Shown here: positions 1 through 32,000 of the stretch, piece by piece
Layout of the letters: each line of letters opens with the position of its first letter
Position numbering within the stretch: the stretch's first letter is position 1
NCBI GenBank assembly: GCA_963704435.1
Contig: OY969902.1
Coordinates: forward strand, 300,001-332,000
Source of the DNA: an uncultured archaeon
GTDB lineage: Archaea > Micrarchaeota > Micrarchaeia > Micrarchaeales > CABMGC01
DNA: 32,000 nucleotides
Reading direction: 5' to 3'
The notes under the pieces: model-generated
The model's database searches: none
Seen by the model: the letters and a program-made list of their open reading frames with translations, nothing else
What the model was told of the DNA's origin: nothing
Made by a program: the position numbers and the translations under genes

Positions 1-137
1 ACTATCTGAAGGAAAGGATAAAACGGTATCGAAACGCGAACCCGCGGCTTTGTTCATCAAACCCATTCGGAGCAGCATCGGATTTTTCCGAGCGAATCGG
101 TTAAATACATTGGTTTCCAAGCAATTGGCAGAGCTAC

Positions 138-1256
138 ATGGCAAAGGAATGGAGGGTTACGCCCTACGACGTCGAAGGCAATGTCGACTACGACATATTC
201 GCGAAGGACTTCGGCATAAGCCTGATAGACAAGAAGCTCGAGGACAGGATCAGGAAGATCGCGGGCGGGACGCACCACCTGCTTAGGAGGCGGATCTTCT
301 ACGCGCACAGGGACCTCGGCTGGCTGCTTGACGAGTACGAGAAGGGCAACAAGTTCTACCTGTACACAGGCATAGCGCCCAGCGGCTCCATGACCCTCGG
401 CCACCTCATACCCTTCATGTTCACGCAGTGGCTGCAGGAGAAGTTCGGTGCGGAGGTCTACATCCAGATACCTGACGAGGAGAAGTTCCTGGCTAAGAAG
501 GGGCTGAGCCTCGAAGAGGTGCACAAGCTGGCCTACGAGGACGCGCTGAACATAATGGCGCTGGGCTACGACCCGAAGAAGACCAGGATATTCTTCAACA
601 CGGACTATGCGAAGACGCTGTACAAGCACGCCGTGCGCACCGCGAAGCACATAACCTTCTCTATGATAAAGGATGCGTTCGGGTTCACCAACGAGACGAA
701 CGTGGGCTCGCTGTTCTACACGAGCATGCAGGCGGTGCCGGCATTCCTGAAATCAGTGGAGGAGGGCAAGAACGTCCCGTGCCTGATACCGCTCGCGATA
801 GACCAGGACGTGCACTTCAGGGTAGCGCGCGACGTGCTCCCGAAGCTCGGCTACTACAAGCCCGCGATAGTGCACGCGAAGTTCCTGCCGGGCCTGGACG
901 GCAGGCCGAAGATGTCGGCGAGCGACCCTAACAACACGATATACCTGGACGACGCTCCGGACGTCGTGAAGAAGAAGGTCTACCGCGCGATAACCGGCCA
1001 GCAGCCGACCGCCGAGCTGCAGCGCAAGCTCGGTGGGAACCCAGACAAGTGCGCGGTCTGCCAGTATTACCGCTTCCTGTTCGAGCCGGACGACAGGAAG
1101 CTCGAGAAGATATTCGAATCCGAGAGGAACGGCACCCTGCTCGCGGGCGAGCACAAGGCGGACCTCAACGACAGGATCAACAGGTTCCTAGTTGAGCACA
1201 GGAAGAAGAGGGAAAGGTTCAGGGAAAAATTGAAAACTTGCATCGTAAGCGATTGA
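138..1256 (+). CDS. trpS: tryptophan--tRNA ligase (archaeal/eukaryotic-type class I aaRS)
   Basis: 372-aa ORF. The N-terminal 'VTPYDVEGNVDYD..FG' block is typical of archaeal/eukaryotic TrpRS. It has a HIGH-like region 'GIAPSGSMTLGHLIPF' and a KMSKS-like loop 'KMSASDPNN'. Confidence 0.85.
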   Translation: MAKEWRVTPYDVEGNVDYDIFAKDFGISLIDKKLEDRIRKIAGGTHHLLRRRIFYAHRDLGWLLDEYEKGNKFYLYTGIAPSGSMTLGHLIPFMFTQWLQEKFGAEVYIQIPDEEKFLAKKGLSLEEVHKLAYEDALNIMALGYDPKKTRIFFNTDYAKTLYKHAVRTAKHITFSMIKDAFGFTNETNVGSLFYTSMQAVPAFLKSVEEGKNVPCLIPLAIDQDVHFRVARDVLPKLGYYKPAIVHAKFLPGLDGRPKMSASDPNNTIYLDDAPDVVKKKVYRAITGQQPTAELQRKLGGNPDKCAVCQYYRFLFEPDDRKLEKIFESERNGTLLAGEHKADLNDRINRFLVEHRKKRERFREKLKTCIVSD

Positions 1257-1269
1257 TTCGGGACTTCCT

Positions 1270-1878
1270 ATGTCTAATTCGACCACCATCAAGACATATG
1301 ACCTTGCGGCGGAATGGTACGCCGAAAACCACTGGAACATGGGGAAACGGTTTGAAAGATATTACGGCGAAGTGCTTAAAATCCTGAAAAAAGGCTCCTT
1401 GATACTTGATGCGGGGTGCGGCCCTGGAAGGGATGTTTTGTATTTTCTCAATAAAGGGTACAGAGTAATCGGAGTGGATGCGTCTGAGGGCATGATCAGG
1501 GAAGCGAAAAAAAGAGCGCCTGAGGGGACCTTCCTGAAGATGGATATTGAAAAGCTCAGATTTGAAAAGAATACCTTTGATTGCGTGTGGGCTTGCGCAA
1601 GCGTATTGCATGTGCGCAAATCGGGAATCGCGAAAGTGCTCAAGGGATTCAAGAAAGTGCTAAAAAGAGAGGGCATCTTGTTTATTACCGTGAAGAAGGG
1701 AATTGGGGAGAAGATTAAAATCTATCCCAATGGAACGAAAAGATTCTTTGCATATTACGCTAAAGGGGAATTGGAAGGGCTCCTGAGAAATGCTGGATTC
1801 AGAAAAATCAGGGGTTATCTGGATAAGGATGAGAATGGGGATGTTTGGATAAATTATTTGGGTCGGAAGGAAAAGTGA
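1270..1878 (+). CDS. class I SAM-dependent methyltransferase
   Basis: 202-aa ORF with SAM-binding motif I 'ILDAGCGPGRD' and a following acidic 'GVDASE' motif. The gene is visibly lower in GC than both neighbours. Confidence 0.8.
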   Translation: MSNSTTIKTYDLAAEWYAENHWNMGKRFERYYGEVLKILKKGSLILDAGCGPGRDVLYFLNKGYRVIGVDASEGMIREAKKRAPEGTFLKMDIEKLRFEKNTFDCVWACASVLHVRKSGIAKVLKGFKKVLKREGILFITVKKGIGEKIKIYPNGTKRFFAYYAKGELEGLLRNAGFRKIRGYLDKDENGDVWINYLGRKEK

Positions 1879-1891
1879 AGGAGATGTTTGT

Positions 1892-2866
1892 ATGCTCGTA
1901 ATCGGGATAGAAAGCACAGCCCACACGTTCGGGGTCGGCGTAGTCTCAGGAGGCCGCATGCTCGCTAACGAGAAGGCGATGTATGACGTAGGGAAGAGGG
2001 GCATGATTCCCGCGAAGGTTGCGGAATTCCATGCGAAGAACGCAGGCGATGTTCTAGAGCGCGCGGTCGAGAGCGCGGGAATAAGGCTCTCCGACGTGCA
2101 GGGCGTTGGTTATGCGATGGGTCCCGGGCTAGGCCCATGCCTCCAGGTCGGCCAGCTCGCCGCGAAGACGCTCGCTGCCAGGCTCGGCGTGGGCATAGCC
2201 CCCGTGAACCACGCGGTCGCGCACGTCGAGATAGCCAAGATTGCAGCTGGACTGAAGGATCCCCTCGCGCTCTACGTTAGCGGCGGAAACTCCCAGATAC
2301 TCAAGCTGACCGATACGCCGTACAGGCACTACCGCATTCTCGGCGAGACTTTCGACATAGGAATCGGCAACATGCTCGATTCATTCGCGAGGTCCGCTGG
2401 GCTGAAGCCGGCGTGGGGCTCGACGGTCGCGAAGTTCGCGGAGGGCGGGAGCTACGTGGAGATGCCGTACACGGTAAAGGGGATGGACTTCGCGTTCACG
2501 GGGCTGCTCACCAGGGCGGCGGAGCTCGCGCAGAGCGAAAGGATAGGGGATGTTTGCTACTCCCTGCAGGAGACCGCGTTCGCCATGCTCTGCGAGGCCA
2601 CCGAGAGGGCGCTGCTCCTCACCGGCAGCAGGGAGCTCTGCATCTGCGGCGGAGTCGCGCAGAGCAAACGCCTTAGGGAGATGCTCATGCGGGTGTGCGA
2701 AGAGCACGGGACGAGATTCGGATGTGCGAGCAATGAACTCAACGCTGACAACGGCGCCATGATAGCGGTTGTGGCCGAGAGGGCGTTGAGCAGGGGCCGC
2801 GGCGCGAAGCTTGGAGAGTGCGGCATACGGCAGAGGTACAGGATCGACGGCGCGGTGGTGCTATGA
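1892..2866 (+). CDS. kae1: tRNA N6-adenosine threonylcarbamoyltransferase Kae1 (KEOPS subunit)
   Basis: 324-aa ORF with an ASKHA-fold N-terminus 'VIGIESTAHTFGVGVV' and the metal-binding motif 'NHAVAHVE'. It sits next to bud32. Confidence 0.9.
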   Translation: MLVIGIESTAHTFGVGVVSGGRMLANEKAMYDVGKRGMIPAKVAEFHAKNAGDVLERAVESAGIRLSDVQGVGYAMGPGLGPCLQVGQLAAKTLAARLGVGIAPVNHAVAHVEIAKIAAGLKDPLALYVSGGNSQILKLTDTPYRHYRILGETFDIGIGNMLDSFARSAGLKPAWGSTVAKFAEGGSYVEMPYTVKGMDFAFTGLLTRAAELAQSERIGDVCYSLQETAFAMLCEATERALLLTGSRELCICGGVAQSKRLREMLMRVCEEHGTRFGCASNELNADNGAMIAVVAERALSRGRGAKLGECGIRQRYRIDGAVVL

Positions 2867-3456
2867 GAAAGCTCAGCGAGGGCGCGGAGGCGAAGATATT
2901 CGAGACCGTGGTCTTCGGAAAGAGCGCGGTGGTGAAGGTCAGGCAGGAGAAGAAGTACCGGATCGCGGAGCTTGATGTCGCGCTAAGGAAAGCCAGGACC
3001 AGGAGCGAGGCCAGGCTCATGCACAAGGCGTTCGTGTGCGGAGTGCGGACCCCGAGGATAATCGCGCTTGGGAAGTTCTCTATATTCATGGAGAGGCTGC
3101 ATGGGAGACTGCTGAAGGACTGCAGTCCAAGCGCGACTGATTACAGGGAGATAGGCGGCCTGCTGGCGAGGATGCATAATGCAGGAATAATCCACGGCGA
3201 CTTCACTCCCGCGAACATAATGCTCTGCGGAGGAAGGCCCTACGTGATAGACTTCGGGCTTGCCGGGGATAGTGGCAGCGAGGAAGAGAAGGCGATAGAC
3301 CTGCTGCTGATGAAGAGGTCGGTGCCGGAGAAGGAATACCTGGCCTTCGAGAAGTCGTATGCAAAGGAAGGGACCGGATCGAGGGGAACGCTCGGAAGGC
3401 TTGCCGAAGTCGAGAAAAGGGGGCGGTACCAGGTGCGGACGCTGACCCAGCTTTAG
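2863..3456 (+). CDS. bud32: KEOPS complex Bud32 kinase/ATPase
   Basis: The start was moved to the ATG at 2863, which forms an ATGA overlap with the kae1 stop. It has a small RIO-like kinase core with 'HGDFTPANIM' and 'VIDFGLA'. The kae1-bud32 pairing is canonical. Confidence 0.85.
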   Translation: MRKLSEGAEAKIFETVVFGKSAVVKVRQEKKYRIAELDVALRKARTRSEARLMHKAFVCGVRTPRIIALGKFSIFMERLHGRLLKDCSPSATDYREIGGLLARMHNAGIIHGDFTPANIMLCGGRPYVIDFGLAGDSGSEEEKAIDLLLMKRSVPEKEYLAFEKSYAKEGTGSRGTLGRLAEVEKRGRYQVRTLTQL

Positions 3457-3565
3457 GTCCGCTTCGACCTGGCATCTCGGGTGCGAGTCCATCAGGCCGA
3501 GACCGGCGATGCGCCGGCCTCTGCCAGCAAGATCGAGCCCTACAATCCGCGCAGATGCGGGTCCG

Positions 3566-3640
3566 CTACAGTTCGCCGACCCTTCTCTTCTGCGATCTCT
3601 TCATCCTCTTCCTTCGCTTCTTTACCCATTTCCAGCGCAT
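3566..3640 (-). CDS. rpl41e: 50S ribosomal protein L41e (24 aa, below the ORF-track cutoff)
   Basis: Manual translation of the minus strand gives [24 protein letters not shown]. The 'MRWKW.KKR..R.KR' pattern matches archaeal L41e. It lies in an otherwise unexplained 315-nt gap. Confidence 0.65.
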
Positions 3641-3771
3641 CTTTCCCTTCTTCTTCCACTTTCTAGGTATGCTTCCCAAGTAGGCACCAATTAAGTTTAA
3701 TATGCTGATTTGCTATGCTAATCTTAATTAATTGCACCTTTATATTAATGTTCTAGTCGAGGAGTGTTTGG

Positions 3772-4563
3772 ATGCAAAAGGCAATTGTCGCCTATCTTGT
3801 GATACTTGTGCTGATGGTGATAGCGTCATTGTTCCTTGCGGGAGTCGGGTTCTTCAAGCCGGCCACCAAGCCGATAACCGTCATCACGACGCTGCAGAGC
3901 AGCAGCACGACGACGGCGCCTCAGGTCGTGAAGGGCGCTACTACGACCGTAAGCGCGTCGACGACGATAAGCCTTCCTACCACCTCGATATACCTGAGCA
4001 GCTGTCAGTCCAAGAACGCGACGGCGAAGATCCCTAACGGAAACTTCTCCACGGGCACATATGCAGGATGGAACGTGAGCGGAGCGGGCTTCGGGAGCGT
4101 GCCGTTCAACATAATATACGCAAACAACAATACGATAAACGGCTACTACGGATCTCCGTGGAGCGACTATTCGGGCACGTTCTTCGCCACCACCTTCCAC
4201 GGCGGGCTGTCGCTGCAGCCGGGCAACCTGACCTCGAACACCTTCGAGGTGACGGAGCCGTACCTGAACTTCAGGGTGCTGTCCCCCCAGAGCGACCTCC
4301 TGTATGTCGAGATACTGAACCACGGCAAGCCAGCGATAGTCGTGCACTACAACACGTACGTTATCGCGAACGCAACGAACGCTTTCGCGAACGCTAGCAT
4401 ACCGCTAACGACCCTCCTATGCCAGAACGTGAGCGTGCGACTCTACGCCGACGCTGTCGGCCCGGTGCAGAACCTGGACTACATAGCCGCGGGAGACTTC
4501 TATCTGGGAACGTCCGCGGTTTCGACGCCAGGCATAGCCTCGATAAACTTCACTACCCACTAG
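3772..4563 (+). CDS. membrane-anchored extracellular protein with Thr/Ser-rich stalk and a possible lectin/jelly-roll-like domain
   Basis: 263 aa with an N-terminal TM 'IVAYLVILVLMVIASLFLAGVGFF' and a T/S-rich linker. The 'NGNFSTGTYAGWNVSGAGFG' opening resembles ConA/LamG-like domains. It has many N-x-S/T sequons. An SD-like GAGGAG lies upstream. Confidence 0.6.
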   Translation: MQKAIVAYLVILVLMVIASLFLAGVGFFKPATKPITVITTLQSSSTTTAPQVVKGATTTVSASTTISLPTTSIYLSSCQSKNATAKIPNGNFSTGTYAGWNVSGAGFGSVPFNIIYANNNTINGYYGSPWSDYSGTFFATTFHGGLSLQPGNLTSNTFEVTEPYLNFRVLSPQSDLLYVEILNHGKPAIVVHYNTYVIANATNAFANASIPLTTLLCQNVSVRLYADAVGPVQNLDYIAAGDFYLGTSAVSTPGIASINFTTH

Positions 4564-4579
4564 CCGGAAGCGGAAGGGA

Positions 4580-5068
4580 TCACTGCGGGCCCGGCTCGGA
4601 TTTCGCTTCGGCCGCGACCGCAGGGATCGCAGCTCCAGGCGCGCCTTCGTTCCGAGGCCCCTGTCCCGGCCTGCCGCCCCTCTTTCGCTGCCTTGCGACC
4701 TTCGCGTTCGCGAAGAAGATATCCGCGTCCTCTGGGCTGGTCGTTTCGATCCACGCTTTTATGTAGGTGGCTATGTTCTTGAAGGGCTTCGAGTACCTGT
4801 CAGTGAAGCTGTACGCGCCGCCCTCGTGCTTGAGTATTCCGACGCCGACCCCGAAGTCCAGGTACCTCTTCCACGTGGCCGTGGGCAGCGAGTCTCCGCA
4901 GTCCTTGAGCCTCAGCGAGCCCCTCTTCTTGACCTCGAGCAGTGCCTTCGCGAACCTGTAGGCCCTCGTCTCGTTCTCGAAGTATATCTTCGCGAGCTCC
5001 CTCACGTTCGGGCTCTTTAGCTTCTCCTTGAGGGGGGCGTCCTCGAACTCCCAGTACTTTATCGCCAT
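4580..5068 (-). CDS. hypothetical protein (possible winged-helix) with Gly/Pro/Ala-rich basic tail
   Basis: 162-aa ORF that starts 25 nt downstream of the srp54 stop on the same strand. Codon usage looks coding-like. I recognise no diagnostic motif. Confidence 0.5.
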   Translation of the reverse strand: MAIKYWEFEDAPLKEKLKSPNVRELAKIYFENETRAYRFAKALLEVKKRGSLRLKDCGDSLPTATWKRYLDFGVGVGILKHEGGAYSFTDRYSKPFKNIATYIKAWIETTSPEDADIFFANAKVARQRKRGGRPGQGPRNEGAPGAAIPAVAAEAKSEPGPQ

Positions 5069-5093
5069 GCGCTGTTATGCGCGCTTCAGGATT

Positions 5094-6416
5094 TTAAGCT
5101 TTGCCCAGCGCGCCCGCGCCGAGCTTGGAGAACTGCTTCATCAGGTTCCGGTCGTTCTTGAACTTGCTGAGGAGCTTCTTCATCTTGTTGAAATCGCTTA
5201 TGAGGCCCCTGACCTCCTTCTCGGTCGATCCGCTTCCGGCGGCTATCCGCTTGATCCGGCTGGTGCTGTTGAGCAGGGCTCCGTTCTCCCTCTCCTCCTT
5301 CGTCATCGAGTCTATTATCGCCTTGTACCTCTTGATCTTCTCCTCGCCCTGCTCCGACATGTCCTTCGGCACGTCGACCATGCCTAGCATGCCCATCACG
5401 TTCTTCATCGGGCCCATCTTGTTGAGCGCCTTGAGCTGGGTGTAGAAAGTCGCGAAGTTCAGCTCCTGGGGCTCGACCTCCTCGGGCTTCAGGTTCGCCT
5501 CCTTTATCGCCTGCTGCACGTTCGTTATGAGCGACGCTATGTCGGGTATGCCCAGCAGCCTCCCGACGAACCTCTTCGGGTCGTAGAGCTCGAGCGCGCC
5601 GAGCTTCTCGCCCGTGCCTATGAACTCTATGTTCACGTGCGCCGCGCTCACTGCGCTGAGCGCGCCCCCGCCCTTGCCCGAGCCGTCGAGCTTGGTGACC
5701 ACGACGCCGGTGAGCTTCACTGCCTCGTCGAACTCCCTGGCCTGCCTGCCTGCGACCTGGCCCGTGTCCGCGTTTATGACCAGCAGCTTCTCGTCCGGCC
5801 TGAACTCTCCGGTTATCGCCTTGAGCTCGGATATCAGCTCGGGGTCGAGGGCGTTCCTGCCGCTCGTGTCGCAGATGAGCACCTTCTTGTCCTTGAGGGC
5901 CTTCGCTGCCTCGCGCACGATCTTTCTTACGTCACGCTCGTCCTTGATGCCGAAGAAGCCCACGCCCGCCTGGCGCGCGAGGGTCTCGAGCTGCTCGTAG
6001 GCCGCGGGACGAGAGACGTCGCAGGCGATCAGCGCGCTCCCCAGGCCGCGGTCCTGGTAGAACTTCGCGAGCTTCGCTGCGGTGGTCGTCTTGCCCGAGC
6101 CATAGAGGCCGAGCAGCATTATCCTCTTCGGCCTTATCTCCGGCTCGTGGCTCTCGCCCATCAGCTTCACGAGCTCGTCGTACACGATGTTCGTTATGTA
6201 GTCCCGTGGGCTGATTCCTGTAGGCAGCTCCTCCTTAAGCGCGAGGTCCTCTATCTTCTTGGTGATGGACAGGGCGAGGGCGACATCGACGTCCGCGGAT
6301 ATGAGCGCCCTCTGCAGCCCCTTGTTGAACTCCCTTATCGTCTTGGCGTCGATAAGCGTAGCGTTGGTCAGCTTGGCGATCGCCTGCCTAAGTCCTTCTC
6401 CCAGATCCATGAGCAA
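5094..6416 (-). CDS. srp54: signal recognition particle protein SRP54
   Basis: 440 aa with N domain, G domain ('GLYGSGKTTTAAKLA', 'DTSGR', 'TKLDG') and a Met-rich M domain ('MGPMKNVMGMLGM'). Confidence 0.95.
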   Translation of the reverse strand: MLMDLGEGLRQAIAKLTNATLIDAKTIREFNKGLQRALISADVDVALALSITKKIEDLALKEELPTGISPRDYITNIVYDELVKLMGESHEPEIRPKRIMLLGLYGSGKTTTAAKLAKFYQDRGLGSALIACDVSRPAAYEQLETLARQAGVGFFGIKDERDVRKIVREAAKALKDKKVLICDTSGRNALDPELISELKAITGEFRPDEKLLVINADTGQVAGRQAREFDEAVKLTGVVVTKLDGSGKGGGALSAVSAAHVNIEFIGTGEKLGALELYDPKRFVGRLLGIPDIASLITNVQQAIKEANLKPEEVEPQELNFATFYTQLKALNKMGPMKNVMGMLGMVDVPKDMSEQGEEKIKRYKAIIDSMTKEERENGALLNSTSRIKRIAAGSGSTEKEVRGLISDFNKMKKLLSKFKNDRNLMKQFSKLGAGALGKA

Positions 6417-6430
6417 ACCCGCAAAGAGTA

Positions 6431-6462
6431 AGAATAAATAAAGGTCTTAAGGAATATATATG
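6431..6462. promoter_or_regulatory. AT-rich divergent promoter region (TATA-like boxes) between srp54 and tRNA-Ile
   Basis: The motifs 'aataaataaa' (6433-6442) and 'aatatatat' (6453-6461) lie between divergently oriented genes. Spacing is compatible with archaeal TATA-to-TSS distances for either direction. Confidence 0.4.
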
Positions 6463-6467
6463 CGCAT

Positions 6468-6545
6468 GGGCTCGTAGCTCAGCCTGGTCAGAGCGGCGGT
6501 CTTATAAGCCGTAGGTCGTGAGTTCAAATCTCACCGGGCCCACCA
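6468..6545 (+). tRNA. tRNA-Ile, anticodon UAU, genomically encoded 3' CCA
   Basis: Hand-folded cloverleaf. Acceptor GGGCTCG/CGGGCCC; D arm GCTC/GAGC; anticodon stem GCGGT/GCCGT with loop CTTATAA (anticodon TAT); T arm GTGAG-TTCAAAT-CTCAC; discriminator A followed by CCA. Confidence 0.85.
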
Positions 6546-6554
6546 TCAGCGCGC

Positions 6555-7115
6555 TCAAGCATGCAACTTTGGCGTGCCTCCTTTAATCCCAATGTCGCAG
6601 ACCGGAGCCCGCACGGCGGTTTTGCTTCTCTCTTCCTTCGGAGTATATACCTCAAAGCGAGCCCCGAAATCCTCGTCGCAGGACCTGAACCGCAAGTTAC
6701 GGAACCTCAACTTCGATTGCAGCAAGAATTTCAGTTCTTCCTGTTGCTGCTCCGCAGCAGAGCGGGAGACTCTGATGGATTTTCTCTTCAGATTGACTAG
6801 TTGACTGCGCAAATTGTCTAGGAGCTCGAAGCGCATATCCAGTATTCCAATTGTCTGCAATTTACCCAAATACTCAATGAATTGGTTAAATTCCATATTC
6901 TCAATTGCTTCTCCAGCCAAGTATTTCTTATTCTGGAACAGATGTATCTTCTCAACATCGCCATTTATCTTCAAAGACAGGTCCGCATCGGTAATCCTCG
7001 CTGGCGTCCAGGTCTGGTTAAAGGAAGTCTTCAGCTCGACTACAGCCACATTCTCTAATCTAAATGTTGCGTGATCAGATTCATCGGACCCATACCTGTA
7101 AGAAAGCCGCACCAC
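6555..7115 (-). CDS. hypothetical protein (ORFan, low GC)
   Basis: 186-aa ORF beginning 10 nt from the tRNA-Ile 3' end. It is noticeably AT-richer than its surroundings. No motif recognised. Confidence 0.45.
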   Translation of the reverse strand: MVRLSYRYGSDESDHATFRLENVAVVELKTSFNQTWTPARITDADLSLKINGDVEKIHLFQNKKYLAGEAIENMEFNQFIEYLGKLQTIGILDMRFELLDNLRSQLVNLKRKSIRVSRSAAEQQQEELKFLLQSKLRFRNLRFRSCDEDFGARFEVYTPKEERSKTAVRAPVCDIGIKGGTPKLHA

Positions 7116-7142
7116 TTCACCGATTAATATGTGCTTCTAGAC

Positions 7143-7151
7143 CTATAAATA
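7143..7151 (+). promoter_or_regulatory. TATA box for the Rpp21 gene (short or absent leader)
   Basis: The motif 'ctataaata' lies about 25-30 nt upstream of the ATG at 7174. Confidence 0.45.
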
Positions 7152-7173
7152 GATTCACGTAGATTCTGATACC

Positions 7174-7497
7174 ATGAAAAACGAGGCCCTTGTGAAGCGG
7201 ATCGCCAAGTGCAGAATCGGCATCCTCTTCGGGCTTGCCGAGGAGAAGACGCTGAAGGATACCGAGGCTTCCAGGAGGCTCGCCAGGAGATACATAAGCA
7301 TCGCGAGGAAGATAAGCGCGCATTACAAGGTAAAGATTCCGAGGGAGCTGAAATACAGAATATGCAAGAAGTGCGGCAGCTTCCTGGTGCCGGGAATCAA
7401 CTGCAGGGTGAGGGTCGCAAGCGCGCACGGCTATGTCGCATATGTCTGCGAATGCGGCGGGGAGACGCACATCCACTACAAGCCGAAGGCGCAGTAG
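7174..7497 (+). CDS. rnp4: ribonuclease P protein component 4 (Rpp21/Rpr2 family)
   Basis: 107 aa with a basic helical N-terminus ('ARRYISIARKIS') and a zinc ribbon 'CKKCGSFLVPGINCRVRV...CECGGETH'. Confidence 0.85.
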   Translation: MKNEALVKRIAKCRIGILFGLAEEKTLKDTEASRRLARRYISIARKISAHYKVKIPRELKYRICKKCGSFLVPGINCRVRVASAHGYVAYVCECGGETHIHYKPKAQ

Positions 7498-7498
7498 C

Positions 7499-8023
7499 TC
7501 AGAGCGTGCCGAGCTCCTTGGCCATCCGCGCAACGAGCTCCCCTACCTTGTCCGAATTCGATAGCGTGAGGATGTTCTTGTCGAACACGAGGTAGTCATC
7601 GGTGACCTTGCCGTGGTAAAGCCTGACCAGGTTGGCGACATCCTCTTCGACGCGCGCAACGTTGGCGTCCCTTATGACGTTCGCCCTCGCTATGGCCTTT
7701 ATCCCGTTACCGATGCCCGCTATCAGCCGATTGCGCTCGCTGAACGCCCTCAGGAGATTGAGCAGCGGCCGGTAATCGTAGAGCCTAAGGGCGTCCAGCC
7801 CAGGCCCGTCCACCATGATTAAAGCGGAAACGTTCGCGGGATCCACGTCCGCGAGGGTCTTTTCGGGTTTTACCGTGGCGCCGTGGCATCCTTTGCACTC
7901 CTTAGAGCTGAATCCGGAGACCTCCTCGATCATGCCGTTCTTGGCCAGAAGAAGGCCAAGCGCAGATACGGTCTCGTCCTTGAAATTCGGTGGCACTATC
8001 ACAGCAACCCTAACGTCTCCCAC
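7499..8023 (-). CDS. DJ-1/PfpI-family protein, nucleophile elbow not conserved
   Basis: 174 aa with a GTG start. The layout resembles PfpI/DJ-1, but the position of the 'A-x-I-C-H-G' elbow reads 'AGIGNG', so there is no Cys or His. Confidence 0.6.
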   Translation of the reverse strand: MGDVRVAVIVPPNFKDETVSALGLLLAKNGMIEEVSGFSSKECKGCHGATVKPEKTLADVDPANVSALIMVDGPGLDALRLYDYRPLLNLLRAFSERNRLIAGIGNGIKAIARANVIRDANVARVEEDVANLVRLYHGKVTDDYLVFDKNILTLSNSDKVGELVARMAKELGTL

Positions 8024-8096
8024 GCAATCGCCTGATTTATATTCAATGGAAAAAGTTAAAGGCTATTGCCTTTGCCAGCACGCTGGTCCGCAACCG

Positions 8097-8498
8097 CTAC
8101 ACTTTAGATGCGCAGAAAGCACAGCGCTTTGCTCCTATAGGTATATTAGAAAGGCATTCTGGGCATTGCTTCGTGGTCGGGGAAGCGGGGGTCTTCTTCG
8201 AAGTCATTTCTTTCATTCTGGAGACTGGTTTTACTATGAAGAAGAAGACTACTAGCGCTATAGTGATGAAATTTATTATTGCATTGACGAACGAGCCTAT
8301 CATGAACACGCTGCCATTAATCGTATAGGTCAGCGAAGAGAAATCGACATGGCCGGGAATGCCTATCAACGGCGTTATGATGTCTGTCACGAATGCCGTT
8401 ATGATGGCATTGAAGGCGACGCCTATTATCACTGCGACTGCGAGATTAATCACGTCTCCCTTCATAATGAAGTCTTTGAATTCGTCTGTCAAGGACAT
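8097..8498 (-). CDS. mscL: large-conductance mechanosensitive channel MscL with C-terminal zinc ribbon
   Basis: Start taken at the internal Met 'MSLTDEFKDFIMKGDVINLAVAVIIGVAF', a close MscL N-terminal signature. The longer track ORF would run into tRNA-Val. The C-terminus reads 'CPEC...CAFC'. Confidence 0.85.
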   Translation of the reverse strand: MSLTDEFKDFIMKGDVINLAVAVIIGVAFNAIITAFVTDIITPLIGIPGHVDFSSLTYTINGSVFMIGSFVNAIINFITIALVVFFFIVKPVSRMKEMTSKKTPASPTTKQCPECLSNIPIGAKRCAFCASKV

Positions 8499-8600
8499 GA
8501 TATAGCAATAGTAATTAGTCTTTTTATAGATTACATCCTGGCCTTGATGATGTGGAGGCTTAGGATTTCTGAACCCAGCGCCTTCGACGGTAAATGTAAT

Positions 8601-8671
8601 TGGAGGCACAGGGAATCGAACCCAGACTCACACCGTGTAAGGGTGTTGTCCTACCATTAGACGATGCCTCC
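8601..8671 (-). tRNA. tRNA-Val, anticodon UAC, no encoded CCA
   Basis: The reverse complement folds as follows. Acceptor GGAGGCA/TGCCTCC; D arm GTCT/GGAC; anticodon stem ACACC/GGTGT with loop CTTACAC; T arm CTGGG-TTCGATT-CCCTG with one U-U mismatch; discriminator A. Confidence 0.75.
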
Positions 8672-8676
8672 ACCTC

Positions 8677-9894
8677 CTATCTCTTGTGCTTCCTGCAGAA
8701 TTTGTTTATCTTATCTATTGCCGATTCTAATATGTCTTTCGTTGGGAGCGCGACGATCCTTATGTGGCCGGCGCAGCCGAAGCCTGACCCGCGCGTGAGC
8801 TGGACATACTCCTCCTTGAGCAGCCTGTCTACGAACTCCCTGTCGGTCCTTATCCTGATGGCGCTCCAGTCAACCTTCGGGAAGAGGTAGAACGCGCCGC
8901 TCGGCCTGACCGTCTCAAGATACCTGCTCTCGTTGACCAGTTTCGTGGCGAAGTTGACCCTGCTCGCTATCTGCCTCAACATCGCGCCCATCGCCCTCTT
9001 GTGCTCCGCGACGTTGTTCAGCCCCGCCGCGAAGGCGTACTGCGCGGGTGTGTTTGGCGAGAGCCTCAGCATCGCGAAATCAGCGAGCTTCTCCCTGACG
9101 GCTACGGAAGCCCTATCGTCCCCTGGAATCAGGAAGAAGCCTATCCTGAAGCCGGTCGCGTCGAATCCTTTGGATGCGCCGTTGAGTATGACATACGGCA
9201 TCCCCCTGGCGAGCTCGCAGACGCTCGTGAACCGCGCTCCGTTGAACACCAGCTCATCGTATATCTCGTCGCTTATCAGAAGGATCCCGTGCTCGTTCGA
9301 AAGGTCCACCAGCTCCCTCAGCACGTTCCTGCCCAGGACCGTGCCGGTGGGATTGTTCGGATTGGTGACTAGCAGGTACTTCGGCTTCCTTCCTCTCAGC
9401 TTGGCCAGCGTGCGCGCAAGGGAGTCCACATCCACGCCCCAGCCTGAGGACTCCTCATACCTGCCGTCCACCTCAACCCCGCCGTAGAGCCTGAGGTACG
9501 GCCTATAGAGGGGATAGCTAGGCCTGAACAGCACTGCGCGGTCGCCCTTGTCGATGAGCGCGGCATTGGCCAACGCTATGGCCTCGCTGACCCCCTGGGT
9601 CATTATCACGTGCTTGAAGTCGGTCTTGAGGCCGTATCTCCTCTCATACCTTTTCGCAACCGCCTCCCTGAGCTCCCTGACACCACGTGGGTCTGAGTAT
9701 CCGGTCTTGCCCTCCCTGATTGCCTCCACATAGGCATCCAGGATGTACCTGGGAGTCCTGAAGTACGCAGCAGGATCGCCCCGGTTTAGCTTCAGCACCT
9801 TCCTCCTCTCCTCCGCAAGCTCGTCCGCGACCCGATCCTCCTCCTCTATCGGGTTCTCTGCGAAGGCGCTTCTCCGAGAAAGCAGCGACACCAT
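8677..9894 (-). CDS. PLP-dependent aminotransferase, class I/II (Ala/Asp aminotransferase-like)
   Basis: 405 aa with 'NPNNPTG' and the PLP-lysine motif 'SKGFDATGFRIG'. Confidence 0.85.
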   Translation of the reverse strand: MVSLLSRRSAFAENPIEEEDRVADELAEERRKVLKLNRGDPAAYFRTPRYILDAYVEAIREGKTGYSDPRGVRELREAVAKRYERRYGLKTDFKHVIMTQGVSEAIALANAALIDKGDRAVLFRPSYPLYRPYLRLYGGVEVDGRYEESSGWGVDVDSLARTLAKLRGRKPKYLLVTNPNNPTGTVLGRNVLRELVDLSNEHGILLISDEIYDELVFNGARFTSVCELARGMPYVILNGASKGFDATGFRIGFFLIPGDDRASVAVREKLADFAMLRLSPNTPAQYAFAAGLNNVAEHKRAMGAMLRQIASRVNFATKLVNESRYLETVRPSGAFYLFPKVDWSAIRIRTDREFVDRLLKEEYVQLTRGSGFGCAGHIRIVALPTKDILESAIDKINKFCRKHKR

Positions 9895-9920
9895 ACCATC
9901 GGTAATCTAGCAAAATGTGG

Positions 9921-9929
9921 CTATATATG
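9921..9929. promoter_or_regulatory. palindromic TATA-like element between divergent genes
   Basis: The motif 'ctatatatg' lies about 27-35 nt upstream of the aminotransferase ATG (9894, minus). It also lies upstream of the pilin-like gene, which has an SD-like 'ggaaggtg' (9972-9979) before its ATG at 9988. Confidence 0.4.
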
Positions 9930-9987
9930 CTTTGCTGTCATATGACGTCTGTTTAAGCCATTGAGCAAATCGGAAGGTGTTTTTTCG

Positions 9988-11634
9988 ATGCCCGAAGGGA
10001 CCTGGGAAAAGATCGTGAAGGACGCGCCGCCCAAAAAGGCGCAGCCCGCAATAGAATATTTCCTGACCTACGGATGGGCCATCATCGTAATTGCAATAAT
10101 AATGGCCATACTCTTTGTGTTCATTCTCGCACCCACCACATTCGTTCCCTCCTCCTGCACGTTCTCATACGGATCATACTGCGACGACGTGGTCATGAGC
10201 TATAACTCAGTCTCTAGCAGCGTGTGGATGCTCTTCACAAACTCCCAGTCATATCCTCTGCTGGCTCCGACGATACAGCTGAATGCCAGCGGCATCCCTG
10301 CGACGGCAGGCACCTGCAGGCCTAACTTGGCGCTTGCGGGGGGCGCAATCCTATGCAGCGTGGTTCTGCCTGCGAACTCCGTGGCCATCGGCCAGAGCGT
10401 ATCAGGAAGCATGTATCTCACCGTGACGCCGTGCCAGAGCGGAAATGCGGTAGTCTGCGCAAACAGTATAAGGCAGACTTACTCAGGGCATTTCACAGTG
10501 CAGACGGCGACCTCACCATCTAACACGCTGACAATTACCCTTGCAGAGCAGAGCCCCTACTGGCAGGCCGGCTCAGGCACGGGGGACAGGCTCACGGCGA
10601 ACGTCAGACTCTTCGGAACGCCTCTTACAGGAGCGACAGTGAACTTCACGGCTAACTCTTTGGCAGTGAGCATAAGCCCCACTCAGATAGGCACCGACGG
10701 CAACGGGAACGCGTACACCTCGGTCGCGTCTTCTACGTTGGGCACAGTGACCGTCAACGCAGTGTTCGCGAACGTTTCTGCGACAAACACCATAATCTTC
10801 CAGCCGATGCCAACGACATCCACCTCGAGCATCTCTACTCCAACTTCATCGACATCTATAACGTCAACAGCTTCCACCTCAACTTCGGCAACCACTACAA
10901 CTATTGTTTCGTTAGCCCCTCTGGATTGTGTCCTCCTGCCCTCGATTTATTGCATCACATCAAGCGGGATGTATTACTGGTCGGGTTCATGGACATATAG
11001 TGACGTTGCGCCTCCCGGAACCGCCGCGGGAAGTCCTATAAGCTGCTACGTTAGTCCTAGCCTTAATTGCATCACCCCGAGCGGATGGTACCTGTACGCC
11101 GATCCTGGATGGACATATGAAACTTCCGCGCCTTCCGGAACCGTGGCTGGCAGCCCTCTGAGCTGCTTCATTGACGGCCAGCTCTACTGCATTAATCCAA
11201 GCGGTTTCTATGAGTATGTCTCAGGATGGAGATATAATGCCGCCGCGCCTCCCGGAACCGCAGCGGGCAGCCCCCTAAGTTGCATCCCGGACGCGCCCGC
11301 TTCCGAGATCTACTGCATCACCCCGAGCGGGTACGAAGAGTGGACGATTGCAGAGTCCTGGATATCTAGTGTAGCGCCTCCTGGAGTTGCTGCAGGCAAT
11401 CCGCTATACTGCTTCCTTCCCTCTTCTCTTTATTGCATCACCCCGAGCGGCTGGTACTTGTTTTCCGATCCTGGATGGACATATGAAACTTCCGCGCCTT
11501 CCGGAACCACCGCAGGCACCCCCCTGGTTTGCTTCTATTACAGCAGTGAGCTTTACTGCGTCAATCCAAGCGGTTTCTACGAGTATAGCGCAGGGATATT
11601 CACCAGCATAGGTTCTGCACCCCCCGGAGCTTAA
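9988..11634 (+). CDS. class III (type IV pilin-like) signal-peptide protein with Ig-like domain, Thr/Ser linker and 7 Cys-containing C-terminal repeats
   Basis: The ATG at 9988 is preferred because of the SD; the track uses the TTG at 9961. 'KKAQPAIEYFLTYGWAIIVIAIIMAILFVF' matches the archaeal class III signal peptide pattern (Q-x-x-x-E-Y followed by a hydrophobic stretch). A 'TVNFTANS...GTDGNGNAY...TVTVNAVF' region looks Big/Ig-like. An S/T-rich linker and tandem repeats follow. Confidence 0.8.
   Translation: MPEGTWEKIVKDAPPKKAQPAIEYFLTYGWAIIVIAIIMAILFVFILAPTTFVPSSCTFSYGSYCDDVVMSYNSVSSSVWMLFTNSQSYPLLAPTIQLNASGIPATAGTCRPNLALAGGAILCSVVLPANSVAIGQSVSGSMYLTVTPCQSGNAVVCANSIRQTYSGHFTVQTATSPSNTLTITLAEQSPYWQAGSGTGDRLTANVRLFGTPLTGATVNFTANSLAVSISPTQIGTDGNGNAYTSVASSTLGTVTVNAVFANVSATNTIIFQPMPTTSTSSISTPTSSTSITSTASTSTSATTTTIVSLAPLDCVLLPSIYCITSSGMYYWSGSWTYSDVAPPGTAAGSPISCYVSPSLNCITPSGWYLYADPGWTYETSAPSGTVAGSPLSCFIDGQLYCINPSGFYEYVSGWRYNAAAPPGTAAGSPLSCIPDAPASEIYCITPSGYEEWTIAESWISSVAPPGVAAGNPLYCFLPSSLYCITPSGWYLFSDPGWTYETSAPSGTTAGTPLVCFYYSSELYCVNPSGFYEYSAGIFTSIGSAPPGA
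10921..11631 (+). repeat. in-frame tandem coding repeats: 7 units of about 38-43 aa, with a 366-nt (122-aa) higher-order period
   Basis: The unit pattern is 'YC[IV][TN]PSG[WF]Y...W.Y...AP[PS]G..AG.P[LI].C'. The DNA segments starting at 11066 and 11432 are nearly identical ('attgcatcaccccgagcgg.tggtac...gatcctggatggacatatgaaacttccgcgccttccggaacc'). Confidence 0.9.
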
Positions 11635-11664
11635 TTGCGCAATGTGTGCTGGCTACGCGCTAGG

Positions 11665-11775
11665 CTACTTGTACACCGACTCGGTGAGCTTGTCCGCGTA
11701 GTCGAGGGCGCCGCCAAGACCTATCTTCGGCAGCGGTATGAACACGAGGTTGTCTTCGACGGAGTTGCAGCTCAC
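11665..11775 (-). CDS. possible 36-aa micro-ORF coupled to dph6
   Basis: Manual translation gives (GTG)SCNSVEDNLVFIPLPKIGLGGALDYADKLTESVYK*. Its GTG overlaps the dph6 TGA as GTGA. There is no homology basis. Confidence 0.2.
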   Translation of the reverse strand: MSCNSVEDNLVFIPLPKIGLGGALDYADKLTESVYK

Positions 11776-12440
11776 TTGTCCTCAAGCATGGCATCCTCTA
11801 TGGTGTAGGTTCCTCTCCCATTCGAGAACGCCGTCTCCGATTTTTCGACCACTATCCTTTTCCTGAACAGCGGCGCGTCCAGCACGAACGTCTCCGCCTC
11901 TCCTCCTTCGAAGAGCGGGTTTATTCCATACGTCCTGCTCAGCTCCATCACCCTTTCCGCCATCTTCCTGTCTATTCTCTTACCAAGGAAAGTACTGTCA
12001 AGGCCTTCCGCGGACACTGCAGTCATTATTACTTCGTAGTTGTCCGCGAGCTCGTTGAGCTCAGAGATCGGCTCTATGTGCCAGAGGGGCGCCATATGCT
12101 CTATGCCGAGCCTTCTCGTCATCGCGTTTATGCGGTCTCCCTGATATCTGCTGTACGTAGCGCCAGTCACCAGCAGTTTTACCTCGTTGCCCACAAGCGC
12201 CTGCTCAAGATCCGCCAGCTCCTTCTCCTTCTCTCCTTTGGTGTTTGCTAAGACGTGCTTTATTCCCAGCGCCTCCGCCTGCAGCCTCGTATATTCGACG
12301 TTGGGATAATGGAACATGTAGCTCTCCTTGTTCGCAGATCTCATCGTTATCAAGAGATCTATCCTTATCCCGGCCGCGACCGCTTTATGGAGCGCGAGCG
12401 TGGAATCCTTGCCTCCGCTGAAAAGGCACGCGTTGGTCAT
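11772..12440 (-). CDS. dph6: diphthine--ammonia ligase / MJ0570-type PP-loop ATPase (diphthamide synthase)
   Basis: 222 aa with the PP-loop 'LFSGGKDST' and 'FEGGEAETFVLDAPLF', typical of the Dph6 N-terminal domain family. Confidence 0.8.
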   Translation of the reverse strand: MTNACLFSGGKDSTLALHKAVAAGIRIDLLITMRSANKESYMFHYPNVEYTRLQAEALGIKHVLANTKGEKEKELADLEQALVGNEVKLLVTGATYSRYQGDRINAMTRRLGIEHMAPLWHIEPISELNELADNYEVIMTAVSAEGLDSTFLGKRIDRKMAERVMELSRTYGINPLFEGGEAETFVLDAPLFRKRIVVEKSETAFSNGRGTYTIEDAMLEDK

Positions 12441-12542
12441 CGTTTCTTCCTCCTATTGAATGAATTGAGTACGCTTTTATAACCTATTTTATCAATAATA
12501 AATACTTAACAGAGAACAATTTGGACAAAAACCCGTGAACGC

Positions 12543-14240
12543 ATGTACATCCTTGGTTTGTGGGACGGTCATGATGCAGGCGCAGCCCTGCTTGAGGACG
12601 ACAGGATAGTCTTCGCTGCCAACGAGGAACGGTACACCAAGCGCAAGCTTGAGATAAAGTTCCCCTACAATTCGATAACTGCCGCGCTGTCCTATGCGGG
12701 CATAAAGCCTAGCGATGTAGAGACCGTCGCGTTCCCGACGACCGAGTTCGCGAAGACCCTCTCGCGAGTCCTTCCGTACCAGCAGGAGGCATACTACCAG
12801 TTCAGGAGAAGGAAGATGCTCAAGCCCAGGGGAGAGTCGGCAAGGCGCTTCCTGAAGTATGCGCAGACCGGAGTGGGCACGCTTCCCCTCTGCGGCACGG
12901 TGAGCAAGGCAGCGATATCCCGGCACCTCAGGAGCATTGGCTTCGGCAAATTCAAGCTTCACGGCGTTGACCATCACGAGTCGCACGCCGCCACTGCCGC
13001 CTTCACATCAGGATTCGACAAGGCGCTGGTCATCACCATCGACGGATTGGGGGATGGAGTGAGCGCATCCGTGAGCGTGCTCGACGGCGGAAAGCTCGAG
13101 AGGCAGCACTCGGTCAGCGCGAGGAACTCCATAGGCGTGTTCTTCGAGCAGGTCACCAACATCGTAGGCATGCGCGAGCTCGAGGACGAGGGCAAGGTCA
13201 TGGCGATGGCCTGTTACTCCTACCCCTTCCCGTTCGAGGAGAACAGGCTCAAGGACTTCTTCAGCGTGGAGGGGCTCGACATACGCGCGAAGTACGGGCC
13301 GAACGGCCAGTATGACGCGCTGAGCAGGATCGCGTGGTCGATGCCGAGGGAGCAGTTCTCCTACATGGCGCAGCAGCTCCTGGAGCGCGTGCTCGTCGAT
13401 TTCTTCACGAACGCCATCGAGCGGTTCGGCATCGGGAACGTGGCAATGGCTGGCGGAACGCTCTCGAACGTCAAGGCTAATATGCAGGTGAGGAACATCG
13501 AAGGGCTTAAGAGGTGGTTCATATTCCCGCACATGGGAGACGGAGGCATAGCTCTCGGAGCCGCGATGCACGTGAACCACGAGCTCAATGGGACCGGCGC
13601 ATACGAATTCAAGGACTCATACTTGGGGGACGGGTTCAGCGAGGGCTATGTCGAGGGGCTGCTCAGGAAGGAGAAGGGAATAAGGTTCGAGAGGGACGCA
13701 GACAGCAGCGCCCACGCCGCGGAGCTCATAAGCGGGGACGATTACGTCTTCTGGTTCCAGGGAAGGATGGAGTACGGGCCGCGAGCTCTAGGCAACAGGA
13801 GCATACTGGCGAAGGCGGGATCGGAGAGCGTGAAGGACAAGCTAAACACGTACGTCAAGCAGAGGGAATGGTACCAGCCGTTCGCGCCATCGATGCTGGA
13901 GGAAGAGTCTACCCGGTTGCTGGATGACATAAAGGGCAGCGACCGCTTCATGACCATGGCCTACAAGGTGAAAAAGGGCGCCGAGGGACTGATGAGGTCG
14001 GTAATCCACGTGGACGGCACCGCGAGGCCGCAGATGGTCGGCACCGAGAATCCGAATTATCGCGAGCTCCTGAGGAGGCTTGCGCAGCTCGATGGATACG
14101 GCATGGCGCTGAACACCAGCTTCAACATACATGGCATGCCGATAGTCAGGAGCCCGGAGGATGCGCTCGATACGATGAGGAAGACGAAGACGAGGCACAT
14201 GTTCCTCAACGGATTCTACGTTGAGAACACGGAGGCGTGA
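12543..14240 (+). CDS. carbamoyltransferase, NodU/CmcH/TobZ family
   Basis: 565 aa. It has 'ILGLWDGHDAGAALLEDDRIVFAANEERYTKRK', 'HHESHAATAAF', and a C-terminal 'HVDGTARPQ...NTSFN' YrdC/Kae1-like carbamoyltransferase signature. Confidence 0.85.
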   Translation: MYILGLWDGHDAGAALLEDDRIVFAANEERYTKRKLEIKFPYNSITAALSYAGIKPSDVETVAFPTTEFAKTLSRVLPYQQEAYYQFRRRKMLKPRGESARRFLKYAQTGVGTLPLCGTVSKAAISRHLRSIGFGKFKLHGVDHHESHAATAAFTSGFDKALVITIDGLGDGVSASVSVLDGGKLERQHSVSARNSIGVFFEQVTNIVGMRELEDEGKVMAMACYSYPFPFEENRLKDFFSVEGLDIRAKYGPNGQYDALSRIAWSMPREQFSYMAQQLLERVLVDFFTNAIERFGIGNVAMAGGTLSNVKANMQVRNIEGLKRWFIFPHMGDGGIALGAAMHVNHELNGTGAYEFKDSYLGDGFSEGYVEGLLRKEKGIRFERDADSSAHAAELISGDDYVFWFQGRMEYGPRALGNRSILAKAGSESVKDKLNTYVKQREWYQPFAPSMLEEESTRLLDDIKGSDRFMTMAYKVKKGAEGLMRSVIHVDGTARPQMVGTENPNYRELLRRLAQLDGYGMALNTSFNIHGMPIVRSPEDALDTMRKTKTRHMFLNGFYVENTEA

Positions 14241-14242
14241 CC

Positions 14243-15973
14243 ATGCTCCTCGGATACGCCACTACAGCGGCAGTGCTCGCGACCTTCGCGTCGCTTCTCC
14301 TCTTCGTCTTCATGGGCAGGAAGGAGCTACGCGAAGTCCTGTCGAAGTGCATAAACAGGTACTCCCTGATCGCGCTGCTCGCGATCCTAGCGTTCTTCAT
14401 AGCGTTCGCCGCTACGAGGGTGAGCGCCGTCTCCCAGCTGTATTTCGACGAGAACATCTACCAGGGGGTGGCGATCAACATCCTCAGCCACGGCAGCGCG
14501 CTGTGGTGCCAGTACGGAACTGGCTACCTGCGGAACTGCTTCTCGACCCAGGTGTACCACGACCCTGTGGGCTGGTCCGTCTTCATAGCGATGGCCTTCG
14601 CTCTATTCGGGATAGGCTTCAATACCGCTTACGGGCTCGAACTGGCGGTCGGCGCGATGTCCATAGTCGCTGTCTTCCTTCTCTCGAGCGTCCTGCTCGA
14701 CAGGAAGCGCCTTGCGGTGATAGCCACCGTCGCGTTCGTGACAATGCCGCAGCTCTACATCTGGTCTAGGACGCAGGCGGACATCGACCTGCCGTTCATG
14801 ATGCTGGCTACGCTGGCGTTCTTCTTCTTCTTCGTCTTCGAGAGGAAGAGGAGCTTCAACACCCTCGCGCTCTTCGCTTTCAGCCTGGTGCTCGTCGCGT
14901 ATGTCAGGATAGAGGCGATGCTCCTGATCGCGGTGTTCGCTGCGCTTTTTGTCGCTTTCGGCGATGGAGGGATAAGGAAATCGGTGCGCAGGAACCTGGC
15001 GGCCATCAGGCATGCGCTGGGCGATAACGCAAAGGCAATACTCCTGCTGATCGTCTTCATCGTGCTCCTCCTGCCTGAAATCTACTACGTGGCGTTGGAG
15101 TTCGCCAGCCCCAGCTACGGCCAGCCATCAGGGCAGGGCGTGCTGTCCCTGGCGAACTTCATGAGCAACGCGCCCACGAATGCGCTTTTCCTGACCGGGC
15201 TCCTATCGGGAATGAACAGCGCCGCGCTCTACCCGATCGTCTTCTCCGGAACGGTGATGTTCCTGGCCATCTTGGGGACGCTCCTCTTCGCCCTCGACTC
15301 CAGGCGCAGGGACAGGTTCTGCGTGCTCCTCGCGCTTTGGCTGTGGTTCGCGGTCTACTTCCTCTTCTACGCATCATTCTACGCGGGCAGCGCGACGTTC
15401 GGAGTCGACTCGAGGTTCATGCTGCAGACGCTGCCTCCTCTCTCACTGCTCGCGGCGCTGTGCGTTTTCGAGCTTGGCGAAGCAGCTTCGCGGCTTACGG
15501 AAGGCCGCAGAAAAGGCAGAAAACTCCGGTCCAGTATCGCGTTCTACGCGGTGGCGGGTGCGGTAGCTGCGGCGGCGTTCGCGTACCCGTTCGTTATGAT
15601 TGCGCCCGTAATAACCATGAGCCCGTCGAGCATGCCCCAGCAGTCGGTGATACTCAAGGCGGTCAACTTCTTCTACGCCAACTACAACTCCGTGCCGGAC
15701 AACTGCCTCGTGTTCTCGTTCACGCCGGACTTGTGGTACGAGGTGAACATAAGCTCCGCGCAGATAAACCTGATGGGAAGCGCCAGCATCAGCCAGGATC
15801 TGGGACAGAACAAGTGCGTCGTGCTCGACTACGGCTACTGGTGCGTGGTTCCGCCGTTCCGCGACACGACCTGCAAGATGCTGGCCCAGGAATACAAGAC
15901 GCGCGTGATCGCCTCGGCGTCCGCCGGTAACGGCTACAACACGACCTTCTACCAGATCCTGAACTACAGCTAG
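14243..15973 (+). CDS. GT-C fold glycosyltransferase (ArnT/PMT_2-like polytopic membrane protein)
   Basis: About 576 aa with more than 10 predicted TM segments. The first extracytoplasmic loop motif 'YFDENIYQ' is of the D-E type seen in GT39/GT83-like enzymes. The start is either the ATG at 14243 or the GTG at 14237, which overlaps the upstream TGA. Confidence 0.65.
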   Translation: MLLGYATTAAVLATFASLLLFVFMGRKELREVLSKCINRYSLIALLAILAFFIAFAATRVSAVSQLYFDENIYQGVAINILSHGSALWCQYGTGYLRNCFSTQVYHDPVGWSVFIAMAFALFGIGFNTAYGLELAVGAMSIVAVFLLSSVLLDRKRLAVIATVAFVTMPQLYIWSRTQADIDLPFMMLATLAFFFFFVFERKRSFNTLALFAFSLVLVAYVRIEAMLLIAVFAALFVAFGDGGIRKSVRRNLAAIRHALGDNAKAILLLIVFIVLLLPEIYYVALEFASPSYGQPSGQGVLSLANFMSNAPTNALFLTGLLSGMNSAALYPIVFSGTVMFLAILGTLLFALDSRRRDRFCVLLALWLWFAVYFLFYASFYAGSATFGVDSRFMLQTLPPLSLLAALCVFELGEAASRLTEGRRKGRKLRSSIAFYAVAGAVAAAAFAYPFVMIAPVITMSPSSMPQQSVILKAVNFFYANYNSVPDNCLVFSFTPDLWYEVNISSAQINLMGSASISQDLGQNKCVVLDYGYWCVVPPFRDTTCKMLAQEYKTRVIASASAGNGYNTTFYQILNYS

Positions 15974-16776
15974 GCGGGGTGCTTCTTCCTCTTCTTCAGG
16001 AACACGTACGCCAGTAGCGCCACCAGAAGCGCGACCACCGCGGCGGACGCCCACAGCAGTACCGACCCGAGGTCCAGGGGCGGGTTCAGCTTTTGCTGGG
16101 ATATAGAGAACGAGACGTACCTTGCGTATGAGAGATTGCCTTCCTCATACTGTGCGGCAGCGGCGACCCCGTAGGACACCTGCGCCGAGGACGGCAGTTT
16201 TAGGTAAAAGGTGGCGTTCTTCGTAATGTAGGGACCCAGACCTATTCTGAGCTGCCTGGCAGACTCGTATAAGAACGTCGGGGGCAGTATCAGCGAGACG
16301 TTGGCAGTTACATTGGCTGCGCTGAAAAGGGAAACGCTGACCTTGGCAGTTCCGTTGGGCCCAGGAGACACGCTCGGAGTGAGATATATCTGGGACACGG
16401 TGGTGTTGTGGAAGCTCACGAGGCACGGGAAGACCGCGGTGAAGGAGTCCATTCCCTGCATGTAGGTCGTCACAAAATAATCTGCGTACGTGCCCCTAGC
16501 GGTTATGTTCGACAGGGAGATGCTTACGTTGGCGCCAGCGCCAGGCTGCAGCAGGCCGTTCACCGCGTAGCCCTCGCTTGCGCTCCTGGCTCCGGAGATG
16601 AATGGCTGGATTCCTATGTTGTATGCGGTGTCGTTGCTTAAATTGGAGTTTGAGAGATTGAAGACGATTGAATTGCCGTCCACAGGATTTCTGCACAATC
16701 CGCTGAGCGTGAGCGTCCCGGCCGCGGCCAGGCTGGCCAGCAGCAGGAATGCCATTGCAAATGCGAACCTGCTCAC
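15970..16776 (-). CDS. secreted, sequon-rich surface protein with C-terminal TM plus basic tail (candidate archaeosortase substrate)
   Basis: Start taken at the GTG at 16776, a GTGA overlap with the speB stop. This gives the signal peptide '(M)SRFAFAMAFLLLASLAAAG'. There are more than 10 N-x-S/T sequons. The C-terminus reads 'PPLDLGSVLLWASAAVVALLVALLAYVFLKKRKKHPA'. Confidence 0.65.
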   Translation of the reverse strand: MSRFAFAMAFLLLASLAAAGTLTLSGLCRNPVDGNSIVFNLSNSNLSNDTAYNIGIQPFISGARSASEGYAVNGLLQPGAGANVSISLSNITARGTYADYFVTTYMQGMDSFTAVFPCLVSFHNTTVSQIYLTPSVSPGPNGTAKVSVSLFSAANVTANVSLILPPTFLYESARQLRIGLGPYITKNATFYLKLPSSAQVSYGVAAAAQYEEGNLSYARYVSFSISQQKLNPPLDLGSVLLWASAAVVALLVALLAYVFLKKRKKHPA

Positions 16777-17672
16777 GAGCTCTCCTTCTTTGACAGGAAA
16801 TATCCCAGCGTCAGGTAGATCAGCTTGGCCGTGAGGTAGTCCGGCGCATGCAGGTAGGGTATCGGGCACAGCTCAGTCACGTCCAGCCCGACCAGCGTCT
16901 TGCGCTGGCCCAGCTCCTCTATTATCTGCATCAGCTCGTAGAACCTGAGCCCGTCGGGCTCCGGGGTGCCCACGCTGGGCATCTCGCTCGGATCGAGCAC
17001 GTCGAGGTCTATGGACAGGTAGATCTTTTCGGGGGTCGATTCGACTATCGTGTCTATCGCCTCTCGCATCCCTATCCTCCGCAGGTCCCTCTGGCAGAGC
17101 ACCTTCTGGCGTTCGGCCTTCGCTGCGAAACCGCTGTCCATGCTCCTGACCCCGACCTGAAAGGTCTCGGGGTACAGCTCCCTCGCCCTGGCGATCACCG
17201 TGCCGTGCATGTACCTTGAACTCAGCAACTCCGCCCTTGAGTCGGAATGCGCGTCGAAGCACAGCACACCGAAGTCCGCGTTCCTTTCCTTGAAGGCGCG
17301 AAGGGCGCCCAGGGTTATGGTGTGCTCACCGCCGAGCAGGAGCGGCACCTTCCGGTCCTGCAGCATTATGCCCACCTCCCTCTTTATGGCCTCTATCATG
17401 CTATCGGGGGAGCTCACGTCGGGCGACATCGCCGGCAGCGTGTATATGCCTATGCCGCTTATGTCCGCGCCAAGCTCGTAGCTGTAGAGCTCCATGTTCC
17501 TGCTCGCGTTTATTATCGCGTCGGGACCCTCGCGCGCCCCCGTCTTGTAAGTGGTGGTCGCGTCGTACGGCACCGGAAGAACGGCCACCCTGGCCTTTTC
17601 GTAGTCCTGCTCGTCGATGCCGAACAGGTTGTGCTTCGGCGCCTGGTTCAGCGGAAGTTTCGGGTCTGCCAT
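16773..17672 (-). CDS. speB: agmatinase (ureohydrolase/arginase family)
   Basis: 299 aa with the Mn-binding motifs 'GGEHTIT', 'FDAHSD' and 'SIDLDVLDPS'. Confidence 0.85.
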   Translation of the reverse strand: MADPKLPLNQAPKHNLFGIDEQDYEKARVAVLPVPYDATTTYKTGAREGPDAIINASRNMELYSYELGADISGIGIYTLPAMSPDVSSPDSMIEAIKREVGIMLQDRKVPLLLGGEHTITLGALRAFKERNADFGVLCFDAHSDSRAELLSSRYMHGTVIARARELYPETFQVGVRSMDSGFAAKAERQKVLCQRDLRRIGMREAIDTIVESTPEKIYLSIDLDVLDPSEMPSVGTPEPDGLRFYELMQIIEELGQRKTLVGLDVTELCPIPYLHAPDYLTAKLIYLTLGYFLSKKESS

Positions 17673-17712
17673 TCAAACACGCTCGTAAGTATATGATTGC
17701 CGGAATAGGTAT

Positions 17713-18708
17713 TTAACCGCTCGTTCCTCTCAGAGGAAGGCGCGAGGACCGGCCATTCCCGCCAAGCATCGCCTTTATCCGCTTGAGGTCCTTTTCCAGC
17801 GACGCGGCGTTCGTCGTCGACCTAAGCGCCGCCGCGGGGTGGTACGTTATGAAATAGGTGATTCCGCCCTTCGCAAACGCCCTTCCTCGGCTGCCTGCGA
17901 TCCTGTCGATGCCGAGGACCGATGCGCTCGCCGTCCTGCCTAGGAGTATTATCGTCTTAGGTTTCACGATTCCTATCTGCGCGTCGAGGAACTTCCTGCA
18001 CGCCGCCAGCTCACCGCGCGTCGGCGCACGATTTCCAGGGGGCCTGAATGGAACCATGTTGGTTATGTAGAGGTTCTCCCTTCTCAAGCCCGCCTTCCTC
18101 AGGAGCGACTCAAGCTTCCGGCCGCCTCTCCCGACGAACGGCCTGCCCAGCGCATCCTCAGTAGCGCCTGGCGCCTCACCCAGCAGCATGATCTCTGCGT
18201 CGAGCGGACCCTCTCCTTTCACGAGCTTCTTACTAAGCCGCCATCCCTTGGATTTCGGCGGCAGCCTTGCGTATTCGGAATCCAGCTTTTTCATCCGCTC
18301 GTGTCTGCCGATGTAGTCGAACACGCGCGGAGCTATGCGCTCCAGGTCCCTATATTTTATCCGCTCTGCGAAGCCCTCATAATCCAGCCACTCGTATCCT
18401 ATGTGCTCTCTAGACAACCTGACCCTTTTCGTCCTGGCCTTTCCAAGGAAGAACTTGTCGCGCTTGAGCACTTTCTCCTTCCCCCTTGTGAAGAAGTATC
18501 TCGTCTCCGCAAGGAAGTAGGGTATGAAGGACACCTCCAGGCCTGTCTCCTCCTTCAGTTCGCGGTGCGCCGCATCCGCGGCGTGCTCCCCCTTCTTTAT
18601 GTGACCCTTGGGCAGGTCGCAGTCCTTCACCCTCTTCAGCAGGAGGACCAGCGTCCTTCCGCGCTCGATCCGGTATACGAAGACGCCTGCGGAGTACTCG
18701 AAAATCAT
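17713..18708 (-). CDS. fusion protein: N-terminal NUDIX hydrolase plus C-terminal family-4-like uracil-DNA glycosylase
   Basis: Start taken at the ATG at 18708, an ATGA overlap with the upstream gene. The Nudix box is 'GHIKKGEHAADAAHRELKEETGL'. UDG motif A is 'LLGEAPGATEDALGRPFVGRGG' and motif B is 'TYHPAAALR'. Confidence 0.75.
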   Translation of the reverse strand: MIFEYSAGVFVYRIERGRTLVLLLKRVKDCDLPKGHIKKGEHAADAAHRELKEETGLEVSFIPYFLAETRYFFTRGKEKVLKRDKFFLGKARTKRVRLSREHIGYEWLDYEGFAERIKYRDLERIAPRVFDYIGRHERMKKLDSEYARLPPKSKGWRLSKKLVKGEGPLDAEIMLLGEAPGATEDALGRPFVGRGGRKLESLLRKAGLRRENLYITNMVPFRPPGNRAPTRGELAACRKFLDAQIGIVKPKTIILLGRTASASVLGIDRIAGSRGRAFAKGGITYFITYHPAAALRSTTNAASLEKDLKRIKAMLGGNGRSSRLPLRGTSG

Positions 18709-20246
18709 CGCAATCCCACTATGCCCTCCGAAATGCATAGCGCGGTAAGCATGTTCCTCCTCACTGTGGCGTTTGCGCTCCCTCCGTCAGGACCGTTCAG
18801 CAGCAGGTAGTACGCGGCGCTGTAGCCCGCCGAGCACGTGCTGTTGCGGAGCACGCCAGGGGGTATGACTATGTAGGTCCCGGCAACGGTCGACGAGGAG
18901 TTCTGCAGCGCGAGCGGGAGGTCGGCACCGTATACCACGAACGTCGTCCTGTTGGAGATCACGTCAAGCACCGTCTCGCTTATTCCGGTGGCGCTCACCA
19001 TCTCGAGCTTTCCCGCCACGGTGTCGTTGCTCTCGATGTTCTTGAGGACGGCGGGGTTCGGCCCGCTCATCTGCATCACCACCGGAGACGACACGCTTAT
19101 CGTCTTGTTGAAGAGGTCGAAAAGGACATAGTCCCCCGTCGGGCTTGCTATGGACAGGCTTGTCAGGTTGCTCCCGCCTATCATGCCCGCCACCGAGGAT
19201 TCGACCTCCTTGTTGCTGTAGTTGAACGCCACCCTGTTCGCGAGAATGATTGGGGAGGTGGGAGCAGATACTGAAACGTTCGCGGTCGTGAGAAGGTACA
19301 GCGCGGGGAATGCAAGCGCAAGAAGTATCGCGCACAGGTATATGCCTCCGTTCCCCGATTCTTTCTTTCCCTTCCGCTTGGCAGTCGGGCCCTCCTTAGC
19401 AAGGGACAGGCCGTACTTCCCTGCGACCAGCACCATCGCGGCGATCGCGATGTAGAACAGTATCACACCGGCCGATGCGTGCACGAGGGCGATTATGCTG
19501 CTGGGCCCGTAGGTCAGCCAGGCGAACGATACGCCGAGCATCCTCACGATGTTCAGCACGAACAGCAGCGCAACTCCGCTCGATACCCAGACGACCTTCT
19601 TCCGGTTCTTCCCTGAGTATAAGTATGCGATGGGGACCAGGAACAGCGCCATCGCCACGAAGATCCCCAGGCTTACGCAAGCCTGTCCGATGCCCAGGCT
19701 GTATCCGTTAGCGCTTATCGCTAGCGGAGCGATGTATGACGCGCTCGGCGCGAACAGCTTGATGAAATGGTATACCAGGAGCGTGTTGAAGGATGTGAAC
19801 GCTCCGTAGGAGTTGAGTATCAGGAATAGCACTGCGGGCGACGCGAATACAGAATAGAGCATCAGGCCCCTGAAATTGCTTATGCTGTCGAGGCCGAACA
19901 GGAGGGTAGCGAGCGCCGCGAAGGCCAGCGGCAGCAGGAGCAGGTCGACGCTGAAGCTCGCGAACAGGAAAGACAGGTAGAACCTCGCGAACAGCGAGAC
20001 CAGCACGAACGCCGCGAACATCGCCGAGCCTGCGGCCAGGTCCCTGGCCCCGACGTGCGGCTCGGGCCTCGTCTTCGCGGAGAACAGCACGAAAAGCGGG
20101 ATCATGAGCAGCGGTACGATTATGTAGCTGGAAGGGTCTGTGTCGCTTATGGAGAAGGGAGTAGTAAGGAACGATGATACGAGCAGCACAAGGACTGCCA
20201 CGAAGAAGACGGCTATGCCAACGTTCATGCCATACTTGATTCTCAT
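18705..20246 (-). CDS. archaeosortase/exosortase-family membrane protein with extra TM and about 190-aa extracytoplasmic C-terminal domain
   Basis: 513 aa with a polytopic N-terminal 280 aa. Family-typical residues appear in the expected order: 'GIGQACVSLG' (Cys190), 'LNIVRMLG' (Arg235) and 'LVHASAGVILF' (His256). A basic loop, one more TM, and a sequon-rich domain follow. Confidence 0.7.
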   Translation of the reverse strand: MRIKYGMNVGIAVFFVAVLVLLVSSFLTTPFSISDTDPSSYIIVPLLMIPLFVLFSAKTRPEPHVGARDLAAGSAMFAAFVLVSLFARFYLSFLFASFSVDLLLLPLAFAALATLLFGLDSISNFRGLMLYSVFASPAVLFLILNSYGAFTSFNTLLVYHFIKLFAPSASYIAPLAISANGYSLGIGQACVSLGIFVAMALFLVPIAYLYSGKNRKKVVWVSSGVALLFVLNIVRMLGVSFAWLTYGPSSIIALVHASAGVILFYIAIAAMVLVAGKYGLSLAKEGPTAKRKGKKESGNGGIYLCAILLALAFPALYLLTTANVSVSAPTSPIILANRVAFNYSNKEVESSVAGMIGGSNLTSLSIASPTGDYVLFDLFNKTISVSSPVVMQMSGPNPAVLKNIESNDTVAGKLEMVSATGISETVLDVISNRTTFVVYGADLPLALQNSSSTVAGTYIVIPPGVLRNSTCSAGYSAAYYLLLNGPDGGSANATVRRNMLTALCISEGIVGLR

Positions 20247-20336
20247 GTAAACGCCTTTTGTCCTCCGCCGATATAGACTTCATCACTAGTCAGTAGTTAC
20301 TCTGTTCGTCACTGGACAGGAATATTGGATTAATTG

Positions 20337-20348
20337 TATTATATAAAT
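20337..20348 (+). promoter_or_regulatory. TATA box for archease (short or absent leader)
   Basis: The motif 'tattatataaat' is centred about 25 nt upstream of the ATG at 20367. Confidence 0.45.
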
Positions 20349-20366
20349 GCCTACCCAATCCTAACC

Positions 20367-20807
20367 ATGCCGACCGCAAGATACAGGTACCTGCCGCACA
20401 CCGCGGACATAAAATTTGTAGCGTATGGCAAGGACCTCAGGGAACTGATTGAGAACTCCGCGCTCGCGCTGCTGAACGTCATGCTCGACACTCGGAAGAT
20501 AAAAAGAGGGAAGGGAAAAGCGAAGATGATCGTGATAAATGAGAAGGCAGACATCTGGGAGAACATGATCTGGTATGCGCTCCAGGACATGCTCACCAGG
20601 ATCGATGAGAAGTCGCTGTGCGCATTCGAGTTCAAGGTTAAGTCGCTGTCCATGGAAAAGGGCGGGATATGGATGGCTGGTGAGCTGCGATACAGGGGCG
20701 CGGACGCATCGTGCTTCCTTACGGAGGTGAAGGCGGTGACCCCCTACGACATGAAAGTGAGGAAGACCAAAGGCGGCTACGAGATGGCTGTCGTGCTCGA
20801 CGTGTGA
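20367..20807 (+). CDS. archease
   Basis: Start at the first ATG; the track uses an upstream TTG. 'YRYLPHTADIKFVAYGKDL' is the archease N-terminal signature, and the size of about 146 aa fits. Confidence 0.8.
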   Translation: MPTARYRYLPHTADIKFVAYGKDLRELIENSALALLNVMLDTRKIKRGKGKAKMIVINEKADIWENMIWYALQDMLTRIDEKSLCAFEFKVKSLSMEKGGIWMAGELRYRGADASCFLTEVKAVTPYDMKVRKTKGGYEMAVVLDV

Positions 20808-20815
20808 AGAAGGCC

Positions 20816-22612
20816 ATGGGACGGCCCGCCAGTCTCACCATAAAGATTAAGATGCTACTCGTGCAAAGACACCATAGGGAGAAGATGAGGCGCTTCGGGT
20901 TTGAGATATACATACAGAAAGCGAAGCCCGGCGACACAAGTTGGAAGAATTTTATCAACACCGTATTCGATTACGACAGGGAATTCACGATAGAAGCGGA
21001 ATTTCTTGCGAGCGACGTCAACCTATATCTCTACTCAAACAGGGACCTGTCGAATCTGGCAACGAAGATACTTCCATTCATCCTCAAACCCATCAAGATT
21101 GCGCAGAAGCAGGAGGCATCCCCGCGCAAAATTAGACCGAGGCCGTACTTTTTCCTGCTGCCGGGCAACAAGAACCTGCTGGAGATAAAGGAGCATCAGA
21201 AAATCAAGAATGGCCTGGATCTTAAGAGCGTCGTCTGGCATTTCAGGTCGTTTTTCAGAGTGAAGGTAAACACCATGACCTTCATGTTCGAGGATGGAGA
21301 AGACGGACTGAGGACGGCCAAGAAGTATGCGCTGGGAATACCCTTCCGCCTGCTTGAGCAGATAGACTGGTCCAAGGCCGTCAAGTACAAAAAGAAGGAA
21401 ATGCCCGCATACCTCAACATCGAAAATGAATCCGATCTGTTCGTGCAAGGAAAGTCGGAAAGCATTTTGGAGGTCGATGGGTTCCCATACCTGAACGCGC
21501 AGAGCTACCTGTCGCTCAGGGGCTTCGATTTCGAAAAGCATACCCTGATACTGGGGCAGACTGGGGTCGGAAAATCAAAGCTCATAACCCTTCTTGTGAA
21601 AAGCATGGAGAGGCTTCAGTCAAAGGACAAGTATGCGGTAGTCGTGATAGACCCCCACGCCTCATTGTTCTCTGACTTCGGTGGAGTGAAGGGCGCCGTG
21701 AGCCTGGACTTCGTAAAGTCCTACTGCGACCTGTTCGTCAAGGGCGCGGACCCTAAGATGGCTACCGAGCTTACGCTGCTCCTGTTCAAGACCCTGCTGA
21801 AGGACCAGTTCAATCCCAGGCTCGAGCGCGTGCTGAAGTACTCCTCGTTCTCCCTGATCTCGGCGGGCGCGATGTCGCTCAACAACATGAGGAAGTTCCT
21901 TTCGGAAATCGAGTATCGAAAGGACATACTGGACAAGCTGCCTGACGAGGACGCTACGGCGCACTTCTTCGACACGGACTTCATAGAAGCGCAAACGCAG
22001 TTCTATGACACCGCGATAATGCCCATACTCTCCCTTATCGACGAGCTCAACCTGCTTCCTGTGTTCAAGGAGGGCAGATCCCTGAAGGACGTGATAAGCG
22101 ACAACTTCCTCACGGTGTTCTCCCTTTCGAGGATATCCCTCGGGGACAGGGCCTCAAGGCTCATCGCCGGGCTGCTGATACAGCAGCTGTTCCTGATGGC
22201 GCAGGGCGGGATGCTCCGCAAGAAGGTAATCCTGGTGATAGACGAGGTGCCTATGGTGGAGAACGACGCCATGATAGCCATACTCTCCGAATCCAGGAAG
22301 TTCGGCATGTCGCTGTTCCTCTCCATGCAGTTCCTGGATCAGATAAGCGCGCCGCTGCAGAAGGCGATCCTTTCGAACGTCTACAACTATTTCGTATTCA
22401 AGACCGACGAGAAAGACGCAGAGACGCTCGGAAAGAACCTGTACCTCGACATACCCTCCGAGGTGATGGAGGCGGCGAAGGAGAGGGGCGAGAGCAAGGA
22501 TGACATAAAGAAGAGGCTGTTCACGACGCTCAACGCGAGGGAGTGCATCGTGAGGGTGTACTCGAACGGCAAATACTACCACTGCTTCAGGGCAAAGACT
22601 CTCGAATCGTGA
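20816..22612 (+). CDS. HerA/FtsK-superfamily P-loop NTPase (DUF87-like) with uncharacterised 270-aa N-terminal region
   Basis: The ATG at 20816 lies 8 nt after the archease stop codon. It has Walker A 'ILGQTGVGKSKL', 'VVVIDPHASLF', Walker B 'VILVIDEVPMV' and 'SESRKFGMSLFLSMQF'. Confidence 0.7.
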   Translation: MGRPASLTIKIKMLLVQRHHREKMRRFGFEIYIQKAKPGDTSWKNFINTVFDYDREFTIEAEFLASDVNLYLYSNRDLSNLATKILPFILKPIKIAQKQEASPRKIRPRPYFFLLPGNKNLLEIKEHQKIKNGLDLKSVVWHFRSFFRVKVNTMTFMFEDGEDGLRTAKKYALGIPFRLLEQIDWSKAVKYKKKEMPAYLNIENESDLFVQGKSESILEVDGFPYLNAQSYLSLRGFDFEKHTLILGQTGVGKSKLITLLVKSMERLQSKDKYAVVVIDPHASLFSDFGGVKGAVSLDFVKSYCDLFVKGADPKMATELTLLLFKTLLKDQFNPRLERVLKYSSFSLISAGAMSLNNMRKFLSEIEYRKDILDKLPDEDATAHFFDTDFIEAQTQFYDTAIMPILSLIDELNLLPVFKEGRSLKDVISDNFLTVFSLSRISLGDRASRLIAGLLIQQLFLMAQGGMLRKKVILVIDEVPMVENDAMIAILSESRKFGMSLFLSMQFLDQISAPLQKAILSNVYNYFVFKTDEKDAETLGKNLYLDIPSEVMEAAKERGESKDDIKKRLFTTLNARECIVRVYSNGKYYHCFRAKTLES

Positions 22613-22617
22613 TCCGC

Positions 22618-23355
22618 ATGGACGAGAACAAGGCGAAGCAGATCACCGATTACGTGTTCAAGGACGTCTTCGGGGTCGGAAACCCCTTCTCCCTCGAGGA
22701 GATAAGGAAGAGGTTCGCGTTCGACATCGAGCTCCCGAAGAAAGCGAGGGGCGCGTTCACCGAAGAGGACGTCTGGACCATCTCTGAGACAAAGGACAGG
22801 GTTATAGGGCGGAAGGCCCTCATGGCGCGGATGAAGAAGGACGAATGGATGCTGGAGAAAAAGCCCATAGGTTCGGTGGAGGAACTGCTGGGCCGCTGGA
22901 GCGAGATAAACTACATGCAGGGGGAGCGCTATGAGGACTCCACGGAAGTAGCGGAATCGGATAACGTCTACCACAGCACGTCCGTGTATAGGAGCACGGA
23001 GACGCTCCACTCGCAGAACATCGTATTCTCAAATACAAATTTCGGATGCAGCTACCTCGTCGCCAGTTCGGACAACTCGAAGTGCATCCTGGGCGTGAGG
23101 ATGCGCAAGAGCGTATTCTGCTCCTCGGGATTCGAGATCTCGGGATCGGACAAGGTATCTAAGAGCATGTATATACGCGGATGCACGGACCTGTATGAAT
23201 GCATGTTCTGCTCGCAGCTCAGGTCGAAGAGGTACTGCATAGCGAACATGCAGTTCGAGAAGGGCGAGTACCTCAGGATAAAGGACATGCTGGTTAAGTG
23301 GACCCTGGAGAACTTCGACGCAAAGCTGAAATCGAAGCTGGGCTTGAGCCGATAG
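22618..23355 (+). CDS. hypothetical protein with C-terminal Cys-ladder repeat region
   Basis: The ATG lies 5 nt after the ATPase stop codon. The C-terminal half has roughly 11-12-aa periodic segments ending in 'CTDLYECMFCSQLRSKRYCIANMQFEKGEY'. I cannot name a family. Confidence 0.55.
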   Translation: MDENKAKQITDYVFKDVFGVGNPFSLEEIRKRFAFDIELPKKARGAFTEEDVWTISETKDRVIGRKALMARMKKDEWMLEKKPIGSVEELLGRWSEINYMQGERYEDSTEVAESDNVYHSTSVYRSTETLHSQNIVFSNTNFGCSYLVASSDNSKCILGVRMRKSVFCSSGFEISGSDKVSKSMYIRGCTDLYECMFCSQLRSKRYCIANMQFEKGEYLRIKDMLVKWTLENFDAKLKSKLGLSR

Positions 23356-23480
23356 CGCTGATTTCCGCACAAAATTAAAAAGCCAGGGAAGGGCTGAGGC
23401 AGTTAAGCTTACCCTTTTCTTGGGTAGGCTCATAGGATGACCCTAAAGGTATTAATACGAGTAAATTATTAAGAGTTGGC

Positions 23481-23699
23481 ATGGAACTTTGGAAGAAAAG
23501 GCAGCACCACAACGTTGCCAGGGACACCACCCGGGTTATGAAGCTCGGCAACGCCCAGCTTCTCATCACGATACCGGCGGAGATCGCCAGGTGGAAGAAG
23601 ATCGGCAAGGGTACGCTGCTGAAGTGGTCCGATGCGGGGCAGGACCGCGTACTCGTGGAGGTAAAAGAAGAAACAGTCAGCGAGCTCGCTGGATATTAG
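23481..23699 (+). CDS. AbrB/SpoVT-type (swapped-hairpin) DNA-binding protein
   Basis: 72 aa. 'VMKLGNAQLLITIPAEIARWKKIGKGTLLKWSDAGQDRVLVEV' fits the AbrB/MazE looped-hinge pattern. A TATA-like 'tattaata' lies about 30 nt upstream. Confidence 0.6.
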   Translation: MELWKKRQHHNVARDTTRVMKLGNAQLLITIPAEIARWKKIGKGTLLKWSDAGQDRVLVEVKEETVSELAGY

Positions 23700-23827
23700 T
23701 TGCGGCATTTTCGACGACAAAATGAACTTTCAGACGACAAACCCCCGCCATTATAAATAATATATCGGATATTCACTGGCTACGGTTTGCAGTTTCAGCT
23801 CCGCATTGCGTGCGAGGGTGACGCGCA

Positions 23828-24016
23828 TCACGTTACGTGCCTCATCGGTTGGTCCTCGGGTTCGCCGAGGAGACGGCGGAGCTCCTTAACCCTCGCGAGT
23901 ATGACTGCACTCGGTTCCTTTATGGTCCGCTCCGTGAACTCCCGAAAGTATTCCCTCGACAGCTCCGCAATCCTTAGCCTGATAGCCTCGACGTTTATTT
24001 GCTTTGTTTCTTCCAT
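23828..24016 (-). CDS. hypothetical small helical protein (last gene of the minus-strand block)
   Basis: 62-aa ORF with charged, helical composition, tightly following the upstream micro-ORFs. Confidence 0.4.
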   Translation of the reverse strand: MEETKQINVEAIRLRIAELSREYFREFTERTIKEPSAVILARVKELRRLLGEPEDQPMRHVT

Positions 24017-24249
24017 GTTTTCACCTAATCGTCACCGAGGAGCAGCAAAAGCAGTTCCAGCTCCTCCTCACTCAGCCCTTCCATGCCAGTCTCCTCTTGC
24101 GGGACCGGCGGCAGTTCCTTCTTCTTCCAGGGCCAACCCACTATAACACCCCTGCCATTCGCTTATAAGATGCTTTACAGGTCGCGCACAGGCTCAAAGT
24201 GGCAGTTACACCCATATCCACCTCAGTTGCGAGACCCCTGAACCCCATT

Positions 24250-24684
24250 TTAAGCACCTATTCGCTTATTCCGCTCCAAAGCCATAGTTTCGAGCCACCT
24301 TTTGCGCGATTCTTCCTTATCTTTGAGGTATTTCACCCTCTCCGGCTCGGGCATGGCCGCGAGCTTCGCGTCCTCGCGCAGCTCACGATCCTGCAAGCCC
24401 TTGTTTGGCAGTAATGCCTGCTGCTCAGGTGTGAGGGCCCTGTAAAATGCCTCCCTGAGTTCGCGGGGGACGTGGCAGGTGCGCTGTGGGTCACCTGGAA
24501 GTCCGCGCCGCTGCACTATGAGCCTGCCATCCACGTCCTTATCATAGGTGGCAAAGCAGAGCGGACATTCGTTTGCCGCGCACCTGTGGAACGACCTGCA
24601 CCCGTACTCTTTGGTAAGTTGCGGCGTGCCTGGCGGCGCACTGTCAGGTCCGCATATAAGCTGGTTCTCATTCGTCTTTTTCAT
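24250..24684 (-). CDS. hypothetical Cys-rich (zinc-finger-like) protein
   Basis: 144 aa with an N-terminal 'C..(19)..C....H.C...ECPLC' cluster and a charged helical C-terminus. It overlaps the upstream ORF by 17 nt. Confidence 0.5.
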   Translation of the reverse strand: MKKTNENQLICGPDSAPPGTPQLTKEYGCRSFHRCAANECPLCFATYDKDVDGRLIVQRRGLPGDPQRTCHVPRELREAFYRALTPEQQALLPNKGLQDRELREDAKLAAMPEPERVKYLKDKEESRKRWLETMALERNKRIGA

Positions 24685-24856
24685 GGTTATCCCTCTTGAA
24701 CAGGTAGTAGTTCAGCAGGCCCCACGCCAGCGCCGCCTCCGAACTCGCAAAGCTGAGGAGCTGCATGATAGTCAGGTTTATATCCTCCATGCTGGTCCTC
24801 GGTCTCCTTTCGTAGTTCTTCGGCACGTCTTTGGCAGGATAGGTTGGTTCGCACAT
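24668..24856 (-). CDS. hypothetical small protein with one hydrophobic helix
   Basis: 62-aa ORF in the same tightly packed block. Confidence 0.4.
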   Translation of the reverse strand: MCEPTYPAKDVPKNYERRPRTSMEDINLTIMQLLSFASSEAALAWGLLNYYLFKRDNHEKDE

Positions 24857-24862
24857 GGTAAT

Positions 24863-25009
24863 TCACCCCTTCTTATCGCGCATTATCTTTATCGCATCCT
24901 CGAAGCTGTGCGGTCCATGATGGTTGCGCTCATAATGGCAGCGCAGCAGCAGGGTCCGACCTTCGCCTCTTGGCAAAGTCACGGAAACATTACAGGTTTT
25001 CTTATCCAT
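24863..25009 (-). CDS. possible 48-aa micro-ORF
   Basis: Manual translation gives MDKKTCNVSVTLPRGEGRTLLLRCHYERNHHGPHSFEDAIKIMRDKKG*. Its ATG lies 2 nt after the stop of the 663-aa gene. It ends 6 nt before the next ATG. Confidence 0.3.
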   Translation of the reverse strand: MDKKTCNVSVTLPRGEGRTLLLRCHYERNHHGPHSFEDAIKIMRDKKG

Positions 25010-25011
25010 AG

Positions 25012-27003
25012 TCATACCTCAGCGTCCTTATTCTCCTGCCTGAAGATCGCGGTAGCGCGTATATCGTCAGGTTTGCCCGGAACCTCCTCGACTTCCCCTC
25101 CGAATACCATGAAGTTGCACAGGATCGGGCGCCAGGACTCGGGAGCGAACAGGAATTTAGGGTAACGACCTACCTTTATGCCCTCCGGGTGGGCCAGGAG
25201 CGCAGCCTTAACCTCTTTTAGAGGTGTTATAGGCATTATAGTGGTAGGTATGGCAGGTTTGGTGGCTTCTACACTCTCTTTATTATTTTCGTTCTCGCTA
25301 CATGGGGGGTGGCTCGGAGGTGCCTGACCTACCAAACCCACCAATGTTACCCTTTTATCTTCCATATTTTTGGTCCACTTATACTGGTTCCGGTTAGGGT
25401 GGTCCTTAGCCTCGACCACTTCCATTCTTATTCCTGAAAGAACCCTGATGTTTTTGTATTTATCGAGGAACCTGCTGAATTTCAGCCATGCTTTGCCTTC
25501 GTCTTTGCTCCAGTCCAGCCAACCGAACAGGCCGGAGAAGTCGCTCTCGGCGTCCATGAACTCGCTCTTTATATCTTTTTTGTTTATCCAGTTCTCTCCC
25601 CACTTCGCATAGGCTAATTCAAAGAGCACTTTCATCTCCCGCGTCTCGCGGTCACCGCCCATAGCGTCCGAAGTGTCGTTTGGCTTGCACGGGCTCCCAT
25701 AACCGGCGGCCTCCATTATCCCGCCCGCTACCCGCGCCCATTCGTGGTAGCTGGTGAACGGGACGTTGCCAGGCCTCATGCCAGTCTCGCACCAGTTCCT
25801 TACCAGCGCATACAGGGCGCTCAGTATGTCACCCCTGTTCTCCGCGATCCATTCGTGCAGGTTCGGGGTCTCGAACTTCCGGTCATTCGGGTCCTCCTCG
25901 CCGAATTGCAGATTGACGAACACGCACCGCGCCGCCAGGTCAGGGGTGTACGTTATCCCTGTGTTTGCCGACATGGAGAGCTCCAAAGTGTTCGGGTACG
26001 TCAGCATGGTGTTGCTCCCGAGCTGCCTGTCGGTTATCACCTCGGCAGTCGCGGCCCTTTCGAGTTCTGCGCTGTTGATATAACCCTTGTTGTTGCTCGA
26101 ATGTATGCGGCCCCTCCCGCTTTTGAGTGTCGAGAGCACTTTCTTCCTGAACTCGTCGTCATGCGTCTCCCTCTCGCTCGATATTGCGGGGTCCTCTATG
26201 GCCGCGCCCTCGAACACTATGCCAGGTATTCCAGCGCAGTAGTCTTTGCCCGACCTCTCCCTATTCGCCTTAAAGAAGAATATGGGCGTCCTGGAAGTCT
26301 CGCTCTTATAGAGGCCTCTGCAAAACTGCGTAAGCAGCCCAGCAATGGCATTGGCGCGGTCCTGCTCGGCCACGAAACAGAACTCGCGGTATATCCTGCC
26401 TATCAGTGCCTTCGCGTCCTCCAGCTTCATGTCGGTCCTGATCTCCGGCGCGTCCAGAGGCAGCCAGGAGCGAAGCCCTGGGTCATAGCCCTTTTGCGGG
26501 AACGCGAGTTTGCCGTCTTTAAGCAGCGGCATAGGCACGCTGTATATCCTCTCTATCGCGGGGAGGTTGGCCCTGAACTGGGCCTCGCTCGCCAGCGTAA
26601 CCTCCGCGTTGTTCGGGGATAGGCTTTTAGTCACGAAATAGTTGCTCAGCCTCTCATGCTTCTCTATGCCGACGGTAAAATGCTCCTCGATCAAAGTTAT
26701 GAGCTCTGTGCTCTTTACCGGCTGGAATACCAGCACCTTCTTATCCTTCCGCTCACCTACCGCCTGCATTGCGAGCCTGACGACCTGGCGCTCATTTGGT
26801 TTGTAAAAAAGCACCTTCTTATCGCTGAAATACATGCCTAATTCAGTTGCAAACTCTCCGTTAGGCCTGCCTTCTCCTGGGAGCAGCAGTTCCTTTTTGG
26901 CCGCCTTCGCCGCCATGTATTCCGTTGCGGCAGTGACAGGATCGCGCCCGGCAGCCATTGCGTCGGCGACGCGCTTTTCAAGGAGCTTATCTTCGCTCAT
27001 CAT
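25012..27003 (-). CDS. large putative replication-associated protein with SF3 (D5/P4-type) helicase-like layout and atypical P-loop
   Basis: 663 aa. The central region reads 'FFFKANRERSGKDYCAG ... ELERAATAEVITDRQLGSNTMLTYPNTLELSMSANTGITYTPDLAARCVFVNLQF ... ILSALYALVRNW'. This follows the order of Walker A-like, B, motif C (..N) and Arg-finger regions of primase-helicases, but with non-canonical residues. Confidence 0.35.
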   Translation of the reverse strand: MMSEDKLLEKRVADAMAAGRDPVTAATEYMAAKAAKKELLLPGEGRPNGEFATELGMYFSDKKVLFYKPNERQVVRLAMQAVGERKDKKVLVFQPVKSTELITLIEEHFTVGIEKHERLSNYFVTKSLSPNNAEVTLASEAQFRANLPAIERIYSVPMPLLKDGKLAFPQKGYDPGLRSWLPLDAPEIRTDMKLEDAKALIGRIYREFCFVAEQDRANAIAGLLTQFCRGLYKSETSRTPIFFFKANRERSGKDYCAGIPGIVFEGAAIEDPAISSERETHDDEFRKKVLSTLKSGRGRIHSSNNKGYINSAELERAATAEVITDRQLGSNTMLTYPNTLELSMSANTGITYTPDLAARCVFVNLQFGEEDPNDRKFETPNLHEWIAENRGDILSALYALVRNWCETGMRPGNVPFTSYHEWARVAGGIMEAAGYGSPCKPNDTSDAMGGDRETREMKVLFELAYAKWGENWINKKDIKSEFMDAESDFSGLFGWLDWSKDEGKAWLKFSRFLDKYKNIRVLSGIRMEVVEAKDHPNRNQYKWTKNMEDKRVTLVGLVGQAPPSHPPCSENENNKESVEATKPAIPTTIMPITPLKEVKAALLAHPEGIKVGRYPKFLFAPESWRPILCNFMVFGGEVEEVPGKPDDIRATAIFRQENKDAEV

Positions 27004-27188
27004 GCCACCCTCGAAGTCTCGGAGATTCGATCAATGCTGGCCCAACCGATAAGCTCCTCTTTGCCGTTGAAATAGCGCAGCACGATATAGTTCGGCTCGA
27101 TTTTAAGCAGCGTGCCGAACCGCTTATATCCGTCCTTCTGCACCACAAGGACGTTTCTGCCTAACAATTCGTTTTCTCCCATTGCCAC
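27000..27188 (-). CDS. small beta-rich protein, possibly Sm-like fold
   Basis: 62 aa. 'GRNVLVVQKDGYKRFGTLLKIEPNYIVLRY...IGWASIDRI' resembles the Sm1/Sm2 spacing. It has an ATGA overlap with the downstream gene. Confidence 0.35.
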   Translation of the reverse strand: MAMGENELLGRNVLVVQKDGYKRFGTLLKIEPNYIVLRYFNGKEELIGWASIDRISETSRVA

Positions 27189-27208
27189 TACCTCGTTTAA
27201 TCATTCGC

Positions 27209-27343
27209 CTATCTCCTGTACCTGAACCCCGTATATCTGAACTGGTGGCCCGTGACCGTCGAGGTGGCTATCCCGTTCTCGTCTATGGTGAACGGCACCC
27301 TCCGCCTTATCACGGGATCGAAAGCAGTGATATATCTCGCCAT
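27209..27343 (-). CDS. possible 44-aa micro-ORF
   Basis: Manual translation gives MARYITAFDPVIRRRVPFTIDENGIATSTVTGHQFRYTGFRYRR*. Its ATG shares one nucleotide with the upstream TGA. Confidence 0.25.
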   Translation of the reverse strand: MARYITAFDPVIRRRVPFTIDENGIATSTVTGHQFRYTGFRYRR

Positions 27344-27504
27344 CAACTCACCACAAAGCGAACCTCCAACCGCATGGAGCCGGGTAGCAACTTACTGAAC
27401 TTCTTGCACTTGCACCCCTTCACGAAGCAGGCACCCCTGCCAACGCGCCCAAACCCGAAGGTGTGGACGTGCTCCTTCGCATCATGTCCGCATCCGCATT
27501 TCAT
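27343..27504 (-). CDS. possible 53-aa zinc-binding micro-protein
   Basis: Manual translation gives MKCGCGHDAKEHVHTFGFGRVGRGACFVKGCKCKKFSKLLPGSMRLEVRFVVS*. It has a 'CGCGH...EH...C...GCKC' pattern and an ATGA overlap with the upstream gene. Confidence 0.35.
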   Translation of the reverse strand: MKCGCGHDAKEHVHTFGFGRVGRGACFVKGCKCKKFSKLLPGSMRLEVRFVVS

Positions 27505-27770
27505 GCCTTCACCCTCAAAGTATCCTGCTGCTCCAACGCCTTCAGGAGCTCCGCCTTCTTTACGAATAGCTGTCTCTGCAACTGCCTGAGCTCCCCAGCG
27601 AACCTCGGGTCGCTCAGGCCCAGCGCGTACAGCCTTATCTTCTCTATCAGCGCGTACAGCTCAGAGAAGGTCGTGCCTATTGCCTGCCCCTGCCTGTCGG
27701 TCTCGATAGTCCTCTCTATCTCCGCCTCCATGCCCCTGAGTCTTATCATTTCGGTCTTCAGCTCATCCAT
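27501..27770 (-). CDS. hypothetical coiled-coil protein
   Basis: 89 aa with a heptad-like charged composition. It overlaps the upstream gene by 8 nt. Confidence 0.45.
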   Translation of the reverse strand: MDELKTEMIRLRGMEAEIERTIETDRQGQAIGTTFSELYALIEKIRLYALGLSDPRFAGELRQLQRQLFVKKAELLKALEQQDTLRVKA

Positions 27771-28209
27771 GCTTATCCCTCATTAAAAGCGCATGCTTAT
27801 CCCTCATTAAAAGCGCGAATGATGCAATGAGAACAGCGAGATAGGCCAGATAGCCATACATGAACGGCACGGATTGACTATCCTGCACAGGCAGCGATTC
27901 GTTGCTGACTATCTCGGCCCACCACTGCGAGTACGCAGCAGGGTCTGAGGCTTCGAGCGCGGCCAGTTGAGTCACGTTCTCCGAGGTCGTCGAGATCGAG
28001 TACCCGACCAGCGGGGCGGGTGCTTTGTAGGTTAGTGGCAGGTGCAGCGCTATCGTTCCAGTCAGCCCAAACTGCGCGTCTATCGCTCTGTTTATGGTCT
28101 CGTGGTAGTATGCCCCGGCATATACCGCGAAATAAAACCCCAGTACCGCCAGCAGAACGAGCGCTGCCATGCCCTCACATAGCTTCTTTTCAAAGGTGTC
28201 CATTTCCAT
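27763..28209 (-). CDS. hypothetical membrane protein (N- and C-terminal TM helices)
   Basis: 148 aa with TM segments 'GMAALVLLAVLGFYFAVYAGAYY' and 'YGYLAYLAVLIASFALL' flanking an extracytoplasmic loop. The C-terminus carries the duplicated octapeptide. Confidence 0.5.
   Translation of the reverse strand: MEMDTFEKKLCEGMAALVLLAVLGFYFAVYAGAYYHETINRAIDAQFGLTGTIALHLPLTYKAPAPLVGYSISTTSENVTQLAALEASDPAAYSQWWAEIVSNESLPVQDSQSVPFMYGYLAYLAVLIASFALLMRDKHALLMRDKHG
27768..27815. repeat. perfect 24-bp tandem duplication (2 copies)
   Basis: The sequence 'catgcttatccctcattaaaagcg' occurs at 27768-27791 and again at 27792-27815. It encodes the 'ALLMRDKH' x2 tail of the 148-aa protein. One copy contains the ATG of the next gene. 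Confidence 0.95.
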
Positions 28210-28229
28210 TACCTCAAATCAAATATTCC

Positions 28230-28904
28230 CTATAAAGACCTGAAAAATTCCAATATCGCATTTATCAGCGCGGTCAATCCCGCATAGCTGAAGGTCGGTG
28301 GCTGCGAGGACGGTGCTGACTGCGATCCTGCCGGTATCGTGGTGGTGACTGGAGGGATGTATGCCTGAACGCTGCCTATAAAGTAGTCTATCCTGGTGTC
28401 CGGGTGGTAAATCGCGGTGTAGTTATCTATCAGCACCGCCACCTCCCCGCTCTGGCCTGTGAGAGGGTTCGCGGTGTCGTTCAGCGTCGCATATATGGTG
28501 ACGTATGGGTTTGCCGTTGTCGGCCCCGCGTATTGCGGCAGCATGGCAGTTATATACTGCACCGGCACGCAGTAGTCCACTATCGTCTGGTAAGTGGTCG
28601 CCGTCCCGCTCAGAGCGGTCACTACCTGCTGGTTCGGTATGCCTATCTCCCCGAGCTGGCCGGTTTGGTTCCCATTGCGCCAGAAAGTAAGCACATAGTT
28701 GGAGGGGTTGCCGTTGAACGCCGCGCCTTGTACTATGATGGTGCTGCCCGGGTTCGTTATCCCGTCGAGGGTACCCTGGCAACCGCTCTGGCCGAACTGG
28801 AAGCCGTTGTATATGTTTTTGCCGAACCCCCCGAATGTCCAGGCGGCCAGCAGGCTCGCTATAACCAGGAGGAATATCAGCAATGCGAAGATTCTGCCGT
28901 TCAT
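28230..28904 (-). CDS. secreted/anchored protein (candidate structural protein of the element)
   Basis: 224 aa with an N-terminal signal/anchor 'IFALLIFLLVIASLLAAWTFGG', a Gly/Asn/Thr/Gln-rich beta-type composition and several sequons. It has an ATGA overlap with the upstream gene. Confidence 0.55.
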   Translation of the reverse strand: MNGRIFALLIFLLVIASLLAAWTFGGFGKNIYNGFQFGQSGCQGTLDGITNPGSTIIVQGAAFNGNPSNYVLTFWRNGNQTGQLGEIGIPNQQVVTALSGTATTYQTIVDYCVPVQYITAMLPQYAGPTTANPYVTIYATLNDTANPLTGQSGEVAVLIDNYTAIYHPDTRIDYFIGSVQAYIPPVTTTIPAGSQSAPSSQPPTFSYAGLTALINAILEFFRSL

Positions 28905-29158
28905 ATTATACCCGCGCTATAAAGCAGCATGAGGACCGCGACGGCCACGATGATTAGCCCTATTACCAGCAGTATTTTAGCGAGGCTGGCAACCACGACC
29001 AGCACAATTCCTATAAGCATCAGGCCCAGCGGCCCCGCATTCTGAATCGCCTGCACCGCATTGGTAGCGAACCATTGCTGCAAAGCCGAGGCTATGCCAG
29101 AGTTTATGCTCGTGGTGATGCTCGAAACAATATCAAACAGGGTAAGTATAGGCACCAT
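28901..29158 (-). CDS. small, highly hydrophobic membrane protein (candidate virion membrane/capsid protein)
   Basis: 85 aa with an amphipathic N-terminal helix. A 40-residue hydrophobic hairpin follows: 'GPLGLMLIGIVLVVVASLAKILLVIGLIIVAVAVLMLLY'. Confidence 0.5.
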   Translation of the reverse strand: MVPILTLFDIVSSITTSINSGIASALQQWFATNAVQAIQNAGPLGLMLIGIVLVVVASLAKILLVIGLIIVAVAVLMLLYSAGII

Positions 29159-29162
29159 ATTC

Positions 29163-30350
29163 TCACCCGCAGGCCACTATAAGGGTCCTCAGCCCCAGCC
29201 AAAGCACTACCTCAACGACCAGGGCCATAAAGGGCCACGCGAAGGCATAGAAGCGGTATTTGTTGCCCGGGCTGCCATAATACTGGACATAAAGGATAGT
29301 CGCAAGCAGGGCCATGACCATGCCGAATATCAGTGAATAAGGCAGCGTCACCGAATTGCCGTTTATCGTGAGCACCGACCCTGCGGTATAAGCGCTTACT
29401 AGATAGCCGTTGAATATGCTGGTGGCATTGCTTGAGCAGCTCGGCGCGGTGGTGTTCTTACTGGTGGCCGAGGTCGCGCTTACCGTTTGGGTTATGTTGC
29501 TGGCCGTCGTAGTTCCGCCGCCCGAGGGGGTCGAGTAGGAATAGCTGAACTGGTTGTTGCCGAGGGTATTGCTATAAAGACTGCCTGAAAGAGTATACTG
29601 CCCGTTCTTGATGTAACTCGCGGGGACCTGGACCAGCACATTGCCAGGGGTGTGCACTATCACCCCGTCAATGTTTATGGCATAGTCAGGAATAGCCTGC
29701 AAAATATTGGCAGTAACGAATGATAGGGTGCCGTTGGTGGAGGTATAATTGGCGTACTGATGCACACCCGCCGCCAGGTAGTTCCCCGCGAGCTTAACAT
29801 TGCCGTAAGTTGTGCTCTCTGTGACGTTGCCGACCAGCCCGATTATTATGGGGCTGTTGGCAGGAACGCCCATAGCGATAAGTTCGTTGGCCTGCTGCGC
29901 GTTCCACTTCGTAATATTCAGGTAGGTCCAGTATTTTATTATCGTGGTTCCCCCGAATACGGCGGTGCCGGGGTTGGCGTATCCCGCGCAATCGGAGGCG
30001 GCATAGGAGGAGGTGCAGGCGAGGTATTGGTCCCCCCTGCTGCTCTGCGTCGCTCCGAAGCCGGAGATGACTATGTTTCCCGAAGGCGCGACCATGTTGG
30101 AGACCACGACGGTAGTGACCCCGTTTGAGGTAGTAAACGGGATTATTCCGCCAGCGTAGGGCGACGCGGTGCAGTTGCCCTGGCCCCAGCAATACGGGTT
30201 GTAGGCACCTATCTGAAAGGAACCGCTGAGGCCTCCCGGAAGGCCGATTATGCTGAACGTAAGGCTGTTATTCGGTATGGTATTCGATCCGGCGGCCATG
30301 CCTGCCATGAGGAGCAGGGCCAGGATAAGGAACCGCCGCGAGATGTTCAT
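29163..30350 (-). CDS. secreted glycoprotein-like protein with Sec signal peptide and two C-terminal TM helices (candidate spike/adhesin)
   Basis: 395 aa with the signal 'RRFLILALLLMAGMAAGS', about 10 N-x-S/T sequons, paired Cys residues, a T/S-rich segment, and C-terminal TMs 'LIFGMVMALLATILYV' and 'FAWPFMALVVEVVLWLGL'. Confidence 0.6.
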   Translation of the reverse strand: MNISRRFLILALLLMAGMAAGSNTIPNNSLTFSIIGLPGGLSGSFQIGAYNPYCWGQGNCTASPYAGGIIPFTTSNGVTTVVVSNMVAPSGNIVISGFGATQSSRGDQYLACTSSYAASDCAGYANPGTAVFGGTTIIKYWTYLNITKWNAQQANELIAMGVPANSPIIIGLVGNVTESTTYGNVKLAGNYLAAGVHQYANYTSTNGTLSFVTANILQAIPDYAINIDGVIVHTPGNVLVQVPASYIKNGQYTLSGSLYSNTLGNNQFSYSYSTPSGGGTTTASNITQTVSATSATSKNTTAPSCSSNATSIFNGYLVSAYTAGSVLTINGNSVTLPYSLIFGMVMALLATILYVQYYGSPGNKYRFYAFAWPFMALVVEVVLWLGLRTLIVACG

Positions 30351-30679
30351 ACGCTCACCGCCAAAGTGCGGGCCCGCAGCTCCGCCGCCGCCTGCCGCAT
30401 TTTCAAGACTAATGGCCGCAACAAGGCCACGAGCTGGCTGTCCTTCACCAAGACCAGCGAGTTGCCCTCGCAGATTCCGACGAGGGAGCGTTCGCCATTG
30501 AGGGCCAGCTTATCCCGGAGCGTACAAGGGATATAGAGGAATAGAGCACCGTTCTTGCTTTCGACGCGGCAGAGATCGAGAGTCGGCCCTATCCCGAATC
30601 CTTTTAATAGGCGGGTGAGCCTTTCCTCATTAGCTGGACTGTTGGGGGCGTTTGCAGCGCCCTCCGATTCCTTTTTCAT
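30347..30679 (-). CDS. AbrB/SpoVT-like DNA-binding protein (second copy of this fold class in the element)
   Basis: 110 aa. 'ALFLYIPCTLRDKLALNGERSLVGICEGNSLVLVKD' fits the swapped-hairpin pattern. It has ATGA overlaps on both sides. Confidence 0.45.
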   Translation of the reverse strand: MKKESEGAANAPNSPANEERLTRLLKGFGIGPTLDLCRVESKNGALFLYIPCTLRDKLALNGERSLVGICEGNSLVLVKDSQLVALLRPLVLKMRQAAAELRARTLAVSV

Positions 30680-30960
30680 GGCGCTTTCACCTCATCGCTC
30701 TCCGACTTGGGCTGTTTCTTGACCAAAGCGCGGTACCACAGCAGAAGCTGCTCGGCGGGGGTTGGCTGGCCGGTCATCGAATTACCCCGAGGGCGTTGCC
30801 GAGCAAGAATCGAACCAATGAGGAACGCGATCGCTCTGTCTTTTTGGCTTCGGCATCCAGTCTTTTCTTCAATGCCGTCGACATTACGATAATTACGCGC
30901 TCTTCCTGTGCTTCTCGCATCCGACTCTCCTTTGTATGTCAGTATTATGTGCCGAAGCAT
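30676..30960 (-). CDS. hypothetical basic protein (first gene of the block)
   Basis: 94-aa ORF whose ATG directly abuts the AT-rich region. A TATA-like 'gtataattac' lies about 25-30 nt upstream on the minus strand. Confidence 0.35.
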   Translation of the reverse strand: MLRHIILTYKGESDARSTGRARNYRNVDGIEEKTGCRSQKDRAIAFLIGSILARQRPRGNSMTGQPTPAEQLLLWYRALVKKQPKSESDEVKAP

Positions 30961-31012
30961 ATATTAAAATAATAAAACCTAAGTAATTATACGACTATAA
31001 GAGGTAATTTAC
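30961..31012. promoter_or_regulatory. AT-rich divergent promoter region
   Basis: A 52-nt stretch of about 80% AT separates the minus-strand block from the plus-strand wHTH gene. An SD-like 'gaggt' (31001-31005) lies 7 nt before the TTG at 31013. Confidence 0.45.
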
Positions 31013-31990
31013 TTGTATAATTCAAAAGGCGCGAATCTGGCCAATGCATCGATATCGAGAATCTGCCTTGTGCTCCTATCCCATCTTGACGAACCGATAC
31101 CGATAAAGCAAATAACCGAAGAAGTCTACGCCGATGCTCGTACTGGCTACAGAGCAATGCCTAATCGAGAGAAAAATAAAGCAGGTCGCAAACGCAACTC
31201 AGGCGAATTCTTCAAAGCAAATTACCAGGAAGTTCACCAATGTTGTGCGGACCTAAAAAAGCAGGGGCTCATAGAAATAACCAAATCAGATAAAGATGGA
31301 AGGCAATCGCTCGTTAAGCTCAATCTGAAAGGCCTTCTCACAAAAATCTTCGGGCCAAGAACCAATAAAAAATCACTCGTTGTGCTAAATAAATCTCTAT
31401 CGCCTATTGAAGAATGGAACCACATAATTGCAAATATTAAAAGCGCCATACTTGGAACTAAATCTCTTATGAAAACGCGCTCTGATTATATCGCTGCAAT
31501 TAAAAAAAGCGGTGGGAGCGAATACGAACGAAATATTGCTTTGCCTGAGAAGGAAAAAGAAATGCAAAAATACGCTAAAGAGCTAACGCAAAAAGAACAA
31601 AGATTAAGGAGTATGCAAAACGATTTGGCAGAGGCAAAGGCCATAGGGAAGTCCTCTGCATTCAGTCTAAATGATTCCGAAATAAATTTTCTTTTGAAAA
31701 GACTTGACTGCACCAATTTGAAAAGAGAATTCAATTGGCTTAGAAAAGGAGGAATGCTTAATTACCTGAATGGCAATTCGAACATTATCAAAATTCTCGT
31801 TGCCGTAATTAAAAGATTAGACTTACCAGGTTCTTGCTATGGTGACTATCACATATCGCTCAAACTACTTGGAATTGACGGAACAGATACTGCGCCAATA
31901 ACTGAAAACGTTCTACTTTCCTTTATTTGGAAAAGTGGTCTTCCCGATGTCGTAGAATTTTACGATAAATTCTATTGGAAAGCGCGGTGA
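31013..31990 (+). CDS. winged-helix (MarR/TrmB-like) DNA-binding protein with long uncharacterised C-terminal region; low GC
   Basis: 325 aa with a TTG start preceded by an SD. 'ICLVLLSHLDEPIPIKQITEEV...VHQCCADLKKQGLIEITKSDKDGRQSLVKLN' has a wHTH-like layout. GC drops sharply relative to everything upstream. Confidence 0.55.
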   Translation: MYNSKGANLANASISRICLVLLSHLDEPIPIKQITEEVYADARTGYRAMPNREKNKAGRKRNSGEFFKANYQEVHQCCADLKKQGLIEITKSDKDGRQSLVKLNLKGLLTKIFGPRTNKKSLVVLNKSLSPIEEWNHIIANIKSAILGTKSLMKTRSDYIAAIKKSGGSEYERNIALPEKEKEMQKYAKELTQKEQRLRSMQNDLAEAKAIGKSSAFSLNDSEINFLLKRLDCTNLKREFNWLRKGGMLNYLNGNSNIIKILVAVIKRLDLPGSCYGDYHISLKLLGIDGTDTAPITENVLLSFIWKSGLPDVVEFYDKFYWKAR

Positions 31991-32000
31991 ATCATTTTTC

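Follow-up and report, generated by a model that had tools for sequence, protein, structure and literature searches.

We analyzed a window of 32,000 nucleotides from an uncultured member of the Micrarchaeota (contig OY969902.1, positions 300,001 to 332,000) and identified four ORFs that follow one another on the minus strand between window positions 15970 and 20246. They encode an exosortase/archaeosortase-family membrane enzyme, a Nudix-UDG fusion, an agmatinase and a surface protein (Table 1). This series had been described in the original prediction, and the identities of all four genes are backed by Pfam and NCBIfam models. The prediction had also described ATGA and GTGA overlaps between the genes, and this is correct for two of the junctions. 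Reading of the sequence places the real start of the Nudix-UDG gene at the ATG at 18708, where ATGA overlaps the stop codon of the enzyme gene, and the two genes are predicted to be translationally coupled through this overlap. Similarly, the surface protein starts with a GTG, and GTGA overlaps the agmatinase stop codon. However, Nudix-UDG and agmatinase are 40 nucleotides apart with no overlap.

Table 1. Features of the locus, with positions in the window
Feature	Position	Strand	Basis or description
Surface glycoprotein, 268 aa	15970..16776	-	Signal peptide, putative CARDB-like ectodomain, 11 sequons, C-terminal TM anchor
Surface-protein tail, residues 226-268: variable linker with PPLDLGS, TM helix, KKRKKHPA	15973..16101	-	Alignment of 50 orthologues
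Agmatinase	16773..17672	-	TIGR01230, 192.2 bits (cut-off 174.3); PF00491
Nudix-UDG (family 4 uracil-DNA glycosylase) fusion	17713..18708	-	TIGR00758 UDG family 4, 170.9 bits; NUDIX
Exosortase/archaeosortase-family membrane enzyme, 513 aa	18705..20246 (stop codon included)	-	TIGR04178; PF09721
Clade-specific extracytoplasmic domain, residues 327-513 (187 residues)	18708..19268	-	Predicted alpha/beta, seven-stranded sheet, 9 sequons, Cys471/Cys504
Extra TM helix, residues about 301-326, after basic cytoplasmic loop KRKGKKESG	19269..19346	-	AlphaFold2 model
Catalytic signature region, residues 186-274, with Cys190, Arg235, His256	19425..19691	-	TIGR04178 match span
Archease, divergently transcribed, conserved enzyme neighbor	20334..20807	+	PF01951, 86 bits

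The fixed neighbors of the enzyme gene are archease and Nudix-UDG. Archease adjoins it in 17 of 20 related genomes, as well as on the contig of one homologue (P0030), and Nudix-UDG lies directly downstream of it in 16 of the 20. Agmatinase is a neighbor in none of these genomes. Here, as on the contigs of the two nearest homologues, the surface-protein gene shares a strand block with the enzyme gene, and it adjoins the enzyme gene in closest relatives only.

The assignment of the 513-aa protein to the exosortase/archaeosortase family is upheld, as it scores 42.2 bits against TIGR04178 (cut-off 23) and 46.4 bits against PF09721 (cut-off 25.7), and both models match all 29 orthologues. It is the sole family match in the 853-kb genome. 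The Cys/Arg/His signature strings QACVSLG, NIVRM and VHASAGV are present in the translation and all fall within the TIGR04178-matching residues. C190, R235 and H256 are invariant among 29 orthologues (27–74% identity), as is N232, and a smaller alignment of 21 sequences likewise shows no change at Cys, Arg or His. Cys190, Arg235 and His256 are predicted to lie close to the external ends of three helices.

The protein does not fall into a named subfamily. None of the archaeosortase models (ArtA to ArtE and the later NCBIfam Art models) matches the enzyme or any of the 29 orthologues at E <= 1, and Art models are absent from the 23 families matched by any of those orthologues. Compared with the named bacterial subfamilies XrtA to XrtY, the enzyme is far below every curated cut-off (XrtX 24.6 bits, cut-off 170; XrtR 20, cut-off 150; XrtD 14.6, cut-off 400). 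The best subfamily matches among the orthologues are XrtW (4.5e-16), XrtA (2.5e-14), XrtD (7.4e-12) and TIGR02602 (1.5e-10). In these profile searches the family thus scores with bacterial-type Xrt models and not with Art models, and the enzyme is a real sortase-like protein of an unclassified long-form subfamily.

The original prediction had also described a basic loop, an additional TM helix and a sequon-rich external domain of roughly 190 residues after the signature region. These are borne out by the loop KRKGKKESG, the helix that follows it (residues 300-326 in the AlphaFold2 model), and a 187-residue domain. All nine N-x-S/T sequons of the enzyme are at residue 323 or later. The predicted topology is based on the modeled helices and on the positive-inside rule as applied to the sequence, together with the C-terminal location of all sequons; after the basic cytoplasmic loop, the additional TM helix would bring the predicted-glycosylated domain to the outside of the cell. 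A search of 1.84 billion representative sequences returned 34 matches to the outer domain, all at the equivalent position in proteins of about 500 aa, which suggests that it occurs only within this enzyme family and only as a fusion. Its predicted fold (models with pLDDT 84.6 and 86.3) has no Foldseek match at E <= 0.001. The best resemblance, which is weak (E >= 0.007, TM-score <= 0.35), is to Eag/SciW chaperones.

Some bacterial exosortases are also fused to an outer domain, for example EpsI in XrtD. The likeness to EpsI-type fusions that had been proposed for the present enzyme is not supported by its sequence, as the EpsI profile PF11984 matches none of the 29 orthologues at E <= 1. The bacterial exosortases (XrtA, XrtW, XrtD and XrtX, with the 8TM_EpsH domain and PEP-CTERM-type substrates) share the Cys/Arg/His signature with the Micrarchaeota enzyme and provide the best subfamily matches of its orthologues. 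However, their PEP-CTERM-like tails were not found in the proteomes searched.

The enzyme is distributed among two families of the order Micrarchaeales (here f1 and f2) and part of a third. This order includes the cultured Mia14. The gene is present in single copy in 76 of 82 f1 genomes and 80 of 94 f2 genomes, or about 90%, and the long-form protein in these families is 500–545 aa. Other Micrarchaeota families encode 'mini' exosortase/archaeosortase-family proteins, which also pass TIGR04178. However, these have open frames of only 189–297 aa, often occur as two or three copies per genome, and belong to another branch than the single-copy long form with its extra domain. It is hardly credible that the long-form enzyme is an inactive relic or has only a structural role in the membrane. 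The finding of no substrate signal would fit such a protein, but the catalytic Cys, Arg and His and the accompanying Asn232 are unchanged in orthologues down to 27% identity, and the gene is retained in genomes of only 0.6–1.2 Mb.

The surface protein ends in NPPLDLGS, a hydrophobic stretch and KKRKKHPA. This layout, as originally described, is present in the translation, and it had been read as a tripartite sorting signal for the enzyme. Conservation among 50 orthologues argues against this reading. The linker (residues 226-239), which contains PPLDLGS, has a mean column identity of 0.24 and is the most variable part of the protein, compared with 0.48 for the ectodomain, 0.41 for the TM helix and 0.36 for the tail. 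The sequences preceding the TM helix are mutually unrelated among the orthologues. PF07705 (CARDB) is matched by 22 of the 50 orthologues (best E-value 3.6e-6), and the 268-aa protein itself has no match to it at E <= 0.01.

In agreement with the original prediction, the tail is not of a catalogued CTERM type, and no PGF, PEF, PIP, VPXXXP or PEP model matches it. No catalogued CTERM model reaches its cut-off with the 268-aa protein, and only generic TM-plus-basic models score, such as GG_III-CTERM at 10.6 bits (cut-off 22). With the 70-residue tail alone, GG_III-CTERM rises to 13.7 bits. LPXTG_anchor reaches 16.3 bits, nominally above its cut-off of 15.9, although the alignment is confined to model positions 13-34 of 34, which represent the TM and basic part, and misses the LPXTG motif. 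In a scan of 23 tails, none matched a known CTERM model.

We compared three whole proteomes, those of the present genome (G000), a second enzyme-bearing genome (G193) and a genome without any exosortase-family gene (G011). ORFs were called crudely and filtered by hydropathy, so that a weak or non-terminal signal could escape. A TM helix preceded by the pattern [LIVM]D[LIVMF]G[ST] is found once in G000, in the 268-aa protein, and in neither of the other two. PGF, PEF, PEP, PIP and VPXXXP motifs were not found before a C-terminal TM helix in the three proteomes, except for single PEP and PIP strings with no basic tail after them. In addition, no tail is common to unrelated proteins in these proteomes, with the exception of one genus-restricted pair. 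Proteins with a signal peptide, a TM helix and a basic tail number 14 in enzyme-free G011, compared with 13 and 18 in the enzyme-bearing genomes. On the original prediction's own terms the substrate half of the proposal is rejected, because no other protein of the genome carries the tail motif and the tail architecture is as frequent where the enzyme is lacking.

Several observations would nonetheless fit a new signal (P-x-L-D-x-G-S, TM helix, basic tail) cleaved by the enzyme. The two genes share a strand block in the closest homologues, four close relatives retain D[LF]G[ST], and the enzyme and surface-protein families are both confined to f1 and f2. However, orthologues below about 60% identity no longer have the motif, and in 20 more distant genomes the surface-protein gene never adjoins the enzyme gene. 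Of 401 genomes of the phylum, 123 have homologues of the surface protein, all of them in f1 and f2. In these two families, 115 genomes have both genes, 41 the enzyme only, 7 the surface protein only and 13 neither. The surface protein is therefore commoner with the enzyme (74%) than without it (35%), a difference that relatedness confounds. One enzyme-free genus keeps the surface protein in 3 of 12 genomes, which are among the 7, with an equivalent tail. Although shared ancestry confounds the association with the enzyme, the association still carries some weight in favor of a link. Considering that the motif is unique and unconserved, that the genes are neighbors only in closest relatives, and that equivalent tails occur without the enzyme, we rejected the surface protein as the cognate substrate; its role as an enzyme target is not supported by the sequences compared, and a dedicated signal on this protein is very unlikely. 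The place of its gene in the enzyme's strand block would then be a genus-level accident of gene order.

The 268-aa, putatively CARDB-like glycoprotein is instead predicted to be an ordinary type I membrane-anchored surface protein with a plain anchor. Its signal peptide, predicted-glycosylated ectodomain, variable linker, single TM helix and short basic cytoplasmic tail resemble plain C-terminal TM anchoring, for which SlaB of Sulfolobus is an example (PMC6098224).

It is possible, though unlikely, that the enzyme requires no motif and processes generic C-terminal TM anchors of surface glycoproteins, perhaps including that of the 268-aa protein, with the outer domain binding, for example, a glycan or the TM helix. 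In favor of this, the three proteomes contain no CTERM signature although the enzyme is conserved and appears active, and a clade-private outer domain could supply recognition. The Eag/SciW chaperones that this domain weakly resembles hold TM helices, but the structural resemblance falls short of significance. In addition, the present genome has four tail-anchored surface proteins, including the 268-aa protein, with homologues in G193 and not in G011. However, tail-anchored proteins are equally numerous in G011, some tail-anchored families are common to all three genomes, and every characterized member of the enzyme family uses a short signature motif. We assign a similarly small chance to a related scheme, in which the long-form enzyme, the only sortase-like protein of these Micrarchaeales, would dispense with a short motif and the outer domain would select membrane-anchored surface glycoproteins or an S-layer anchor for cleavage and re-attachment. 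If true, such motif-free selection would be a mode of substrate choice undescribed for any exosortase or archaeosortase.

A role other than C-terminal protein sorting was also considered. A glycan- or lipid-linked step has been suspected for some EpsH-type proteins, and the enzyme could act in such a step or in the maturation or attachment of nearby type IV pilin-like proteins. A cluster of a CBS gene and subsequent pilin-like genes (with class III signal peptides) is found no more than a few kb from the archease and enzyme pair in 13 of 20 relatives, and 13 kb away in the present genome. However, the pilin-like proteins do not have C-terminal TM tails, the intervening genes (archease and CBS) are housekeeping genes, and gene order conserved among close kin is weak evidence. 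We consider this role improbable.

The reading that we consider probable is that the enzyme is a functional polytopic membrane cysteine transpeptidase/protease with a clade-private outer domain, and that its 268-aa neighbor is a plain-anchored non-target. Since no substrate or sorting signal was found, the transpeptidase role is assigned by homology. By analogy with ArtA, the enzyme would cleave exported proteins at their membrane-proximal end and pass them to another acceptor, and the fused outer domain probably helps hold the substrate or acceptor.

ArtA of Haloferax volcanii, which acts on PGF-CTERM proteins, is likewise a polytopic membrane protein of the TIGR04178/PF09721 superfamily, and its archaeal host also has an S-layer and N-glycosylated surface proteins. 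ArtA requires Cys173, Arg214 and Arg253 (PMC9263693), and both enzymes have a conserved Cys and a conserved Arg on the external face. However, the third conserved residue of the Micrarchaeota enzyme is His256, ArtA does not have the extra TM helix and outer domain, and neither PGF-CTERM nor another catalogued signal was found in the present genome.

How the S-layer and surface glycoproteins of Micrarchaeota are attached to the membrane has been openly stated to be unknown (bioRxiv 10.1101/2021.04.28.441871). The present analysis removes from the record a tempting but very probably wrong pairing of enzyme and substrate, and indicates that a C-terminal TM helix with a basic tail does not by itself amount to a sorting signal. 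In genomes where we found none of the catalogued sorting tags, one order of Micrarchaeota has kept a single, apparently active sortase-like enzyme with an outer domain seen nowhere else.

The 513-aa membrane protein encoded in the window belongs to the exosortase/archaeosortase family. It scores 42.2 bits against TIGR04178 (cut-off 23) and 46.4 bits against PF09721 (cut-off 25.7), and it is the sole family match in its genome, a single contig of 852,977 bp (55.5% G+C, estimated completeness 92%) of which the window covers bases 300001–332000. The names of homologues in public sources assign this genome to Micrarchaeota, a phylum of the DPANN group. We identified 30 homologues of approximately 500–540 aa, and public annotation already carries the exosortase/archaeosortase name for homologues. 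The Cys/Arg/His combination is the exosortase signature. Its presence in the enzyme, as originally predicted, was confirmed: Cys190, Arg235 and His256, together with Asn232, show no substitution in alignments of 21 and 29 homologues with identity down to 27%.

The family signatures TIGR04178 and PF09721 are thus passed, but no Art or Xrt subfamily is reached. Neither the enzyme nor its orthologues match an Art subfamily model. The only subfamily models matched by orthologues are of the bacterial Xrt type, and the Xrt matches of the window's own enzyme fall far under the curated cut-offs. A likeness to EpsI-type fusions had also been suggested and is not borne out, as none of 29 orthologues matches EpsI (PF11984). 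On these sequence comparisons the enzyme lies outside every named Art or Xrt subfamily and is not an EpsI fusion. It also differs from ArtA, in which Cys173, Arg214 and Arg253 are essential (PMC9263693), whereas the conserved trio here is Cys, Arg and His. Reviews list archaeosortases for Euryarchaeota only, we found no literature linking exosortases or archaeosortases with Micrarchaeota, and the family goes unmentioned in the Mia14 genome paper (PMC5498576).

An AlphaFold2 model of the enzyme (pLDDT 84.6) consists of approximately nine helices, a disordered basic loop (residues 288–298), a further helix (300–326) and a final alpha/beta domain. By the positive-inside rule both basic segments, GKNRKK and KRKGKK, are predicted to be cytoplasmic, in which case Cys190, Arg235 and His256 would lie near the outer side of the membrane and the last domain would be extracellular. 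The distribution of sequons agrees with an extracellular last domain, as all nine lie at residue 323 or later. Two cysteines (Cys471 and Cys504) are kept in this outer domain. When the domain alone was searched against 1.84 billion representative proteins, 34 matches were obtained, nearly all of them at residues ~320–510 of ~500-aa proteins; the others fall on shorter proteins, which are probably fragments, or are a few weak matches scattered in several stretches over long proteins that are unrelated. Foldseek returned no match at E ≤ 0.001 for either the whole enzyme model or a separate model of the outer domain (pLDDT 86.3). Recurring weak fold matches, with TM-scores of at most ~0.35, are to Eag/SciW chaperones, Bet v 1-like proteins, LpqN and MTC28, and a profile search of the domain against PDB sequences gave one weak match to an uncharacterised protein (2re7, E = 0.003). 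Given the placement of the sequence matches and the lack of a significant fold match, the outer domain is private to the clade and unclassifiable with the libraries used.

Of the 401 genomes sampled across the phylum, 167 have the long form of the enzyme. It occurs in 76/82 genomes of the Micrarchaeota family f1, in 80/94 of family f2 and, more weakly, in 9/9 of family f7. Other Micrarchaeota families have one to three short forms (open frames of 189–297 aa), or none. One genus of f2 (g34) has the long form in 0/12 sampled genomes and no TIGR04178 match in any of the twelve; PF09721 has no match at all in five g34 genomes that are 91–95% complete. A homologue labelled 'Methanothrix sp.' (P0030, locus L188) was rejected as evidence of spread beyond the phylum. 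The genes on its contig follow the Micrarchaeales arrangement (CBS, archease, enzyme, Nudix), so the label probably reflects mis-binning of a Micrarchaeota contig in a metagenome-assembled genome.

All four minus-strand genes described in the original prediction are present in the sequence, and the identities of the NUDIX plus family 4 UDG protein and the agmatinase are confirmed by Pfam and NCBIfam. The enzyme stop codon overlaps the start ATG of the Nudix-UDG gene, and the agmatinase stop codon overlaps the GTG start of the 268-aa surface protein, which from this GTG has a signal-peptide-like N-terminus. A longer surface-protein ORF is an artefact of ORF listing.

Features at the locus and elsewhere in the genome. 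Positions without a prefix are window coordinates; kb values are genome positions; G000:C1 is the contig of the window's genome.
Feature	Position	Strand	Remark
NodU-type carbamoyltransferase	12543–14240		
PMT_2-like membrane glycosyltransferase	14237–15973		578 aa
Glycosyltransferase/surface-protein stop overlap	15970–15973		convergent genes
Surface protein	15970–16776	−	268 aa
GTGA overlap	16776		
Longer surface-protein ORF, start	16869		artefact
Agmatinase	16773–17672	−	
Nudix-UDG	17713–18708	−	
ATGA overlap	18708		
Enzyme	18705–20246	−	513 aa
Enzyme and Nudix-UDG pair	17713–20246	−	
Archease	20334–20807	+	
HerA/DUF87/TrwB-like ATPase	20711–22612		
Lower-GC stretch	20711–32000 and beyond; 320.8–333.4 kb		~12.6 kb
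CBS/pilin-like cluster	333.4–345 kb		
Two-helix module proteins	G000:C1 62172–75033 and 380540–380929		five proteins, 129–507 aa
MLPL[IM]GTG tail pair	G000:C1 68710–70456 (68.7–70.5 kb)		
298-aa ORFs, examples	G000:C1 115–1011, 40650–41546, 210784–211680		seven copies
~290-aa GIGGAP family, example	G000:C1 252477–253367		multi-copy

We compared the neighbourhood of the enzyme in 20 genomes of f1 and f2. The divergent archease flanks it in 17, and the Nudix-UDG gene lies downstream, adjacent and co-directional, in 16. Neither the surface protein nor the agmatinase is found inside 10 kb of the enzyme in any of the 20. The fixed neighbours being archease and Nudix-UDG, we rejected synteny as support for a pairing of enzyme and surface protein. 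The association of a surface enzyme with a DNA-repair/nucleotide-hydrolase gene is odd yet stable.

In 13/20 genomes the vicinity of the archease holds a CBS gene and, after it, type IV pilin-like genes. This cluster lies within ~1 kb of the archease in relatives, and in the window's genome the two are separated by DNA of lower G+C content (0.52–0.55 vs 0.59). The intervening stretch encodes the HerA/DUF87/TrwB-like ATPase, a 270-aa protein rich in cysteine and several membrane proteins that match no family; it is probably a mobile or conjugative-type element that has integrated here. On the other side of the locus, the carbamoyltransferase gene overlaps the start of the glycosyltransferase gene; the two form a possible glycan-modification pair beside the heavily sequon-bearing surface protein.

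The surface protein had been proposed as the substrate of the enzyme on account of its C-terminal tail (PPLDLGS, a TM helix and KKRKKHPA). A word-based search found only seven homologues; with a genome search the family was recovered from 123/401 genomes, every one in f1 or f2. CARDB is matched in 22 of 50 orthologues. The conserved columns of the 50-orthologue alignment are in the ectodomain, where mean column identity is 0.48, compared with 0.24 for residues 226–239 (including PPLDLGS), 0.41 for the TM helix and 0.36 for the basic tail, and the residues directly before the helix are unrelated between orthologues. This pattern is the reverse of that of a sorting signal. As originally noted, the tail is outside known CTERM types: no catalogued CTERM domain matches the surface protein or 22 other tails from two enzyme-bearing genomes, and scanning yielded only generic TM-plus-basic models. 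The one model nominally above its cut-off, LPXTG_anchor, matches the tail alone at 16.3 bits (cut-off 15.9), aligning just the TM and basic part and leaving the LPXTG motif unaligned.

The pairing itself did not withstand comparison of the window's genome (G000) with two other whole genomes, enzyme-bearing G193 and enzyme-free G011. The surface-protein motif plus TM helix occurs once in G000, on no other protein, and in neither of the others. The layout of a signal-peptide-like start, a single C-terminal TM helix and a basic tail is found in 18 proteins of G000, 13 of G193 and 14 of G011, and is therefore just as common without the enzyme; some tail-anchored families are common to all three. 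These are two of the three outcomes named beforehand as counting against the pairing. Across f1 and f2, 115 genomes have both enzyme and surface protein, 41 the enzyme only, 7 the surface protein only and 13 neither. The surface protein is kept in 3/12 genomes of g34, with a tail of the same kind. The pairing is unsupported, and the tail of the surface protein is probably a plain membrane anchor.

A search for other substrates through tails, motifs and a three-genome profile gave nothing convincing. A loose [ILM]-G-[STD] before the TM helix in five G000 tails was dropped as post-hoc because no tail of G193 has it. The sole tail common to otherwise different proteins is MLPL[IM]GTG, nearly identical on two surface proteins (in full, MLPL[IM]GTGVAIAVAVAAGVAYSRI followed by basic residues). 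Similar tails occur in 4/81 genomes of the family including G000, the matches outside it being weak (two in its own genus, one in another), and we rejected it as a general sorting signal. The 'PTNLEFKKS' tail family was rejected as a sorting tag since it is a homologous C-terminal module of ~90 residues with two helices (LCGIV...LFLLGG...SHFLPTNLEFKKS...TM...SC), shared by five proteins with different N-terminal parts. This module resembles a VirB2/TrbC-type pilin, and a motif search of G193 and G011 found none. The profile of presence in G000 and G193 and absence from G011 comprises 71 genes, four of which encode tail-anchored surface proteins; it was rejected as a route to substrates as no motif is common to the four tails and a single loss event carries little weight. 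The S-layer protein of G000 has no TM helix at its end, and the anchoring of the Micrarchaeota S-layer has been stated as unknown (bioRxiv 10.1101/2021.04.28.441871).

Two repeated families were also observed. Seven 298-aa ORFs have identical last 55 residues (tails alone compared), suggesting an insertion-sequence transposase that is active in this 853-kb genome or expanded there recently. A ~290-aa family ending GIGGAP...WWPLNGN..DYSGNN...YTPP is found at many loci in G000, G193 and G011, and is thus expanded both with and without the enzyme; it is apparently LamG-type and pilin-like.

The interest of the original prediction rested on the pairing of enzyme and substrate, which is now unsupported. 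The half concerning the enzyme is correct and modestly new: the protein is a long form that fits no named subfamily, its outer domain is private to the clade, and it is the sole member of its family in an order with cultured representatives.

Follow-up and report, generated by a model that had tools for sequence, protein, structure and literature searches.

A 9,908-bp circular element that is very probably integrated at a tRNA-Cys gene of a Micrarchaeota archaeon

The window analyzed here, a stretch of 32,000 nucleotides, comes from an uncultured archaeon. The host was assigned to Micrarchaeota on the basis of its SRP54, whose identity to named Micrarchaeota proteins is 67-75%. For this phylum, no proviruses were reported by a 2026 survey. 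Housekeeping genes form the left flank of the locus, and a HerA-like ATPase encoded upstream was rejected as an element gene and assigned to the host. To the right of this flank lies an unbroken series of 18 minus-strand ORFs (from 30920 to 23828). Read leftward, the series and the region in front of it comprise the following features:

30921-31012, no strand: AT-rich, divergent putative control region, with TATA-like TTAATATA ~30 nt upstream of the ribbon-helix-helix (RHH) gene
30774-30920, minus: CopG/Arc-type RHH regulator of 48 aa, heading the leftward operon
30676-30777, minus: 33-aa ORF joining the RHH and 110-aa genes with a 4-nt overlap on each side; called on contigs L004 and L066
30347-30679, minus: 110-aa protein; called on L001, L004, and L066
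29163-30350, minus: p395, 395 aa, secreted; signal peptide, two TM helices at the C-terminus, and 10 N-x-S/T sequons
28901-29158, minus: p85, 85 aa, with two TM helices forming a hydrophobic hairpin of 49 residues
28230-28904, minus: p224, a 224-aa true ORFan with an N-terminal signal or anchor
27763-28209, minus: p148, a 148-aa membrane protein with two hydrophobic segments (hydropathy scan)
27501-27770, minus: predicted coiled-coil protein of 89 aa; a 44-aa stretch is 55% identical in the relative L058
27343-27504, minus: Cys/His-rich micro-protein of 53 aa with five Cys, a putative Zn binder; called on L001 and L067
27209-27346, minus: 45-aa ORF (44 aa as called on L001 and L067)
27000-27188, minus: 62-aa protein translationally coupled to Rep (4-nt overlap)
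25012-27003, minus: Rep663, replication protein; the helicase core is of the D5-like SF3 type, the P-loop (NRERSGKD) is unusual, and a primase domain is lacking
24863-25015, minus: 50-aa ORF (48 aa as called on L066) with a 4-nt overlap with the replication gene
24668-24856, minus: 62-aa ORFan, called on related contigs
24250-24684, minus: Cys-rich 144-aa ORFan with six Cys, a possible Zn binder
24025-24257, minus: two doubtful 38-aa ORFs, listed mechanically only
23828-24016, minus: 62-aa ORFan, the final gene of the operon; called on L001, L065, L066, and L067

The genes are tightly packed, with nine 4-nt overlaps of the ATGA type, other overlaps of 1, 8, 8, and 17 nt, and gaps of 4, 6, 8, 20, and 20 nt. 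This agrees with the sequence-only reading of the locus, which had described ATGA or 1-17-nt overlaps and gaps of 20 nt or less. That reading placed a 94-aa ORF from 30960 at the head of the series; the first gene is instead the 48-aa CopG/RHH gene, followed by the 33-aa ORF, and independent calls on other contigs agree. A single promoter upstream of the CopG/RHH gene would drive the whole long operon in the order regulators, four-gene membrane/secreted module, small Zn and coiled-coil proteins, and Rep. One breakpoint of the V3 variant (30967/30968) also falls within the control region. The pair of 38-aa ORFs was called on no related contig, including L066 and L067, and the GC3 of the second is 0.54.

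The 48-aa regulator was recognized by Pfam RHH_5 (E=4e-8) and RHH_1 (3e-4) and by the Arc-like repressor family of PHROG (3e-5). Most of the element products are true ORFans, as had been proposed earlier. In large cluster searches, p224 had no relatives among 5.8 billion clusters other than its own frameshifted copy, and p395 gave 8 matches among 1.84 billion representatives. Family searches returned no match for p148 or for either 62-aa ORFan (23828-24016 and 24668-24856) and no significant match for the 144-aa Cys-rich protein. The p85 protein had no match in PHROG and Pfam, p395 had none in phage records, and the 110-aa protein had none in Pfam, PHROG, PADLOC, and PDB. The remaining features of the window that belong to the element are located at its left border and to the right of the control region:

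23381-23393, no strand: attL core AGCCAGGGAAGGG, a 13-bp copy of the tRNA-Cys(GCA) 3′ end; left border of the element
23392-23416, no strand: attP inverted repeat, right arm; putative core-binding site of the integrase
23383-23433, minus: int-N, the first 17 integrase codons (MSLPKKRVSLTASALPW), separated from the remaining codons upon integration
23434-23480, no strand: AT-rich divergent intergenic region of 47 bp separating int from the 72-aa gene; putative promoters
23481-23699, plus: small 72-aa protein with the GNAQLLITIPAEIA motif, a putative regulator; the exact protein is found on L065, L066, and L067
31013-31990, plus: AT-rich (GC 0.39) 325-aa gene with a weak winged-helix signal (MarR_2, E=0.001, below the Pfam cut-off)
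31992-32000, minus: int-C, the last codons and stop of the integrase; the remainder lies just past the window, which was extended via L004, L065, and L066

The 72-aa and 110-aa proteins had both been labelled AbrB-type. Neither label gained support from Pfam, PHROG, PDB, or BLASTP, and the gene of the former sits on the plus strand of what had been taken for a one-strand block. The N-terminal half of the 72-aa protein is replaced in variant L001.

Each of the four att sites was found: attL in the window, attR in L004 (core at window-equivalent 33289-33301), attP in L066, and attB, the site left empty in other strains, in six contigs (L070, L071, L073, L074, L075, and the 839-kb chromosome contig L068). 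The 13-bp core is the only sequence common to attL, attR, attP, and attB, and the flanks switch exactly at its edges. Logan unitigs end exactly at the core, and both attL and attR recur in independent ones. In the empty-site contigs the gene order is p245, tRNA-Cys, and a CBS-domain gene. The integration target is the 3′ end of the tRNA-Cys(GCA) gene, and the tRNA is rebuilt at attR. In L066, where position 4081 corresponds to 23381 of the window, attP is framed by two 25-nt arms (4060-4084 and 4092-4116) that are 80% complementary and separated by 7 nt (AGGGAAG, the core centre). The attL core and the int-N codons both fall within 23,356-23,480, the region singled out earlier.

A free circular junction was seen in L066, and also in L001 and L065. 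The L066 contig crosses attP and carries the RHH gene (RHH48), the winged-helix 325-aa gene (wHTH325), the intact integrase (Int449), and then the 72-aa gene; the 325-aa gene, situated between the RHH gene and int, therefore belongs to the element. The L001 contig (9,837 bp; 99% identity) is circularly permuted relative to the window, with position 1 at 28596 and position 9837 at 28597. L065 lacks host flanks, and 7 nt separate its ends across attP; taken alone, it could be a graph unitig instead of a closed circle. L001 is an integrase-less variant from ERZ25039481, and the chromosome contig of that sample (L068) has the site empty. Because both the free circle and empty-site chromosomes are present in public metagenomes, we consider the element still mobile.

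We conclude with high confidence that the block represents, in integrated form, a self-replicating mobile circle of 9,908 bp from a Micrarchaeota (DPANN) archaeon. This bears out the proposal of an integrated virus- or plasmid-like element, through the free junction, the empty chromosomal site, and the 13-bp direct-repeat borders at tRNA-Cys. Its extent, given before as 23375-31012, has to be corrected: the element runs from 23381 to ~33288 in window-equivalent coordinates. The window (23381-32000) holds its left 87%, and the remaining ~1.3 kb, where a continuation past 32,000 had been suspected, carries the integrase. The right border lies outside the window, and its position is taken solely from other assemblies, made from the same sample or from sister samples. 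The host-like codon usage noted earlier was confirmed (ATA share of Ile codons 63% in the element vs. 58% in the host, AGG the dominant Arg codon in both); GC3 is lower in the element (0.69 vs. 0.795). An ordinary host operon, a fixed genomic island, or an assembly chimera would fit this codon usage. Such explanations are highly improbable given the six empty sites, the attP junction contigs, and the independent unitigs with attL and attR.

The integrase belongs to the tyrosine recombinases (Pfam Phage_integrase PF00589, E=3.5e-24); it is 449 aa long and has a Zn ribbon at its C-terminus. The crossover core lies inside its codons 14-18, so that integration splits int in an SSV-type arrangement, a possibility raised earlier with the proposal to look for an integrase beyond 32,000. 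The promoter and 17 codons stay at attL, and the other 432 codons come to lie behind the tRNA at attR. Across the circular junction of L066, the int-N codons run on into the intact ORF. A 134-aa ORF (23029-23433) was discarded as spurious, being the int-N codons reading into antisense host DNA. Excision would depend on Int from co-resident circles or on N-terminally shortened Int made via read-through from the tRNA.

Rep663 had been described as NTPase-like; PHROG and Foldseek identify it more precisely as a replication protein of the D5-like SF3 helicase type. It matched PHROG 10537 (1e-29) and also PHROG 19930 "DNA polymerase/primase". Its AlphaFold model (pLDDT 82.6) retrieved ASFV PrimPol, poxvirus D5/E5, the SaPI5 primase-helicase, and NrS-1 (E=1e-10 to 1e-7), as well as phage primase-helicases (up to 1e-32). 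Homologues are frequently fused to PrimPol, zf-CHC2, or Toprim domains. Rep663 would replicate the circle and, since it has no primase domain, probably recruits the host primase. Since the P-loop and the putative Walker B (SSNN) are non-canonical, the protein need not be an active ATPase. The 62-aa Rep-coupled protein is the sole accessory gene kept with Rep in a relative; in L002 and L003 a 40% identical counterpart lies directly upstream of the Rep homologue.

The four adjacent membrane or secreted genes (p395, p85, p224, and p148) bear on the nature of the element. We lean slightly to a virus over an integrative plasmid, on account of the hypervariable glycoprotein-like gene as well as its small hydrophobic neighbours. 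A temperate virus, to which we give close to an even chance, would build a membrane-containing virion from this module, with p395 binding the receptor or mediating fusion and the small hydrophobic proteins serving as major structural proteins. The signal peptide, the C-terminal anchor, and the sequons of p395 fit this role. At its hypervariable site (29447-29454), a repeat-rich insertion of 2.1 kb distinguishes the L001 and L066 copies, otherwise 99% identical, and gives a Gly-rich, repeat-bearing form of 959 aa or more. In the Micrarchaeota relative L007, an analogous module encodes a secreted protein of 1151 aa with 29 sequons, a multi-TM protein, and two TM proteins (72 and 67 aa). The nearest viral integrases, from archaeal pleomorphic viruses, are 29-32% identical, and a split int is a classic trait of fuselloviruses. 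Against a provirus, PHROG, Pfam, and BLAST gave no similarity to virion proteins, including pleolipovirus VP3, VP4, and NTPase; the element was not found in IMG/VR; the relative L009 is devoid of such a module; and the p395 model is unusable (pLDDT 36).

Somewhat less probable, yet a serious contender, is an integrative non-conjugative plasmid of the Sulfolobus pXZ1/pSSVi type. Such a plasmid would make no virion and would use its membrane module to modify the surface of its episymbiotic host cell. Small archaeal plasmids have as their core a CopG-type RHH protein with a helicase-type Rep, distant Rep homologues occur on Streptomyces and other small plasmids, and the integrase-less circle of ERZ25039481 accompanies an empty chromosomal site. 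In a groundwater study (bioRxiv 10.64898/2026.05.20.726742), ~12-kb circular elements with a link to Micrarchaeota chromosomes were classed as plasmids. Pfam, PHROG, and other family searches recognized no capsid, packaging ATPase, partition, toxin-antitoxin, or conjugation genes. The missing viral hallmarks favour a plasmid, whereas the absence of partition, toxin-antitoxin, and mobilization genes and of a pRN-type prim-pol domain does not, and hypervariability in a surface protein is more often a mark of host recognition by viruses. A satellite spreading with a helper virus, as pSSVx/pSSVi do with SSV, would agree with the small size, the lack of recognizable morphogenesis genes, and the integrase-less derivative. 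It is unlikely, as integrase, Rep, and a membrane module are all encoded by the element itself and neither a helper nor a link to another virus was identified.

Homologous integrase and Rep genes are paired beside tRNA genes in MAGs of Micrarchaeota, Woesearchaeota, and Nanoarchaeota; one such element is ~9.0 kb long and flanked by a 15-bp repeat. Like the SSV-type integrative elements (fuselloviruses such as SSV1; plasmids pXZ1, pSSVi, and pTN3), the present one is a small circular dsDNA with attP within the int ORF, which is partitioned on integration. Both insert at a tRNA gene end and restore that gene, and integrated and episomal forms coexist. It differs in the split only 17 codons from the N-terminus, the 449-aa integrase with its Zn ribbon, the DPANN host, and the fusellovirus core genes, of which none was detected. 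Pleolipoviridae, represented by Geoglobus acetivorans pleomorphic virus 1 (BK065156), have genomes of comparable size (7-17 kb), an integrase 29% identical over 73% of the length, and likewise a gene for a large anchored surface protein plus small membrane protein genes. However, the element shows no similarity to their VP3-like and VP4-like proteins or NTPase, and they use a rolling-circle Rep instead of a D5-like helicase. The D5-like primase-helicases (vaccinia D5/MPXV E5, ASFV C962R, SaPI5, and NrS-1) share the overall helicase fold with Rep663 (Foldseek) at only 10-13% identity and with no Pfam match; their Walker A is GxxxxGK[ST] instead of NRERSGKD, and many homologues have fused primase domains, which Rep663 does not. 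The pRN-family plasmids of Sulfolobales (CopG, PlrA, and prim-pol/SF3-helicase RepA) share with the element a CopG-type RHH protein and a large replication protein of SF3-helicase fold, whereas Rep663 is without the prim-pol domain and the element additionally carries an integrase and a membrane module.

The sequence-only reading had taken the right-hand part of the window for a probable integrated virus- or plasmid-like element, and this was borne out by att sites, an empty chromosomal site and a circular junction. The element has a size of 9,908 bp. Its main features are as follows (window positions or their equivalents):

23381-23393, attL, left border of the integrated element
23383-23433, minus strand, integrase (int) promoter and first 17 codons
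23481-23699, plus strand, gene for a 72-aa protein
25012-27003, minus strand, Rep663, a 663-aa replication protein
29447-29454, insertion hot spot in the gene for p395, a 395-aa protein
30774-30920, minus strand, RHH48, a 48-aa CopG-type ribbon-helix-helix protein
31013-31990, wHTH325, a 325-aa gene
33289-33301 (window-equivalent), attR, right border

The element was traced in several metagenome contigs. Rep663 is encoded identically on L001, a 9,837-bp contig which is circularly permuted relative to the window (first base 28596, last base 28597; 99% identity by BLASTN). Contig L004, reached via the gene at 31013-31990, continues 1.3 kb past the window edge, where a minus-strand ORF shows the motifs of a tyrosine recombinase. 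A look-up of the 72-aa protein gave three further contigs, L065, L066 and L067. In L066 the order is p395, a 110-aa gene, RHH48, the 325-aa gene, an intact gene for the 449-aa integrase (Int449) and the 72-aa gene, continuing to Rep; therefore, this contig crosses the circular junction (attP). L065 (9,840 bp) is without host flanks and its ends lie 7 nt apart across the attP junction, and L067 matches window 23364-29454 with 100% identity. Comparison of related genomes for presence or absence of the block, proposed from the sequence, revealed the empty site (attB) in six contigs: L068 (839 kb), L070, L071, L073, L074 and L075. There, the 245-aa host gene (22618-23355) is followed directly by tRNA-Cys(GCA) and then by a CBS-domain gene. 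Thus both a presence/absence polymorphism and a circular junction are present, the latter as attP in L066 and as the permuted circle L001.

The alignment of all four att sites gave ...AAAATTAAAA-AGCCAGGGAAGGG-AGTTGAACCCC... for attB and ...GACTGCGGT-AGCCAGGGAAGGG-CTGAGGCAG... for attP. Their reciprocal hybrids are attL and attR (L004 2981-2993). The 13-bp core AGCCAGGGAAGGG is the 3′ end of tRNA-Cys(GCA), including the discriminator base, as found by ARAGORN in L068. Direct repeats had been suggested for the borders, and they proved to be this core, part of the tRNA-Cys gene, at both attL and attR. The Logan unitigs L069 and L072 stop exactly at the core, which is what a mixture of lysogens and non-lysogens should produce at a graph branch. 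In attP, the core is centred in a 25-nt inverted repeat (80% complementary) with the 7-nt spacer AGGGAAG. Core sites of tyrosine recombinases are usually built in this way.

A search for an integrase, possibly a split SSV-type one, had been suggested beyond position 32,000; the gene was found in L004 and L066 and is split at attL. Int449 matches Pfam Phage_integrase PF00589 (E=3.5e-24; 85.9 bits against a 27.1-bit cut-off) and the PHROG_1 integrase (3e-27). Its translation shows the R...HxxR...Y residues and a C-terminal Zn ribbon. The core falls in int codons 14-18 (MSLPKKRVSLTASALPW-LPQ...). Upon integration, the promoter and first 17 codons stay at the left border, the other 432 codons come to lie directly downstream of the tRNA at attR, and tRNA-Cys is regenerated there. 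For excision, Int would have to come from co-resident circles, or a shortened Int′ would have to suffice. The 134-aa ORF at 23029-23433 (minus strand) is an integration artefact composed of the 17 N-terminal integrase codons and read-through antisense to the host 245-aa gene. The nearest viral integrases belong to archaeal pleomorphic and tailed viruses (24-32% identity). That the closest of them are from pleomorphic viruses speaks for a temperate virus, a reading with about an even chance of being correct, but the pleolipovirus VP3, VP4 and NTPase are absent. A BLASTP search for a VP3-like membrane protein, a VP4-like spike and a VP8-like NTPase, with the whole protein set of GacPV1, brought no credible match, and no PHROG match was obtained.

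The genes to the left of the block are archaeal housekeeping genes (TrpRS/TyrRS, Kae1, a Bud32-like kinase, SRP54, diphthamide synthase, agmatinase and archease). SRP54 shows 67-75% identity to proteins named Candidatus Micrarchaeota or Micrarchaeia. Therefore, the host is a DPANN archaeon, with a chromosome of ~0.85 Mb. The HerA/TraD-like ATPase (20816-22612) and the adjoining 245-aa gene were considered as element genes and rejected; they occur in every empty-site contig and are therefore host genes. Together (20816-23355), the HerA/FtsK/TraD-like ATPase (DUF87; 598 aa as called on related contigs) and the Cys-rich 245-aa protein form a conserved host pair adjoining attB. PADLOC gave weak mad8 and HerA matches for the ATPase, and the pair may act as a module for defence or DNA translocation. 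At window 6468-6545 there is a tRNA-Ile whose anticodon is UAU, and ATA is the main Ile codon of the host (58% of Ile codons), which fits direct decoding of AUA. The usual archaeal AUA decoding employs a modified CAU tRNA.

The ORF table supported the claim of a one-strand block of tightly packed genes, with 18 minus-strand ORFs running without interruption between 30920 and 23828. At nine junctions the ORFs share 4 nt (ATGA type). Other neighbours overlap by 1, 8, 8 and 17 nt or are separated by gaps of 4, 6, 8, 20 and 20 nt. Two details had to be corrected. The leftmost gene of the range first assigned to the block (23481-23699) is on the plus strand and outside the run, and the 94-aa ORF taken as the operon start is overlapped by the true first gene, RHH48. 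Gene calls on other contigs support RHH48 in this position and give an extra 33-aa ORF; two 38-aa ORFs at 24025-24257 are unsupported as genes. RHH48 matches Pfam RHH_5 (4e-8; 33.2 bits against a 26-bit cut-off) and RHH_1 (21.3 bits against 20.5). Transcription of the operon would proceed leftward from the AT-rich region 30921-31012. A scan for promoters and terminators showed no enrichment with bacterial models, which do not apply to archaea. The label of AbrB-type regulators given to two products was not upheld: no Pfam match was obtained at E<=1 or E<=0.1, and PHROG, PDB-phmmer and BLASTP searches were likewise without support. The AbrB identity was thus tested in five ways, none supportive, and the likeness to SpoVT-AbrB stays at motif level. 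The wHTH325 gene has a GC content of 0.39 and GC3 of 0.37, versus 0.55 and 0.69 elsewhere in the element. It looks like a cargo or regulatory gene of recent acquisition, and the sole signal found in it was a weak winged-helix one.

Rep663 has no match in Pfam or NCBIfam and no PDB sequence match in single-sequence and profile searches. It matches PHROGs for C-terminal parts of phage DNA polymerase/primase proteins. Hundreds of homologues were found at 40-60% identity, many of them with N-terminal PrimPol, zf-CHC2 or Toprim fusions. The AlphaFold model (pLDDT 82.6) matches ASFV PrimPol, poxvirus D5/E5, the SaPI5 primase-helicase and NrS-1 with a Foldseek probability of 1.00, and phage primase-helicases with E down to 1e-32. 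The model and PHROG matches, together with the homologue fusions, indicate that Rep663 is, by predicted structure, a D5-like SF3 helicase that lacks a primase of its own. The protein earlier described as NTPase-like thus has the SF3 helicase fold; the canonical Walker A motif GxxxxGK[ST] is absent. In its place the Rep family has NRE[RG][AS]GKD(Y), with R248, G252 and K253 invariant and D254 conserved at >=90%. At the expected Walker B position, HSSNNKG is invariant in the family (alignment A1; loci L007-L064). The NRExxGKD/HSSNNKG site is either a non-canonical NTPase site or inactive. Rep663 would drive episomal replication with a host primase. A large helicase family with an unusual P-loop and without Pfam annotation is thereby brought to light.

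The CopG regulator and the helicase Rep core are plasmid-like, as is the occurrence of the integrase-less circle L001 together with an empty-site chromosome contig in one sample. A plasmid is therefore a serious alternative, somewhat less probable than a temperate virus; a satellite element is a minor third option. L001 was rejected as a plain excised form, as it is without int and wHTH325 and has a substitute joint; it is a distinct variant. The 370-bp joint (L001 4984-5353) connects window 23575/23576 to 30967/30968 and takes the place of int and wHTH325, which are lost together, and of the N-terminal half of the gene for the 72-aa protein. In the product encoded by the joint, an RHH-like N-terminus is joined in frame to the remaining C-terminal half of that protein. 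The promoter-like box GTATGTGCCGAAGCATaTATTAAGG is duplicated in tandem within the joint. The sample of L001 is ERZ25039481, the same as that of chromosome contig L068.

A cluster of four neighbouring genes (p395, p85, p224 and p148) specifies membrane or secreted proteins. p395 begins with a signal peptide and has two C-terminal TM helices as well as 10 sequons. Its hot spot is the site of a 2.1-kb insertion in L001 and L066, which is Gly-rich and repeat-bearing and turns the 395-aa protein into a form of ~1,050 aa. L067, a Logan unitig, stops exactly at the hot spot, which suggests that both p395 alleles coexist in ERR11594402. We found eight relatives of p395 among 1.84 billion representatives; the genomic context of one homologue, P0261, was uninformative. 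The single-sequence AlphaFold model of p395 had a pLDDT of 36. A 1,118-aa protein (L077 10001-13357) shares its N-terminal domain with 43-46% identity. That gene adjoins a tRNA-Thr amid unannotated genes of a 59-kb contig with no Rep or integrase homologue detected nearby; therefore, the domain also occurs outside the element family. p224 is a strict ORFan with essentially no homologues. p85 has a two-helix hydrophobic hairpin, compared here with the VP1-like major capsid protein of spindle-shaped viruses and its two hydrophobic helices, but is without PHROG or Pfam match; no Fuselloviridae or spindle-shaped virus core genes were found in the element.

A hypervariable, anchored glycoprotein-like gene with hydrophobic neighbours fits a virion module and so a temperate virus. 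Against this, the element gave no match to families of virion, packaging, partition, toxin-antitoxin, conjugation or defence proteins (PADLOC for defence). The element is also absent from IMG/VR, where the Rep profile matched two distant loci only. Scans of genome_contigs and viral_contigs for near-identical 8-mers of the integrase and Rep gave no matches.

A profile scan of species-representative genomes found Rep homologues at 58 loci. The archaeal loci are all DPANN (Micrarchaeota, 56%; another archaeon, 62%; and Nano-, Woese- and Aenigmatarchaeota), and many further loci are in Verrucomicrobiota and Lentisphaerota. The family is common to DPANN and many MAGs of these two phyla at 33-45% identity. 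In eight archaeal loci the Rep homologue is adjoined by an integrase 24-30% identical to Int449, and the integrase directly follows a tRNA gene in L007 (Pro), L027 (Thr) and L009 (Arg). L009, from a Nanoarchaeota MAG, carries at 5042-14038 a ~9.0-kb element with homologous integrase and Rep, which is bordered by the 15-bp direct repeat TTCCAGCAGGGGCAA at the tRNA-Arg 3′ end and has no large secreted-protein gene. L007 has an analogous module of a large secreted protein and small TM proteins. Of the element's genes, the relatives have in common with it only Rep, the 62-aa protein upstream of Rep and a segment of the coiled-coil protein. Pairing of integrase and Rep could serve as a marker for similar elements across DPANN.

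Almost nothing is known of mobile elements in Micrarchaeota, which are uncultured episymbionts of ultra-small size. No provirus was reported in 1,356 Micrarchaeota genomes in a 2026 survey (PMC13573593). In an acid-mine study, viral contigs could be linked to Micrarchaeales, and the DPANN viruses of that setting were predicted to be largely lytic (PMC12647753). It is possible, at a likelihood somewhat short of even, that the element is the first Micrarchaeota provirus and founds a new virus family, with a virion made entirely of the ORFan membrane proteins p85, p148 and p224, a hypervariable 395/~1,050-aa glycoprotein for attachment, and membership in a wider, as yet unrecognised DPANN group pairing this integrase with the atypical D5-like helicase. 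The occupied site, empty site, free circle and exact att sites together make a complete natural system; therefore, integration, host range and virus-versus-plasmid status are directly testable.

What is new is the host phylum, a gene content made up almost wholly of ORFans and the recovery of all three states, integrated, free and empty; the family may have been described earlier. Compared with D5-like helicases, Rep663 is alike in structure but differs by its non-canonical P-loop. Integration itself follows the known SSV-type mechanism with a tRNA gene as target, and the gene-splitting arrangement, with attP within the int ORF, is shared with SSV-type integrase elements, to which the present element is likened by arrangement.

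Follow-up and report, generated by a model that had tools for sequence, protein, structure and literature searches.

What do three tightly packed genes for membrane and secreted proteins do in the genome of an uncultured micrarchaeon, and to what kind of genetic entity do they belong? The window analyzed here, a stretch of 32,000 nucleotides (contig OY969902.1, positions 300,001 to 332,000), carries these genes on its minus strand, and the first-pass annotation had likened them to a structural cassette of enveloped archaeal virions, while allowing that they might serve in surface functions or adhesion of a non-viral kind. The mobile elements of Micrarchaeota, a widespread group of symbiotic archaea with ultra-small cells, are almost unstudied, and a 2026 survey found no provirus among 1,356 Micrarchaeota genomes (PMC13573593). 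Our analysis indicates that the three genes, together with the neighboring gene p148, very probably form the membrane/surface module of a small micrarchaeal mobile element.

The genes themselves are real. The frames encoding the 395-, 85- and 224-aa proteins lie on the minus strand where they had first been placed, are coupled as proposed, and are supported by their third-position GC content (GC3 of 0.62-0.72, above GC1 and GC2); the overlapping alternative frames have a GC3 of ~0.5 and a GC1 of ~0.75. The stop codon of the upstream gene p110 overlaps the p395 start as ATGA (30347-30350), 4 nt lie between p395 and p85, and p85 and p224 again overlap as ATGA (28901-28904). A single long operon very probably expresses everything, from a TATA-like box and a ribbon-helix-helix regulator through the membrane module to the replication protein p663. 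The upstream part of this putative operon and the module comprise the following features:

30676..30967, minus strand: operon head, recognized by sequence inspection and by the homology breakpoint with the circular contig L013
30960-30967, minus strand: TATA-like box, TTAATATA
30774-30920, minus strand: ribbon-helix-helix regulator of 48 aa (Pfam RHH_5 at 4.2e-8)
30676-30777, minus strand: coupled ORF of 33 aa
30347..30679, minus strand: p110, a small protein of the cytoplasm, with translational coupling to p395
29163-30350, minus strand: p395, predicted surface protein with a Sec signal and a two-helix C-terminal anchor (ORF list, hydropathy)
28901-29158, minus strand: p85, an uncharged hydrophobic ORFan (composition, AlphaFold)
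28230-28904, minus strand: p224, an ORFan, N-terminally anchored or secreted, with a Pro/Thr/Ser linker and a C-terminal helix
27763..28209, minus strand: p148, the fourth membrane protein, with hydrophobic segments towards both termini (hydropathy)

Several properties first read from the p395 sequence were borne out. The hydrophobic N-terminus, with an AxA-type site before an 'S/T-SNT' stretch conserved in the homologues, agrees with the proposed cleavable Sec signal. An 'SRRF' motif was considered as a Tat signal and ruled out: TatC was not found in the host, so that the motif is no sign of Tat export, and export of p395 by the Sec pathway is a reasonable reading of the sequence. The Thr/Ser-rich region corresponds to a segment at residues 270-310, and the two C-terminal transmembrane helices to hydrophobic segments at ~334-358 and 366-390; six cysteines are found at positions 54/60, 112/121, 305, and 394. 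The claim of about 10 N-glycosylation sequons holds as a count (exactly 10) but not as an enrichment, the number being no excess over the N/S/T-rich composition (6.5 ± 2.2 in shuffled sequences, P = 0.09). Given that the host encodes an AglB/STT3 homologue, N-glycosylation of p395 is possible. The AlphaFold model of p395, built from a 5-sequence alignment, has a pLDDT of 41 and is thus too poor for a fold search.

The picture of p85, by contrast with its first description as an amphipathic helix followed by a 40-residue hydrophobic hairpin, is that of two helices of ~40 residues each (2-41 and 43-82; AlphaFold pLDDT 84.5), the first of which is uncharged and mildly hydrophobic, with a moment of 0.09 over residues 2-41 and of 0.2-0.3 locally. 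An identical p85 is encoded on 4 contigs. Foldseek searches with this model returned 0 PDB matches and BFVD matches only at E > 2, and no transporter or S-layer fold appeared among them. At the sequence level, the earlier remark that no motif links the genes to a known family was confirmed throughout: neither Pfam nor PHROG yielded anything for any module protein or for p110, PDB sequence searches with p395, p85, and p224 gave only noise, tblastn with the same three proteins against 50,697 phage and archaeal-virus records produced no match, and IMG/VR scans with p663, p224, the p395 homologues P0013 and P0002, and the L012 ATPase uncovered no relatives. Across ~300 sampled Micrarchaeota genomes, no true homologue of p224, p395, or p663 was found, as a chromosomal core gene or otherwise.

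The mobile-element context, which had been a guess, rests on att repeats, an integrase gene, a metagenomic contig spanning from att to att, and a circular sibling. The element is 9.9 kb long, is integrated at a tRNA-Cys gene, and encodes its own tyrosine integrase, which combines a Phage_integrase domain (Pfam, 2.8e-24) with a C-terminal zinc ribbon. In addition to the module and the operon head, it includes:

23381..23393, strand not applicable: attL core, a 13-bp direct repeat, AGCCAGGGAAGGG (local alignment of both element ends)
23481..23699, plus strand, opposite to the module: 72-aa protein (ORF list; no Pfam match)
23828..25015, minus strand: small ORFans of 62, 38, 38, 144, 62, and 50 aa, several being rich in Cys and His
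25012..27003, minus strand: p663, replication protein (PHROG, tblastn)
27000..27770, minus strand: four small genes, p62, p44/45, p53, and p89 (ORF list)
31013..31990, plus strand: winged-helix protein of 325 aa, AT-rich (39% GC), with a weak MarR_2 match
31992..32000, minus strand: 3' end of the tyrosine integrase gene (locus L001), which runs on to 33224, outside the window
33289-33301, past the window end: second att copy, at the 3' end of tRNA-Cys (tRNA by ARAGORN)

Imperfect inverted arms of ~21 bp flank the att cores. The metagenomic contig L011 (9,840 bp) covers the element from 33291 to 23391 and ends precisely at both att cores. A second contig, L013, is a closed circle of 9,837 bp, the ends of which join in frame within the p224 gene; its identity to the element of the window is 99.2-99.9%, and it lacks the integrase module, so that the free circular form is known from this integrase-less variant, in related samples. 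The element is present in neither of the 2 genomes of the same genus (G305 and G312), and its codon usage is unlike that of the host (GC3 of 0.62-0.72 versus 0.79-0.88). Among the accessory genes, the 325-aa winged-helix gene is cargo of the integrase module and is missing from the circle, whereas p110 is conserved in L013 and L011. The 5' half of the 72-aa protein is part of the swapped integrase module, and its C-terminal half is identical to that of a 114-aa variant in L013. The small genes at 23828..25015, without Pfam matches, were also called in L013 and the Logan contig L014, both of which carry identical p62, p44/45, p53, and p89 genes; p53 is Cys/His-rich, p89 is predicted to be helical and charged, and for these four genes Pfam and PHROG gave only matches below threshold. 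This att-bounded, integrase-bearing context of the three genes, with its circular sibling, is new, and it offers a precisely delimited element in integrated and circular forms, with natural long and short alleles of the surface protein.

These alleles change how p395 is to be understood. Rather than a native full-length protein, as assumed at first, the 395-aa product is an internal-deletion allele of the ~1,090-aa surface protein encoded by the same gene in the circular L013. The deletion removed 2.1 kb (2,113 nt) at an 8-bp microhomology and left the N-terminal domain in place, along with the two anchoring helices:

29447..29454, minus strand: deletion junction with the 8-bp microhomology, CACCACCG (gene-to-gene alignment)

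Both alleles occur together in one sample, where L014 breaks at the junction, beginning exactly at 29454, and L015 represents the long allele. The long allele contains tandem Ig-like repeat segments and a Gly-rich segment, with no Pfam domain in the long alleles P0013, P0002, and P0004. A 2.15-kb integrase module was gained where 2.11 kb of the surface-protein gene was lost, the two forms measuring 9,908 and 9,837 bp; this size compensation, seen in one pair of variants, could reflect a packaging limit, that is, a possible constraint on genome length.

Homologues of p395 (P0002, P0013, and P0004-P0008) are few. The N-terminal domain has a small number of distant relatives at 35-45% identity, all of them located either on short contigs or in the context of mobile elements, and no paralogue of this domain or of the central repeats is present on the host chromosome. 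The surface protein shows mosaicism with the P0004 cluster; a scan of genome contigs for a member of this cluster found nothing. P0002, which shares the N-terminal domain at 43% identity, occupies the last gene position in another integrated element (~18 kb), which is located beside a tRNA-Thr gene and encodes an integrase, a HerA-like ATPase, and many membrane proteins; apart from the N-terminal domain, the two elements have no gene in common. Collectively, the coexistence of alleles, the mosaicism, and the recurrence of the N-terminal domain suggest that the large protein behaves like a receptor-binding protein. Weak matches to p395 in other Micrarchaeota, confined to residues 134-315 of large chromosomal surface proteins and accompanied by none of the neighboring genes, were rejected as orthologues.

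Conjugative pilins share a two-helix shape, and the modeled p85 resembles it. Accordingly shaped subunits raise the prospect of a pilus or conjugation-type apparatus, in which p85 would be a VirB2/CedA1-like pilin, with p224 and p148 as minor subunits and the large protein as the adhesin at the tip, and to which a chromosomal ATPase would supply power. A candidate lies 770 bp to the left of attL, where a gene at 20711-22612 encodes a 633-aa ATPase with HerA, TrwB, and TraG domains, and the P0002-bearing element likewise pairs its HerA-like ATPase with polytopic membrane proteins. We nevertheless consider such an apparatus very unlikely: the HerA/TraG-like gene was rejected as part of the element, since it sits beyond the att site and, with a 270-aa partner, is also present in genomes without the element; p85 has no Pfam match to TrbC/VirB2; and inspection of p224 and p148 revealed no canonical class III (prepilin) signal motif. 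Within the element, no conjugation ATPase was found.

The replication protein opens a different perspective. p663 corresponds to the C-terminal, helicase-like part of primase-polymerase proteins from phages and plasmids (phrog_10537 at 1.4e-29; phrog_19930, 'DNA polymerase/primase', at 3e-10; PDB sequence search, only noise). In tblastn searches, it matched phiCbK-like phages and a Methanosarcinales virus at ~1e-18, as well as small plasmids (6.5-14 kb) of Streptomyces and others, the family thus being found in small plasmids as well as in phages. Next to one relative (L038), there is no membrane module. The element could be an integrative plasmid, the membrane module of which serves the host cell surface, with the large protein acting as an adhesin to a Thermoplasmatales partner or other cells, p85, p224, and p148 as its membrane partners, and any transfer occurring by cell contact, with no particle involved. 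Micrarchaeota live attached to host cells, so that a surface adhesin might benefit the cell itself and not a particle. We regard this as a credible alternative with clearly less than an even chance. The plasmid-borne relatives of p663 argue for it, as do the small closed circle of the episome, the episymbiosis for which the host phylum is known, the failure of the large survey cited above to find any provirus, and the resemblance of the Ig-like repeats and Gly-rich segment of the long allele to large chromosomal Micrarchaeota surface proteins. In the same vein, Pfam and PHROG identified no capsid, portal, or terminase gene and, the helicase-like p663 apart, no ATPase domain, AAA+ and packaging ATPases included, in any ORF of the element. 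Set against this, four membrane-protein genes occupy ~4.7 kb of the 9.8-kb circular form, and such a commitment of about half of the replicon is out of the ordinary in a cryptic plasmid, though small viruses that contain a membrane typically show it. Further points against a plasmid are the missing chromosomal paralogues of the N-terminal domain and repeats, the restriction of the N-domain family to mobile-element contexts or short contigs, and the apparent genome-length compensation. Should the plasmid reading hold, the element would provide a natural vector backbone and a mobile carrier of an adhesin, relevant to the attachment of episymbionts to their hosts.

Comparison with membrane-containing archaeal viruses yields parallels at the level of architecture. 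The morphogenetic module of HRPV-1 (FJ685651) comprises the matrix protein VP3, the spike VP4, ORF6, ORF7, and the ATPase VP8. Like HRPV-1 with its 7-kb circle, the element has a small circular genome (7-10 kb across the two), and, as in HRPV-1, a large, C-terminally anchored protein with a signal peptide adjoins small hydrophobic membrane proteins within one operon. Pleolipoviruses also have interchangeable replication modules, and some members, like the element, integrate by means of a tyrosine integrase (10.1101/2025.02.15.638363). Unlike in HRPV-1, the small protein here comes after the spike, the anchor consists of two helices, and a VP8-like ATPase is missing. The VP4-like architecture of p395 is not matched by detectable sequence similarity to VP4, and pairwise comparison of p85, p224, and p148 with HRPV-1 VP3, ORF5, ORF6, and ORF7 revealed none either.

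The signature capsid protein of spindle-shaped viruses is a hydrophobic alpha-helical hairpin, and an AAA+ ATPase belongs to the morphogenetic modules of both pleomorphic and spindle-shaped viruses (10.1101/2025.02.15.638363). Of the spindle-shaped viruses, His1 (AF191796) was compared through VP21/ORF21, ORF23, and ORF26-28. It shares with the element a hydrophobic helical protein of ~75-85 aa, a 148-aa protein with N- and C-terminal transmembrane segments, and large proteins that bear a signal, are anchored at the C-terminus and serve as adhesins, beside small two-TM proteins. Unlike His1, the element has no AAA+ ATPase, and the first helix of p85 is polar, uncharged, and not transmembrane. 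There was no match between p85 and His1 ORF21, the searches of PHROGs, PDB, BFVD, and phage records with p85 being equally empty, and pairwise comparison with the structural proteins of His1 and HRPV-1 gave nothing significant (z < 3.2 for all pairs).

A replicase without an ATPase is also what a satellite would carry. Such an element, modeled on pSSVx or on the spindle-virus-related circular elements (SRCEs) of haloarchaea and nanohaloarchaea, would combine a plasmid-type replicon with some virion genes, here those for a capsid-like hairpin and an adhesin, and borrow the ATPase and morphogenesis functions of a helper virus. The primase-helicase-type replicase and the hydrophobic two-helix protein would suit this reading, as would the size of SRCEs, which are circles of 2.7-9.0 kb; pSSVx and SRCEs likewise join a plasmid-type primase/helicase replicase to a subset of virion-type genes on a small circle (10.1101/2025.02.15.638363). 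Those elements, however, carry recognizable capsid or ATPase homologues of a known helper virus, whereas no such homology is detectable here: no helper virus was identified, and p85 lacks detectable similarity to any spindle-virus capsid protein. Moreover, an adhesin gene of its own, 3.3 kb in length, would be rare in a satellite. We therefore judge dependence on a helper to be unlikely.

Membrane-protein-rich integrated archaeal plasmids and plasmid vesicles, represented by the pT26-2 family and pR1SE, are 20-50 kb in size and encode HerA/VirB4-type ATPases, along with membrane and secreted proteins to which no function has been assigned and through which these elements may bring about their own transfer. 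The 9.9-kb element described here differs in its size and in having no HerA/VirB4-type ATPase.

Our best guess, to which we assign slightly less than an even chance, is that the module builds a virion or a vesicle. The four proteins would enter the host cell membrane, be N-glycosylated by the host AglB, and then supply the proteins of a particle derived from this membrane, in which the circular DNA would reach new cells; the particle would be a virion, pleomorphic or spindle-like in form, or else a plasmid vesicle. Adhesion or entry would be the task of the large protein, held in the membrane by its two C-terminal helices, with the conserved N-terminal domain of ~290 residues at the outer tip and, in the full-length form, the central repeat-rich part as a stalk between this domain and the anchor; the deletion allele would then retain the tip and the anchor and lose the stalk. 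As a two-helix hydrophobic hairpin, p85 may be an abundant membrane, matrix, or capsid-type subunit.

A bolder version, possible though doubtful, is that the element is the first recognizable lineage of Micrarchaeota viruses, temperate and with a circular dsDNA genome of ~10 kb. Its virion would be built from families without known relatives, namely the two-helix subunit, the tip adhesin with its variable stalk, and two further membrane proteins; assembly would proceed without a dedicated ATPase and under a tight limit on genome length, so that the gain of the integrase module would have forced the 2.1-kb loss from the adhesin gene. In any case, the element contributes a set of membrane proteins without known relatives, and if particles are made, it would represent, for a major lineage of the DPANN archaea, a new group of viruses, together with new virion protein folds.

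Variation between the two forms of the element extends to p148, the 3' end of which contains a perfect 24-bp tandem duplication (27768-27815) and the C-terminus of which differs in L013, where a 135-aa variant is encoded.

The element that carries the three membrane or secreted genes is att-bounded and integrative, has a circular relative, and is transcribed as a single predicted operon with an RHH regulator at its head. The 13-mer AGCCAGGGAAGGG occurs at 23381-23393 (attL) and at 33289-33301, in the flank beyond the window end, where it sits in the 3' end of tRNA-Cys; both att cores are flanked by imperfect inverted arms. Because an ENA metagenome contig (L011, 9,840 bp) aligns from 33291 to 23391, ending at both of these paired cores, the element can be delimited as a discrete unit of 9,921 bp. 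The integrase it encodes belongs to the tyrosine recombinases and carries a zinc ribbon. The host is a Micrarchaeon, whose SRP54 shares 75-83% identity with the SRP54 proteins of Candidatus Micrarchaeota MAGs and whose genome of 853 kb forms one contig.

The circular relative was reached through a long surface protein (P0013), which was returned by a search with the p395 homologue P0002. This 9,837-bp contig (L013) is circularly permuted and 99.2-99.9% identical to the window element, and its terminal bases connect in frame within the p224 gene, indicating a closed circle. The two differ at two places, the integrase module and the surface-protein gene. In the circle, ~370 bp stand in place of the integrase module (window 30968-33301 plus 23381-23575), which comprises a wHTH gene, the integrase, att, and the 5' half of an AbrB-like gene, and the breakpoint is the TATA-like box heading the operon. 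The wHTH gene (31013-31990; 39% GC, GC3 0.37, vs. ~55% GC in the remaining element) is absent from the circle and is probably foreign cargo, recently acquired. Immediately upstream of the RHH gene, the circle carries the promoter-proximal motif CCCCTTAATA...ATGCTTCGGCACATA in duplicate (L013 5330-5380), and the integrating variant retains a single copy (window 30950-30967); the duplicated motif may be a regulator-binding or origin repeat.

The first-pass annotation described three translationally coupled genes at 28230-30350, and our ORF calls agree:

29163-30350, minus strand, p395 (surface protein of 395 aa)
28901-29158, minus strand, p85 (hydrophobic protein of 85 aa)
28230-28904, minus strand, p224 (N-terminally anchored protein of 224 aa)

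The p110 and p395 genes overlap by ATGA, as do those of p85 and p224, and a 4-nt spacer separates p395 from p85. GC3 in the three frames is 0.62-0.72, above GC1 and GC2, whereas the overlapping alternative frames show the opposite pattern, identifying the former as the coding frames. Most of the protein features in the first-pass annotation hold: p395 has a signal-like hydrophobic N-terminus, 10 N-x-S/T sequons, six cysteines (54/60, 112/121, 305, and 394), a Ser/Thr-rich stretch, and two hydrophobic segments at the C-terminus; however, the sequon number does not exceed compositional expectation (shuffles 6.5 +/- 2.2, P = 0.09). Glycosylation is possible, since the host encodes an STT3/AglB homologue. 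Tat export, suggested by an SRRF motif in p395, was ruled out because the host genome lacks TatC. The hydrophobicity of p85 is evident (two charged residues, one Asp and one Lys; residues 37-85 hydrophobic), but its supposedly amphipathic first helix has a low hydrophobic moment, and AlphaFold models two helices of ~40 residues each (pLDDT 84.5). The N-terminal anchor of p224 is present as a hydrophobic segment.

The surface-protein gene of the circle is 2,113 nt longer than that of the window and is interrupted by a 1-nt frameshift into segments of 959 and 142 aa; the P0004 cluster stays in frame across this position, so the native protein has ~1,090 aa. Relative to this long form, p395 consists of residues 1 to ~300 fused to the final ~95, with an 8-bp microhomology, CACCACCG, at the deletion junction (window 29447-29454). 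One Logan contig (L014), 100% identical to the window, has its first base exactly at this junction, and another contig (L015) carries the long allele, indicating that both alleles are natural and coexist in ERR11594402. The length changes nearly offset each other (+2.15 kb in the integrase module, -2.11 kb in the surface gene; 9,908 vs. 9,837 bp), an outcome that a packaging limit would produce, here seen in one pair of variants. A third variable spot is the p148/p89 junction, as the C-terminus of p148 varies (148 aa in the window, 146 aa in L014, and 135 aa in L013); a perfect 24-bp tandem duplication (27768-27815) lies where the two genes meet.

Consistent with the earlier remark that no motif ties the three genes to a known family, p395, p85, and p224 had no match in Pfam, PHROG, PDB, phage records, or IMG/VR. 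When the element proteins were compared directly with His1 and HRPV-1 structural proteins, no score was significant. The predicted structure of p395 was unusable for fold search, and the p85 model retrieved nothing from PDB and noise only from BFVD. The morphogenetic module of pleomorphic viruses comprises VP3, VP4, ORF6, ORF7, and an AAA+ ATPase, and that of spindle viruses a hairpin capsid protein and an AAA+ ATPase (10.1101/2025.02.15.638363). Pfam and PHROG searches found no AAA+ ATPase of either module in the window element, leaving membership of either virus family unsupported; what is shared with them is organisational logic alone. A satellite lifestyle, dependent on an unseen helper virus, appears improbable for the element.

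Four membrane proteins occupy about half of the element length, and the largest, with predicted Sec export, is length-polymorphic; in our reading, its conserved N-domain lies distal to the membrane and is joined by a dispensable stalk of repeats to a two-helix anchor. Our tentative preference is that these proteins equip a membrane-derived particle carrying the circle from cell to cell, in which the large protein would mediate adhesion or entry and p85 would be the abundant small subunit. A pilus-like apparatus built from the same proteins is the least probable reading, and a very unlikely one. The replication protein, p663, is a member of a helicase-like family whose representatives in tailed phages, one archaeal virus, and small plasmids are fused to primase-polymerases or encoded beside them, and p663 hence does not discriminate virus from plasmid; a plasmid supplying an adhesin module to its host, akin to the non-viral option of the first-pass annotation, is a serious but less favored alternative to the particle. 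A p663 homologue (42% identity) is also found on an AT-rich contig of 8,463 bp (Ga0222628_1001311) encoding an HNH endonuclease, a DNA methyltransferase, and many small zinc-finger ORFs; the membrane module is absent there, suggesting that the replicase family moves between unrelated elements.

Relatives of the surface protein are sparse. A word-indexed search returned p395 alone, and an exhaustive HMMER search of 1.8 billion representatives yielded eight matches: two frameshifted or truncated copies of p395 itself (P0001 and P0003), four short N-domain fragments on short contigs, P0002 (1,118 aa; N-domain 43% identical), and P0004 (752 aa; C-terminal anchor 46% identical, repeats near-identical to the long allele of the circle). 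P0002 is the final gene of another integrated element of ~18 kb beside tRNA-Thr (L012 1-18080; L030 5769-21329; Logan SRR33270663 contig, 59 kb). Almost all genes of that element are unannotatable; it encodes an integrase, a weakly HerA-like 496-aa P-loop ATPase, and at least 10 membrane or secreted proteins, including several polytopic and bitopic ones, a 69-aa hydrophobic protein, and a 314-aa N-anchored protein, and a 754-aa helicase-like gene lies on the far side of the tRNA. Except for the N-domain, it has no gene in common with the window element, to which it is either distantly related or, as a second dark family of elements, unrelated. Among ~300 sampled Micrarchaeota genomes, p663 had no homologue, p224 marginal matches only, and p395 just weak, partial matches to large surface proteins; the long allele has no paralogue on the host chromosome. 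The family is thus uncommon and tied to mobile elements, rather than consisting of chromosomal core genes, the distribution that the first-pass annotation had named as evidence against a virion role.

In 2017, Burstein et al. reportedly described a putative virus with a circular genome of ~10 kb that is a target of CRISPR spacers from ARMAN-1. Small integrative archaeal elements with membrane-protein modules are already known; the protein families here are new, and for Micrarchaeota we could find no earlier example of this type with precisely defined limits; a recent survey of the phylum found no proviruses (PMC13573593).

Directly outside attL, at 20711-23355, lie a 633-aa ATPase with HerA, TrwB, and TraG domains and a 270-aa ORFan. 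The ATPase (20711-22612) was rejected as an element gene, being outside att and present in genomes without the element. Copies of the pair at ~50% identity occur in two same-genus genomes and in another genus, where the 270-aa gene forms multi-copy arrays; the pair looks like an independent two-gene module, accessory or mobile. Further out, host genes at 17713-20246 encode a 341-aa NUDIX-uracil-DNA-glycosylase fusion protein and a 513-aa archaeosortase/exosortase-like membrane protein adjoining an archease gene.
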